Shown one piece after another: positions 1 through 64,000 of a stretch of 64,000 bases of DNA. Made by a program: the position numbers and the translations under genes. The notes beneath the pieces are model-generated. The model was not told where the DNA came from. It worked only from the letters and a program-made list of their open reading frames with translations, and did not search any database. The first letter of the stretch is position 1; every line of letters starts with the position of its first letter. The stretch covers positions 63,178,001 to 63,242,000 of the forward strand of contig OX638150.1 of the NCBI GenBank assembly GCA_951804945.1. Direction: 5' to 3'. The stretch is from Podarcis cretensis. Taxonomy: Eukaryota.

Positions 1-179
1 TTTCACTCCTTTGATCAGATCTCATTATCATTTGCACTCTGCATAGTAGTGTGACACAACCACATTCCACACTGAATGGTCTTTAAGTCTCACTTCTCCT
101 TTTTCTTCTGTGTATAGATACCTGATCACTGTAATGAAATGGGCTCTGGCCCATGGAATCTAATTGCTAGTCTTTAATG

Positions 180-300
180 AGCCAGTCGTGAACGACTCTG
201 GGGTTGCGGCGCTCATCTCGCTTTACTGGCTGAAGGAGCCAGTGTACAGCTTCTGGGTCATGTGGCCAGCATAACCAAGCCGCTTCTGGTGAACCAGAGC
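180..300 (-). mobile_element. Sauria SINE 3-prime fragment
   Basis: Reverse complement of 967-1083 of the neighbouring full copy. Confidence 0.8.
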
Positions 301-748
301 TCTAAATATCTCTCAGCAATCTTTAAAATAAACCTGTACGGTTGATCTGCACAGTATTATCTATATACTGCAGATGCAGAAGGGAAGCTATAGAAAACTG
401 TTGGGTTGCCCCTAGCTATAGAAAACTTTCCTTCAGAAAACAATGGGTTGCCCCTAGCTGTAGCTGCAGTGAGGCGGGAACTTTGGATTCTCACACTCTT
501 ACAGCTGACTCTTCTATGGCTCTTTCCCCTAATACTTCTACAGATTTATTATCAGGTGATGCAGCTACAGGTGGATTCAGAATGAGCAGAGCTTGGGGGG
601 TGGGGAGAGAGAAAGGGAGTGTTACACCCCTTCTTTTCTATCCATTTTTTTGCTGAACTCTGTTGCCTTTATTTCCAAGGTGCCCTTCTTCCCAAAGTTT
701 CATCTCTCAGAATGAAAAGCAGCTGCAGAATCAGTAACTCACCACCTA

Positions 749-1108
749 GGGATGCGGCTGGTTACCTACATGATTACTCTGTGGGTTAAACCACAGAGCC
801 TAGGACTTGCTGATGAGAAGGTTGGCGGTTTGAATCCCCGCGACGGGGTGAGCTCCCGTCGCTCAGTCCCAGCTCCTGCCAACCTAGCAGTTCGAAAGCA
901 CGTCAAAGTGCAAGTAGATAAATAGGTACTGCTCCGGCGGGAAGGTAAATAGCGTTTCTGTGCACTGCTCTGGTTGCCAGAAGTGGCTGAGTCATGCTGG
1001 CCACATGACCCAGAAGCTGTACGCCGGCTCCCTTGGCCAATAAAGCGAGATGAGCGCTGCAACCCCAGAGTCGGTGACGACTGAACCTAATGGTCAGGGG
1101 CCCCTTTA
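749..1108 (+). mobile_element. Sauria SINE, near full length
   Basis: tRNA-like head (box B-like GGTTTGAATCCC) and typical Sauria body (caacctagcagttcgaaagc...gctggccacatgacc). Confidence 0.85.
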
Positions 1109-1194
1109 AAAAAGAGAAAAAAGAAAAAAAAAGAACTTACCACCTCATCAGTCTGAGGCTACTTGCAGTTACTTTAGCTGATAGATGAAGAAAA

Positions 1195-1373
1195 CCGGAA
1201 GTATTGTCCCGGTTTGCGAACTTTACCTTGGTCTAAGAACGGAATCCAAATGGTGGAAGGGCACCGGCAGCTGGAGACCTCATTAGAGAAAGCACACCTT
1301 GGTTTAAGAACAGTTTCGGTTTAAGAATAGACTTCCGGAACGGATGAAGTTCATAAACCAAGGTACTACTGTA
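1195..1373. mobile_element. Tigger/pogo-like MITE, right end
   Basis: Ends in aggtactactg+TA, the same terminal type as other copies in the window. Confidence 0.6.
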
Positions 1374-2787
1374 CCTTGTAGTTCTGATTTCAGCCACTGT
1401 GCTCCACAAGTTCCCATTGTTTTACTCAGCCTAATACCTGGGCAGCCTGGTCATGGCACAGTAATCATTTGTTATGTGTCTGCCCAGTAAGATGTTATAG
1501 TTAGGGCCGGCTGTGTGGATCCATCAAGTGAGAATGGCTTTGTTGTGCACATATGAAAAACACTCGCTTTGCGCCTGAGGGTTTAGAAAGTGAAACCCTA
1601 AATGTGGGAGGTGCTAAGCTGTACTAGGGTTGCCATTTTTAAAGCTTGGGTCAGGCCAGTGTCGTACTCTGCACAACAGCAAGTTGTGGAGATCATGTGA
1701 CCATGCAGGACTCTCATTCAAAAATATATTTCTGTCCCCATCCTATTTTGTGCACTGCCAGTCCCAGTTGTTATGCTGAAAGATAAAGCCGTTCCTTTAT
1801 CTTCCACTTGTATTTCCCCACAACCTCAGGCTGGACCCTTCACCCTGCTGCAAGGAAAACAAAAGCCGCTTATACAGTCTTGAAAAAGGAGGAGGAGGAG
1901 AAGGAGATAAAGAAAAGAAAAGGAGTCTCCAGACACATGAAAAGTTTCCATTCTGCTAAGTTACTAGATACATGAAGAATAAGTTGCTACAAATTAAATA
2001 GTAAATCACAGAATTCTAGTCTGCATTATAATTATCTTATTAAATGTTTTTTGATCTCAATATGTATGTGTTTTTAACCTATTAACACTTTGAAGACCCT
2101 TGGGCAGAAAAGCAACCAAAAATAATACAAATTCATTATACTGTGTGTGTGTGTGTGCATATGTTGGTCATTTTGGGTCTAGGCTCATCTGAGTCCATTT
2201 TGTTCCCCCATTCACTAGTTTGAAGTTTAAACATAGTTATAACTTCTGTTTTGTTTTGACAGAAGTGGACGAAATTTGTAGGCACATGAGTTCCTGAAGA
2301 ATGGATAAAGCCTGTGAAATTATGTGCAACTAAAAGGACCAGGAGCTATTGTGCTGAGTCCTTTTTAATTATTATTTTTAAATAAACATTTAAAAATATG
2401 TTTTGGGGGTTGGATTAAGTTTGCAGACAAGGTGATCCCTTCCGAGGGTTTAAAGCCTGCTAAATTTCAGAAGGATGGCTGCAGTGGTTTCCCCACAAGG
2501 GTCACTGTTATAGTTTTTGGGTGGGTATAAAAATAGGACCACTTAACATTCCCTAGTGCTTGGAGGACAATTGGTCTGAAAGTAGCAGACTTAAGAGATA
2601 TGCTCTTGGGAAAGAACCCTGCCAAATTGTAGACAAATAAGTCTAGGACTTTTTTTGCTAGTCACATTTAAAGTTGATTGGGGGCAGGGGGGAGAACTTA
2701 ATCTTCACCTTGATTAAATCATTTAAATAGAGCCAAAAAATACTTCACATTTGTGAACATTATGTGCTCTATTTAATGAATGATTTC

Positions 2788-2840
2788 CCCTTCCTTCCTT
2801 CCTTCCTTCCTTCCTTCCTTCCTTCCTTCTTTCCTTCCTT
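2788..2840. repeat. (TTCC)n microsatellite
   Basis: Read directly from the sequence. Confidence 0.95.
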
Positions 2841-2913
2841 GATGGTTAGTTTTGACATAGCTACACAGTCATGTACTTTGCCTTCATGGTCTTCAATAGT
2901 AAGGATTACTGTC

Positions 2914-5357
2914 GGTCTTCTGGGTTGGTGCCTCCGGTAATGGCGGAATTCTTCTGATCGGGAGGAATTTGCCCCGTGGGAATTTGGGTCTGGCCGTCAC
3001 GGTGAAGGCGGAGACCCGCAAAAAATCACAGGCGGGAGAAGCCTGTGAGCGTGGGATTCGGCAGGCACCTTTTGCGCCTCCCCTACTCACGGGGAAACCC
3101 GGTTTCGGGGGTCCGGAGCGACGTGGGGTGAGCGGCGCGGTGCTTCGAATCGTCTGCTTCTTCCACGGAGCGAAGCCGCATAGCTGTTGCCGGAGAGCGC
3201 TGACTTTTTCCTGTGGACAATTTGATTTTAAAGTAATTACCCGTGAGTAGAGCTGAAGCAGAAGAATTGGATTTCTAAAAGTTTAATTTGGTATCGTAAC
3301 GGGGAGGTTCAATACAGGAAGTCCTCCTTCCCCTTTTGTAAATAGACTGAAGCATTGAGGCTGCAAGCTGAAGCCTTGGAAAGCCTATTGTAAAGGACTA
3401 AATTTCCATCGGTAAAGAACATAAAACCCCCCCTTGGAGGCAGGAGAAGAGGGGGGGAAGTTGTGAACTGAATATGCCTGCGGGAGAGAGCGAAGAGAGT
3501 TAAAATACCACCACTCAGACCTTGGAAACGGGCTGCTAGCAGGACTGACGTTCTTTGGAAGGCTCACTGACAGTGATTAGAACGTTCGTTGACAGCTAGC
3601 TAATAAGAGAAATACATTGTTTCTACTGTCTCCGTCTGCTTTTAAAAAGGAGTAAAAGTAACTGAAAATTGAAACTAACTTAATTGTTTGAGCTGTGTTT
3701 AAAAGAGGACATTATTGACTAATATAAACAGAAACTGTTTCCCCCTAGAGGAAGCTTTTGAAACTGTTACAAGAGTTGGGCTGGGGAATTTCCAGCTGCA
3801 AGATAAAAAGCTGTGAGACTCTGGGACTGACCTTGAATCGGTTAAATGTTATGGCAAATGGAAAGGAAAAAAACCGGACTAATCAATTCCTGAAAAAACA
3901 TTAAGGTCTGGGAGGACTTGGCAGCAATCTAGGAGAGCCTCAATATCAGGCCCCCCTGCTTCTTCCGCTATTGCTTTTGTAACAGTATATTTAAAATCAA
4001 TAGGAATGTTGACAGAAGAGGCCTTAGCGGTTGCATTAAGTAAGATAAGTGATTCACTGGAACAGCTTAACAAGAAAATAGATGTGACAAATGTGAAAGT
4101 GGACGCTGCAACTATTAAAATTGACTTAAATACAGAAAGTATAAATAATCTGGGACAAAAGGTGAATATCAATACAGAAACAAAGAAAGTGATACAGGAA
4201 TCTACTTTGATACGGCAGATTGTGGAGGAAGCTAGGGAGAAAGCCGTTGCTGCTGAATGTAAAGTAACACAATTGGTGAGAGAGAGAGTTCCAGCCTTAC
4301 AGAGGCAACTTGATGACCATAAGTCGACGCTTGCTATGATTGAATTTAAAGAAAAACAGACGAATTTGAGGATCAGAGCCCTACCTGAATTGGAGAAGGA
4401 AAGTTTGATAGACTTCTTCACACAGGAATTTGCTGATTTTGGGGACTTGGATCTGGGTCAAGAAGAGTTTAAAACTGTGAGGGCCTTCAGATTTGGAAGA
4501 GGAGGGAAAAAAGAGAAGAACAGAATAAGAGACTGTTGGCACTACCAGAAGAACCTAGAAGTACAACAGCCAAGAGTGGAAATTTTTAAAGACGTCCCGA
4601 AATACCTTTTGGATCTTAGGTCTAACTACGGAGATTTGGTTGGCCTGCTGAGAAGGAATAAAATCATCTTTAGGTGGGAGTTTCCCCAAGGTCTATTCTT
4701 CAGCTTTAAAGGAAGGAAAATAAAAATAAGATCAATAGAAGACAAAGTAAAGTTTTTGTATAAATACGAAGAAGATTTGCAGAAGGGACTTGGAAAAGAG
4801 CTAAGAGCATCGAACAGAAGATCACCAGGTTGATGGACTATATGGAATTGGCGGAAATGACTGGCAGAATCCGAGACCAGGGAGAAGAGTCGGTGGATGA
4901 AGATTGGAAAAAAGTTTAAAGACTATTTATAGAAATATTGTAAAATTAATGAATGTTAGAAAAATGTTGGAATAAAGTTATATGGCTTTAGTAGAAATGT
5001 TATAAGGAATTGGGTATAAATAGATTATTAGAGTATTAAAGGAAAAATAAGGTTAGAATATGTTAAGATAATTATAGGACAGAAAATAGAGGAAGATGGA
5101 AAGGAATTGCTGAAAGAATTAATAGAAGTGGAATACAAAAAGGGAGTGTGAGGAGGTCGTTGAAACAAGTGAATGAAAGATAAGATACTGAAATTGTATG
5201 ATGTGTGCTAAACTGTTTTTGTTTTGTTTTGTTTTGTTTATTGTGTTAGTGTTGTGTAATTTTTTTATATTGTATTGTATTGTCTTTTTTATTATTATTT
5301 CTTTTTTCTTTTTTCTTTCCTTTTTTGTAGTGTTTAAAAGTAATAATTTTTTTTTTA
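2914..5357 (+). mobile_element. Internally deleted L1-clade LINE: CpG-rich 5-prime UTR, ORF1, last ~35 codons of ORF2, 3-prime UTR
   Basis: TSD aaggattactgtc (2901-2913) / aaggattgctgtc (5358-5370). YY1-like ATGGCGG near the 5-prime end. ORF 4006-4833 has a coiled coil, an NLRIRALPE RRM start and an L1 ORF1-type CTD. Confidence 0.8.
3851..4833 (+). pseudogene. L1 ORF1p-like reading frame; 5-prime part disrupted, open from 4006 to 4833
   Basis: Heptad-rich N-terminal half, NLRIRALPE, and IFKDVP...LRRNKIIFRWEFPQGL motifs typical of L1 ORF1. The upstream ATG at 3851 hits an early stop. Confidence 0.7.
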
Positions 5358-8300
5358 AAGGATTGCTGTCATCCCCCCATTTTGGCATAACAAATTATAG
5401 CCGTTACTACAATGTGCACAAAACAGGCAAATCTCTTGCATTACTTAATAATGGAAAATTTATTTCCCACTTTCTATGTGTTGTTAACATTATGTTATCC
5501 CTTACCTTTGCCCAGGTATTCTCTTGTTTCCAGATAAGTCCACCACATATGAAAATGAAGTCTATCTTCCTTTTGACATTTCCAACATTTCTTGCTAACT
5601 ATATTTCATAGGTTACATGATTTCACTGCTGCTGTTTGCCAATACATCATCAGCCCAAAACAGTGGTCTTGATAGCTTGCACAAAGTGAGCAGCTTATTT
5701 GCTCTTTTCCTCAAGTATTCCCAGACATCAAATGTTCTAGTACATTCCCAAATCTTCATTTTATCATCACTTTAATGCAGTATAACACAGTTTATCACTT
5801 TTAATATAAGCTTATTTTCCATATTTCAAAATCTCCTAAGATGGGTCCAAAATTGAACTCTTCTCCATATATTACTGTACATACATACGATTTATCAGGA
5901 CACATTGTCTATATTGATCTCATATGTTTATTAAACTATCAAAAAGTTAGATTCAGAATATTTCTACTTATTCTTATTATCCATCCACATGATCCAAAGA
6001 AATCCACTTGAAATCCACTTTTGTATTAACCTATAAGGTGCCACAAGACTCTTTGTGGTTTTTGTTGCAACAGACTAACATGGCTACATTATATCACTGG
6101 ACGTTGTTAAGTAGGACTTGCAGTTCTTGAGAGAGCATATCACGCAGGGCAACACACTTCCCTCTTTCTCTCAGACTACAAGACCAAGGCCGTGTGTTGG
6201 CAGATCACAGTTTATAACTTTGCTTGTTCTCCTCTAACCCTGCTTCTGATTGGCTTTGACAGATTTCACAAGTTCTGGATACTCTAAGGGGAAATAGGGA
6301 TATAAACATCTTAACTGTGATAATCCTCAACATTTTAACCTGATTTCCACCCACCCCTGACAGTAATCACCTTGTAGTCCCTGTGGACCTCTAGCCCTGG
6401 GTAGAATGTCCCCTCCTCTCATCAATGCCTGGATGCTGACTCAGAGCTATATTGCCCCTATTTGTGGAAGTATCACTTAGCTGTCAGAGTTAAAAGTTGT
6501 TGATAAGACATCTCCTCTGGGAGTTTTCTTACCCATTTTAAAGCTAGTAGCCAATACCACATTTTGTAGTCAATTTCCTAAGACATGCATCATGTGAACA
6601 AGTGCTACCTTTTGTTGGTCCTGAACTTAATGTCAGTCGAATCCAAGTTATTGTATCAGTATAAAGCAAACTTGTGTGGGAAATTGTTAAGTTATTCATA
6701 ATTTCACACAGCTTTATAAATAAATCCTTGCTTCAAACCAGGGATGAGGAGCCTCTGCCTGCCTATATGTTGTTGCACTCTAATGCCCATCAGCCCTAGC
6801 CAGCAGGGTCTATGGTTAGGAATGATGGGAGCTGTAGTCCAGCAACATCTGGAGAGCTATAGTGTTCCTTTGCTGCCCTAAACGAAAAAGCTTCAGATCA
6901 CTTTAGCCTTCACTAATAAGGAAGTTGCTCCAAAATCTCTATAAACCTGCCATTTTATTGCCAATCTCTTTCTGAATTTATCCCAGAACTGGGCTTGCCC
7001 TTTTTGCTGCAGCTGTCATTCTCAATGAGCTTTCCGCTGCTCTCCCAATATCTCTCCTCTCTCAGTAAATCCAGAACAGCAAACACTAAAAATACTTTGA
7101 TCAACTTTGCTCATGACAACGTGTCATTGCACATAATATATAAGTCCATTTTACCCAACGCAGAGAAGCTTCTGTTGTAATCTTGTTTGTTTTATAAATG
7201 CAACGTATTGTCCCTTCAATAGCAACAACAAAAAAAGTCTTCAGACTGTGATGCTCTTTTTAAGACTATGTTATCTAGTGTTGTATCGTTTTGTAACTCC
7301 CTCATTCACCTGCATTTCCCACAATTATCCCTGGCTACCTGTAATCTTAGGTCATCCACGAGTTGTGAAAGATTTTGTAGCAAATTGCTCGTCATGGGAA
7401 AAATTATTTCATTTTAACAGATTAATGCCTATTTTTACATCACTTTCATAAACTGTTTTTCTTTTGACCTGCAAGATAAGTACAACTGATATTTAAAAAT
7501 AAACAAAATGGGAGAATATGAATTTAATTAGACTTCTAATTAAGTTGTGCGATTCCTAACCCTGTTCATTACAAGGAAGGCTCTGAAATCACCAAGCACC
7601 TCAAATTCTGACAGACACTTTTAAAAACGCAAAATCTTGACTTTTAATTTAGCTTTAAATTTCCTTCTAGATTTTAGGTAGTTGGACTTGATGACCCTTG
7701 AGATACCTTCCAACTCTACAGTTCTATGATTCTATTATATCCTCCCTTATAAAACCAAGATCTAGCTAAGATTTTTAGAAAAGACATTTACTTATTGTTT
7801 TCTGCAGAGATCATGCTAAAATCTTAGGGTACACTGTATAGTTTTCTGTCGCTTGGCAATTATAATCATTTTGCACAGCCCAGTCAAATATTGGAATCCT
7901 ACCCAGAGAGTTCAATTGTTTTAAAGCAAAGAGTTAAAGTATGTGTTTAACACACTCTCAAAATAATTGAAATGGAAATTCTGGATTAGAAAACACTGTG
8001 GAAATTGCCTTGTATTATTTCACAATGTTCCTTTATAATATCTAATTACTAAATTTGTATAAGCCACCCATTAACATTTGTTCTCTCGGTGGCTTACAGA
8101 AAAGATTACAATATTAAATATAAATTACAATAGTTAAAATTAAACAACAGAAACAATAAAAGCTGCCCTTTCTGGTAGAAGATAAATAAAACCACTTAAA
8201 TTATAAGATACAACTCAAACCCTCTGGGGTGGTACCACTGAACAGGCCTCTGAAGAGGAGCCAAGGCATAAGCAGAAGGTGGCAGTCATATAACTGCATT

Positions 8301-8892
8301 GACGGTCTTCCTTTTTTAGAGTATATCAACTATCTAAACAGAGGTACTGAAAAACTTTAATAAAAACATGGGGTTTTAAAACAATCCCCATTTCAATAGA
8401 AGTATCTCTATTGTACAGAAGGCAAACAAGCACCTAGGTTTGCTTTTTCAGATTTTTCTGTATCTGTTAAACTGTGAGCCAAACCTGAAAGAAGTGCTTT
8501 CAGAGGAGATCCAAATGACACCTGTAATAGACAGGTCTCTTAATCAATTGACCACTTTGCCACGGTGTGTGTACAACTGGGAATGCTATGTACAGATAGA
8601 GAAAACGTCATAGTGTAGCAAAAACCATTACGTTCTTTACCATTTCTCCGGCCTCAACACACACAGAGAGATAGGCCCTTCCCTAAGTAGATTTTGTGCA
8701 CTACTTGAGTGTTAATTGTTTATGAGACAGATTAATTTGAATTAGGAGCACAGATGCTACTAGGTTTTTTTTGCTAGGGGTTAAAGTTGTGTTGCCCATC
8801 AGGTCTTTAAATAACTGAGAATCTATAATCTCATGGGGCTGAGCTACTCCTAGGAGTGCAACAACTAGCTGGAGTCACATTAATCTTCAGAG

Positions 8893-9180
8893 GGGTAGCC
8901 CGCTAGTCTGCTTCAACAGAAATACCAAAGAGTTTTGTGGCTAACAAATTTATTACAGCATAATATTTTGTAGACCACCGTCCACTCCATCAGATGCAAG
9001 AAATGTTATCCTGAGTTGCAGGTATAAGCACACATTGGTGGTGTATTTAACAGTTTACAACCTCCTCACTCCCCAAATGTGGCATGTGTCTCAGGATAAC
9101 ATTTCACCTATCCACATTTCCTGCATTTGATAAATAGACTCCAGTTCACAAAATATTATATTGTAATAAATTTCTTAGTC
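8893..9180. mobile_element. Penelope-like element remnant with inverted repeat arms
   Basis: 8940-9015 is the imperfect reverse complement of 9090-9180. Related fragments occur at ~6035-6087, ~130-178 and ~14785-14905. Confidence 0.5.
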
Positions 9181-11690
9181 CTTGTTCAAATTAAACTGGA
9201 AACCTTTTCAGAGCCCTGCTGAGGGTGATGAGACCCCTGGACAAACTCAAGCAGGCAGATAGTACTCAGCTTTCAGTACAACCCTCTAAAATCAGTGAGA
9301 CTTTCTCCAGTAAGTAAGGAGAGGATTGCAGCCTGGGCCTTTTTTTCTTTTCTGGGCTTCTGAATTTGTCTCTTCTTCCAAGTAAAATAAGGAAGTGGGA
9401 GCAGGAGAAATCCCTGCCGTGGAGCACGACCACCCTCCTCTGCATGCGCCTTTTGTTAGGGGCGCTCCTCTTCTCCCCAAGGAAGGAGGAGTTCCTCTGC
9501 TTGTGGGACAACGGCTGGGCTTCCAGCAACGTGTAGGTGTGAGTTGCCTTCAAAAGGATAAAAGGCACTGCTGGCGGGGTGGGGGCAGTTTGGAGAGGGC
9601 AAGCCCTGACACTCACGAGGCTTTTGGGCATGGAAATCCAAGGCTGGTTCCCAGCAGCAGGTTCCAGCCTTCCTGAATTCAGGATCTGCAGGAAGAGTGG
9701 TTTGAAATCTCGGCGCAGTAAATCACCTTACACGGAGATCCTATGGGTTTCATTGCCCACATTATCTTATTGGTATCATCAGCAAGCCCCTCTCCTTTGA
9801 ATGAGCCGCGTTGGCGTTCCTTATTGTAGCAAACGGTTCGTGCTTGCTGCTCAGAAACGAAGGAGAAAGGGCTCTGTTAAAAAAATTGATCTATGCCACA
9901 CACAGAACTGTCCTCTTTCAATACCAAAAGATTCACGATCGTTCCAGGAAGCCATGCTCCGTGTTTCTTGCCCTGTCGGGGAGGGAGATTTAGCTACCAG
10001 AGTCAATATCAGTGGGTGTTTTGTTTTGTAACTCCCAAAAATACCGAAGAAGAGATAGTGTAAACACGTGTGTATATGTACGTGCACATACACACACACT
10101 GAGGCAGTTGTTATGGGGTTGTTACTAAGCCTTTAAGCTCGCTTGGTGATGTTGGGTCCGTCACTGTCTCTAAGCCTAGCCTACCTCGCAGGGCTGTTGT
10201 TGGGGCAGGGTAAAATGGGGAGGAAGAGAACCATGTGTGCCCCTGGAGAAAAGATAGAATACAAATGTAATGAATGAATGAATAATATTATATTAGAGAG
10301 AGGCACACTAGAGATGTAGTTTTAAACCTTTTTAATGACTCTAAAGATAGTTTTGATTATGTTTTGTTCGCTACGCTGGGACGCTGCGGGAGGAAGGGCG
10401 GAAGAGAACTATAATGGAAATGTAATAAAAGTCCTAAATCGACTGCTGAGTAAAGAGCGGGCAGCAAATATTTCGAATAGACACGTAAACATAAAAGCTA
10501 GTTTTGGAAAGCGTTCCTGCCAATTAGTAGTATTACGACCTCGCATCAGAGAGGAGCGTCACCCGAAGATAAATAAGCTCTTGCTTTCTCTCTTCCTTCC
10601 TCCTCCAGCTTCCCTACTTGATTTCTCTGTTTTTCGAAAATTTTAATGAAAAAAACCCAGCTCCTCTCAATGGTGTAGTACAATAAGGATTAGCGTTTCG
10701 AATTATTAACAACTGATTTTATTAATATTCATCGAGGTGTTTATTGGAGAGATCCACTGGAAGAGCACGTCGTCTTTTAACAAGCTCAGCGCTGCTGCCT
10801 GTCATTCTTTGGACACTTCCGACAACCAGGAAAAACGGTTGTCCAGTGATGATGGTATTGGTGGTGATTTTAAAAGACCGGTATTTTATTTTTTTCTTAT
10901 TAAAATCTTCTTCCTGAATGGATGCAGTTGATTCTACTTGAATATTTTAATAATGATGATGATGATGATGCGTTCTGTGTGTGTGTTACGCTCATTTGAA
11001 ACAGGAAGCTGTGAAAACTGAACTTTTCAAGAAAACGTAGACTCACCCGATTATTACGTTAATATTTATAAAAGTAAAGCTTCCCCCACCCAATATCGCC
11101 AGGAAAATATTAGGCCCAGGTTTCTGGGATGTCCCGTTAATGCATTCTCAGATGTCTGGCAGCCTATGTACAATCTAAAATGGTTGGGATGGGATTATTA
11201 GAAAGACCACTCCAGCATGGCTATGTGGCTTCGGGGTCTCAGAGGGATTAAAAAAGTGGAACCGGTGTCCTTTTTTTGCACGAAAACTATGCTTTTCTCA
11301 CATGATAAACACCATTGCTTCCACAGAGCTGACCTTAAACTAAAATGCAAAACGAACAGACAAAAACCCCTTAGGACCCTTTCCATTTTTTGTAAGTCTC
11401 TTTTTAACCAGGTGCTCCAAGTGGTGGAGATGCCAGGTTGCCGGTCTTGTAACTAAATGACACCGACTACCTGCCCACTGCCTGGGAAAACCCATGGAAA
11501 TACCACCTCTCCCTCCCCCCTCCCCGTTTTCTTCCTGGGCCCTTTACCTGATGACCCCTTTTGTGCCTGGATTTCTTTGTATTCTCTGGGAACTTCTCAG
11601 GCCTTCCTTACCATCTAAGCATAACCTCCTCTGTCGGGGCCCTTCCTCTCCCCCACCCCGTCATTTCTATCTGCTGAGTAATTTGTACCC

Positions 11691-11871
11691 AGTGGCTTCC
11701 CTTTGATTCCTGCACTTTGAAATGCAAACCTGCCTTTCAATGCAAATGCTCCGGGAGCTTGGCCCAATAAAAAGCCTTTCCTCAGGGAGGTGCCTTTGCA
11801 AAGTGGGGAAGTGAAGGGAGGAAAAGAAAAAAAAACCAAACCACACCACTGACCAAGACGTTCAGGTGAGC
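11691..11871 (+). promoter_or_regulatory. CDX1: CDX1 proximal promoter: two TCF/LEF sites, octamer, TATA-like box, start-site region
   Basis: CTTTGAT 11701-11707, CTTTGAA 11715-11721, ATGCAAAT 11740-11747, CAATAAAAA 11765-11773, GTTCAGGTGAGC 11860-11871. Paired proximal TCF/LEF sites are an established feature of the Wnt-responsive Cdx1 promoter. Confidence 0.8.
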
Positions 11872-11972
11872 AGCTAATCAGGAAGAAGCTGCGAGTGATC
11901 GGCAAGGGCAGGCCTGGGAAGAGGCGGCTGTGGCACAGGGCGCACACATTATGCGCGCAGGGCCACTTGGGG

Positions 11973-12405
11973 ATGATGTATGTGGGATACCTGTTGGATA
12001 AGGACGCCACCAACATGTACCCCAACCCGGTCAGGCACCCCAGCCTGAACCTCAGCCCTCAGAATTACGTGCCGGTGCCCCCTCAGTACTCGGAGTTTGC
12101 CAGCTACCACCACGTGCCAGGGATTAACAGCGATCCTCACCATGGGCAACCCGCGGGCCCCTGGGGCTCTCCCTATACCCCCACCAAAGAGGACTGGCAC
12201 TCCTACGGGGCAGGAGCCCCTTCTTCTGTCGCCAACCCGGGGCAGCTCGGATACAGCCCCCCTGATTTCAATCCAATTCAGCCACCGGGCTCTGGACTGC
12301 TGCCTCCGCCTATGAGCAGCTCGCTGCCCCAGCTCTCGCCAAATGCGCAAAGGCGCACGCCTTATGAGTGGATGAGGCGCCCCGTCCCCACCAACAGCGG
12401 CAATG
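11973..12405 (+). CDS. CDX1: CDX1 coding exon 1 (caudal activation domain plus hexapeptide)
   Basis: Translates to [11 protein letters not shown]...[19 protein letters not shown], with the Cdx N-terminal MYVGYLLDK signature and YEWMR hexapeptide. Tandem ATGs at 11973 and 11976. Phase-1 donor G|GTAAG at 12405/12406. Confidence 0.96.
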
Positions 12406-12804
12406 GTAAGGAACCGTCTCCGTTTCTGTCCTCCTCCTGGCTCTTGGGGAGAGGGCTCGCTTAGGTCACGCAGGAGACCAACTTCTGCTGTTTCTCTGCC
12501 TTTCCTTTTTTCGCTCAGCAAGCCCCACACTAGTTTCCGTTGCTGGTTAGTAGGACTGGGCTGTCAACTTTATAAGGTTTACTCTTCATTATCTTTCGCC
12601 CATCAACTTGTAGACACAAGAGTTTGTGGTCAAGCGGCATTTTAACATGAAAGGGTGCTTGAGAGGTTGGCTGCAAACCCAGGGCCATTTCAGACTCTAC
12701 GCTTAGCAGTTAAACCTGCAGAATATATGCGGTTGGCATGCGTAACCTTCATAGTGTACATGTAGATTTGTCCGTCAGTGAGGTGTGATTGGTGAGAGAG
12801 TCTA

Positions 12805-12950
12805 TAACTTGGTGCTTTGCTTGCAAAAGGTGCCAGGTTCAATCCCTAGCATCTCTGGCCAAAAGAAGTGGCAGGTAGTGGGAGCCTCTGCCAGTCAGAG
12901 TAGGCAATCCTGGGATAGATGGACGAATGGCCTCAGTACGAGTTTGCTTC
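12805..12950 (+). mobile_element. Degenerate tRNA-derived SINE; relatives at ~52470-52600 (-) and ~61185-61315 (+)
   Basis: Box-B-like ggttcaatccct and shared tail (gccagtcag...gatggac). Confidence 0.55.
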
Positions 12951-15649
12951 ATATATCCAAGACAATGGTCGCAACTCAGCACAGAGTTAAGGGCACTTAA
13001 ATGTGGATCTTAGCTAGTGTGTGTATGATCCATACTATATGTTAATCACATTGATTATGACTAAAGAGATTTACCTGGAAGTATGACTTCTTTTTCTGTA
13101 AACGTTATAGCCAAAATTATAAAGGTTATAGGTCTGAGGAGTGGGTGCAGTGGAGGATTTCTAAGAACATAAGATGGGATGAAGACAGTATGTAAATTAA
13201 TAACATGTAGTTTATGGTTTGGGCTGATGACTGTGTATGTATGTGTTTGCTATAAAATGGATGGCTAGAACTTTCAAATAGCTACCTTTAACTGTCGACT
13301 TTTTCAGTATCATTGTCAAACACTTCACTCAGATTCTAGCACTGAGTCACAAGTTAATTTTTCTCTCATCTAGTAAGCCTGTAGTAAACTGACATTTTCT
13401 CAGTCTAGATTACTGACAGCCTCTGCAGGTAAATATTATGCTGAGAGACAACTCTGGTGGATAAAGCAATCTATGTTGATTGCAAATAGTTTGGTAACCT
13501 GGAAATTGCAATATGTTGATTGCAAATATTTTGATTGCAAATATTTTGGTAACCTGGAAATAATTTTTGTTTTATTTTGGTAGACCCTTTGAAAAAGGTC
13601 CAATTGTGGGGAAGGGGTTAATATACATACTGTATTTGGATGTGTTAGTTACCCATTTATTATTAAACTAGCAAGGGGGTGGGCAATCTTCTTACTTTGT
13701 CAACATTATTTTACATTTCAAGGGTCATCTTATGTGTTTCTGTTTTAAAATAAGAAATAATAAAGGTGGCATCTTGGGGAAAGTATGCCCCATTTGCGGG
13801 GGCTTGTGTTAATTAATCAAGGAGCTGCTGTGCTTATGAGCTCTCTTGTTTGTGGGGCACATCACACTTTGTTTTTAGTATATACTTGCTAGCAATGCAG
13901 TATTATAAGAATGTTCCACTATGTTCAATAACACACAGTTTATCTTGAATTGCAGTCTGTGTACACTGACAAAAAAGTGTCCATGTTCCAATTGTCTGCT
14001 ACATATACCTTTTAAAATATAAACAATTGTTTCACATAAGATGCGAAGTGGCTCTGCTTAAGCACAGCCTCAAAGATGCACTCATGTATTTTTCCGGAAA
14101 AATCAATATTCCACATGGTGTCTAATCAAATTTTGGATCATTATAGGACATGGGCATGCCACAGTCTTGATGACCACCATCTCTTCTTTAAATGAGAAAC
14201 TGTCGGATCACTCATTTGGGTTTGGGCTGATCTGTTGACAAATATGGAACTACTAAATTGGGTGATGGATTTGCTTTATGTGATGGTTTAGTATGCAAAG
14301 AAGAATGAAAAGATATTTTTGTATGATTGTATGGAAGAATTCGATGTTTTGCAAGGATGGCTTACACCTATGTATGAAAGGAGAGTTCCACTGGATCTGA
14401 TATGCTTTGTTTTTGTGGAGATTCTGTACATATGTGTGTGTGGTGAGTGCATACATAGGCATCTGCACATAGTCAAGATCACTTAACACAGATTAGTTAC
14501 TCTTTAATACTGTCTGTAATCATATTGTTTTATTCATAATCAGAGTGGTAAAAAGGTAGATTCCCACCTTTCAATTCTTGTGTTTGTACTCTAATCCAAT
14601 TTAGTGAGTGCAAGTATGAAACCACTGAGTGTTATTTATATGTTCTTAATTAAGGCAAGAGTATGTGAGAATGATGGATCTGTAGGGTAGGGTAGGATTG
14701 TGGGTAGAACTATGTGGTTTTCTGTGAAAAATAGGTGTTGTACAAGAATCAGCTACTTAATATCACCATAAGAAGTTAAAATAATAAAGAGTTCAGTGGC
14801 TCTTTTTGAAGTGTGACTGCTTATGTGACAATAAATTGGGTATAACTAACACATTTATTGTGACATAAAGCTTTCACAGACCAGAATGCATTTCATCATG
14901 TGCAAAGTGTTCTTCTAATGCTGTTAAAGCAGCAACTCTTCATCACTTACCTAGAAATAAGCTCTATTGAACTAAATTGGACTTATGTGAGTAGTCAAGA
15001 TCAAACAGAGTTACACTGGGAGTATTTTTAAAGAAACGTGAAGCATGGTTTGCAATCAAATGAACTGATTTCACATAGTATGTAGTTTTACAGAGGCCGT
15101 ACTTGTGTGGGTGGGGTGGAGGACAGGTCATCTCTTTATAGTGTTTATGTCCACATGACAGCTATAATAGGAGTAGCCTATCATTTTAATCTTTCTGCTG
15201 ATGATTGGGCAAACAAAGATTTGTAACTGTAATTTTCTAAATAAATAGAACTTCTGCAGAATTACAAAATGTACAATTAAATGCAAACTTGCATTCAGTG
15301 TTAAAAGGAATTAAAAGTGTAAAAAGGTGGGGAACGGACAAGAATATAGATACCTGTTGACAATAGATTACATAATAATTTAACTATCCTCACCAACAGC
15401 TGTGTGTGGTAGGTCCCAGAGCAAACCTCATGGCTGGGTATTTGATCTCCGCTGTCCAAATCTGACATTCTGCTCACTGTATGCTTGTGTCTCAGTTTCC
15501 TTTTAAAACATGATTTGGTGTTTCAAAATGTCACAAATCCAACTTGACTCACAGCGAAAAAATGGGATGTAAAATTATAAATTCTGGGGTACTTTTTTTT
15601 TTACAGGTGGGAATTATGTATGTGGCGTGGTCAAGCAATGCACCACATG

Positions 15650-15860
15650 TATGTATGTATGTATGTATGTATATGCCACCTTTCTCCAAGAAGCTCAAGG
15701 TGACATACTTGGTTGGTTCTCTTCCATCCAGTTTCATCCTCGCTACAACCCTGCGTGGTAAGTTAGGCTGAGCGCCACCCAGTAAGTTTCACGGCTGAGC
15801 AAGGATCTGGACCCTGGCCGTCCAAGTGCTAACCCAACGCTGGAACGTGACGGACTGTGG
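15650..15860 (-). mobile_element. Degenerate L2-tail/MIR-like SINE
   Basis: (TATG)n tail followed by catcctcgctacaaccctgcgtggtaagttaggctg core. Relatives on + at ~10140-10290, ~54135-54325 and ~60110-60220. Confidence 0.55.
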
Positions 15861-15889
15861 TTCTCATCCAGCGTTAGCCATACTCCGAG

Positions 15890-16640
15890 TAGAGGCGCTG
15901 AAACGAATGGATTTTTAAATCTCTTCCCTACGTTTCTATGAGGGGAAAAGGGCGCGAGCGAATTTTCCCGCCAAGTCCATAATCCCCTCTCGTTGCCTAT
16001 ATTGCCTTGCCGGGAAGCCGGGCCTCCCCTCGACAGGAGCTTTTCGTCCCCCTCGCGTGTTCGCGCCCACCCGGGAGCTCTCCAGCAGCCGGCTTCGGGA
16101 TGGCGCTGAACTCTTGAACTCTGCGCGGGGTCGGGATTTTAAAGGGCTGGGCTTGCTGCCGGGTGGGAAAGTGGAAGTCTCTCCCCAGGGAAAGGCAAAT
16201 GAACATGTCGGGGAAAGACCCCGCGGCGCTGCCCAGTTCAAAGGCGGCCGAGACCAGGAGCTGGTTCATGAAAGGGCCTGCGAGCGCCTCCCTCAAGCCC
16301 AGGGCAAATTTACAAGCGTGCCCCCTTTGTCATGCAGATAGGCAGCGGCCCTGCGTGCAGCGGGGCGCCCAGCGGCTTCCATTGTCCTCAGCTTCGGGGG
16401 CTGGGAAGCGGGGGCTCCTGGCGCCCTTTGAAGTGGGGGCAGCATCTGCAGGCACTTTCTGCTTCCTGCCCGGCTCCACTTCGGGCCGGGCAAACAAGCC
16501 CGCTGCTGGCGTGCAACAGGCCTCCGCTCGCTCCTGCGCAGAAGGGCCAGACTCGCACCGAGGAGAGGCCTGTCTTCGCCCGCTGAATGCGAGCGGCGAG
16601 ATGTACTGGTGTCTCTTCATTTAAGCCAAGCGGCCTGATG
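15890..16640. promoter_or_regulatory. CDX1: CpG-rich CDX1 intron-1 enhancer with DR2 RARE and TCF/LEF sites
   Basis: GC/CpG-rich island in an AT-rich intron. TGAACT-ct-TGAACT at 16107-16120 is a perfect DR2. TTCAAAG at 16237-16243 and CTTTGAA at 16426-16432. Consistent with the known amniote Cdx1 intronic RA/Wnt enhancer. Confidence 0.8.
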
Positions 16641-18574
16641 CAATACTTAAGCATCTATCTCACAAAGAGGCGCTGGCATAATAGGTGAAAGCTTGCTTTT
16701 TCAGAATCTCCGCTTCAGCTGGAAATTTGGCATTGAAAATCCTTCAGGTTTGGAAATGTGTCGCTCAGTTCGGGTTTGAACCACGTTTTATATACCATAG
16801 GCCCAACCTTGCCAGACTTGATTTCAGCGAGAGAGATTTAGGCAGGAGTTTAACGTTTCCTTGAAATCAGCAAGACTTTTAAATATCAAACTTGTTATTT
16901 AAAAATACTGTAAAACAAAGCAGTGGGTTTTGTTTTGGTTTTAGTTCACCATCTTTATTCCTTGTAAAGAATGATTTTGCCGATCACAAAATTGCCTTCA
17001 CTTGGGCATACAGTGGCCCAAGTCACAATCATGCCATCAAACTTCATGATTTTTGAATGGAATGAATGAATGGGTGAGTGGGAAATGAAAACCTGCTCTG
17101 GTCATATGAAGATGCACCTCCTCTGCAACATCTGAAGCAAGCACAATGACTTTAAACACCATCACCACCTTGATTCATGGATTCATCCGCAACAATAGTG
17201 ACTACTTTTCTGCCATCTGACAAAGCTATGTTTTCCAGGAATGGTGTATGTCCCCATACTGTTTTACTTACCCCTCTACAGCCTTTTTAGTGAGAGATAA
17301 TGCGTACGTACTGTTTTGTGGTATTGTGATGGCAATTGCAAGCATGTCTGCACCAAAGTAGATGTTGAATCATTTAGGAGTTGAGCAGGCTGTTACAATA
17401 CAATGATATCCAGAGACTCCTGATTTCCTTAAATAGGTTGCTAAAGAAAAGTACAATGAAGTGGGCTGGCTGGGAAGGTCTCGGAACAGTCAATATTCCC
17501 CTTAGGAATTCCCCTTCTGGAGAGTCGATCCTGGGCTATTTCCCTGCAAGAAATCTTAACAATGTGTCAATTCTCCTGTACTTTACAGATTCTATGAAAA
17601 TCTGTTCATCTGCAGATGTCTATTTTGGTTTTGTTCAGTGAATTCATGCATCACAAAATTTTGGAAGACATCTCACCTTGGACTGAACCAGTGCTGATTT
17701 AGTATTTGCATATGAGAGTTGAACTAAAGCACAGAATTAGGGGTGGGGATGTATTTTAGTTGGTGTTTTCTCTTGAGACTGGAACCATACACACGGTTTA
17801 CAACGTGCATGCTTTTCTAGACAGGCCTAAGCAGGGGTGAGGGACCCATCACCTTCAAAAATACATTTTTAAATTGAGTTAAGTCTTAATGGTATGTGAA
17901 GCTCATTGCTTGCAGTGAATTAGATTAGTAACCTTTCTAATTGAGTATATGGTCAATTAGACTGAACTCTGGAAATGTACACCCTTAGCCCTAGATCCTC
18001 TAGGAACTTCATTTTTTTTCTTTAGCAAGGATAGGGAAACTACAAGAAAATCACAGCAGCTGCCATTTGTGTGAGTGGGTGGTCAGACACACAGGTTCGG
18101 GAATCTGTCATTCATGCATCTCAGACCCAAATATAAAAAGGGGGGGGGGTCAAATATTTGGTCATTTTCTAGCAGTATTTTTAGAACATGTACATTGGAA
18201 GTGCCTCTGGAGAGTACTGCAGTATGAAAGGCCACCACTGCATGAGTCACTGCTCAAATGGGGACCTGTAAGAGAAGACTGAAATTTTGTCATATTATAA
18301 ACTTACTTTCTGGCTGCCCTGGCAGACTGTACTTAAAATAGAGCCAAATCCTGGTGCACCAAGGAAAAAAACAACCCAGTTTATGTAGCCTGCATTAACT
18401 ATAAAAAATGATCTCTGCTTATTCTGCTTCTCTGAGTGGCAGTGAGGGGAAAGGAGTGAATTCTCCCAAGGCCTCTTCTGCTCTGAGATTTAGTTATATA
18501 CACATTCTCAAGCCAATCTTCCCAAGCAACAACAATGAATAATATGAAATCTAAGATTGCAAAGAGGCAATCCA

Positions 18575-19250
18575 GTGTTTGATGTCCATGATGGGCTGGA
18601 TAAGGGCTAACAAACAGAAACCAAAGCTAGTTCTTTTGATCAGTAGGCAGGATCTTGGTTTGGAGGTTCATTGGCATTGAAGGGGCATGCTATTTGGGGA
18701 AATTTGGACTGAGTCTTAGACCTGGTTTTTCAAATCTTGGACATGGCTAGAAACATCTTTCCATGAATAAGATTTCTGCGCCATCCACATACTTTCTTGA
18801 AAACTTAAAATTTGGCTGTGATGATCCATGCCATCTTGTCTTGATTATTTTAACATGCTGAATATAGGGCTACCTTTGAAGACCATTCAGAACATTCTGA
18901 AAAGTTGTATCAGAATGCTGCCAGCAGGTTTCTTATGCAGGTGAGATATAGTGCTTATGTTACCCAACTGCATTCTGCATTGGCTGCCCATTTGTCTCCC
19001 AGCATAAGTCAGAGTTCTGGTTGACCAATAAAGCCCTAGGGACAAGGTTATCTGAAATACCATCTTCTTCCATACAATCCTGCTGAGAATCGAGACCTTC
19101 CAAATATGCCTTTCTCACTGTCCCTTCAGCTATTCCTAAGACAACAATTAGGGATGGAATTTTCTGAAAATCTTTATGTCGACCTTATCCAGAGAGATTA
19201 TTTCCCCGCCTAATTCCTGCCTTGCTCCTTGATCTCAGTGACAAGCAAGT
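18575..19250 (+). mobile_element. Degenerate L2 LINE 3-prime region
   Basis: Remnants of the LHWLP and KAL motifs (ctgcattggctgccc, aataaagccct). Confidence 0.6.
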
Positions 19251-19699
19251 TTTTTTTTAAACCAGCCCTGCTAAAAATAGAAACATTCTAGCATTTTATA
19301 TGCATATTATATGCATATACATTCCAGGTTTCTTATGGTAGTGCTCACATAAAAGAGATACATGCAGCAATGCATATAACGGAATAATACTTGTGTTTTA
19401 ATACTGTACTTATATAGGACAAAATGGTGCTTCTTTTATATACTAGATATACATATACGTATAATAGATGTATAATTTTGCATATAATTATCCAGGTTTT
19501 TTAAAAACACAAAAATGCATGAGAGGTTCTGACACAAACTTTTGTATTCAAGAGGTGATCCAATACTTGATTGGGTCAGAAAAGCCAGATTCTATGTCTA
19601 AATCCATCCAAAAATATTTTTTGCTCCACCCCACATGACCATGCACAAAAGGGCATTTTCTGTGGTGGTTCCTGCCCTCTGAAACACTCTTCTTCATGA

Positions 19700-19780
19700 G
19701 ATAGAATCCTAGAATTGTAGAGTTGGAAGAGACCCCAAGGGTCATCTAGTCTAACCCTCTGCGATGCAGAAATTCCTCCC
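19700..19780 (-). mobile_element. CR1-type 3-prime tail; other copies at ~7680-7735, ~28355-28555 and ~48690-48830 (+)
   Basis: tagaatcctagaattgtagagttggaagagacc is the reverse complement of the CR1 (ATTCTRTG)n terminus. Confidence 0.7.
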
Positions 19781-21727
19781 ACAGCCATCCCTTGGTGGGC
19801 ACAAACCACCAACCTTCTGGTTATCAGCCAAAGCCACTGACCCATTCCTCTCTATGGTTACTTCACTGCTTGTGTTCAATAGGACAGTTAAAACATTTCA
19901 TTTTAATAAAGGTTTTGAGACCTCTTAATTTTGGGGGGCTGCTGTGAGTTTTACTGTTTTCTATAACTTGTCTTTATTTCATATTGTTTTTAATGTACAC
20001 GGCTCTTAGGGAGGAAGGATGTACAATATTTTAAAAACAATAAACATGCCCATTATCAGGCTTCTGAATTGAGCTGAACCCTGTGTTCCCTACCATAGTC
20101 ACTGCAGTTGATTTATTTGCCTATTTTCTCTCTGCCTCACAATAATGTGAATGCCCTACCGTAGCAGCCAGTTATATGAGAAGCGTGGACAAATTATGGA
20201 AATGCTAATGTGTGTAAATTGTGTGATGAATAAAGAGTCAGAAATGCATTGTATTAGATGAAGTATTCCTTTCCCTCATACTATCTGCACTGGGTTGTTG
20301 AACTTCATTTCTGCTGGATATTATTTGCATTCTGACATAATGTTAATTTATGGTTTACAGTTATGAGAATAACCTACACACACACACACACACACCACAA
20401 GAGCTTCCCCACTCCACTAGGAGATCAGAAACTTCTGCTTTGGTTTTAGATTAGCCAGGTTTAGGACATGGCTTTGAACCCATGGCTGTTAAAACAATCC
20501 AGTTTAATAACCAATACTCTGTGTTTATTGTGATAACCAAACACAACCATTGACTTGCATGGCTTGTTTGCACAAATACTTTTTCATGTGTTAGTGGTGA
20601 CTTTAGGCAACTGTAACATATGACTAGTTTGCACAGAATGAATTGCAACCAATGGGAAAGTAATGTAGGTGCACGACTGAGAAATGAAATATTTGTGTGA
20701 CCTTTTTCATAATAAGGTGCATGGGACAGGTGAATGATACACCTTCTTTGAAAGGAGCAGTAGGACCCAGTTTTGTGAGACCATTATGCCTGGAAACCCT
20801 GATCCTTTTCCAGAATGATTTTCCCAGTGGTCGGGCTGCATTTACTATGTTTCACGAGGCAGAGTTTTAATTTGTCTGTGTTTTTGATAGTTGGTAGACC
20901 CAGAATGACACTAGGTTTCCACTATTTTTGTTTTGTGCAACATCTAATGGGCTTTTGATATATGTTTGTAACAGCCACGGCATTGCAGAATACTGTATAG
21001 TAATAAAATATGGCCATTAGATGACATGTTTAATGTTTTTATAATGCCTTCGATTATAATGTCTTAATGTTTTTATAATGCCTTAGACTTTAATAAACCA
21101 TTTAGAGAATGGTAGCTTAATAGAGAGGTCTTTTTGCTAGTTTTCTGATTGGTTATGTCGATTCATTGTAACACTTTAAGGGCCTCGAACTTTCATCTTT
21201 TTGATTTGTTTACTTCCCAAAGGGTCTGTAGAATAGAAAACATAAGAGAACTGGTACTGAAAGAATCACACATTTGTTATCTGTGTGGTTAACTTGAGAG
21301 CCTTTTTTAACCAGGAAAGGATTACAATCTAGTTCTGCTTAGAACTCATCAAAGGCTTGGTATCACCTTCACTTTATCAAAACTGGAGCCAGTTGGTATT
21401 TTGAGGTCCTGGGGCAGCAAAGAAGGTGTCTTATTTTGTGATGGTGGGAAACAAAAACATTGTAACTAGATTTTACTTAAAATGTTACACAACAGAGTTG
21501 TATTAAGATAAAATAAAATCTCAAAAACATTTCTAAATAAGTTAAATGATCTAGTTGGATTGGATTATGAGAAACTTATTCTCTCCTTAAATACAAATAA
21601 ACAAAATAATTTTTTTAAAAAATAATAAACTACCGAAAAATTCATACACATTTCAGTTATAACACTGAAAGGCAAATATATACTTGTATATTATTATGAA
21701 AATGGTTTTATATAAAGTATCATAAAT

Positions 21728-22382
21728 CAGGGTGAATAAAAAGCAATTATTTTCAAAAAAATAAAAAATTGGATTTTAAAAAAATTTAAATTAGATTTTT
21801 TAAATTTAAATTGGATTTTTAAAATAAAATGCTTTTGGAGGAAAAATCTTTCTAAAGATAGTTTTCTATTTAAGTTACATTATAGTCCAAAGGCTATTCA
21901 TCAGGAAATAAGGATTTGTTTTAAGTTTTTCATGTGTGCTAAAACTCAGTCTAAATTTTTTTTTAATCGTTTAACCACATCAGTTAACAAACATGAATAC
22001 ATATGCTATAATGTTATTGTTTTAGTTAAATAAATTGTTTAAATTGTTATTAAGGAAATGATTATTTTTCTCCTTCTAATAAAGTACAGCAGAAAAGTTG
22101 TCCAAATATAAACAGTTAACTTATTAAACCTCACAATAATTTCATAATTATCTGTCAATGTATTTCTAATAGTATAACCAAATCAGTAATTTTTGATATA
22201 ACTGTAAAAACTACTCTGAAAATTTATTATTCCAAAAATGTAACCTTCATCTGGTTGTAAATATTAAGATTATACCAGCAAGAATGAGTCTTTCTATTTA
22301 AAAAAATCATTTAAATCAAGTCTTACTGACTAGTGACTTAAATAGTTTTTTTAATTGATTTGATTTAAATCAATCCACCCTG
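21728..22382. mobile_element. Non-autonomous hAT DNA transposon, 655 bp, AT-rich
   Basis: Termini CAGGGTG...CACCCTG with perfect 8-bp TSD TCATAAAT (21720-21727, 22383-22390) and subterminal GATTTAAAT-type repeats. Confidence 0.85.
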
Positions 22383-22939
22383 TCATAAATACATAACATT
22401 TTTCAATGAACAGTATTTTATTGCCCAAAATAACTTCATTAAAATACACTTAGTTAATAAAACAATGCTCCAAATATTATTGAGCAGTTCTGAGATTGGT
22501 AGCACTTGTCATAAACCCCCAACCCCATAAGTTGTTATAGGGATTCTCACTAATACAAATGCATTTAATATCAAATCAGAATAAATGTCTTAGAACTAGG
22601 CACCTAGGTAGAATTTATTGTATATACATATGGTGCCAGACGTTTGTAACATCCAAAAGATGTGAAATTCTTTTTTAGAAACATAGGGTGGTATCCAACG
22701 CTACTCAAAGTAAACTCATTGGGTTTAAGTAAGAATTGATTTCTACTGTGGGTCTACTGTGAGTATGGCTTAGTCAGGTGTCACACCATGAAATTTCATT
22801 TCGAAATAGAAATTGAAAATATGAGCAACGAAAGGGAAGAACACATAAAAATACAAGATCACTAATTAAGAGAAAAGGGGAAAGAATAATAAAAAGTGAA
22901 GCTTAATTGGTTATATTCTTGGTATATGAGGTTGTGAGC

Positions 22940-23070
22940 CATGCTATTTTTCTAGAAAAAGAGGTGCCAGAGCTCACCATGAACTTCTCCCTCATTCTCT
23001 TAGAATGGCAATGAGAGGTGCCAGAACTGAGTGCTCGGGTGAGCTCCGGTTGAAAAAAAAAAAGCCCTGG
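22940..23070. mobile_element. Short MITE (probably hAT)
   Basis: Imperfect inverted ends (catgctattttt / aaaaagccctgg) and repeated gaggtgccaga motif. Confidence 0.5.
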
Positions 23071-24143
23071 TTGTAAGGCGATTATAGTAAAACAGCCCGA
23101 TGATCTCTTAACTATTGAAAGCATCAGATGTAGAAATGATATAATTGAATCATAATGAGAAAATACTTGTACACATATAGAAAAACTGTTAATGCACATA
23201 GATTGGAATAATCTAATTCTTCTGAAAGTGCAAACCCTTTCATTTCATTTTGGCCAGTGCAAGTAAGTCACTTCATATACAGATGCTGTCCTATGTACAT
23301 TAGGTACATTATATTATTTAAAATCTGTAATCATTTTAAAGCATTTTTAATAAACAAAGGAGTAACCCGCTCAGGAATAAGATTAACATAGAGAGCAAAT
23401 AAAACTCTTAAATGAATCAAACAATCAAACATGAATCAAACAATCAGTTTGAATTGATTAATGGCTGGCATCATGCTGCAACTGGAGTATGCATTTGCCT
23501 TAAAAATATCAACAGTTTAATTATGCATGTTATAAATCATAATCCTAGATGGCTATATTAAAGGCTCCTTCTCAGCTCCTTATTGACTAAATTGCTACTG
23601 GGATGTATCCTGAGAGCTGCTGGAAAATAACGTAGTAGTGTTATTAAATCTTGGAGAACCTGGGAGAAAAAGGGACCTTTAGATGATATGATTTAGTGTT
23701 CAAGATATCATGAATGAAATTATTAAAAGCTTCTAACACCTTGATCAACAGGACTTAGATCTATTGATTTTAGTGGAATTTATATCCACTTGTTTAGTGT
23801 TTAGTTGGATAGGGATTTAGGTCATTTTGTTTGCTTATAACCAAGCACACATTTCCAGCTTGTGATATTGAGCCTACCAATTATTTAAGCAGGAGCAATT
23901 TCATCTAAGCCAGCCCAAACACCTTTTGCTTGAAACTAAACAGATATATAGGCACACGTACTTTATGCATCATTAGCAGCATTAGGGATTGGGCCAGCTT
24001 TAATTTGCTTGTTTGTAGCATTTTAAGACCACGTACCGCTAAGAGGAACAGCACCTTTCACAATTAACAAAAATCTAAGAGCATCAAACATAACTGCAAC
24101 TTTATCAAATTATGAAAACACTTAATGAAATAAGAATAAAAAT

Positions 24144-24687
24144 TTGTTGTTGTTTAGTCGTTTAGTCGTGTCCGACTCTTCGTGACCCCATGGACCAGAG
24201 AACGCCAGGCACTCCTGTCCTCCACTGCCCCCCGCAGCTTGGTCAGACTCATGCTGGTAACCTCGAAAACACTATCCAACCATCTCGTCCTCTGTCGCCC
24301 CCTTCTCCTTGTGCCCTCCATCTTTCCCAACATCAGGGTCTTCTCCAGGGAGTCTTCTCTTCTCATGAGGTGGCCAAAGTACTGGAGCCTCAGCTTCACA
24401 ATCTGTCCTTCCAGTGAGCACTCAGGGCTGATTTCCTTCAGAATGGAGAGGTTTGATCTTCTTGCAGTCCATGGGACTCTCAAGAGTCTCCTCCAGCACC
24501 ATAATTCAAAAGCATCAATTCTTCGGCGATCAGCCTTCTTTATGGTCCAGCTCTCACTTCCATACATCACTACTGGGAAAACCATAGCTTTAACTATACG
24601 GACCTTTGTTGGCAAGGTGATGTCTCTACTTCTCAAGATGCTGTCTAGGCCTGTCATTGCCCTTCTCCCAAGAAGCAGGCGTCTTTT
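24144..24687 (-). mobile_element. BovB (RTE clade) LINE, 5-prime truncated, young
   Basis: Intact C-terminal ORF (…DAFELWCWRRLLRVPWTARRSN…GVTKSRTRLND), (CAA)n tail, and perfect 15-bp TSD aataagaataaaaat (24129-24143, 24688-24702). Confidence 0.93.
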
Positions 24688-25307
24688 AATAAGAATAAAA
24701 ATAGTTGATGCTGAATGTCAGTGAATTTTTTACTATCCGCTCAGCAGCAATAATTCTAAAAAGACTCAGCAGCCAGGAGATGCCTTTTTAAATAAATAAA
24801 TAAAGACCTCACTTGATGCCAAAAAGCAATGGGACAATGGCAGTACATGATCTTATTTTTAAGCAAGCTACCGTCTTCTACACAAGCTACAGCTTCTTTA
24901 AAGACAGCATGTGTAGAGTGGACTACAATAGTTTGCCAAGGTATAGGTGACTGGCCAAAAATTAGAATAGCAGCAAACTTTAGCACAAATGGGACAAACA
25001 TCACATGAGACTTCAAGAGTAACACTGCATCCATAAACATTTTGAAACTGCAACCACTCCTTATTTTTTTTTACGCACACAGTAGCACTCATACCTAAAC
25101 TATATGTAATGACGAAGATCATTAGTTTTTAAACAAATCACTAATAGTGATTTACAGGGGCGTAGTGTGGGGGGTACCAGGGGGCTGTGGCCTTGGGAGC
25201 ACAATATTTGAGGGGGCAAAAACCAAGTGCCCCCATGTAGGCACCTCCAGTGCAGCCCAGCCCAGTCCAGTGCTCCTCTCCATCCACAGACTGGGCTCCC
25301 CCCTGCC

Positions 25308-25813
25308 TAGAGATGAGAAGGCCTGGGGGAAAACTGGAAAAATTGGGGTAAAAAACAGGGGTTTTCCCCCAGAAAAATTGAAAAAAATAGTTTGATATAG
25401 TTTGAATATTCCACACATTTCCCCCCCCCCCTTTTTTTCCTGAAAAAACTGGCTTTGGGAAAAAACAGAAAATAACATGACCCACCCATTTTTCCATCCC
25501 CCCCCCCCAGGCCTTCCAGCACCCACACTTTAGAGCTCCCAGCCAACTGACACCAGGCAGGTGCTTTCACTGTACTCTTTCCGGCAACTGCTCAAAACAT
25601 TTTCGTTAGGACCAGCCCATCTGAACACGTAGAAGCTGCATGCGATTTACTTCCTTTTAACCACTGCTGACTTTAATCATCTTTTGAATACTCTTAAATA
25701 CCTGCTTTTAACTGTGTTTTATCAATCATTTTAATGTTCTGTTGTATATTTTTGTAAACTGTTTAGAAGCTCTTACCATCATGCAGTTTATAATATATAA
25801 TAACAAATTCAAT

Positions 25814-25870
<57 letters not shown>

Positions 25871-26502
25871 TTTCCTTTCAAATAGAGTTTGAGCCTTAGC
25901 GCAACATACTATTCAGTAACTGGATGTTGGTTCCTTCTGGGCCTGGCATGCAAAAAAATTGCCTTATGTTTTACCCTGGCTGTCCTCAAGTAGAGATGGG
26001 AAGGCCTGGGGGGGGGGGAATTGGGGGACAGGTTTCCCCCCCCCCCAGCCGTTTTTTAGAAGTCCATGAGAAAAATGACAAAAGAGGAAGAGGAAGAAGA
26101 AATGGAAAATGATAGCAGTAGTTCAGAAAATGAGATAGAATAAACTGCATGTATATGTTGTATCCTCTGTCGGTTGTTTTTTTTAAAGCACCACTCAAAG
26201 TGTAGACCTTCTATGGAGCTTAAATATTGAGGCGGACCTTAATTTTATTTGCTGTTGGTGCTAAGGGGCAAATCTGATTATTATTTATGTTGATAGTTTC
26301 TTGCTTTTTTATTTGTTGCTTTTGATGGAAAGGGGGGGGTCATTACCTGTTTTATTGCAAGCATAATACTTTTATATAGACGGTGTTTCATGCAATTTGT
26401 AAAACTACTCCACACTGAACTTTTTTCCAAAATTTCCTTTTCCCCCGGAAAAAAACTATTTCCCCCCATGGCTTCAAAATTTCCGGAAATTTTACATCTC
26501 TA
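25308..26502. mobile_element. Nested composite hAT element, 1195 bp
   Basis: TIR TAGAGATG / CATCTCTA with perfect 8-bp TSD CCCCTGCC (25300-25307, 26503-26510). A second internal left end sits at 25991. Confidence 0.8.
25819..25868. repeat. (TC)n microsatellite
   Basis: Read directly from the sequence. Confidence 0.95.
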
Positions 26503-27754
26503 CCCCTGCCCAGGCAGGCAGGCGGCTCAGCGCAGCCCTGCTTTGCCCTGGTGGGGCTGGGGTCGCTCCGGCAGCATTGGTGTTGAGGGCTGGGCGGATG
26601 TCTCCCACCCCTGTGCATGCCCACAGGCCCTGGGCACTGACAACTGATCTACGCTGCTGGTGATTCATATTGAGACTGTGGGGCTAGAGAAAGGAGATAC
26701 TCCAGAGGCACGTTCCAGCAAAACAGTACTGAGTAACATTTTACTGAAATTAACTGGACTTGCCATTGCAACTAACTTGCTGGATTGTGTCTATAATGTT
26801 GTTTGGAATATTGTTTTATTTGGACAACAAAACAAATGCCTATTATTATTATTAAAAGCTACAGTCATTGTTAAATGTTGCTCTTTTCCTCTGCAGAAGA
26901 TGTTCACAAACTATGTGTGAAAGTCTTGCACTTCTTTGCAATTTTTCACAGACTTCCTTGTGATTTTATTTTCAACCCACCTTTGTAAATAAATAGTCTA
27001 TGAATAGTTCATTGCCCGTGTTTTATATGTGAGCTTTGAAACTCGCCCTTCATATAAGTAGTAATGTGGCATAATTTCCACTCTGGTTCAATACCTTTTT
27101 CAAAACAATGAGTCCCAATATTTTGTTGCTAGATATTCAAGCTTGGCTATTGTCATTTTGTCACAGTGGTTGCAAAGAATGGTGAAACGAGGATTTGAAT
27201 GCAGTGACAAGCCGATGTTTCCAAGTTGCAGAAAAACAGTTGATTAGAATCTAAATAAATATTCTCAGAAATACTACTGTTTCTGTTATGGGAAGGAGAT
27301 TAAAATTCACTCAAATTCTAGGAGATGAGTGTGTTTCAGTCTGAAAATACTGCTGCAGATTTCACATTAGAGCCTTTATGGAGTCTTTAGCAGAAAGGCT
27401 TTTCATCTTTGTGTGTAATTCCTATGTGTGAGTTCATTGTGGATTTTTCTCTATGATAAAACTTTGGGGTTTGTTTTCAATATGGAACACATCACTGTCA
27501 AATACCTGAAACTGATAGCTTCTCTTCTCCATGCAGAGATACATATAGAGGCATGCTATATGTACACACAACCATGCACGTACACACACAAGTCTTTCTT
27601 AAATTATTAACCACAGCATGCTGCTGACCTCATATGAGATTTGTTGAGCAGCCAGTCCTTTGTCCAAGGTACATACAGTCCTTAAGGTATGGTTTCTTTG
27701 AAGATGCATAGAATAGCAGCCTCCCTTTAAATATGCCTGTATATTTAACCGATA

Positions 27755-28009
27755 CAGTGGATGCTTGGGTTGTGAACGTGATCTGTGCGGGAGGCACGTT
27801 CGCAGCCCACAGCATTCGCAACCCGCAGCACTGTGTCTGCACATGCGTGGGTCGCGATTTGGTGCTTCTGCGCACGCACAAAGCGTGATTTAGCGCTTCT
27901 GCGCATGCGCCAAAACCCAGAAGTAACCCATTCCGGTACTTCCGGGTTCGGCGCAGTGCACAACCCGAAAATGCACAACCTAAAGCATCTGTAGCCCAAG
28001 GTATGATTG
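27755..28009. mobile_element. Tigger/pogo-like MITE
   Basis: TA flanks with CAGTGG...ATTG ends. Same family as 48458-48675. Confidence 0.75.
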
Positions 28010-30223
28010 TATATCTAATGTTCATTGTACATTGAATGCACTAAAATTAGAGATCCGAATGAACGTTTAGGGACTCCAGTGGTGGAAGATACATCTGCCA
28101 AAAATAAAAGCCCTAAAAGGATTTATACTGGAATAAAACCAGCTTTTAAATTGTAGGCAAGCAGATCTCATTCTCTTTTTACATATAATATCTCATGACT
28201 TGCATCATTATATTAACAAGAACAGTTCTGTTCTGTAGCATTGCTTGATGCATATTTCCTTGGAAACAATAAGGCTTACTTTCAAGTAGGTGTGCAAAGG
28301 ATTACTGTTTTCATTCCACACTGGCACAGCAATCTACCTGCCCCCTGCCGCCACCAGGAAGAACTTTTTGCCAGTAAGAGCAGTTCGACAGTGGAGCAGA
28401 CTCCCTTGGGAGGTTGTGATTTCTCCTTCCTTGGAGGTTTTAAAGCAGAGTTGGATGACATGTATTAACTAGCTGAGATTTCTGCATTGCAGGGGGTTGA
28501 GCTAAATGACCCTCTGGGGTCCCTTCAAACTCCACAATCCTGTGATTCTATGATTCCGCCCTGGCCTTGCGCAGCAGAGATGGGCGGGGGCGCGACTTCA
28601 GAGACTTATGATTGCAGTCTAGATCTATTACACAGAGTGAAAATGACAAAGGTGAAAACAGCTTAAAAGGCAGCAGTACAAAACTAAAAAGTTAGCGGAT
28701 CATTTAAAGCAGCCTTCACCAACCTGGTGCCATTCAGATGTTTGGGACTGCAACACTGTGGCAGCTTGGGCTGATGGGAGCTGTAGCTCAAAACATCTGA
28801 ATGGCACCACATTGGGGAAGACTAGTCTAATGAATGGCAGAGAGTCAACCTGGTGGATCTTCACTGTGAAGTCGCTCCACAATTTTGATGTCACCTCCAA
28901 GAAAACCAGTCTCTTATATACACCCACCTGAGCTGATGTATAGATGGCCATGAGAGCAGGACCTGTGAGACTGATCTTAAAAGCTGTGGGTCCACAAGGG
29001 AGTGGGCAGTTTTGGAGATTATCTGGTCCCTAAGGTGTTTTTGTAGCTATGCAAGGGAAAGCTATTGTCCAAATTAGCTCTGGCTCCTAAAACAATCCAG
29101 CCTAATCTAGATGGACACCTAGATATTCACCTGGTGAGTCAGCATCCACAAGCCTGAACTGAGATAAAACCAATTCCACTCCAAGACTGAGGGGGATGGG
29201 CAGAATCAAGGAGAGAACAGGAAAACAAGAACTCTGTGGTGTGGTGAAAGGCAGCTTGGGAGAGCGACATTTTGATCAGGAAAACGTCCTACTGAGAGAA
29301 GATTAAGCAGCCACCCCCATTCCACCACAGCCACTGCTGCAATCAAATTCAGAGCCCCTGAGACGGCATTAAAATAAAATTGAAGCTTGCTGAGAGACAT
29401 GTATTTGCTACTTTATGCCTAGTTTGGTCCTATTATGAAATGCTGTGATGCCTAATCTTGTTTTTTTAAAAAAGAATCCCTTTACTCCACAACAGCTGTT
29501 TCGTAAATTATGGCGCTTTCCCCCCCATACACTGCTTGCTGGATTAAATAGTGTTCTGTACTCAAACATTCTGCATCTTTCCGCCTCTGTGGTGAATAAT
29601 CTGCATGCACACTCCTGTCTTCTTCTAGGTAACCAGGCACACAGAAGAGTTTTAGTTCCTGTTGTGGCACACTTTAGAAAGTATGCCAACCTTGCTCATT
29701 ATGCCAGGCAGCTTCACTGCTATTTTAGGTTTCACAGCTGAGAAGATGGCTGTTCCTTTGGGTTACGAAATAAGGGAGCACTTGTCCTGGTTGGAGAGGT
29801 GTTGTGTTTCAAAGGTACTAGCACAGGGAGCAGGTGTGGCATGCTTTTCACACAAAGGTGCTCAGGTAATTACTAATTATACTGCAAAGCCACAATCCAC
29901 TTGTTTTAGGGCCCCACTGTTGAATATTCTGCTGAATGGCTAAGAATATTCTCTCAACTCCAAATGAAATCTATTTATTACTTCTTCCACACACCCCTCC
30001 TTTTTTGTTGCTATATAACCTAACACTCACCTCAGAGGACAGTTTAACAAGAAAAGTATACTATCCACAGTGAGAATCTATGCCTGCTTATTTGAGGCAA
30101 CTTATTCCCAGGGAACTGTGTATAGGATTGCAATAATATAATGGGAATCACTGTATTTGTTTGGAGTCTGCTCTTTAAAATTATTTAGCATTTGGGATAT
30201 TGTGGTTAGGTAAACCCCTGGTA

Positions 30224-30338
30224 CAGTGGCACCTCAGGTTAAGAACTTAATTTGTTCCAGAGGTCTGTTCTTAACCTGAAACTGTTCTTAAGCTGAAGCA
30301 CCACTTTAGCTAATGAGGCATGTAACCCGAGGTACCAT
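30224..30338. mobile_element. Tigger-like MITE, internally deleted relative of 42167-42407
   Basis: Shares gttaagaactt...gttcttaacctgaa...ccactttagctaatg. Confidence 0.7.
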
Positions 30339-32623
30339 CATCACTTGACTAAAAGAATAGTGGTCCCTATAAATTTCATCTCTTGTTTCTGACACACCTA
30401 GGGTGGTAGTCAGGTAGGTTTTACTCAAAATAGACCTGTTGGATTTAATGAACAGGTCTAAGTTAATTTCAGGGTGTCTGTTTCGAGAAAAATTTAGTTA
30501 AATACCCACCTCAGCTTGGAAAGGAAAATCTGTCTGAAACAAACTGTAAGCCACCCAATCTGATGCATTAGTTTGGAGATGTTTTTGGTAAGTACATTTT
30601 AGCTTGTGTCTTTAAGAAAACACAGCTTTTTTTATTGTCAGAGATTGTGAGCTTGCATGCACATGACATTGGCCTGCTTTGGATGACACACTAAGCCAAA
30701 CGTAGGCTAAGCCAAACCTTAGCTTGGCCTAGAGCAGTCTGGCAGCAAAATGGACCAGTGGTTGTGATCTCCTCTTGGGAAGCTTGTACACTCACTCAAT
30801 TTCATTAAGCTAAAGTTGTTTCGCATGTTGTGTGAACCAGGTAGTTGCTTCTCCAGTTACCCAGAACTGACAGAGATTTGGAAGTAAAATGATTCCTTAT
30901 CAGCCTGACTCATCCCCCTGCCGCATGGATAACGATTCTTGAAACTGAGAGGAATTCCAAAATAGTTCTTGGGTATGGTGAGCGCGTGCTGTTCCAAGAG
31001 AACAATGTCATGGGAACTTATGCAACCCCTTGATAATGCCTCAAGCAATTCTTGGAATCCTACCAGCCATGTGTATTTATTTCATGTTGGTTGTGTGCTG
31101 CTGCCATATTGGGAGAGGTGCCATTGGTCTTAGATGTGCATTCCTTTTGTGGTCTCCCCCCCCCCCAAAGAGTTGCTATTTACTCAAAATCACAGATTCC
31201 TGAAATACTTTAACAAATGGCATTAATCTTCCCACTTTGGGCAAAATTTCACATTGGTTTTCTGTGAGAAAACTGCTATTTCAGAAGGCACAAAACTGGT
31301 TCATGGAAAATATTTACCCTCCAGCTCCTTTGTGCCCTTTTCCATGCCTGTTCTGATCCATTGATAGCTCATCTACTTCTGTTTAGAGTGACAGGGAGAG
31401 AACATGTCCACCTTGCCCTCCCTTGTCTTGCCATGCTTTGCTGGAAGCTTCATTGCCCACCACTATTGAGCAGCAGGACTTTTGCCCCAGTCTAGCAGTT
31501 CTGGTGATGCATCATGAATGACCAGGTAGGGAAAGAGTGTAGATGTGGATGGGCATGCACATCTGGATGGTAATCCAAATGGACATGCCATTAAACACTA
31601 TGCCGAATATTCACCCGAAAGTGGAATGTGCATCATTTGTATGTAAGCCAGGATGTGAATATTCATCCACATTCTGCATCAACTGATCAATTTCATTTAG
31701 GCTTTAAATATACTCTTTTGTTATTTGGGAGTACATAAATATTGCAAATCAATAAGTACGACTGGAGTGGAGTGAGGGAGCAATGAGGCGTCAGGGAACA
31801 CATCTGCAACCTTGCAAACAGTTTTGCATTCTGTTGAAAACGTGTGCAAACCATTAACAAGAGGGTGTATTTAACCGAGTGAAAAAAGACCCAAATGTTT
31901 GGCTGAACACAGGTGTAATTCCATTTCTTTTTTACGTCCATGATCTATTGAGATATTGATATACTGTAATTGGTTTATACTCTGGTGTGCCACTCCGTTT
32001 TCTTTGGGGACAGCTTGCCAGCAGAGAGTAGATTAGGTTATGCAGATTAATTGGGATAAATCCTGGCCCCAGAATAGCAAACGATACAGAACAAATCCTT
32101 GGATCATGACTAAATTAGTACTTAGGTGTTGATTGTTTTAGGGAAAAAACCTGAATGTGTATCAGTGCGTCTATGCATGTGCATACACTCAAAGGTGATT
32201 CCTTTTATGGTTTGTGTAGCATATTAAAGCAGTTCCCTTATCTAATGATAGCTAAGTTGAGCGCTATTAGGGTTACACATTAACAATAGTAACGATACCT
32301 TCCCTCCATACGGACATTAGCCTCCCCTTGATCCCCATTTTGAACTTCTTGCCTCTGGCCTCATTAACAGGTTTATTTGGGCTGATCAAGGAGGTCATTT
32401 ACCTCCCATAATTGTGACAAGATTGTGGATGGGGGCGGGAATTCAAAATAAGTTAGCCCTTCTTATCAGAAGATAGTCGGGTGGTGGCAATAAAGTTTTC
32501 AAATATTAAAAATTGGACAATTGGGCTCAATGCCTACTATCAGGAAAAGTGGTTTAATGAATAAAGAATAGGAGTTAATTGGAAAGCAAAGATAGCAGGA
32601 GAGCTGCCTTTGAAGTTAGGGAT

Positions 32624-32720
32624 TAGGGCTGGGTGATATCTGGTTTTCAACATCACAATATTTCACCAGCTAAACATCGCGATATTTCAATATATCACAA
32701 TGTTTGAAATAAGGCTGAAA
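32624..32720. mobile_element. hAT-like left end
   Basis: TAGGGCTGGGTGATATC terminus with (C/T)GATAT-type subterminal repeats. Right end not identified. Confidence 0.45.
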
Positions 32721-33558
32721 CTATGTAGAGGTGAATGTGGTAATGCCCTGGCAACTGCTACTACTTACGGGTTTAACTCTAAAACTGATAAATTTTTACT
32801 TACCTTTAACATATTGTTAAAACTGTTATGTTATAGTACTACTGTACTGATAATGTTTAAATTAGCACATTATCTCTAAAACTAAAGCTGTAGAAGTAAT
32901 TCAGTAGCATAGATATCAAAGGTAAGGTGAGACAGTTTCCTAAAGAATTAATTACATTACTAAACAAGAAAAAAGCCAATTCACAATCACTGTCACAATT
33001 TTAGATATTCCAATATATTTCACTATTTAACCACTATAACAACTAGTGGTTAAAAACAGCTTCTTAAAAACAACAAACAAACAAAATAGTTTTAAAGACA
33101 CCCAAAGTTTGACGTTCTGCTCGAATCAGTAAAACTTAAATCCTATTCAAATATGAATTTTCTGACAAAATTGTCTCCAGCTAGATTTTAGGAGTGGGTC
33201 TTACCACTTTGTCATCAGAGGAAGAAGGAAGTTCTCAAATGGGGAGGGTTTGCATTCAGATAAACAATATATTTGCGACAACTGCATGTAAAAATGCTGT
33301 TAATTTTTTCCATTGCAGATTATATTTTGTTTAAAAAAGGTGTGTGGGGGGGAGTATTCAAGGCTCACACTCTTCAGTCAACCTTAGAAGGGATGTGAAT
33401 GCCTATGTATAATGGGGAATGGCTTTGCTGAGGCTGGCAAACTGTTCTGGTAACGCCTATATTTACTGTCCATATTACCAGCAGAACATCCTCTTAATGG
33501 ACAACTGAGCATGGTGGAAACAAGGGGAAAAAATCAATTGATATATGGATGATACATA

Positions 33559-33747
33559 CCGGATTTTTCCGTGTATAAGACAATGTTTTGTACGATTGGT
33601 GGTCAGGTGGGTGTGCGATTGTTGGCAACCCGCCCCCAAAAAAGCTCAACAATTCGAAGCAATCTCCCCCCCATTTCCTTAATAAGGGGTCCCAAAAATA
33701 GGGGAGTGTCTTATACATGGGGGTGTGTCATACACAGAAAAATACGG
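33559..33747. mobile_element. Tc/mariner (Tc2/pogo-type) MITE
   Basis: TA-CCGGATTTTTCCGTGTATAAGAC ... GTCATACACAGAAAAATACGG-TA inverted ends. Confidence 0.75.
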
Positions 33748-33799
33748 TACATAAAATCTGGCATGAAATGCAGTATTACCATGCAGTGGAATGTTGGAT

Positions 33800-34560
33800 T
33801 GATATTTAAGAAAACTGTAAGTATGCTGTTTAACATATACGTGAAACAGCTTGATGGGGTTACACTTCCTCTGAAGGAGCAGGTACATAGCTTGGGGGTC
33901 CCTCTGAATGAATCCTTTGCTTGAGGCTCGAGTGGCCTCAGTGGCGTAGAGTACCTTCCATCAGCTTCAACTGATGGCCCAGTTGCACCCCTATATGGAC
34001 AGGGATAACCTAACTTTTGTCATCTATGCTCTGGTAACCTCTAGGTTAGATTACTGAAACACATTATGCTTATGGCTGCTCACTAGGGCAAGATGGTTTC
34101 AAATTTCACTGATCCTGGCCAGACTGCACTGGCTAACAGTTAGTTTCCAGGCCCATTTCAAAGTACTATAAAGCCTTAAAAGGCTTTATGAGGCTACCTG
34201 GACCCTGAGATCCTCCTCTGAGGCCCTTCTTCTTGTGTCTCCTGCATGAGAGGTCCAGAGGGTGGCAACACAAGAACAGGCCTCCCCATTTGCAGAATGC
34301 TCTCCCCAAGGTGGCTTGCCTGGCACCGTTACTGCATCTCTTTAGACACCAGGTGAGATCATTACTCTATAATCAGGCCTTTGGCTGCTTAACATTCTAT
34401 GGCCTTTAAATGAGTTTGTCGGGGGAGGGGAGTTATTGGTTTTGTTTTTGTTTTCATTGTGCATTTTGTGTTCTCATTTTGTATTTTTATGTTATGAACT
34501 GCCCTGTGATCTTTTGCTGAAGGGCGGTCTACTACTACTACTACCATTACTACTAAATAA
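33800..34560 (+). mobile_element. L2 LINE 3-prime fragment
   Basis: Motifs LFNIY, LDGVTLPLKEQVHSLGV, RLDY and LHWL, with a (CTA)n tail. Confidence 0.75.
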
Positions 34561-34618
34561 CAGGTGTTCAGAAGCCCATCATTTCTGTCTTTCTCTTTGA
34601 TAATCATTTCAAATGACA

Positions 34619-34772
34619 CAGGCAACTCCCTATTTACGCAGGGGTTACGTCGTTTTTGCCATATTCGCACTCTTTGGGGAACTGTTTTTGCCTCTTTAGG
34701 TGCCATTTCTGGGTTTGCGGCAATGTGGGCGGTCACACATGACTTGATTGTGTGTAAATGGGGAGTTGCCTG
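34619..34772. mobile_element. Tigger-like MITE
   Basis: TIR CAGGCAACTCCCTATTTAC / GTAAATGGGGAGTTGCCTG. Confidence 0.7.
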
Positions 34773-35266
34773 TTGAAGCAATACACAGAAACCTGTCACA
34801 TGAAATGATTTAGGTATAGTTGTCTTTTGTATCCAAACTACCAATCTTCCATGCTTTCTGGTCAACACACATTCCACTAATACAGGGGAATTCCCACTTA
34901 TGTGGGGGGTTCTGTTCCCGGCTACCATGCACATCAGCGGGATGTTCTTAAGTCCCTTCCCCCCCCACCCCCTTTCAGCACTGAAAATAGTGTGTGTGTC
35001 AGCAGTTGCATGTGTGCTGATCGTGCACGAGTGGGAAATGCCTGTATGTCAGAATTCGCAAATTGTAGCTGATACATTTTCCCTTTCCCCTTTTTTCCTA
35101 ATAGCCCTCTCCCCACAAACCCATCTGATAACTTGGAACTGATATAGTAATTGTGTTCACTCTCCACTCAGTCATTAGTTTTTTTCTTCTGTTTATGAAT
35201 CATCCGCATTTCTGTGCTCTACACATATTTGCTAATTATTGACATGGATGAGTAATGCAGCTAAGC

Positions 35267-36130
35267 CAGGGGTTGCCAACCTTTTAGGGGCCACAGGCAC
35301 ATTTTGAATGTTGAAAGTGCCATGGGCACCACCCCCTCTGGTTATTTCTCCCCCTCCCAACCAGACAGAAAGCAGATCTGTGTACGCATGCACATATTCT
35401 TTGCTTTCATAAGTGGTCTGAGTAAAAGTCAGGTGTAGTAGAATTAAAATGGATCCTCTTGAACTTGCAGAATGTGTGACATGGTTTAATGGTGGTTTTC
35501 AGGGGATCCCTTGAAAAATTAGAGTAAATAAGGATCCGTGTCTCAGATCCATGTTTTTGTGTCATGGCAATGCTGGAAAACAGTGGATCTGTAGGGGGTT
35601 TCCAATGGATACAAAAGTGATCCATGATTTGATGGTGGCTTGGGATATGTGTGAACCCATTAAGATTATGAAATTTCAGGAGGATCAATTTTACTGGATC
35701 TGATTTTGTGTGTGGCACGTGCACCTCCTCTCACTCTTTGTCACACTTCACCCTTTCTCTCGACTCTTGTGGCACAACATTTTCTCCTCTCAGCTACACT
35801 CAAGTTTCCCAAATCACTCCAGTTTTCCTCTTTGCCTCCCTGCTTCCTCACTTTTCCTCTTGGTTACTCTGCTTCCTGTTAAGCTGCCCAGAAGCCAATC
35901 TGAGACTCAGAAAGCACAGAGCTGAAAGAAGTGGCGAAGAGTGCCACTCTTTCAACTTCCTCCTCCAGTTCTATGTAGTTTTTAGGAGGGTGAGGGAAGA
36001 TAACCACTCTGGCTACTTAGTAAAGATAGTGCAGTGAGATGGGCGAGGGGATTAAGAGCTTTCACAGGCAGGTATCAGGGGAAGTCCTCCAGGGTGTTGT
36101 TGTGCCCATAGGCACCATGTTGGCAACCCA
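35267..36130. mobile_element. hAT-like element ends enclosing ~860 bp
   Basis: CAGGGGTTGCCAAC ... GTTGGCAACCC inverted ends. No clean TSD. Confidence 0.5.
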
Positions 36131-36874
36131 GAATGAAATAATATATAGGCTGTATTGTTTGTGGACGCCTCTTAATACTCCCCTGCTTCCTTCTAGTTCC
36201 TTTGAGTGACAGAATATTCAGATTATTTGACACTACTTAACAGCCTGATCCTATGCAAAGTTAGACATGCCTAAACCCACTGATTTTTTATATGCATGGG
36301 ATGGACTGTTAATCCTATTTGGCTGGCTGATAAAATAGATTAGAAAAAATGAGTTATCAAGTATGAGTAATTAACGACAAAACAAGCATGCAGACCTTGT
36401 GTTTCTCCAGTTAATTGGGGGCTGGGATGGGGAGGTTTAAATTCATGAAATGTTTGAAATTGAAAGACAAAGTCATGAAGAGCGTTGTAAATGTTCTAGT
36501 GAGATGCCCATCAAATGGGCCAGAGGCGGGAACATATTTCAGAAAGTGGTGATATAGATGGACTGTAGCTGAGTGTGTTGGCGGGTTGTGAGTCAACCTC
36601 CACTAAGTTTTCCCATTCTTAGGTGGGTTTTGGACACCTTTCTTTTCCTCTGCATCTTTTTCCTCCAGGCTTGCCCTCCTATATTGTAACAGGGCTCCTA
36701 TGCCTTTAAAATGCTGCATGTCCAGCACAAAAGTAACAGCTGCTGCTGCTGCTACCCTCATCTATACACTCTTTTTCTTCTATGTAAAGCTGGTGTTGTA
36801 GGAAAAGAGCAGAGGGTGAACTTATAGTAGGAATGGGAGAGCATAAGATTGTGGGTCCCAAATATCAATCAGGT

Positions 36875-37055
36875 TGCTTGACTGTTTAAGTTACATCCCA
36901 TTTGGATTACTGCACTGTGCTCTATGTGGGGCTGGGGGGCTGCCTTTGAAAAGTGATCAGAAACTTCAACCAGCTCAAAAAGCTGCAGCAAGATTGCTGG
37001 CTGGGGCTGGCTATAGGGAGCATACGATTTCCTTGCAAGAACAGCTTCACTGGGA
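36875..37055 (+). mobile_element. L2 LINE fragment
   Basis: Translation includes GLPLKSDQKLQPAQKAAARLL...EQLHW. Confidence 0.65.
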
Positions 37056-37522
37056 GGGAATGCGAAGGTGCTTGCACTCTCTAAGACAGAGGCACTGACG
37101 CAGGAATAAGATGGAGGGCTGGTCGCGTGTGCGCAACGTCATGACGGCGGTGTCACGCATGACGTCACAATGTTGTTTGCGATGCCTGGATGGGCGCTGT
37201 TGCGTGCAACATCCAGACATCACGCAGCATCTCTCCCAGGAGAGACACATGGCTCGGGCACGCTGCAGGCCCTGCGGTAAGTCCCACCCCCTGGGTGAGT
37301 GGTACCCAGTGTGCCCCCCCCCAGCTACACCTCTGGTGAATCCCCTAGGGCCTGTTGTGAATCATGGAGGCCAGTGTAATCAGTACCTGTTTCAGCAGTG
37401 GGCACACAGCAAAATGGCATTCATGCAGGCATCACGAGAAATACTTGTGTGGAGAGGCACATCGTGGAAAGCCAGTGACAGCCAATGTGGTACAGTAGTT
37501 CTCGGACAGTGCATTGTCCCTC

Positions 37523-38094
37523 TGTGATGGCCTGGGAATCCGATTCAGAGGCTGAACCGGAGGAATCCCAGCCTGCACAGGAGTCCCCACCTCCAGGGCC
37601 GGCTGAACTGGGGCAGGGCCTTGATTCTGAAGCGCCTGCACCTGTGCCGGATCCTCAGGAGCAGGAACCAGGTGAATCCACTCTGGCTCCGGAGGTGGTT
37701 GAGGACTCAGTGCCTACAGGTGAGTCTCCCCCTGGGCCCAGTAACCCTTCAGCTTCTCCTGAACTGCAGAGGCTCAGGGCAGAGAGGCGAAGGGAACTGG
37801 TTTCTCCCAGGAGGAGTGCTCGCCTTAAGGCCAGGAGAGGTGGGTCTCCTGGGGGCCGGGACCGCCCCTGGCCTCAGAGAAGATAAAGGCCAGTCAGCCT
37901 GGTCCCAGGTTGTGGGAGCAACGTCGTTGATGAGCTGTTTCGGCCAGCATCCAGTCCTGTTTCCCCCAGAGTTCCTGTCCTTGCCCGGCTTCCCTCTGTG
38001 GACCCCGCTTAGCCCGAGGAGGACTGTCTGCCGACCCTCAACTCAGGTCCTGGACCTCGCCCCACGGTAACCTCCCCCCCCCCGGACCAGCACA
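37523..38094 (+). mobile_element. Solo LTR (Gypsy-like), 572 bp, in CDX1 intron 1
   Basis: TGTGATGG...CCAGCACA inverted termini, perfect 5-bp TSD CCCTC (37518-37522, 38095-38099), and TATA-like GATAAA at ~37882. Confidence 0.85.
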
Positions 38095-38159
38095 CCCTCC
38101 CATACTGCTCACTTGACTGTCTGGATTAGTATGTAAATAAAATGCTGTAATAACTATTG

Positions 38160-38415
38160 AGAGCCAGTGTGGTGTAGTGGTTAAGAGCGGTAGACTCGTA
38201 ATCTGGTGAACTGGGTTCGCTTCCTCGCTCCTCCACATGCAGCTGCTGGGTGACCTTGGGCTAGTCACATTTCTCTGAAGTCTCTCAGTCTCACTCACCT
38301 CACAGAGTGTTTGTTGTGGGAGAGGAAGGGAAAGGATATTGTTAGCTGCTTTGAGACTCCTTAAGGGGAGTGAAAGGCAGGATATCAAGTCCAAACTCCT
38401 CCTCTTCCTCTTCCG
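38160..38415 (+). mobile_element. tRNA-derived SINE with L2-type tail
   Basis: Box A tggtgtagtgg, box B ggttcgcttcc, core gctgggtgaccttgggctagtcac, and (CTC/CTT)n tail. Confidence 0.8.
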
Positions 38416-40418
38416 AACTGAAGTCAATGCTTCCTATTTAGAACAGAATTTGGCCTACTTTTGCTAATATACTTCAGCAGCGCCAGGGCCAAAATCTGGT
38501 GCTCGACATTTGGTGAGCAGCTGGAGATAAGCAATTGCAATTGCCAGGCAGAATTCTCACCGACAACTGATGTTGATCCCAGGCATTAAAATTAATGAGC
38601 AAATGCTCTGGATTTCTCACCCGCTGGGTGCTGGTTTCAATGCCAATCTTATTGGCAAAAGTTAAGGAAAAGACAGCTAACAGACATCTGCTCTTCTCTG
38701 GACTGGTTCCTGTTCAGTGGACTGAGATTCCTATTCAAAAGGATGTTGATATCTTAAATGGTCCTGCCTGATGTTTTGGACAGAATTTATTTATTTGCTG
38801 TTGAGAGTCAAATGGTCATACGGTACTCATGCACTGTGTCACCATAGAGCCCACAAACCCCATAGTTCCCTCGTGGGGCTTCCAAGCCTCTGGAATAATG
38901 CAGAGGTGTAGAAAGTTAATTGTGAGGACAGTTGCAAGATTACACAGCCTCATTTCCATTTTTGTTCCCTACTCCACTGTGCACAAGAGCTCCAATGTAC
39001 ATGACTCATAATTAGTCTGCAGGGGTCCAAGCTGGATAGCTGATGTGAATGTCAGGCTGCCCACAGAGAACTCTGCTCAGTTAATTTCTGGTGGATTTAA
39101 ATTAAATTCATCTTGAATGCTAACAAATTGAACAGGGTGCTTGAGAGACCCTGCAATGGTTAATTAAATATATGAATTGTTTCTATTCTTGAAATTACTG
39201 CCTCTTCTTTTAGCAGTGAATGTTGATCCTTATGCAACCTACCTGGCACCATCCATGCACAAAAGGGGAAGTACCAGCAGATCTACCGAAATAAATAAGA
39301 AAGGGGGGGGGGACCCTAAGAGGGTGGGAACCGTAAAGCAGCCCAGTGAGAGCAAAATATGCACAGTGGCCACAACAATTGCTGACTGACAGCTGCAGCA
39401 GAGAGATGGAGGAAAGCAGAAAAATGAGTGAGAGGGAGAATTGGATGGAATATCGTGGATGAGAACAATGGCTGGACTGGAACCCTAAACAGGAGCACTG
39501 CACATGGCTACGTTTTGTTACCAGTTCCACATGTACAGCTGTTTTATTACTCACAAGGGTTTCTAGATGGCAACAACACAAAACACACACAGGGTGGCAC
39601 ACACCTTTTGTGTTGTCTTAAATTATGTACAAGCTAGCCTGATTTGTGCAAATTCCACAATATGTAATCCCCTCTCAGGGGTTTGCCCTCTGTTTGCATT
39701 TGTCTCTTGGGGAATGGACACTTGCTGCCATTACGGGGAAGGAAAGGATGTGTACGATGTGGAAATGTCTCTTAGCGCACTCCTTATAGACAGAGGTTTC
39801 TTTGTAAAAGTGAATTGGGGCACAGAAACAACATGACTTCCGATGCCAATGGCAATTGCTAGGTCACACCTCAACTACGTGAACATCAAGTAAGAGCAAA
39901 ACAGGGCACATCAAGGGAGCGACTGCAGCTGCTAAGAACGTGCTGCTGTTAAATGGGAAGCCTGAATACCTCTGAAGAATGGAACACTGGAATGAAGAAA
40001 TGTCAACACTGGCAATCAGAGAAAGCTGCGTGGTGTACCACTGAAGAACTGGAACTGATATGTATCTTAATACTTGGCCAAAGTACAAAAAAGCATACAT
40101 TTAAGAATACACTTCCTGTAACTTTAAGAAAAATCTATAGCTAGAAGTTTTAAAAGGCACAACATGAAATACGAATTTTAACTCAGAGAAACATTCCACC
40201 TCCACTACCGCTCCTGCCATTCTCCACCAGCTTACCACTTTGCCATTCCCCGCCTCTCCTGTCCTCTTCCTCCTTTTCCCATTGCTGCTTTCTTCAATGT
40301 TGTTGTTTCAATTAAATTAATGTACTTCCCTTCATCAGATGACCACAAGACGGTTATGGCAATACATTTTCCACATCCCTTCTGCTAATTCAGTGTCTTA
40401 CTGTTTGCTGTTTATTAG

Positions 40419-40564
40419 GGAAGACCAGAACGAAAGACAAGTATCGTGTTGTCTACACAGACCACCAGCGCTTGGAACTAGAGAAGGAATTCCACTACAG
40501 CCACTACATCACCATCCGGCGGAAAGCAGAACTGGCAGCGACGCTGGGACTCACCGAGCGGCAG
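40419..40564 (+). CDS. CDX1: CDX1 coding exon 2 (homeodomain N-terminal part, 146 bp)
   Basis: Acceptor tttattAG at 40417-40418. Reads (G)[48 protein letters not shown]. Donor CAG|GTTGGT. Phase joins exon 1 correctly. Confidence 0.97.
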
Positions 40565-41917
40565 GTTGGTACAGAAGGGTCTTGCACAGGAGTGGGGGGT
40601 CCTGTTGGACTCCCCACTAACTCCAATCAGCCCCAGCTAGCATAGCCAATGTTCAGCAGTGGCGGGAATTGGGAATCCGGCAACAACTGGAGGGCCACAA
40701 GTTCCTCGCCCCTCATGTAGCAGGATCACAAACCATCACAAAATGTAAAGCATTACAGTGAGCATCTCAGGCACAGATGCCAGTGCAAATGTTGAGGACA
40801 AAGACTGCAATCTTATACACACTTACCTCGAAATTGACCCCACTGAATACAGTGGCTTACGTTTGTGTAAATACGTATAGGATCAGGCTGTGAATGTGCT
40901 TCATGGTTGGTTATCCTCTGTCTTGCTTGGCAGATATCAAATGTAGGCTAGATACCTACATAACTGTTTTTTAGTTAGGTGGTCCAGGTTGGCGGGTAGT
41001 GATGGGCCAAGGAAAACGTGGTCAGATGATGAGCCCTTTATAGCATTGGCATCATTCACCTGCCTCAGTGTAGGTCCCACTTTCCTCCTCACTGTTTGAC
41101 TATGACTGAATAGTTCTCAGCAAGAAACCTTAATGCTCAGCTATTACTATGTGGAACATTAAAATGACACAGAAGATTGGAAGTCCCCAGAAAGGTATCT
41201 GATTGCAGACTATTAGGGGCATTAGAAAACAGCAAAAACATCCTAAATGAATTCTTACCGTTATGTATCCATTTTGCCTCTGCTCTGAATCATGCCATGC
41301 TCTTCCTCCTCTCAATTCCTTTTCATCTCTGCCTTTCCTTGGCCACTATATATTCTTTTACTTTGCCTGTCCCCTCATTTGTCTTCTTTCTGTAACTTGA
41401 ACCATCTCATAACTACAGTACATACACACATCATTTTATTTGTATGCCACTTTCCATATTTCAAACCATGCTCAAGGCAGCTGACACCACGAAAGAAATC
41501 ACGTAATTACAAACATAACAAAACTAGTCATAAGCAATAAATAAAACACCAAAAAAGTCACAACCAAACTGAACAATTTCAACATAAGTCATAATGCATT
41601 TAAAAATATAGTATCAATAACACTAATACTAATAACACTAATACTAATAAAGATTTGTATCAATAACAGCACACACACCTGAACAAAACCCCCTATGCAC
41701 AGCCCAAGAGTCTTTTCAGAAGCCTCAACTTTTGTAGATGGAGTCAGTCAGGGCTCCGCTGTCCCACGCCAGGTGAAAAAGGCTGACAAGACAGGTCTTC
41801 CTGGACTCACAGTGAAGATGGTCTTGTCCTGGGCATCCATCTCAATCCTCTTTCTCTCCCATCTTCCTCCTTTATATTCTGTATGGCCTTTACCGCCTTC
41901 TGCGTTTGTCTCTGCAG

Positions 41918-42121
41918 GTGAAAATCTGGTTCCAGAACCGCAGAGCAAAGGAAAGGAAGGTGAACAAGAAGAAGATGCAGCAGCAGACCCAGCCTGCCAG
42001 CACAACCACACCGACTCCTCCAGCAGTTGGCACCCCTGGTCCCATTGGAGGCATCTGCAGCAGCACTACCAACCTGGTTTCCTCATCACCAATGACTATC
42101 AAGGAAGAATTTATGCCTTAA
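41918..42121 (+). CDS. CDX1: CDX1 coding exon 3 (recognition helix and C-terminus, stop TAA)
   Basis: Acceptor tctctgcAG. Reads [19 protein letters not shown]...[12 protein letters not shown]. The C-terminal KEEFxP and downstream SLC6A7 identify CDX1 rather than CDX2 or CDX4. Confidence 0.96.
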
Positions 42122-42166
42122 ACCCAGCCCTTCCAGTTGAACTGCATATAAACCAAAACAGCAATA

Positions 42167-42407
42167 CAGTGGTACCTCTAGTTAAGAACTTGATTCGTTC
42201 TGGAGGTCCGTTCTTAACCTGAAGCTGTTCTTAACCTGAGGTACCACTTTAGCTAATGGGACCTCCAGCCGCCACCGCACTGCCAGAGCATGATTTCTGT
42301 TCTCATCCTGAAGCAAAGTTCTTAACCTGAAGTACTATTTCTGGGTTAGCGGAGTCTGTAACTGAAGCGTCTGTAACCTGAAGCATCTGTAACCCAAGGT
42401 ACCACTC
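42167..42407. mobile_element. Tigger-like MITE in the CDX1 3-prime UTR
   Basis: TA-CAGTGGTACCT ... AGGTACCACTC-TA. Confidence 0.8.
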
Positions 42408-43375
42408 TATACGGATTAACCACAAGAATCGGCACTAGCTGGCATACTCTCGAAACTTACACAGAGGCAATGCTATCACTGCTGAACCAATGAAGCCATT
42501 TCCTCTTTGACCCACTGGGTTATTTTCTATGATACCACTGCAGGGGAGAATCATGGACTTATTCCTAGGAATAGAAGCAATAGGCTCCTTATCTTTTCTG
42601 TACTTTTCTTTGGGAATGACTTGCTCCTGTTGCAAAATATTTAAAGAGAAAAGAAAATGCAAGCATGGATGCTTTGGGGTTGGGGGGAAGAAACGGACAA
42701 CCAGGGTACTTAGGAAGTGTTTCAGGAGCATTTGCCAGTATCTGGCATCTGACCACAACCAGGCCTTGATATCTTGGCCAGAAGGACTGAGCTTGTCAGG
42801 TCAACTATCCAAAGCCAACTCCAAGCCATCACAGAAGCCCATCCACACTAGGCAATGGAGGTCAGGAGGCCAGTGCCACACACCTGAGTTACAGTTGATA
42901 TTTGTAGCACTAGGAGCAAAAGTCATTTAAAAAGCAAATAAATAGGGGCCAAGTATGCAAGAGCAAAACAAAAAAATTGAGATTAAATGCTGACACATAC
43001 AAAACAATGAAAGAACCTTAAATGAGGTAATAAGGTATAAGGGAAAGGAAGCAAAGGGTTGGCTTCTGCACAGCACTGTCTCTTACTACATCAAAGATTG
43101 AATGCAAAAATGTCCTTTGGTTGAGTTTTTTGTTTTTTGTTTTTAAGTTTTATGTGCCTGCACAGAGTTGTATATTTTGTCCAGTGCTGGGCCCTGGTTC
43201 AGTTCCTGGTAGGTGGAGTGGCAGAATTCAAGACAACAGCCTAGCAGCTTTCTGACTCAGGTTTGTCCAGTTTCCTCCTACCACTTCCTTACATGATGTT
43301 TGAGATGTTGAGGAACATATCTTTGAATGGATTGCCAGGGCTTTGTATTGGTTGTTGCCTGCTGATTTGGCTATA

Positions 43376-43600
43376 CAGCCATACCTTGGATCTCAAACGC
43401 CTTGGCTCCCGAACGATCAAAGCCTGGAAGTGAGTGTTCCTGTTTTCGAATGATTTTCGGAAGCTGGACATCTGGTGCGGCTTCCACTTGGCTGCAGGAC
43501 CATCCTGCAGCCAATCAATAGCTGTGCTTTGGTATCCAAACGTTTTGGAAGTTGAACGGGCTTCTGGAATGGATTCTGTTTGACTTCTAAGGTACAACTG
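43376..43600. mobile_element. Tigger-like MITE
   Basis: TA-CAGCCATACCTTGGA ... TCTAAGGTACAACTG-TA. Confidence 0.7.
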
Positions 43601-43684
43601 TACTTTCCTTCTTGCTTTTATATATGCCAATATTTGAATGACTTGCACATTGAGATGAGTAATGGCCGTTACACTTCCCCCTGA

Positions 43685-44040
43685 AGGTGGGGAACCTTTA
43701 ATTACGGTATCAGCCTGAGGCCTGCATTACTTTCTGGACAACCTTCCAGGGGCCACATGGCTGTAGTGGGCAGGGACAGAAGCAAAAGTGGGTGGAGCAA
43801 CACATGCAAATTTTACCTTTATACAGTAGGCTAGTTTCTACACTTATACACACACATCCCTCTAGCCTCCATCCCGGCAAGCAAAAGACATTATCAGAGT
43901 TCAGGGACAGATTTCAGTCAGTCAAAAGCACTCAAGGAGGGTGTGAAGCAGGGGAGAGGGTGTGGTGGTGGGGAAGTCTCAAGGGGCAGATATGAGAGAC
44001 TTGGAGGGTGGAATTTTGCACCTGAGGTTTCCACCCCTGC
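43685..44040. mobile_element. hAT-like MITE
   Basis: aggtggggaacct ... aggtttccacccctg inverted ends. Confidence 0.5.
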
Positions 44041-44588
44041 CCTGGGGAGATGGAAAACCTAAGCACAGCCCACAATTACTTTAACTTAATGTACCAGTTC
44101 CTTGTTTCCACATGTAAAGCACTGAGGCAGAAATAGAGAGTAAAATGATTAATCAGTGAAAAATGGACTCGCTTGTAACCAGACTTTGGAGCATGCAAAA
44201 CTTGTTGATTTGGTGTACCAATATGACTTGCTGCAAAGCTTCATGAGCTTATTCCTGATCTTCATTCAAACTGTATTACTTGGAAGTAAAATGAATCTTC
44301 TAATCCTGGAAGACCAATGGAAGTTTGGAGAAGTGGCGATAAAGCTGATGTCTCCCCGATGAAGGTTAACAGTTGGCTGAATCAGACCTACTTTCATTCA
44401 TTCGTTCTCCACCTTTGATGTATATTAGGCTTTGAACGCTTAGTTCTCTCCTCCTGAGTATTCCCTCTTGACACCAGTGCCTTCTGAGCTTGGTGTCAAA
44501 ACCACTGATGTTTATATTTCTTCATAATGGCTACTCAGGCTGGTGATATTTTTTGTATTTAAGGTACATTTTTTAAAGCCTCTTTAAA

Positions 44589-44594
44589 AATAAA
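44589..44594 (+). terminator. CDX1: Probable distal polyadenylation signal of CDX1
   Basis: AATAAA preceded by TGTA/U-rich sequence and followed by a U/GU-rich tract. An alternative proximal AATAAA lies at 42937-42942. Confidence 0.45.
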
Positions 44595-45264
44595 AAATAC
44601 ATTTTATGTATTTGTTATTCTATCCTTTGTACACTGTGGTGAGATTTGTGAATTCCTCAGTTTGAAATTGGGGCAGCAAATGGCCTATAAAAAAGTTTGG
44701 CATTGAAAATAACGTATGTGATCTATTGGTGTTGAGAAGTGGGAGTTAGGACAAGTTGTTGTACAGTAGCAAACATGGGTCTGAACCAGCTTTCATTGTT
44801 CAAACATACATTTTTAACAGGCGACAATCACACTGCACACACAGCACTGAATGTGTGCTATGATCTTCTAGGTTGCCATGTGAATTGGGAATCCAAATAT
44901 CTCCCAACAACATGACTCCTCCATTCTACTTTTTTTGGCCACTGCACTTTGGTTGATTGTGATGGGTGGTCTTAGTCAAAGTGACCAGTGACATTGTGGA
45001 TGAGGAATTTTGTGATGCTCTTGTAGTAGTCTTCCCTGCTAAAGTTGCTATCTTCCAGATACTCATGCTGATGGAACTGCCATTGTGCTAACATTCTGAG
45101 CCATTGTTTTAGGACAGCCTAGGTTTTTTATATAGAAAAAAAATCTCTTATTAGCTGCTTCCAGTCCTCATCATATTGTTCCCTGACTACTGCTAGACTG
45201 CATCAGGCTTGACAAGGCCATTCTTGTCCAGGTTTATCTCCCTCACCACTAACATTCTTGCAGA

Positions 45265-46065
45265 TAGTCGCTCAGATTCAGAAAGAGGGAGACCCCACCG
45301 TGGTAGCAAGACCAGGGTGGGAGAGTGCTAGAGCCCTGTCGAGTCAAGCTGCATGGGATCAATTCCAGTCTGTTACCTCCGGGGATGTGGACTGGCTGCT
45401 TAGACAAGTGAAACTGACCACCTGTCTCCTTGATCCTTGCCCATCCTGGCTCATAAAAGCGAGCCAGGAAGGGCTGGGTGATGGGCTTTGTGGGGTGGTA
45501 AATGATTCCCTCTGTGAGGGAACTACTGCATTGGGCTCTACATGGGGCAACATTTGAAGGTGACTTGGAAACTACAACTAATCCAGAATGTGGCAGAATG
45601 TGGTGACTGGGAGCGGCTGCCGAGATCATATAACACCAGTCTTGAAAGACCTACACTGGCTCCCGGTACGCTTCCGAGCACAATTCAAAGTGTTGGTGCT
45701 GACCTTTAAAGCCTTAAATGGCCTTGGCCCAGTATACCTGAAGGAGCATCTCCACCCCCATTGCTCAGCCCAGAAACTGAGGTCCTCCTCCAAGGGTCTT
45801 CTGCTGGTTCCCTCACTGTGAGGAGCAAAGTTACAGGGAGCCAAGCAGAGGGCCTTCTTGGTAGTGGTGCCCACCCTGTGGAACATCCTCCTTTCAGATG
45901 TCAAGGAGATAAAGAGCTACACAAATTTTATAAGACATCTGAAGGCAGCCCTGTATCAGGAAGTTTTTAATGCTTGATGTTTTACTGTGTTTTTATATAT
46001 GCTGTAAGCTGCCCAGAGTGGCTGGGGAAACCCAGCCAGATGGGCAGGGTATAAATAATAAAATT
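45265..46065 (+). mobile_element. L2 LINE with internal deletion of the RT core
   Basis: TTCLLDPCPSWLIK (pre-RT linker) is joined near 45520 to the C-terminal HITPVLKDLHWLPVRFRAQFKVLVLTFKALNGLGPVYL, followed by an L2 3-prime tail. Confidence 0.85.
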
Positions 46066-47054
46066 ATTGTTATTGTTATTCTTATTATTACTACCACTAC
46101 TACAATCTGGTGTTCCTTTGTGCAATGGTTCTGTTTTAAAATGTATGCTTCTTATTAATAACCTGATTCATGAGTTTTAAGGTTATTGGTAACCTAACCT
46201 TCCCTGTGTTAAAAGGCTGCAATTCACTGCAAACCATTTCTTATCCCTTTGCAGCCTTAGTCCATTGAGGTGCATTGTGATTAACACAGTTCAGGAATTT
46301 GGCATGTCTTCTTGCTGTTGGTAATATAGTTTTTAATCTGGTGCCTCATGCTATAAGATAGAGCTCACACAACCCTTTCAGGTCTTGAATTTCCTTTCCC
46401 ATTCCAGAATAGGTACGACTTGTACCAGAAGCCAATATGTATCTCTAGATAATATTTTCCCCTTTAACTGGATACCTATTCCATTATGTGCTGTTTGGAT
46501 TGTTTTACTAAACTATTAATTTGAGCTGTGCTGGCACTTTTGGTTTTGAGCGTCTTTGTTTCTCCTGTCCTTGGTCTATAGTACATTTTGTATGATCTGA
46601 AGGACACAAAATATCCTTGGGATTGATGAATAGAGACTGCATCCTCTTCAGGCCCTTTTTTTAGCTGTATGATTCTATAAGAACGTAAAAGAGTCCTGCT
46701 GGCTTAGGAAAGTGGATCATGGAGTCCTATCTCTGGTAAGTAGCTAAGATCCAGCTACAGAAATAATGTAAGAGAGGAAACAGGGCTATTACAGAGTGAT
46801 CATTACGTATTTCCACCTTCCAGCAACGAGGTTCAGGAATATCTTAAGAATTAGCTCCTTGTTCACACTGATAATTTTATCCATCCATGATTTAATTAAA
46901 TTCTCCTTTGAGAATGAATACACTTGCATTGTGCGGAAGGGATCCTGCTGTGCTTGTTTTAAACCTGCTTCCTATGCTAAATTTGGGGATCACAATTCGT
47001 TTTTCGCAGATACGGCGAAGAAAGCTCTCTTCCTTCTCACTTGCACCCAGTGGC

Positions 47055-47057
<3 letters not shown>

Positions 47058-47091
<34 letters not shown>
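47058..47091. repeat. (GT)n microsatellite
   Basis: Read directly from the sequence. Confidence 0.95.
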
Positions 47092-47095
<4 letters not shown>

Positions 47096-47664
47096 CAGAG
47101 GCTAGTTTGCTTTGCATAGAAGCCTGGTAAAGGGAGTTCTTGAGAACTGTTGCAATCTTGACACTGGGGGCAGCTGAGGAAAGCAAGAGAAGGGAAGGGC
47201 TTGCTTCTTCCTAGGGTCAAAGACCAAGGCCAGCAAACCATAAACTATCAGTTGCGCTGGGCTTCTAATCTCAGTTTATGGCTGTCCACAGGCTGACGAG
47301 CCTCCCATCCAAGAACAACAAACACAGAAGGAAGGCATGCAATACTATCGCATCGGGATAGTACAAGGGGCAGCTGGCAAGGGTACATTCGGGACCCAAG
47401 GAAATTGCTTTGAAAACATGAATGGTACACCTTGGCCTCTCACAAGCTTAGTTGTTCTGTTACACACATTCCTTCCACTAGCAGAGCATCAGGACCAATT
47501 TTGCAGGTGGTACTTCTCTCAAATGGTATGTGGAGTCATAGTGTCACTTGAGGGCAGACAAAGAGAAATGGTGGTGAGTTATCCTAGTTTCTGTCAAATT
47601 CAATGTCTTGCTAGTCAATCACATGACAGCAAGATGGCCTTGTGCGCCTCTTATTTTCAGTTTT

Positions 47665-48070
47665 ATTTTTTAATTCAATTTATTATATCCCACCCTTCAC
47701 CAGCTCATGAGCCCCTCAAGTCATCATTAAGCAACCAGGAAAATCAGTGCAAGCAATTAACAATTCAGATACTTACAGTATATAAAATAACAATACGCAA
47801 TGCAACAGCAGACAAATCACTGGTTTACATCTGGCGCATCAGGTACTCTCGTCACAGAAACCTGGTCAAAGATGTGTGCTTTTACCCATCACTGAAAGGT
47901 AAGCAATTAGGGTACTATCCGTACTTTGAGGGGAGGGTATTCTACAATTGAGGTGCCACCACAGTAAAGTCCCTGTCATGTCACCACATCATTAATTTCA
48001 TCCAGTGATGAGGCTATGAGAAATGCCCATCCAGCTGATCTTAATGCACAGGCAGGTTGATATAGGGGGA
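47665..48070 (-). mobile_element. Degenerate L2 3-prime end
   Basis: Reverse-strand L2 tail (tttattatatcccaccc) and gggagggtattctacaattgaggtgccaccacag motif. Confidence 0.55.
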
Positions 48071-48457
48071 AGTACTATAGGGAAAGGTCCCACTGGAAGT
48101 CAAACTGGTAGCATATAGGCAACTGATATTGAATCCCAGTATCTGGGGACTATTCCATAACCTGGGTGGGATTAGATTTGGCAAGCGCCTGCTAGGCTAT
48201 AAAAGGTCTGCAGCATTTTTCAGGCCCTTGTGATGGAGATCAGACAACACATTTCAAAAGATGAAAGTGATAAAGTACATTTACGAGTTGTGTAAAAGGC
48301 ACCAGGTACCGTAAGTGAGGACCACTTTTTTAAAAAATTCTCGCATATACGGTATACAGAACTCCCTTTGCACCTTTTGGGCTGCATCTATAGGTTTCCC
48401 CCTCTGTGTCAAATAACTGGGGCCAAATACAGTAAGTGTATTTTAATTTTTATAGTA

Positions 48458-48675
48458 CAGTGGAACCTCGGGTTGCGAATGTGATCCACGCGGGAGGCAC
48501 GTTTGCAACCCACAGCGCCGCGTCTGCACATGCGTGGGCCGCAATTCAGCACAATTTAGTGCTTCTGCGCATGCGCCAAAACCCAGATATAACCCGTTCT
48601 GGTACTTCTGGGTTCGGCCCGGTGCGCAACCCGAAAACACATAACCTGAAGCATCTGTAACCCAAGGTACCACTG
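48458..48675. mobile_element. Tigger-like MITE
   Basis: TA-CAGTGGAACCTCGGGTT ... AACCCAAGGTACCACTG-TA. Confidence 0.8.
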
Positions 48676-49774
48676 TACATGGAAGATGGATCTCCAAGGA
48701 AGGTTCTGGACTCTCCTTCCTTGGAGATTTCTAAGCAGAAGTTGGATGGCCATCTGTCATGGATGCTTTAGCTAAGTTTCCTACATTGCAGGGGGTTGAA
48801 CTAGAAAGATGACTCAGCTCTATGATTCTGTTTTTCTGCTTCAACAATATTATGTTCCTATCATTTTATGCAATTATGTTTTGTATAAATTATTTTTTAA
48901 AAACCATGTTCTATTTACAAACAAAACATTTAAATAGCTACCTTTCTACCGGTATGATGGGGGGGGGGCATGGGCATAGCCAAGATTTTTGTTGGGGGCA
49001 GGCTTTTTTGGGGGGGGACAGAACCTCAGATTTGTATTGATTTTTACTTATTTGGGGGGCAGCTGCCCCCCTGGCTATACTCATGGGGGAGTCACAGGAA
49101 GGAAACAAGGTCGGGAGGGGGCCACGATAGGAAAAAGGTTGGGAAACACTGGTCTAGGTGACAAGTATATCAGCAATCTCTACAAGCGAGGGGCTATCTC
49201 TAAGAAACAATGTCTTCAAAGGCTATATGACTTTGGTCAGCAACTAATTTTTAACAGCAGAAGTCATATTTTGAACCGAACAAACATTTAGAGACTCAGC
49301 CGCATTGGGTCACATAAGCTGAACCCCAAGGAATTACCTCTCCCAAATTCCATCTCAATGCCAACAGCACTTCCTTTTAGCATTACAGCTGCTCACCATC
49401 ATTCTGCATATGTGGAGCTTGCTCACAGAGCTTTGTTGCTGTTCCTGCCGCAGATGAAGGGGTGAAGGAATCTTTGCCTGCATCTTAGTATGTGTGAAGT
49501 TTCCATGTATGCTGGTGGTTGAATTTGGCCCCAGAGCTCCAGATACCTGCTGCTTCTTTATAATTTCGCTGTATTTCTGCATCTTTATCCCAGCAAGCTA
49601 GATAAATTAGTAGCTTATTGCAGCATGCCAGGATTCACAGCTTATCATTGCATATGCAAGTGTCAATGCGGGTGAGGAATGCACATGCCCTACTTAGGAG
49701 AAAGAAGTAAAGGTAGGCAGTGTAATCTAGAATGGGACAGAGCTAATAACATTGAAGAGGCAGAAAAGGGGAGA

Positions 49775-49919
49775 ACACAGGATAGCTCAGTCGGTAGAGC
49801 GTGAGACTCTTAATCTCAGGCTTGTGGGTTCAAGCCCCATGTTGGGCAAAAGATTCCTGCATTGCAGGGGCTTGGACTAGATGGCCTTCCTGGTCACTTC
49901 CAACTCTATGATTTTATGA
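49775..49919 (+). mobile_element. SINE with tRNA-Lys(CTT)-derived head and CR1 tail
   Basis: gatagctcagtcggtagagcgtgagactCTTaatctcagg...gggttcaagcccc...ttgggc, fused directly to ttcctgcattgcagggg...ttccaactctatgatt. Confidence 0.85.
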
Positions 49920-51625
49920 GGAGAGAGGGAGAGGGGAAGAGGGAGAACACACGCTGGGGATTCACTGACTCAACAGCAGTTCTGGCCATGTATTGAGATG
50001 ATGAACTTCCAACCGAAACTCTATCAGGCTTCTGCCTGTTTGCACAGCAGGGTAAAAGTCCATGGAACAACAGGCTGGTCCCTGTGGTTCCCGCCAGGCA
50101 TGTGTGCACAGGGAGCAGGTGATGATGAGAAGCAGTCATAAAAGTGCCCTCTGTCCCCACCCCCGCTCAAACGGCTTGGCCCAGGTTATGAAATGGGCTC
50201 AGGTGCGTTTGCCCAAAGTCATCTCCCCACCTGTGTGCACTTTCAGGAGCTTAGCTGAGAGAGTCCTGTTTGCCTTGAACCAGAAGTGAGTGCAAATGTG
50301 CAATTTGGCTTCATCAGCTATCTACTGATGCTTGTTTCCTGGTTTTTCATGCTTCTACTTAAAGGGGGGGGGGATTTCAAGGTACCCCCAGAAGGTCACA
50401 TCAGGTGCTCTCTTCCGTGGTTCTGCACGAAACCCAAAAGGCAAGAAGAATGATTTAAGTCACTGCTGTTTGTTTTCTGCAATTGTATCTATGTATACTT
50501 TCTACATACATTTGGGGCTCTGTGGCATAATTTTGATCTCTGCTTTTTAGTCCTCAAGGTTGTAGTAACAGATGGCAGATTAATGGTCTAGGTGGTTCTC
50601 TTAGATTTTAGGGAAGAAGATTTCCCCAATGTTGCTTGGACATTTTTTTTTTAAGGAAGAAGACAGCAATTAACAGGGATTTCATCTAGCACATAAAACA
50701 TGTGCTCTACAAATGAGCTATGGCTTTTCTGGAAAAGGCTCCCTTGGTTTTGAAGACTGAGGAGACTAAAGAGTCCGTAAAGTGGGGGGGATCTAAGTAC
50801 TGTGATAATTCCTGCCATCCAGTTACCACCCTTTTCCTTAATTAGTTTGGAATACTTATATACTACTACCTCATTAACCCGTTTCTGTATCTGTCTTGCT
50901 GCATTTCCCCCTAAACGTTCTGGAGTCTGTCAAAATTTGGAATAAAGCATTTCAGGTGAAGCCATTCCATGCAGAATAAGCCAATAAAGTGGCACGTTTG
51001 TCTTTGTTTGCATAATGCATTTTGTGCCTTTTGAACCGTGTGTATGGGTGAAGAGACTCCTCTAGGGAGACCTGCTCTTTCCTATAGAGAAGAAGGAATT
51101 TCAGCAGGAGAAGCTGCAGGAATCAATGTTTGTGCATCAGTGCAGGCCTCCTTCATGCATTTGCCAGTAGAGGGAGCAAGGATATTGGGTGAGGGGAGGG
51201 GGGACTGGCTCAAAACAGGAAGATGTCACAAATGCTCCTGATCCCCGAGCTGCTATGGTTCAGTCCCTAAATCCCTGGGTCACAGTTCAGTGCAAATCCA
51301 TTTAGAAGTGGAAAAGTACTGAGGAGGTAGCTAGTCAAAGGAGGGTCAGGCAGGTTAGAAATGGGCAGGCAGGGAAGATGAAAGTAAAACATGAATTCAG
51401 CTCTCGCTGTGATGAATTTGGAACAAAATAAGGACCTGTCTCATCTTGACTGAAAGCATTTGTATACGTGGCAGCTGCTAGCCTAATCTAGCAGTCACAC
51501 TGTGTTCTGCTGCCTGAGTGTGGGGGTTTTTTCCCCCCAGATGGCACAACACAGACCTAGACCAGATCTGCTACCTTTGTTATGAAGTTGGCAAATCAGA
51601 GCTGATTACTTGCCATTGGATAAAG

Positions 51626-51763
51626 CAGGTGTGGGAAACCTCTGACCCTCTGGAAGTTGGTGAACAACAACGCCCATTATCCTTGGCTGTTGGCCATGTT
51701 TGCTGGGGCTGATGGGAGTTGTAGTTCACCAACCTCTGGAGGGGCAAGAGTTCCCCACACCTG
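51626..51763. mobile_element. Palindromic hAT MITE
   Basis: CAGGTGTGGG...CCCACACCTG with TSD GGATAAAG / GCATAAAG. Relatives at ~6740-6880, ~28705-28825, ~40600-40715, ~60990-61070, ~61320-61440 and ~61540-61780. Confidence 0.75.
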
Positions 51764-53056
51764 GCATAAAGTAAGGCAAGCAGAATGTGGGGTGGCATTT
51801 AGGATTTGTGGGAGCCAGTGTTAGGGACAGTAGTGCTTGCGACAGGGCAACCTGGAAGCGTGAGGCATGGTTCCTTATTGACAGGGAGACAGGCAACTGA
51901 AAATAGAGAAACAGGGCAAAGAACTGCTATGGGGCAGGTCACAGAAGTTGTGTGCCAAGTGGTTGGGGCTGACAGGATCCAACAACCTTCTACTTGCTAA
52001 CAAGAAAGTATTTCTTAGAGCTCAGAAATGATACACTCCATTGCTAGAACCAGTAATAGAATCATAGGTACTTTGTTTGGCTTGGCAGAAATTCAGTTAT
52101 CAAACCAGGCAGTTGCTGTGAATCTAGGTGAATACTAGACAGGCATTCCATTCAGTCTCAAGCCACATAGAAAAGGTTGGTAGCACTTTAGTTTTTGTTA
52201 AAATCAAAGTAAATCCTACATACCAGAAATCTGCTTCCCCCCGGAGTAGATTACCAGTGTCAAACATAGCATGAGAAATGGAAGTGTGTTAAGTACAGCT
52301 TTAGTGTAGGTGTCTTTTAACACTACTGCTGATAGCGTTCACTCCATTCTCTTCTTTCTGATAATGCCTCCGAAACATGTTCAAAGCCCAGCTCATTGAA
52401 AAGCAACAGATCTCTTGAATACCACTCCACTGATGATGAAGTAACAACACAGTCATAGGACATGGGGATCTGCCTTGTATTGAATGAGACCATTGGTCTG
52501 TCAGGTTCAGTGTTTCCTACACTGGTTAGGGTTCCAGCGATTGTTTCCTCCCAGCCTTTTCCAGGAGATGTCAAGGATTGAGCTCTGCCACTGAGCTATG
52601 GTCCAGTGTCATGTTCCCCAAATATACCAAGATGACTCTGGGAAATCGTCAAAGTCAGACATGGAAGCAACAGTCCCAGCATCTTGCTTGATCCCCAGAA
52701 ACAGGTATTGAGAGGCATAATCACTTGCTTCTGTATACAAAAAGACAAAAAGTCCTGTTAGCCGCTGGCAAACCTCCTGCTCCAGGCATTTGTCCCCTCT
52801 TCACTTACTGCTTGACACAGCCTGCAATCTCCATCTGACTCCGAAGCAGAGCTGTGTGCCAAACAGCCAACCTGCTGCTGCTAGCCCTCCCTGGCAGCTC
52901 ACTCTTATTCTGCCTCATTCTCTAGCTAGCTAATGTTAACAACATACTCTGTGCTGGTCCAGAGAGGGACAGAAACATACAGAGAAAGGGAAGGTTTCTC
53001 CTGCTCACTTGCTGATCTATTTATCTGCATGGTTCTTCTGTCTTCCCTATTGTTGC

Positions 53057-53100
53057 AGAGAGAGAGGGCGGGGGGAGGGAGAGGGAGGGAGGGAGGGAGG

Positions 53101-53153
<53 letters not shown>
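53057..53153. repeat. Polypurine (GGGA)n/(GA)n tract upstream of the SLC6A7 ATG
   Basis: Read directly from the sequence. Confidence 0.95.
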
Positions 53154-53158
<5 letters not shown>

Positions 53159-53240
53159 CTCTGGAACAAGTGGAAGAGCCAGAGTGCGAACAAGCGAACT
53201 GCAGGGAGGGAGAAGGAGTGCATAGCAACGCGACTCCACG

Positions 53241-53270
53241 ATGAAGAACCAGGAGCACCATCCTCAGAAG
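53241..53270 (+). CDS. SLC6A7: SLC6A7 coding exon 1 (MKNQEHHPQK)
   Basis: acgATG (A at -3), 10 codons, then strong donor AAG|GTAAGA. Phase 0 joins exon 2 in frame. Resembles the short mammalian first exon (MKKLQGAHLRK, from memory). Confidence 0.8.
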
Positions 53271-56200
53271 GTAAGACGAGGAGGTAGCGAGCAGCTTGTA
53301 CCGGAGGCACATAATTAGATGCCACAAAAGGGGAAAGTGTGTGTGTGCATGTATCAGGGGAAGAGAGCTGTAGCAGGTGCCTTTTTCTGGATGGCAAAAC
53401 AATCCAGGCTCAGGACTGCACATCCCACAGTCCCTTTATCCTTTCCCCAAGGTAAGGTTAGCAGGGGATGCTTCCTCTGGGACCCAGACCCTTCAGAGTA
53501 GCAGGTTGTCTGCTGCTAAAGGTGGAGAGAGACAACACCTTCTGCCCCTGGCAGGACCCCAGGAAGCAACAGGTGGGGCAGGTGGGAGGCCGGGGGTGGC
53601 TGTCTGTCTGTCATTGCACAGCCAGCTCTTCTCACTCTCTTTAATTAGCAAGGGGGGGGGGCTGTGCCTATACCTGAGTGCACCCGCTTTTCACCAGCCA
53701 GCCTCATCACGCAGGTGTTTCTTTTTCCTCTGGAAGGCAGGTGTTTCCACCAGGGGATGATGCATGCTATATGGCTGGGGGTGGGATTTAGGTAAGGAAG
53801 AATTGGGTGGGGAGAGAGAGGATTGCAAGTCCCCTGTAGTGTTTGCATCAGTGCTTGTCCTCCCACTGCATCCTATCTGCAACAGGTGCTAAAAGGGAAA
53901 GAGCGCCCAGGGAGACAGGCTAGAGATGTTCACATCGGACATGCCTGGAGCAGGAAATCGGGTCAGGTCTATCAAGCCCCTCTTTGCTTCTTTCCATATC
54001 CACTCCCTCTCAGCTTGCATCACCTGGCCGGCTCCTCCCTCTTTCCCCCTGGGAAGCCTTCTTCTGGCAGTGATTCTTTTCCCCTTTCCCCTCCCCACTT
54101 TTACACCACCCAGGCAGAATCTCTTACATAAGCATGCCAGTGTGGCATAGTGGTTAGAGTGCCAAGTAGGACATGAAAGAGCAGGGTTCAAATCCTCACT
54201 CAGCCATGAAGGTCACTTGGGGCCAGTCACAACCTAACTTTACCTCATAGGGTTGCTGTGAGAATAAAATGGAGTGGGAGTGGAGGACCATGTGCTGTAT
54301 GCCACCCTGGGACATGAATGTATTAATGTTTATTCATTTATTTATTATCCTTCCCCACATCTCCCACTTCTGACTCCACTGTTGGCTGTTCCAAGACATT
54401 TTGCAGCAAATTAAGGTAGAGCAGTAAATAGCACCCAGTGCCCCCCATCCCAGTTCAAGGCCAGCCAAGTTATTTTGTCCCTTGAGGCAGAAAATCCCAC
54501 ACGACTCCAACCACCATTCAGAGTGTGCTGTCTGAGAAAGTTCACAAGATTTGCAGGGATAAGTAGTCTATAAGCAAAGCCATCCATCCTGTTTCTGACT
54601 GGTGCTAGCAGGGGTGGACTTTGGTAATATTTTGTAATATGACGTCCTGTGTGAGGCCAACATTTGGCGCCCCAAAATGGCTCTTCTAAGTTTTGAGCCC
54701 CCTTGGCTCGGCACCACCCTAAATCTGGTGCTAGTGCTAGTCTTTGAACCAAAAGGCTCTCTCACTGCGGCAGGTAGCAGGCAAAGCAATTTTTTTAAAA
54801 AACAAGTTACAACCTCCAAGAAAACCCCCTAATTAAAATGCGCAATGAAACAATTTAATCAAAACGTTAGAATAAAAATCCACAGTCAAAATGCACAATA
54901 AAGCAATCCCATTAAGGCAGCAGCAGAAGATTCAAGTCGGGAGCTATGGGGAATACTTGCTTAAATGGGGATTTGCTATGATTTTGATGAAGCAGTGAGC
55001 CTTGTTTTGCTCTAGTGACTTTCAAGGTGGCTTCCTACCGTCTCCAGGTCTCCACCTCCCATCCAGGTCTCCACCTCCCATCCCAAATTTTGAGAGAAAT
55101 GAAAAACAATTTGTTTCTGGGCTAGTGGTGCTGGATAAGTAGGTGAAAGTACCACCATTTCACCAAATAATGAGCCTTCACCAGCACAGAGTGGTGGAGA
55201 TGCCATGCAGCCTCAACCAATTGATCTGAACACCTCTGAGAGGCATGAATTTATCTAATCCCCAGGACACTTACTCATGTCTGCTTTCCCCCCAACTTTT
55301 GTGTGTGGCATGCACACTGATGGGGTTCAGACAATAATATCTCAGCAGCTTCAGAACAAGGCAAGGTATTAAACCAGCTTCAAACTGAAGTTTAATATCA
55401 TAAGCAGCTGCTCTACAACAGAGCTAAGCCCTCTCTTTTACGCACATGTGCGCGCGCACACACACCTCACATAAATGTAACTTAATGCTAAGGTCCCTCT
55501 TCTCTCTCCCTGTAATGTGTAGCTGAGGAAATGAAAGATATGGCATCATTACACTGTGCTAAAGTAGAGTAAGGGGAGGCTACTACATATCACATCTGGT
55601 TCCAACCAGATCTGAAGTCAAGGTCTACAAAATGGGACACTCCCCAAAACTGTGGAGAAAAATATTCATTTTGAAGTGTTTCGGGGGAGGGGGTGTCTGT
55701 TGATTTCTCCAGCTGCCAGCTTGTGACTCAGATGTGGCACAGATGCATTTCTTAAAGTGAGGGATTTTCTCTCTCTCCTGTAACTCAGTGTTCTTGAGTG
55801 TGATGTGGAACTAATGACCTAAATCAGTAAAATAAAGGCTTTTGTGGGGCTTACGCACACTCTAAGAAATGTTTTTCGTATTCCAAAAGGCAGTCTATCA
55901 CATTTATCTGGTGTGTATTGGAATAATATTTGTCCTTTTTGCCTTTTTACCACAATAGTCACCATATACTTTCTTTTTATATATATGCAAAGCTAGCTTA
56001 TCCATTGTTCCTTCGTTTATCTAAACTATTCCCCACCCTCCCGCTCTGATTCTGCCCTTGTTTTTTCTACTCTGAACTATTTCTGTTTGAGGATGCCTTC
56101 ATAGAATACCTAGCTGTCCAAAGGACAGGAGAAGGGAATGGCAGAAAGCTGTTAAAAATTTCCTGCTGAGGAACCTGTGCTGGAGTCTCTCAGTCTCCCA

Positions 56201-56689
56201 GCAGAGTTTGGCATTATAGATTAACCACAATGCTTAAACTTTGCAGCCTGGGAAGAAAAGCTTCTTGCCTCAATTTGTTGTTCCAAGCGATGGTGTGTAT
56301 GATTGAATTTTTTTTCTTCAGGAACAGAAGGCTGCCTAAGAAAAATGAAAAGCAAAGATGCTCAGAATGCCACCAGGATTCTAAAGAAAGCACCAGATTG
56401 TAGCATGGAGAGACAAACATGTCACTCCAAAGTATAGCAGTGATCACACTCAGTGGAAACTAGCCTTGGCCAAAAAATGGGGTAGGGTCTTTGTCAGAAT
56501 AAACTTTAGGCTGATTCATATAACTTCAGTTGTGGGATAACCCTTCATTAACCCTTCCCGGTGCTCAATTTGTAGAAAGCCAGGTGCTAGAAACTGCTCT
56601 CAGGTATGAGACATATGTACTCTACATATGCTCAGAGGCATACTCTTTCTTCAGACATCCCATGGCATAGTATATAGGTTCCAGGAATG

Positions 56690-57335
56690 AGCCATAGAGC
56701 TATGGCCTTCCTGGACAGACATAACCTGGCCACTGGTAACTTCCAGGCTGGATTACTGTAATGCACACCATATGTGGCTGCCCTTGGGTCCAACTAGTGC
56801 AGAACATAACAGCCGTACTGTTGATGGGGGCATCTGGCCGAGAACCTGTGACACCATAGTTAAAACAGCTGCACTGGCTGCCCATCTGCTACAGAGCCAG
56901 GGTCAAGATCCTTGTATTAATTTACTAAGCCAGCCTGAACCACTTAGGTCCAGGGTACGTCAGGAATCACCTCAACTGTTATATCCCAGCTCAGTCACTG
57001 AGCTCATTGCAGGGGCATTGTTGGTCGTTCCTCAAATGTATGAGGTCTTCTTGATAACAACAAGAAATAAAGCCTTTCATGTCATTGGTTCAGTCCTGTG
57101 GAACACTCTGCCACTAGAGATTCAGCTGGTGCCTTATGTTCCAACTTTTCAACACCTGCTGAAAACTTTTCTATTTCGCTAGGCTTATGCAGTCAATTAA
57201 GAATACATCTTTCCACAATGGTTAATTGATTTCTGTTTTTAACTTTTTAATATGCTTTTTCTGTATTGTTTTGTGTATTTTTGTTGTAAGCCGCCTTGAT
57301 ATATATATTTTTACAAAATAGCTGCATATAAATAA
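56690..57335 (+). mobile_element. Degenerate L2 LINE 3-prime region
   Basis: ctggattactgtaatgca (LDYCNA), ctgcactggctgccc (LHWLP), and LWNTLP...FQHLLKTFLF. Confidence 0.75.
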
Positions 57336-58025
57336 ACAAATAGAGGGATCTCTGGCTAAAATTCAAGTTCTGTGGGCACCCTTCCCCTCTCCCATTTTAA
57401 TTAAGTATATATTTGGCAAGCAAGCTCCCATGAGTCCAAAAGTGTGTGCAAGTGACTATAAGCTGTGATGTGGACATTTTCATACAGTAATTTATGTATG
57501 TGGCTGGATATCACAATGAACACTAGTTCGTTAACTGCCTTCCTCATACTATGCCTCTGCTTTGCTTTGGGGCAGTTAAAAAGAGAGAGAGAGAGCCAAG
57601 TATTGTGTGGGTTGATTCATTGCACCTGAGATACTGACACTGATAAGGAAACAATAACCAAGGACCAAGCTTAGAGTCTTCTTACTCATAGTGGTCTCAT
57701 AGATGATGAAGGGCATTTAGACAAAAGAGAGTATGGCAGGATGGGGACAGAAGGGAGAGATTAAGCAATCAAAGGTAAGTAGTATAGACCATAATGTGGG
57801 CTGAAAATGGGGTTCAAGATAATCTATTAGAACTACCATTCTAAAGATTACTAGTTAACATTGATTTCATGCCAAGCAGGTGCTAGAAAAAAAATCCTAA
57901 AGGATTTTGACTTATTTAGTGAACATGTTTCCTAAAACAAAGGCATTTATTTTTATTTTTATTTTCAAAAAACCCTCCCAAAAAGAAGTGTTCTGGAAAG
58001 TTCTGGAAAGTGTAAGCACAGAATG

Positions 58026-58027
<2 letters not shown>

Positions 58028-58071
<44 letters not shown>
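58028..58071. repeat. (AT)n microsatellite
   Basis: Read directly from the sequence. Confidence 0.95.
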
Positions 58072-58074
<3 letters not shown>

Positions 58075-58823
58075 TTACAATGCCTGCTGAAATGATTTCT
58101 TTATTTCAACTATTTATATACTGCTTAATCACTGAAGTGTATAAGTGCTGTACATAAAGATTACAAAAGTAATACCATGGATAAAATCAGTTAAAATTGT
58201 TCGTAAAACAGAAAACTTCCTTAAAATTTACTGCTTTCTTAAGTGCGTACACACACATATGCACACACAGTCACTATTATTATATCAATAGAAAAAAGTC
58301 ATCATAGTTTCCTTGTATACCTTACTCAGCTAAGCATTTTTAAAATACATTTGCCGCTTATTTTAAAGGCACTTTCCCACCCTAACTTGCTTTAGAACAC
58401 AGATTCCATTGCACCTAGCTAGTTTGTCCTACTTTCTCTGTGTGCTGCCCCACTCCTTTTTCTTACAAGGGAATGATTGCAAGATCTCATTGCTTCAGCA
58501 AAAACCCTGGAAAAATATAAACCGTTACTGCAAGAGGTTTAGAAACTGGAGGTTCACATGGCGTAATGGTGAGACTTAGGCTGTGTACACATGGATACCA
58601 TTTACTCCAGCTTCAGTGCACTCCCACTACTGGAACAGTGAAACTGAGTACACATGATATTGGCTAAAACCCATCTGTATCCTGCAGTTTCTTGAGAAAT
58701 TCTCTTGTTCAATGCATTTCTCCTTAAACCACCTTCCACCTGATTTGAAAACATAATCTGAGACAGCCATTGCACATGCATTGATGGTAGCCCATTTGAA
58801 GATGACCTCTTCATCAAATAGGA

Positions 58824-58959
58824 CAGGCATAGACAAACTCAGCCCTCCAAATGTTTTGGGACTACAACTCCCATCATCCCTAGCTAACAGGACCAGTGGT
58901 CTGGGATGATGGGAGTTGTAGTCCCAAAGGATCTGGCAGGCCGAGTTTGCCTATGCCTG
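58824..58959. mobile_element. Young palindromic hAT MITE, 136 bp
   Basis: CAGGCATAG...CTATGCCTG with perfect 8-bp TSD AAATAGGA (58816-58823, 58960-58967). Confidence 0.9.
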
Positions 58960-58989
58960 AAATAGGAGTTTGGTGCAGAGAAACTAAAT

Positions 58990-59800
58990 CAGGTAATGGG
59001 CATGGGGTAAAGACATGGTTTGAAGCTCTATTGAACCCAAATTAGGTGATCATTCTGATCTGGTTGGGGCTGCAATCTCCTGAATGATCGCGTAGACACT
59101 TTTTGAAGTTTCCTGGATCCTGCTCTGCTCTTGGGTGCCCTCAGTGACCATAAGCACTTTTCAGCATAATTGGCTGATGCACCAGTTGTGTTCCTAGCTG
59201 GAGAAGACCTGGCCAGTTCTTCATGCCCCTATTATGCCCAGTTTAGATCATTGTAACCTATTCTATACATGGCTGGCTGCCTTTCCAAAGCACTTGAAAG
59301 CTTCAGTCGCTTCAAAATGTAGCTGCCTTGGTACAGTATGATGCTTTCTGATCTTGTCATCCCAGTGATGCTCCCGTTGTACCAACATGAATTTTGGTTC
59401 CAGGCTTAATTTGAAGTCTTAACCTTAAGGCCTTAAATGATCTGGGGCCAGCTTGATTTAAGGACTGCCTTTTTCCTTTTGCTCATGCTCAAGCACTCTG
59501 TTCAACTGCCACTCTGTTGGTAGTCCTGCTGCCTGAAATTTGGCAGGTGGTGACACAAGATGGCTTTTCCGATGGCGGAGCCTAGACTGTGGAATGACCT
59601 CCGCAGAAAGGGCCATATGGCTACCTCACTTGCTCACTTTTCAGTGAGAAGCTAAAATGTGGCTTTTTAAAGGAAGCTTTCGGTCTGTATTAATTTTATC
59701 TTGTAGCTGCTTAGCGTTGCTAATATATTTTAGATTTTAAAATGCTGTGTTGTAAATCACTTTGACAGCCTTTGGGAGGATTAATGGCATATAAATGTGT
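58990..59800 (+). mobile_element. Degenerate L2 LINE 3-prime region
   Basis: Remnants of LQNxAA, KALNDLGP and APRLWNDL, plus an L2 tail. Confidence 0.6.
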
Positions 59801-61906
59801 TCAGTGAACAGATGAATGGCTATTATGGTGCCTGGAAAAATATATAGTACCATGAAGGGCATTTTTAGTAGATTTTCCCTGGTTATATTCATTTCTACAG
59901 ATGTTGGCACTGTCCTGTCCATATAGTTACTTTCTGCTTTGATGTGTTAGGTCTAGATTATTACAAATGTAAGTGTGTATGTGAGAAAGCAAGTGAGTGT
60001 ACATGATAATGAACCTATCCACATGAGTTACAGAAATGTCATAGGCATCTTTTGCACTAAGATGTACAGACGTTTCTCTGGGTATCATGTTCATATATGT
60101 GCCATGAAGCCTTGGGCCAGTCACCATCTCTTGGTCTAACCTAAGCAGAACCATGTGCACCACCTTGAGATCCTTGGAAGATAGAGGTGGTATATAAATG
60201 TAATAAAGAAATAAAAATATATAATTGCATCTATGAGGTCTGAATACGGATACACATGTTATTCACATGTGTGTTGTATTAGCTTGCCCATGTACAGACA
60301 TGTTTGTATGGCTGGGTCTGAGCAGAGATATGTGCGCATGTAAGTGCAAGAGCGTGTAAACATATGGCAGGTAAATCTGTGCTTCATTATTTCCTCAACA
60401 ACTAACACTTTCTTCACTTGTCTCCATGGAAACTGAACAAGAGGAGCATTGCTACAACTGTAGCCTATTGTGGGAGAGGAAAGGGCAGCTACTGGAGAAA
60501 AAAAGGAGAACCAACGTTTAATTTGGGCCAGCGCTCACCAGTGCTCTGGCTGTTTTCAAGGAACATATGAATTAATAATAAAGATCAAAGAGTTCTCCTG
60601 AGTTTCGGCAAGTGAATCTTTCAGCCGCTGCTGAGTAGCCAGAGCCTGTCCCCTCATGTCAAGGATTTTAAGGGAGAGCTTTCAAGTCAGAGTGTGTGGT
60701 TTCCATATAGGGTTGAGCCCCGTCGCCTCTCTTTTTATGAAATTAAGAACCAGATGCAGGCAGCTTCTTGTGTTGGGAAAATATATTTGGAAGCCATATC
60801 AAGTGAGGATCATTTTAAGTCAGGCTAGTTCAGGCAGTGTCTTAGCTAGGCAGGCAGTTCTTAAATGAGGCAATGGAAGCCAGAGAGATGATGGGTTGCT
60901 GTTTTTTAACTTGGCAAACCAAAGAGGGTTTGTTGGGCCAGAGAGAGGTAGCCAATGTACTCATTATATGTTATACACTCCAGGAGTTATGAGACTCCAA
61001 TTCCCATCAGCCTCCGTCAACTAGATCATTGGTCAGGGATGATGGGAGTTGGAGTTCAACAACGTCTGAGGGCACTATGTTAGCTATCGCTGGCCCAGGG
61101 GTGTGATTCAGGTGCAATAGGGGCTAAGTTAATCCCTGACAAACATCATGCAAGCCGGGAGAGCAGGACTGGACATGGAGAAGTGGTGTAGCTCTGCCAG
61201 AGAACAAGCTTTGCATGATGAAGATCTCAGATTCAATTGCTAGCATCTCCAAATATGGCTGGGGAAAACATCTATTGGAACTGAATCCCCGGAGAGCGTA
61301 GTCAGTGTAGAGTAGACCAAGGGTAGTCCATGTGGTGCTCTCCAGATGATGTTGGAGTCTACTTCCATCAACTCTAGCTGGCATGGCCAGGGATTAGGAA
61401 AGATGGGAACTGTAGTCCCAACAATAACTGGAGGTCACAAATGGGCTGGCTCTGTATAAAGCAGACAGGCAACAGCTCCTGCTGTGGACCTCTGAGGCTG
61501 AGAAGATTGACTTCACTCAGCTCATGACAGATGCAAGTCTTTCCTTGCAGCTCCCATTAGCCCCAAGCAGTATGGGCAGTGATGATGAAAGCCACGATCA
61601 CTCAGTGGCAGATCTCCTGGTGTTTCAAATTTCACTGGTGCCCTGCGTGACGCCAAAATTCAGAGCTCCTCCACCTCTTGGGCTCCCCAGAAGGCACCAT
61701 GCCCAGTGCGACCTAACCAGTTGTGCTCCCCTAAGTTTGCTGTAGTCCAATAACATGGAAGCCCAAAGGTTGCCCACCCCTTCTATCAAACCTTTTCTTT
61801 AAAAAAAAAAAATCATTTCCCCTTGCTCTCTGAAGTTTCACTTGCATTTCTTTCTGTCTTCTTCCAACAACCTTGTCTTTAATTCCTCACTTCTGCGTCT
61901 TGTCAG

Positions 61907-62090
61907 CCAGTGATTCCAGACTTGCTAATGACGCCAAGCGATCAAGGAGATGGTGACCTGGAGATTGAGTACCCTGAAGACAGAGGGAATTGGACAGGCA
62001 AGCTGGATTTCCTTTTGTCCTGTATTGGCTACTGTGTTGGACTGGGGAACGTCTGGAGGTTTCCATACCGCGCTTACACAAATGGAGGAG
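61907..62090 (+). CDS. SLC6A7: SLC6A7 coding exon 2 (sodium-dependent proline transporter PROT, TM1); gene continues beyond the window
   Basis: Reads [15 protein letters not shown]...[37 protein letters not shown], with the SLC6 signature and PROT-type N-terminus. Pyrimidine tract plus cAG acceptor; donor G|GTAAGC. Confidence 0.95.
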
Positions 62091-64000
62091 GTAAGCCCTG
62101 GGCTTTTCTTACCTCCTGTGCTGGAGGGCTGCATCTCTATATTGAAAACTGACAATAGAAAACTGGTGTCAGGTAGGAGGTGTGTGTGCACGCAACTCCC
62201 ACAGCAGCAGCTGCAACGCAGACATGGCCCAGAAGGACTCCCCAATGCTGCTGCTTTGCCTGTAGCCACAACCAACTTCAGGAAACACACCAAGCAGACA
62301 CCTGATTTCCTGCATCAGCTTCAGCTTGGAGTCACAAACGACTGTGCTGGTCCCCTGGGTTGGATGTGCATTTGCTCTTGGCTGGTGCACAAGCACCCTG
62401 GGGACACTGCTGAGTTACTGTCTCTCTCTGCAGCTTGCAAGACATTGATCTGGCAGGTGGGAGCGTACACTGCCCACCCCAAACGACAGCCACACCTGAA
62501 ATGCAGGGCAGGGGGGATGGACAGACACCAGGGACACAAGTGATATTGCAGTGGTATCTAAAGAATATCTGCCTAGGCTATGGTCCCTTTAATTTTTACA
62601 AAACCAGAATGGGGACGGGGTGATCACAACAAAAACTGCCAGGAAGTCGACACCTAAACATACAAAATTCCTGTAGTTCACTCCAGCTCAGTGCTGGATG
62701 AAAAGGCACAGGTCCCAAGATTGTGTACCCTATTCATGGGTGCTAGTCCTCTGTGACCCATTTCCTATACCCCTATGGTGTCCTGGATATACAACTAAGG
62801 ACACATTTATCAAGGGGCTGGCTGCCATGCCATATGAACTGTTTACTCTTAAGCAGGCTTCAGCATGATGCTAGGCACCTCTGTCAAATGTCCTGCGTGT
62901 TTCTGAAAGCAACGCTGATGAATCAGTAGGAGGCATACATCCTTCTGAGTCAGTGCATAGTGCAGCTTGCATGAATTCAGGATGTGAAAGGGCAGCACAC
63001 TCCTGGAGATACCATCTTCTCCACTGGGGAGAAAAGTAACAACAACAACAAGATTCTAACCATTCACTGTAAATCTTTATCAGTGTTTTCCTTATGCCAT
63101 AGGGGTGTCGGTCCCAGAAAGCTGACAGAATTCAGAGAAATAATTTGATTTTGCTTAGTTGAATCTTCTGGTTAGTGTTTGATGAATAGTGTCTTCAGAT
63201 TGCTTTTCTAAGAATGGTGGGTGGAATTGTTTTTCTTTGACAAAATTGGCTGGCTTTCAGTAGAGTAGAAACTGAACCCTTTGAATTGACAGAAAATCTT
63301 GTGAATCTCAGACAGCTGCCAAAAATGCAAATTTGAAAATATGTGCCATGTAGATAGTCTTTGACAATTTAGGTTTTTTCCCCATTTTAATCCACTGATT
63401 AGGATACAATGGGGATTTAATTGGGTTCTTGGCTGAACCACAGTCACTCCAGTGATCTTGTCAAGTCATTTAGATTCAGCTTTCACCTTAAAGTCCTTGC
63501 TCTAAGTCCCCCAGATCATCTCAGTTTCCTATTACTGTACCTATTTCCTCATCTTTGTAACCAAAGATGCTAAGGAATGATTCTCGACCTTCTACAAGCA
63601 AAGCATGTGCTCTATCACTGAACTATGGTCCCATCACAAGCAAGTTATTATGATAGGGGGTACCTCCAATTCTAGAGTTATAGAGTTCTCAGATGGCAAC
63701 CTGGGCATTTGCACATACATTTAAGGTAACTGGAAATCAAGGGAGCTATTGTAGACTTGGCACTGCTCAGACATGCAAGGTTTTTTTTTGCAGTATCCAC
63801 ACAATGACATCAAAGTGTCATCCCGTTCTCCTCACTCCCATTCTCACTTAATCCACATTTACTGTTTGCAGTTTTTGTTTTAACCTATTGGGTTTTCCAT
63901 AGAAATGTTCAATCTAGATTAAAGTTGCAGCCTGCACTGTAGATCCTACATTGAGCTGGTGTTGCATTAGATGACCTCCAAGGTCCCTTTAGCACAATGA

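Follow-up and report, generated by a model that had tools for sequence, protein, structure and literature searches.

The closest described counterparts of the sequence reported here are the conserved inhibitory upstream open reading frames (uORFs) of Hox genes, which have been tested in Hoxa1, Hoxa9, and Hoxa11 (Ivanov et al. 2022, PMC8892498). Both these genes and CDX1 are homeobox regulators of the body axis with a short leader and a conserved AUG 5' of the main ORF, whose context in CDX1 is arguably short of optimal. However, as far as the accessible text of that study goes, its uORF analysis was confined to the 39 Hox genes, the main text makes no mention of 'cdx', and CDX1 and CDX2 appear only in a background list (Dataset S3). 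The ATGs of the candidate Cdx uORFs are further distinguished by A at -3, a stronger context than the 'poor' class of the accessible portions of PMC8892498. Like the start codons of the Hox uORFs, that of CDX1 is conserved over distant vertebrates, as seen in the lizard, human, and dog records described below, and records from eagle and lemming are compatible with this.

A second related group comprises the out-of-frame overlapping ORFs (oORFs), in which a uAUG is followed by no in-frame stop before the CDS and the frame ends inside the CDS, as it does in CDX1; in the parts of the source available, such an ORF is counted in 15.0% of human MANE 5'UTRs, and no CDX gene is mentioned by name (Wieder et al. 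2024, PMC11057154). The class is thus known and common, whereas the CDX1 case adds retention from lizard to human, ATGs beside all three paralogs, and an apparent capture of the start in frogs, and it is this frog capture together with the three-paralog pattern that lifts CDX1 above an ordinary overlapping uORF. New here are the frog start shift, the CDX2 and CDX4 ATGs, and a weak clustering of differences at third codon positions. A third point of reference is delayed reinitiation of the ATF4 type, in which the main start is covered by an inhibitory ORF in another frame, itself preceded by a short uORF. CDX1 shares the out-of-frame overlap but has no preceding short uORF, as the ATG at 11951 is the sole ATG from 11749 to 11972 and no second uORF was found in the transcribed leader. 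The two-uORF switch of ATF4 is therefore inapplicable, and any stress response would have to operate through bypass of the single uAUG. Lastly, a short human CDX1 record (Q14DX0/AAH96249.1) and the UniRef entry A0A2I3T792 begin at the homologous ATG in the same frame, although both are annotated as CDX1 products of a shortened cDNA instead of a regulatory uORF, with no function attached. A search of the open-access literature found no paper on a Cdx uORF and no Ribo-seq, reporter, or protein data on the uATG at 11951, and cdx1 is not named in the supplements of PMC7889888, PMC7949122, PMC4890304, PMC7484617, or PMC11057154. The accessible part of Kozak 1991 (PMC2289952) cites the mouse Cdx1 cloning paper, and the mouse Cdx1 ATG may be tabulated there.

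The window, meaning the whole stretch of 64,000 nucleotides that was analysed, contains CDX1, a gene of gut and body axis, from a squamate (Table 1). Its first coding exon matches the Pfam family Caudal_act (E 2.5e-47), is 91% identical to CDX1 of Eublepharis, and is separated by a 28-kb intron from the homeobox exons that begin at 40419 and 41918. The initial annotation had described an ATG at 11951 with A at -3 that opens 16 codons, runs past both CDX1 ATGs, and stops at 11999-12001, and every element of this description agrees exactly with the letters, including the 25 nt between this uATG and the ATG that opens MYVGY (11951 versus 11976). The uATG, in the context cacattATGcgc, lies 22 and 25 nt 5' of the tandem ATGs at 11973 and 11976 and reads in the -1 frame, so that its ORF conforms to the oORF definition in having an AUG 5' of the CDS, an out-of-frame reading, and a stop past the CDS start. 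Other squamate records also have the doubled Met start. Under the rule given in the available text of PMC8892498, a context with A at -3 and C at +4 is not optimal, yet not 'poor' either.

Table 1. Positions of the CDX1 exons, the overlapping uORF, and neighbouring elements in the window.
Feature	Position	Strand	Remarks
Conserved promoter block	11701..11772	+	Two words taken to be TCF-type sites (11701, 11715), two taken to be octamer-type (11722, 11740), CCAATAAAA (11764)
Conserved leader element CAGGTGAGCAGC	11863..11874	+	Near 5' end of RNA-type contigs; reads G-E-Q in eagle and pig-like records
Out-of-frame overlapping uORF, 16 codons	11951..12001	+	uATG 11951-11953, A at -3, C at +4
Block from uATG to MYVGY ATG, 25 nt	11951..11975	+	Length 25 in 9/11 informative amniote records, 26 in 2
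Tandem main starts ATG ATG	11973..11978	+	G at -3 (1st), A at -3 (2nd); 2nd opens MYVGY
CDX1 coding exon 1 (Caudal activation region)	11973..12405	+	Donor GT at 12406
uORF stop TAA	11999..12001	+	Spans Asp(GAT)-Lys(AAG) codons of main frame; lineage-variable
In-frame Met14 (MYPN)	12015..12017	+	A at -3; 13 nt 3' of uORF stop
CDX1 exon 2 (homeobox 5' part)	40419..40564	+	
CDX1 exon 3, coding part up to stop	41918..42121	+	

Contigs from two of the four sequencing runs cover this exon, with runs X23 and X15 yielding none there. Run X17, from a close relative and RNA by a tool's guess (depth 4-5), gave two pieces that span 11860-12262 and 12234-12410, the latter running up to the exon-1 donor (12410, including 7 loose letters); the contig is identical to the window at 11945-12158 with the uATG kept, and it carries an 11-nt deletion just 5' of the uATG. 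In the putative transcript of this relative, the uATG sits at least 91 nt inside, although contigs cannot show a start site. Run X19, from a distant organism, aligns at 11862-11886 and 12011-12200. In organism G, the two sides of the start align and the diverged middle is of equal length. Three close relatives are unchanged at 11863-12058, but at ~99% identity they carry no weight as evidence of conservation. Measured from the shared leader element, the leader is ~110 nt long in the lizard versus ~73 nt in a pig-like record, while the spacing of the uATG to the start is constant.

Several other features of the leader and promoter were considered. The CCAATAAAA of the promoter block occupies the place of the mammalian TATA-like word. 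The three ATGs of this block lie 5' of the RNA-type contigs, and those at 11722-11746 were rejected as leader uATGs, being situated both within promoter words and 5' of the contigs; the N-terminal 19 residues of eagle record P0011 are nearly the same as those of the window ORF at 11722. At 11764-11772, lizard and eagle have CCAATAAAA-like letters versus a TATA-like word in two mammal records (G-P-I-K / G-P-N-K versus G-A-I-K), and the distance from this place to the shared leader element is ~100 nt in the lizard, ~60 in the eagle, and 45 in the pig-like record. The word ATGCAAAT occurs in the promoters of both CDX1 and CDX4, at the similar distances of -236 and -245 from the start, beside what is presumably a TCF-type word. 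RNA structure around the uATG was rejected, as the leader plus start folds no better than its shuffles (z -1.25), and a small hairpin at the uATG has lost its 5' arm in organism F through an 11-nt deletion at 11934. The same deletion breaks the main frame, which is open from 11853, leading us to reject an in-frame non-AUG extension as well.

Taken by itself, the lizard uATG proves nothing: at least one out-of-frame ATG occurs in the last 60 nt of 59% of 5000 dinucleotide shuffles of the CDX1 leader, or 12% with A at -3, and overlapping ORFs are found in 15.0% of MANE 5'UTRs. The weight of the observation derives from three records that share its position and frame, namely P0301 (human), P0300 (Homininae), and P0371 (dog). 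Distant leaders were read through protein records and gene models, from which the leader bases of birds, mammals, and frogs are deduced. The human record Q14DX0/AAH96249.1 (P0301) and P0300 both start with MRGGPRGHHVCG, and the dog model with MRAGPRGHHVRG, in each case in the uORF frame at -25, that is, 8 codons plus one base 5' of the main start; P0236 agrees with this. The initial annotation had suggested a human CDX1 ATG at -25, and these records bear it out. As the four supporting records would not exist without the ATG, they attest to its presence, not its frequency. Main-frame leader records, which were not picked for the ATG, are free of this selection, and all five long enough amniote ones carry the residue that an ATG requires (Cys at -8 in the eagles P0011 and P0100 and the mammals P0210 and P0211, His at -9 in P0192), each singly leaving the A of the ATG unfixed. 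The lemming model P0199, read in the third frame, is also compatible with the ATG. Among 11 informative amniote records, 9 fit -25, whereas P0192 and the pig-like P0198 fit -26, which is also out of frame, and in one of these two a frameshift follows later in the sequence. With its start at -21, a python model is uninformative on -25. The in-frame Met at -21 (python P0004/P0101; Logan P0184) was not counted as frame capture; the sister record of P0184 has Val at this place, and the Met of P0184 probably reflects a GTG that the gene caller took for a start. Record P0382, of 59 residues, follows the uORF frame from a start 9 nt further 5' (-34) and seems to be without the main ATG, possibly as a decayed CDX1.

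The deep conservation proposed for the uORF as a whole holds for the position and frame of its start, shared with human and dog, but not for its stop and 16-codon length. The stop is absent in organism G and in the mammal records, with the human frame uninterrupted over at least 38 codons. The X. tropicalis cdx1 morpholino target extended by a Lys codon yields an identical uORF stop. Judged from these records, the start of the uORF is conserved from lizard to human while its stop and length are not, and selection seems to act on the start plus a few codons after it instead of on ORF length. The N-termini read MRGGPRGH and MRAGPRGH in mammal records versus MRAGPLGD in the lizard, such that 5-6 of the first 8 residues are identical in the uORF frame versus 1-3 in the main frame. 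When the lizard is set against a two-frame overlay of mammal records over 7 codons, the mismatches number 1, 1-2, and 6-7 at codon positions 1, 2, and 3 (hypergeometric p 0.0005-0.009 for the uORF frame, a value to be multiplied by three because the frame was chosen). On a base of 7 codons deduced across species, this is a hint that the first uORF codons are constrained at the codon level. Beyond the amniotes, residues of fish records (the P0080 cluster and P0058) allow an ATG at -29 or -31 without fixing it, a fish cdx4-like gene has no ATG near its start, and the Xenopus and zebrafish cdx1 morpholino sequences do not extend over -25. Pattern scans gave 3 matches in metagenomes, none of them CDX1, 1 chance match in prokaryote genomes, and 0 in viral sequences.

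Amphibians provide a further perspective upon this site. Among 44 amphibian records, 36 begin with MYV, including those of Gastrophryne and Hyperolius, 1 is partial, and 7 begin with MAVDPLGK-IYV, the latter representing six ranoid species (Lithobates pipiens, Aquarana catesbeiana, Rana temporaria, Nanorana parkeri, Pyxicephalus adspersus, and Mantella aurantiaca) plus 1 additional record. Presumably, the six species form one clade, Natatanura, with Gastrophryne and Hyperolius as near outgroups. In these frogs, the normal Met has become Ile and the protein starts 8 codons upstream at -24, one base off the amniote uATG, while residues 5-7 (P-L-G) are the same as in the lizard uORF. The most parsimonious course of events, we infer, is that the uATG was brought into frame by the loss of one base and the old Met was then lost. 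The homology rests on position and the P-L-G match, the place of the gap not being fixable from protein records, and the frog start could possibly be a new ATG. If the capture did occur, the uATG site can carry initiation.

The other Cdx genes of the same genome carry comparable ATGs. CDX2 has an out-of-frame ATG at -32 that opens 13 codons and overlaps the start; human CDX2, we assume, has an upstream AUG at about the same place. CDX4 has one at -35 that opens 9 codons and stops just before the start, and its ATG, length, and stop are kept in a tetrapod-like contig (L004). Both ATGs have A at -3. The CDX4 leader also has an in-frame ATG at -9 that overlaps the stop of the -35 uORF (ATGA), the corresponding codon in L004 being GTG. 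In the accessible text on X. tropicalis cdx4 (PMC2701559), the two morpholino targets spell out an ATG followed by six codons and a stop codon, the distance to the start not being given. A second Cdx4-like exon 1 (G000:C19:22927011-22930888, minus strand), which lies some 29 kb away from CDX4, has lost its start codon, contains stops and frameshifts, and is split by an AT-rich insertion of ~470 nt; it looks like a tandem-duplicate pseudogene.

For comparison, 44 of 55 SNAG-pattern matches were examined. By eye, 32 of these were classed as chance matches (L026, with an ATG at -41, being a borderline case) and 12 as real starts; one of the 12 was excluded because of a splice acceptor located at -12, and 7 Hox starts were added to give 18 control transcription-factor starts. 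With the caveats that the 60-nt interval was chosen after the data had been seen and that the controls were sorted by eye, an out-of-frame ATG occurs in the last 60 nt of all three Cdx leaders versus 2 of 18 controls (Fisher p 0.0075). None of the 18 controls has such an ATG with a purine at -3, whereas all three Cdx genes have one with A at -3 within 35 nt (Fisher p 0.0008). Shuffled leaders contain an out-of-frame ATG in 59%, 40%, and 79% of cases for CDX1, CDX2, and CDX4, respectively, or 12%, 6%, and 35% with A at -3, and all three paralogs have one in ~18%. CDX2 and CDX4 likely use the kind of brake that is proposed for CDX1. Since the paralog leaders do not visibly align, common descent and convergence of the ATGs are indistinguishable. 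Among the Hox genes, a Hox8-type gene has an out-of-frame ATG at -11 with T at -3 that overlaps its start, and a Hox6-type gene has a 2-codon uORF at -47.

Based upon these features, the ATG at 11951, kept at -25 in lizard, human, and dog, probably acts as a brake through leaky scanning, by which less CDX1 protein would be made. Under the scanning model as presented in the available text of PMC8892498, an AUG in medium context captures part of the ribosomes. A share of the ribosomes scanning the CDX1 leader would initiate at the uATG, translate through the main start codons in the -1 frame, and be lost to full-length CDX1, while the remainder would leak past, so that CDX1 output would be capped. 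The captured share would be set by start-codon stringency, i.e. the eIF1/eIF5 balance, as in the tested Hox uORFs. The earlier proposal that ribosomes starting at the uATG could not reinitiate at the main start stands for either tandem start, both of which are blocked by the out-of-frame overlap, but Met14 could in principle receive reinitiating ribosomes and give a shortened CDX1. A gap of 13 nt is unfavourably short for reinitiation. Met14 might alternatively serve as a leaky start, and it is absent from eutherian CDX1 records. The uORF stop lies 404 nt before the first intron, making mRNA decay via this stop possible. As Cdx2 is unchanged in Upf2-null blastocysts according to the accessible text of PMC9687065, decay through a Cdx2 uORF stop is without support.

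The conserved letters can also be viewed in other ways. They might be kept as a DNA element, e.g. a downstream promoter element or transcription-factor site, of which a GC-rich, NRF1-like half site would presumably be an example, and in this case the ATG would be a by-product and its translational effect incidental. The block does lie ~90 nt into the transcribed region and is flanked by deeply conserved promoter words, the letters directly after the ATG are conserved as well, those encoding Cys and Arg could serve a DNA-binding site, and the spacing slips by one base in two records. Despite this, we regard a DNA element as improbable, given that the spacing is fixed to the start codon and not to the upstream leader element, that A at -3 is compatible with lizard and mammals alike despite different letters preceding the ATG, that a third-position bias is not expected of a DNA site, and that the CDX2 and CDX4 ATGs have unrelated flanks. 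That same third-position concentration (6-7 of 7 codons) is what would be expected if the encoded N-terminus M-R-x-G-P-x-G mattered through ribosome slowing or as a microprotein, and not just the start; the recurrence of Pro5 and Gly7 in the frog extension, together with the human cDNA record and Homininae model that join the uORF frame to the CDX1 C-terminus, is in accordance with a peptide-dependent uORF. Nevertheless, the bias concerns 7 codons whose bases were deduced from the proteins of several species, cDNA artefacts and models projected from them may account for the short-isoform records, and two records shift the frame while the eagle does not fix Gly4. Moreover, the ORF ranges from 16 to at least 38 codons with neither length nor stop conserved, and no family of uORF peptides was found in a representative protein search (3 matches) or in the Atlas. 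Dependence upon the peptide is accordingly a reading to which we give little credence.

It is also conceivable that the uATG is a near-neutral relic, an old ATG persisting in a slowly evolving start region with ample leak-through, the frog start being new and the paralog ATGs chance. Overlapping ORFs are frequent in the accessible data of PMC11057154 (15.0% of MANE leaders), shuffles often produce such an ATG, and a python record with a new in-frame Met at -21 indicates that new starts do arise here. However, with 9 or 10 of 21 bases after the ATG differing between lizard and mammals, the region is not frozen, and among the control transcription-factor leaders such ATGs are nearly absent; persistence without function strikes us as very unlikely.

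Returning to the leaky-scanning brake, a more ambitious version can be entertained, albeit as a speculation that we doubt. The three vertebrate Cdx genes would each have kept an upstream start 25-35 nt 5' of the main one from a single pre-duplication Cdx gene as a family-wide governor of dose, the first codons in CDX1 would be under selection at the peptide level, and natatanuran frogs would have escaped through a one-base loss that made the repressing start the sole start of a CDX1 that is 8 residues longer. Were this the case, a conserved uORF of a body-plan gene would have been knocked out naturally in these frogs, and the clade would amount to a natural experiment on uORF loss. More generally, conservation of such a start-codon brake would mean that Cdx dose is also controlled at the level of translation, and would carry the Hox uORF result over to the ParaHox genes. 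It would also flag the human CDX1 leader, where a variant could raise protein output.

Several minor observations concern the annotation of this region. In a turtle model (P0129), CDX1 is fused to the neighbouring proline transporter, which is probably an annotation artefact. Elsewhere in the window, a 316-codon open frame with a coiled-coil look at 3883-4830 resembles what we take to be a LINE ORF1 remnant, and another retroelement-like frame lies at ~24150-24720.

Follow-up and report, generated by a model that had tools for sequence, protein, structure and literature searches.

The 64,000-nucleotide stretch of Podarcis cretensis DNA analysed here (the window) contains a CDX-family gene and, on the same strand, a solo long terminal repeat (LTR) of a Ty3/gypsy chromovirus that encloses a 119-codon open reading frame (ORF) (Table 1). 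The exon positions on either side of the solo LTR place it in intron 1 of the CDX-family gene, for which the junction of exons 2 and 3 is given by a contig joint at 40560-41914 with GT..AG borders. A preliminary description of this DNA had located the LTR in sense orientation inside CDX1; the strand and the CDX-family intron stand, whereas the choice between CDX1 and CDX2 is not split by the scores (86.7 versus 86.2 bits). Short, very deep, high-copy repeats, presumably tRNA-derived SINEs, lie beside the LTR (38160-38410) and past the last CDX exon (42160-42410).

Table 1. Features of the window that bear on the LTR-encoded reading frame (window positions)
Feature	Position	Strand	Basis or detail
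Host CDX-family gene	11976..42118	+	Exon 1 from about 11976, exon 2 end 40564, exon 3 from 41918
Solo LTR, Ty3/gypsy chromovirus, 572 bp, TGTG..CACA	37523..38094	+	Same sequence at both ends of full-length elements
Target-site duplication CCCTC, 5 bp, left copy	37518..37522	.	Flank comparison
Target-site duplication CCCTC, 5 bp, right copy	38095..38099	.	Flank comparison
119-codon frame, LTR-encoded Pol/integrase C-terminal tail (almost certainly), orphaned in the solo LTR	37527..37886	+	
Acidic, proline-rich linker, residues 1-75	37527..37751	+	Constraint weaker, in-frame length variation
SPELQRLR conserved island, residues 77-84	37755..37778	+	
RRSARL, HMGN-like motif	37809..37826	+	RRSARLKA vs RRSARLSA, 7/8 identical
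GATAAA, putative TATA-like word, overlaps TAA stop codon	37882..37887	+	Word seen in sequence

At the level of the locus, the preliminary description was accurate. The element is a TG..CA solo LTR bounded by a 5-bp duplication, the 119-aa ORF is open with the residues as quoted there, its stop codon is overlapped by the GATAAA word at which the frame had been said to end, and RRSARL lies where it had been placed. Residue counts confirm the acidic, proline-rich N-terminus and basic C-terminus: residues 1-75 include 18 D/E, 17 P and no K/R, while residues 76-119 include 15 K/R. Searched alone, the tail returned no Pfam family at E values up to 10 and no look-alike in the ESM Atlas. Since base shuffling of the LTR, which is GC-rich, gave an ATG-started ORF of at least 119 aa in 12% of 20,000 trials, ORF length by itself is weak proof of a protein. 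Of 90 position-ordered copies of the LTR, 61 keep the ORF frame free of stops across 110 codons, compared with 19, 2, 0, 4 and 0 for the other five frames. The GATAAA word is present in 45 of 50 LTR copies of the subfamilies A-C defined below. AATAAA and ATTAAA are missing in 50 of 50 such copies, and the polyadenylation signal of these subfamilies is, as judged from the letters, non-canonical or unrecognised.

The genome contains 2,854 exact matches to the 15-nt LTR start (control, 0), corresponding to ~2,850 LTR copies, and a search of the same genome with the LTR gave 2,373 candidates, 40 of which were scored at 97-100% identity. All 30 of the nearest copies are solo LTRs with a 5-bp duplication, carrying one mismatch in three cases. 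Full-length elements were sought through the family purine tract (PPT) directly before an LTR start, a combination of purine-tract and LTR-start patterns that was found at 34 places. A 5′ LTR lies within 8 kb at 28 of these, mostly at a distance of ~5.5 kb, and is 91-99% identical to the 3′ LTR, except in two places at 84 and 88%. Chromodomain sequence stands immediately upstream of the family PPT at 32 of the 34. Pfam domains on three long natural frames follow the order Gag, protease, RT, RNase H, integrase, SH3 and Chromo (one frame is without the integrase core), with the chromodomain (PF00385, E 1e-14) behind SH3_Tf2-1 and upstream of the PPT. This domain order, together with the chromodomain after integrase, the TG..CA LTRs, the PPT and the 5-bp duplication, identifies the element as a Ty3/gypsy chromovirus. 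Residues Y, W and Y stand, as judged by eye, at the places expected for an aromatic cage from the HP1 positions; methyl-lysine binding by this chromodomain is putative. A Y-W-Y aromatic cage is the mark of the type I chromodomain in the accessible text of PMC3605345.

Several further features of the family were observed. The 2,854 LTR starts against 34 family-PPT places correspond to a very high share of solo LTRs; the first 3.1 Mb of C1 contain 30 LTR starts, about five times the genome mean; three recombinant LTRs (L195, L237 and L043) combine the start of subfamily A with the insertion of subfamily B; and the sequence behind the 5′ LTR does not open with TGG, as a tRNA primer site usually would.

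In full-length elements, Pol passes the PPT without a stop, the purine tract being translated as G-D-G-V and followed by the M-A-W of the LTR frame, and long elements have stop-free runs from RT through the LTR tail. One copy of the older subfamily C likewise reads from its chromodomain into its own LTR, and a UniRef Pol of Podarcis muralis (P0004, 1240 aa) has the same tail, RRSARL included, as its C-terminal end. The ATG of the frame is part of the LTR-terminal TGTGATG, and other families with the same layout have no Met there. Given the in-frame readthrough, the UniRef Pol with the same tail and an ATG tied to the LTR end, the 119-aa frame is almost certainly the C-terminal tail of a chromovirus Pol/integrase. 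The preliminary description had offered an integrase tail of a lizard LTR retrotransposon as its alternative and had proposed looking for pol reading into the frame in full-length elements; that alternative proved right, and pol does so.

The chromodomain-in-frame count varies with the test applied. A stop-free run from chromodomain to LTR is found at 15 of 34 places by a loose test, in which part of the domain suffices, and at 10 of 34 by a strict one. Among 42 PPT-bearing places, the chromodomain is in phase with the LTR frame at 20, out of phase at 21 and undetermined at one, and the 21 out-of-phase places indicate that many integrated copies encode a Pol that lacks the tail. Nearly every break falls at one G run shortly before the PPT, after which many of these frames stop at the LTR start. 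This phase break (L062-L095, L102-L124) could reflect slippage, assembly error or a switch between tailed and tail-less forms. Public Podarcis gene models (P0003, P0005-P0008) splice the LTR frame to Gag or to a host receptor gene, as a prediction artefact or by exonisation.

To follow the tail through the family, the 90 position-ordered copies were divided into three subfamilies (A, B and C), whose LTRs contain Pol tails of about 114-119, 129 and 142 residues. An ORF of at least 100 aa is present in 64 of the 90 copies, with exact RRSARL inside it in 31. Ratios of pN to pS were calculated as uncorrected proportions, from pairwise differences between real copies only, for the 53 of 91 copies (the 90 plus that in the window) with a usable frame; the 38 copies with no such frame were omitted, as were two A/B recombinants, and the filter (an open frame plus a motif-like word) biases the set toward conservation. 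Net pN/pS between subfamilies is 0.47 for A-C (bootstrap 0.35-0.65), 0.47 for B-C (0.33-0.64) and 0.66 for A-B (0.41-1.15, not significantly below 1), and within subfamilies pN/pS is 0.66-0.86. For the basic block, the net values are 0.30 (A-C), 0.19 (B-C) and 0.31 (A-B). Net A-C differences at codon positions 1, 2 and 3 are 24.3, 24.7 and 42.2, an excess at third positions that appears between subfamilies but hardly within them, where the three positions are nearly flat. Shared indels are in frame in 4 of 4 cases in the ORF versus 4 of 32 past the stop (Fisher p 0.001, the post-stop events not being fully independent; one 30-nt ORF indel that the aligner split into 4+26 was counted as one). 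In three pairwise comparisons of long elements, pN/pS is 0.31-0.40 for the tail and 0.12-0.37 for RT, RH and the IN core. The 30 nearest copies (29 open, 25 with RRSARL) were chosen by similarity and were excluded as selection evidence. Thus, the ratios, codon positions and indels agree that the tail has been maintained at the protein level in lineages that replicate, with decay in solo copies. The check on ORF preservation and selection ratio proposed in the preliminary description accordingly ends in purifying selection on the tail between the three subfamilies, with A-B alone not significant.

Within the tail, the motif departs by a single residue from the HMGN core octapeptide RRSARLSA, which is therefore incomplete here, and all three arginines are included in the match. 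Subfamily A has exact RRSARL in all 17 copies, subfamily B in 9 of 25 and subfamily C in 4 of 9, and the arginines at motif positions 1, 2 and 5 are present in 17, 10 and 4 of these copies, respectively; where older copies deviate, the change is mostly from CGC to CAC or TGC in one arginine codon, that is, CpG decay. An SP kinase site beside RRSARL, as had been noted earlier, is present in subfamily A (13 of 17 copies) and absent from all 34 copies of B and C, and a conserved kinase site was rejected. According to the available part of PMC12487698, HMGN2 and Dsup dock on the nucleosome acidic patch via an RRSARL-type motif, as seen by cryo-EM, and the Dsup version, RRSSR, binds through the three matching arginines; the same three are required for acidic-patch binding by yeast Dot5 RRSARIAT in the portion of PMC13347269 that could be consulted. 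The Dsup and Dot5 motifs thus demonstrate that near-matches outside HMGN can function. Complex prediction for residues 72-119 with H2A and H2B of the same genome scored 0.02, 0.63 and 0.02 in three runs, with the median under the mark and with controls not folded, and was given no weight for or against docking.

Taken together, these observations are probably best explained by an orphaned Pol tail whose basic block would help tether integrase to chromatin, possibly by placing RRSARL on the H2A-H2B acidic patch. The Pol polyprotein would read through the PPT into the 3′ LTR, adding the tail behind the chromodomain, and the tail would be retained on mature integrase, where a flexible acidic linker could space the basic block from the chromodomain. 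The basic block would then add another point of contact with chromatin and might assist nuclear import: the chromodomain may engage a methyl-lysine on a histone tail and an arginine anchor the acidic patch, giving two nucleosome contacts that could steer or strengthen integration. A function of the tail in chromatin tethering, DNA tethering or nuclear import is likely; that RRSARL specifically acts as an acidic-patch anchor is a tentative prediction, to which somewhat less than even weight is given.

The strongest competing possibility, though one considered less than probable, accepts the integrase tail but treats its basic block as a nuclear localization signal or a non-specific DNA/RNA-binding patch that resembles HMGN by chance. 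LTR tails of other squamate families share the acidic-then-basic layout with unrelated basic words, as this reading would have it, and RRSARL is not singular in the tail: among 105 six-residue windows ranked by least amino acid change, SPELQRLR takes ranks 1-3 and RRSARL rank 4, so that SPELQRLR is conserved at least equally. Shuffling residues 76-119 produced RRSxRL in 1.1% of cases, but exact RRSARL in only 0.11%. A generic patch, moreover, should allow K/R swaps, yet R-R-S-A-R-L is kept while both flanks change, and the motif persists between subfamilies at ~70-78% DNA identity.

It is unlikely, on the present evidence, that the DNA coding for RRSARL is instead a promoter or enhancer element of U3 and the peptide its passenger, the remaining tail being kept open as Pol. 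The 18 nt concerned are the most invariant DNA window of the frame (rank 1 of 105), they lie in the putative U3 ~55 nt upstream of the TATA-like word, and their net synonymous change is 0.0 of 4.5 sites for A-C and 0.9 of 4.3 for B-C; 18 nt nearly free of synonymous change could be accounted for by such an element. However, the missing synonymous change is not significant at so few sites (p about 0.07), the Leu codon differs synonymously between A and B, and selection at the protein level extends through the surrounding block.

The preliminary description had favoured a separate accessory protein, likened to nef and sag. Such a protein, whether started at the ATG of the frame in a spliced transcript or made from solo LTRs by host readthrough, is now very improbable. 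Every one of the 90 copies sampled has the ATG, as the search pattern itself required, and as candidate splice acceptors the one copy examined has two polypyrimidine-AG words ~300 nt upstream of its 3′ LTR. The copy in the window, too, has three rare differences in the ORF that are all third-position, two of them common to other copies. Against such a protein, the frame is continuous with gag-pol rather than separate, the ATG falls within the terminal TGTGATG, which integration requires, families of the same layout lack it, and solo copies decay near-neutrally, as the within-subfamily ratios and flat codon positions indicate. A U3-encoded gene of this type was therefore rejected. That the ORF arose by chance in the GC-rich DNA of the LTR and has no role as protein is scarcely credible despite the shuffle result and the lack of Pfam and Atlas matches, this reading being refuted by the between-subfamily pN/pS, which falls under the within-family baseline, and the third-position excess, along with the in-frame Pol and indels.

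The solo copy in the CDX intron, which would be the remnant of recombination between the two LTRs of one element, is an ordinary one. Since the reading frame precedes the putative TATA of the LTR itself and the whole element sits in a host intron, the copy is probably silent and makes no protein. Guessed-RNA contigs over the LTR are short and differ from it at many letters, and are thus not assignable to this copy. Exaptation was considered and rejected, three synonymous rare sites, two of them shared, being too few.

Comparison with related elements places the Pol tail with its candidate anchor in a wider setting. In other chromovirus families of the same genome, 101-103 Pol residues lie inside a 406-422 bp 3′ LTR in 6 of 6 cases checked (L127-L165, L286-L291), in which an acidic stretch gives way to a conserved, arginine-rich end with Cys and Trp; this arginine-rich LTR tail may be another targeting module. 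An acidic-then-basic LTR tail is likewise present in the Rhineura (P0011) and Vipera (P0017) relatives, with unrelated basic words and no RRSxR. The maintenance of ORF and motif, raised as a check in the preliminary description, therefore holds across the subfamilies of this family and fails beyond it, with RRSxR in none of 35 loci of other chromovirus families in the same genome, several of them cut short by stops. Among the matches listed, RRSxR occurs in one of 149 chromodomain-bearing proteins, many of which are chimeric gene models. A profile search from 13 copies returned six proteins, all from Podarcis, among 7,996 scored candidates, which is weak evidence on range. In a tree of 67 SH3-plus-chromodomain rows with several long branches, the element and the other squamate rows fall into a single group (moderate support, 88/91). 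Repeated acidic F-x-G-F-P words before the PPT were observed in other chromovirus families, and chromovirus matches including P0045, P0046, P0057, P0082, P0085 and similar ones have a PRGRP word, which we take to be an AT-hook-like motif, directly behind the chromodomain. The PRGRP word suggests that the slot behind the chromodomain may often hold a second chromatin-binding motif. On a still more tentative view, squamate chromoviruses share an LTR-encoded integrase tail of ~100 residues, in which the lacertid family may have evolved a working HMGN-type acidic-patch anchor that, with the putative aromatic-cage chromodomain, would form a two-point nucleosome reader steering integration.

Little work has addressed how vertebrate LTR retrotransposons choose their integration sites. 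Should the motif bind the acidic patch, the HMGN-like motif class (HMGN, Dsup and Dot5) would extend to a mobile-element integrase, and a convergent parallel to the anchors that foamy virus and MLV carry in Gag would be established. Across squamate chromovirus families, the use of U3 as both promoter and coding sequence mirrors plant CRM elements. In addition, ~2,850 LTR copies spread an acidic-plus-basic coding module through the genome as raw material for exonisation.

The element shares with vertebrate chromoviruses the domain order, the chromodomain after integrase, TG..CA LTRs, PPT and 5-bp duplication. The V-clade, of which it is a putative member, includes Sushi-ichi and Amn-san according to the accessible part of PMC6317226. 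Closest in sequence is UniRef A0A670IJD3 ("Gypsy retrotransposon integrase-like protein 1") of Podarcis muralis, with the same tail at 81% identity. In several matches to fish- and amphibian-type chromoviruses, judged by eye and including many chimeric models, Pol appears to end soon after the PPT, whereas the lizard Pol runs into the LTR for about 115-140 residues. Coding sequence also overlaps U3 in HIV nef and MMTV sag, which are separate proteins made from spliced RNAs. The U3 overlap is common to the lizard frame, but the latter is the end of Pol and not a separate protein. A nearer precedent is found in plant CRM elements, where Pol extends into the 3′ LTR and encodes a targeting motif, as described in the available parts of PMC3059260 and PMC3605345. 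In CRM group A (CR motif/CHDCR), however, the CR motif replaces the chromodomain, whereas the lizard element, here likened to that group by description, keeps its chromodomain upstream of the PPT with the tail behind it.

With HMGN, Dsup (RRSSRLTS) and Dot5 (RRSARIAT), the lizard RRSARLKA shares the three arginines and a low-complexity setting. It differs from HMGN in lying inside a polyprotein, at the C-terminus, with the acidic region before rather than after it, in having no HMG14_17 match, and in that its binding is predicted. Membership of the HMGN family was accordingly rejected, as the tail has no Pfam match and is part of Pol, not a small stand-alone host protein. Among retroelements, foamy virus Gag binds chromatin at H2A-H2B through a short arginine motif (PMC5072296, in the part accessible), and an arginine anchor serves PFV Gag, and probably also MLV p12, in tethering integration complexes (PMC11054761, likewise in part). 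The lizard tail resembles both in carrying a short arginine motif within a retroelement protein, with tethering predicted in its case; the foamy virus and MLV anchors are Gag-derived and retroviral, whereas the lizard motif is integrase-linked, LTR-encoded, part of a retrotransposon and unrelated in sequence. The literature search, outside which lay most subscription papers, Repbase and Dfam, found neither an HMGN-like motif on a retrotransposon integrase nor the lizard tail. Neither the extension of Pol into a 3′ LTR nor an arginine anchor in a retroelement is thus without precedent, and the protein sequence of the tail is already in UniRef; what appears to be new, as far as the searched literature shows, is an HMGN-like motif carried on a chromovirus integrase.
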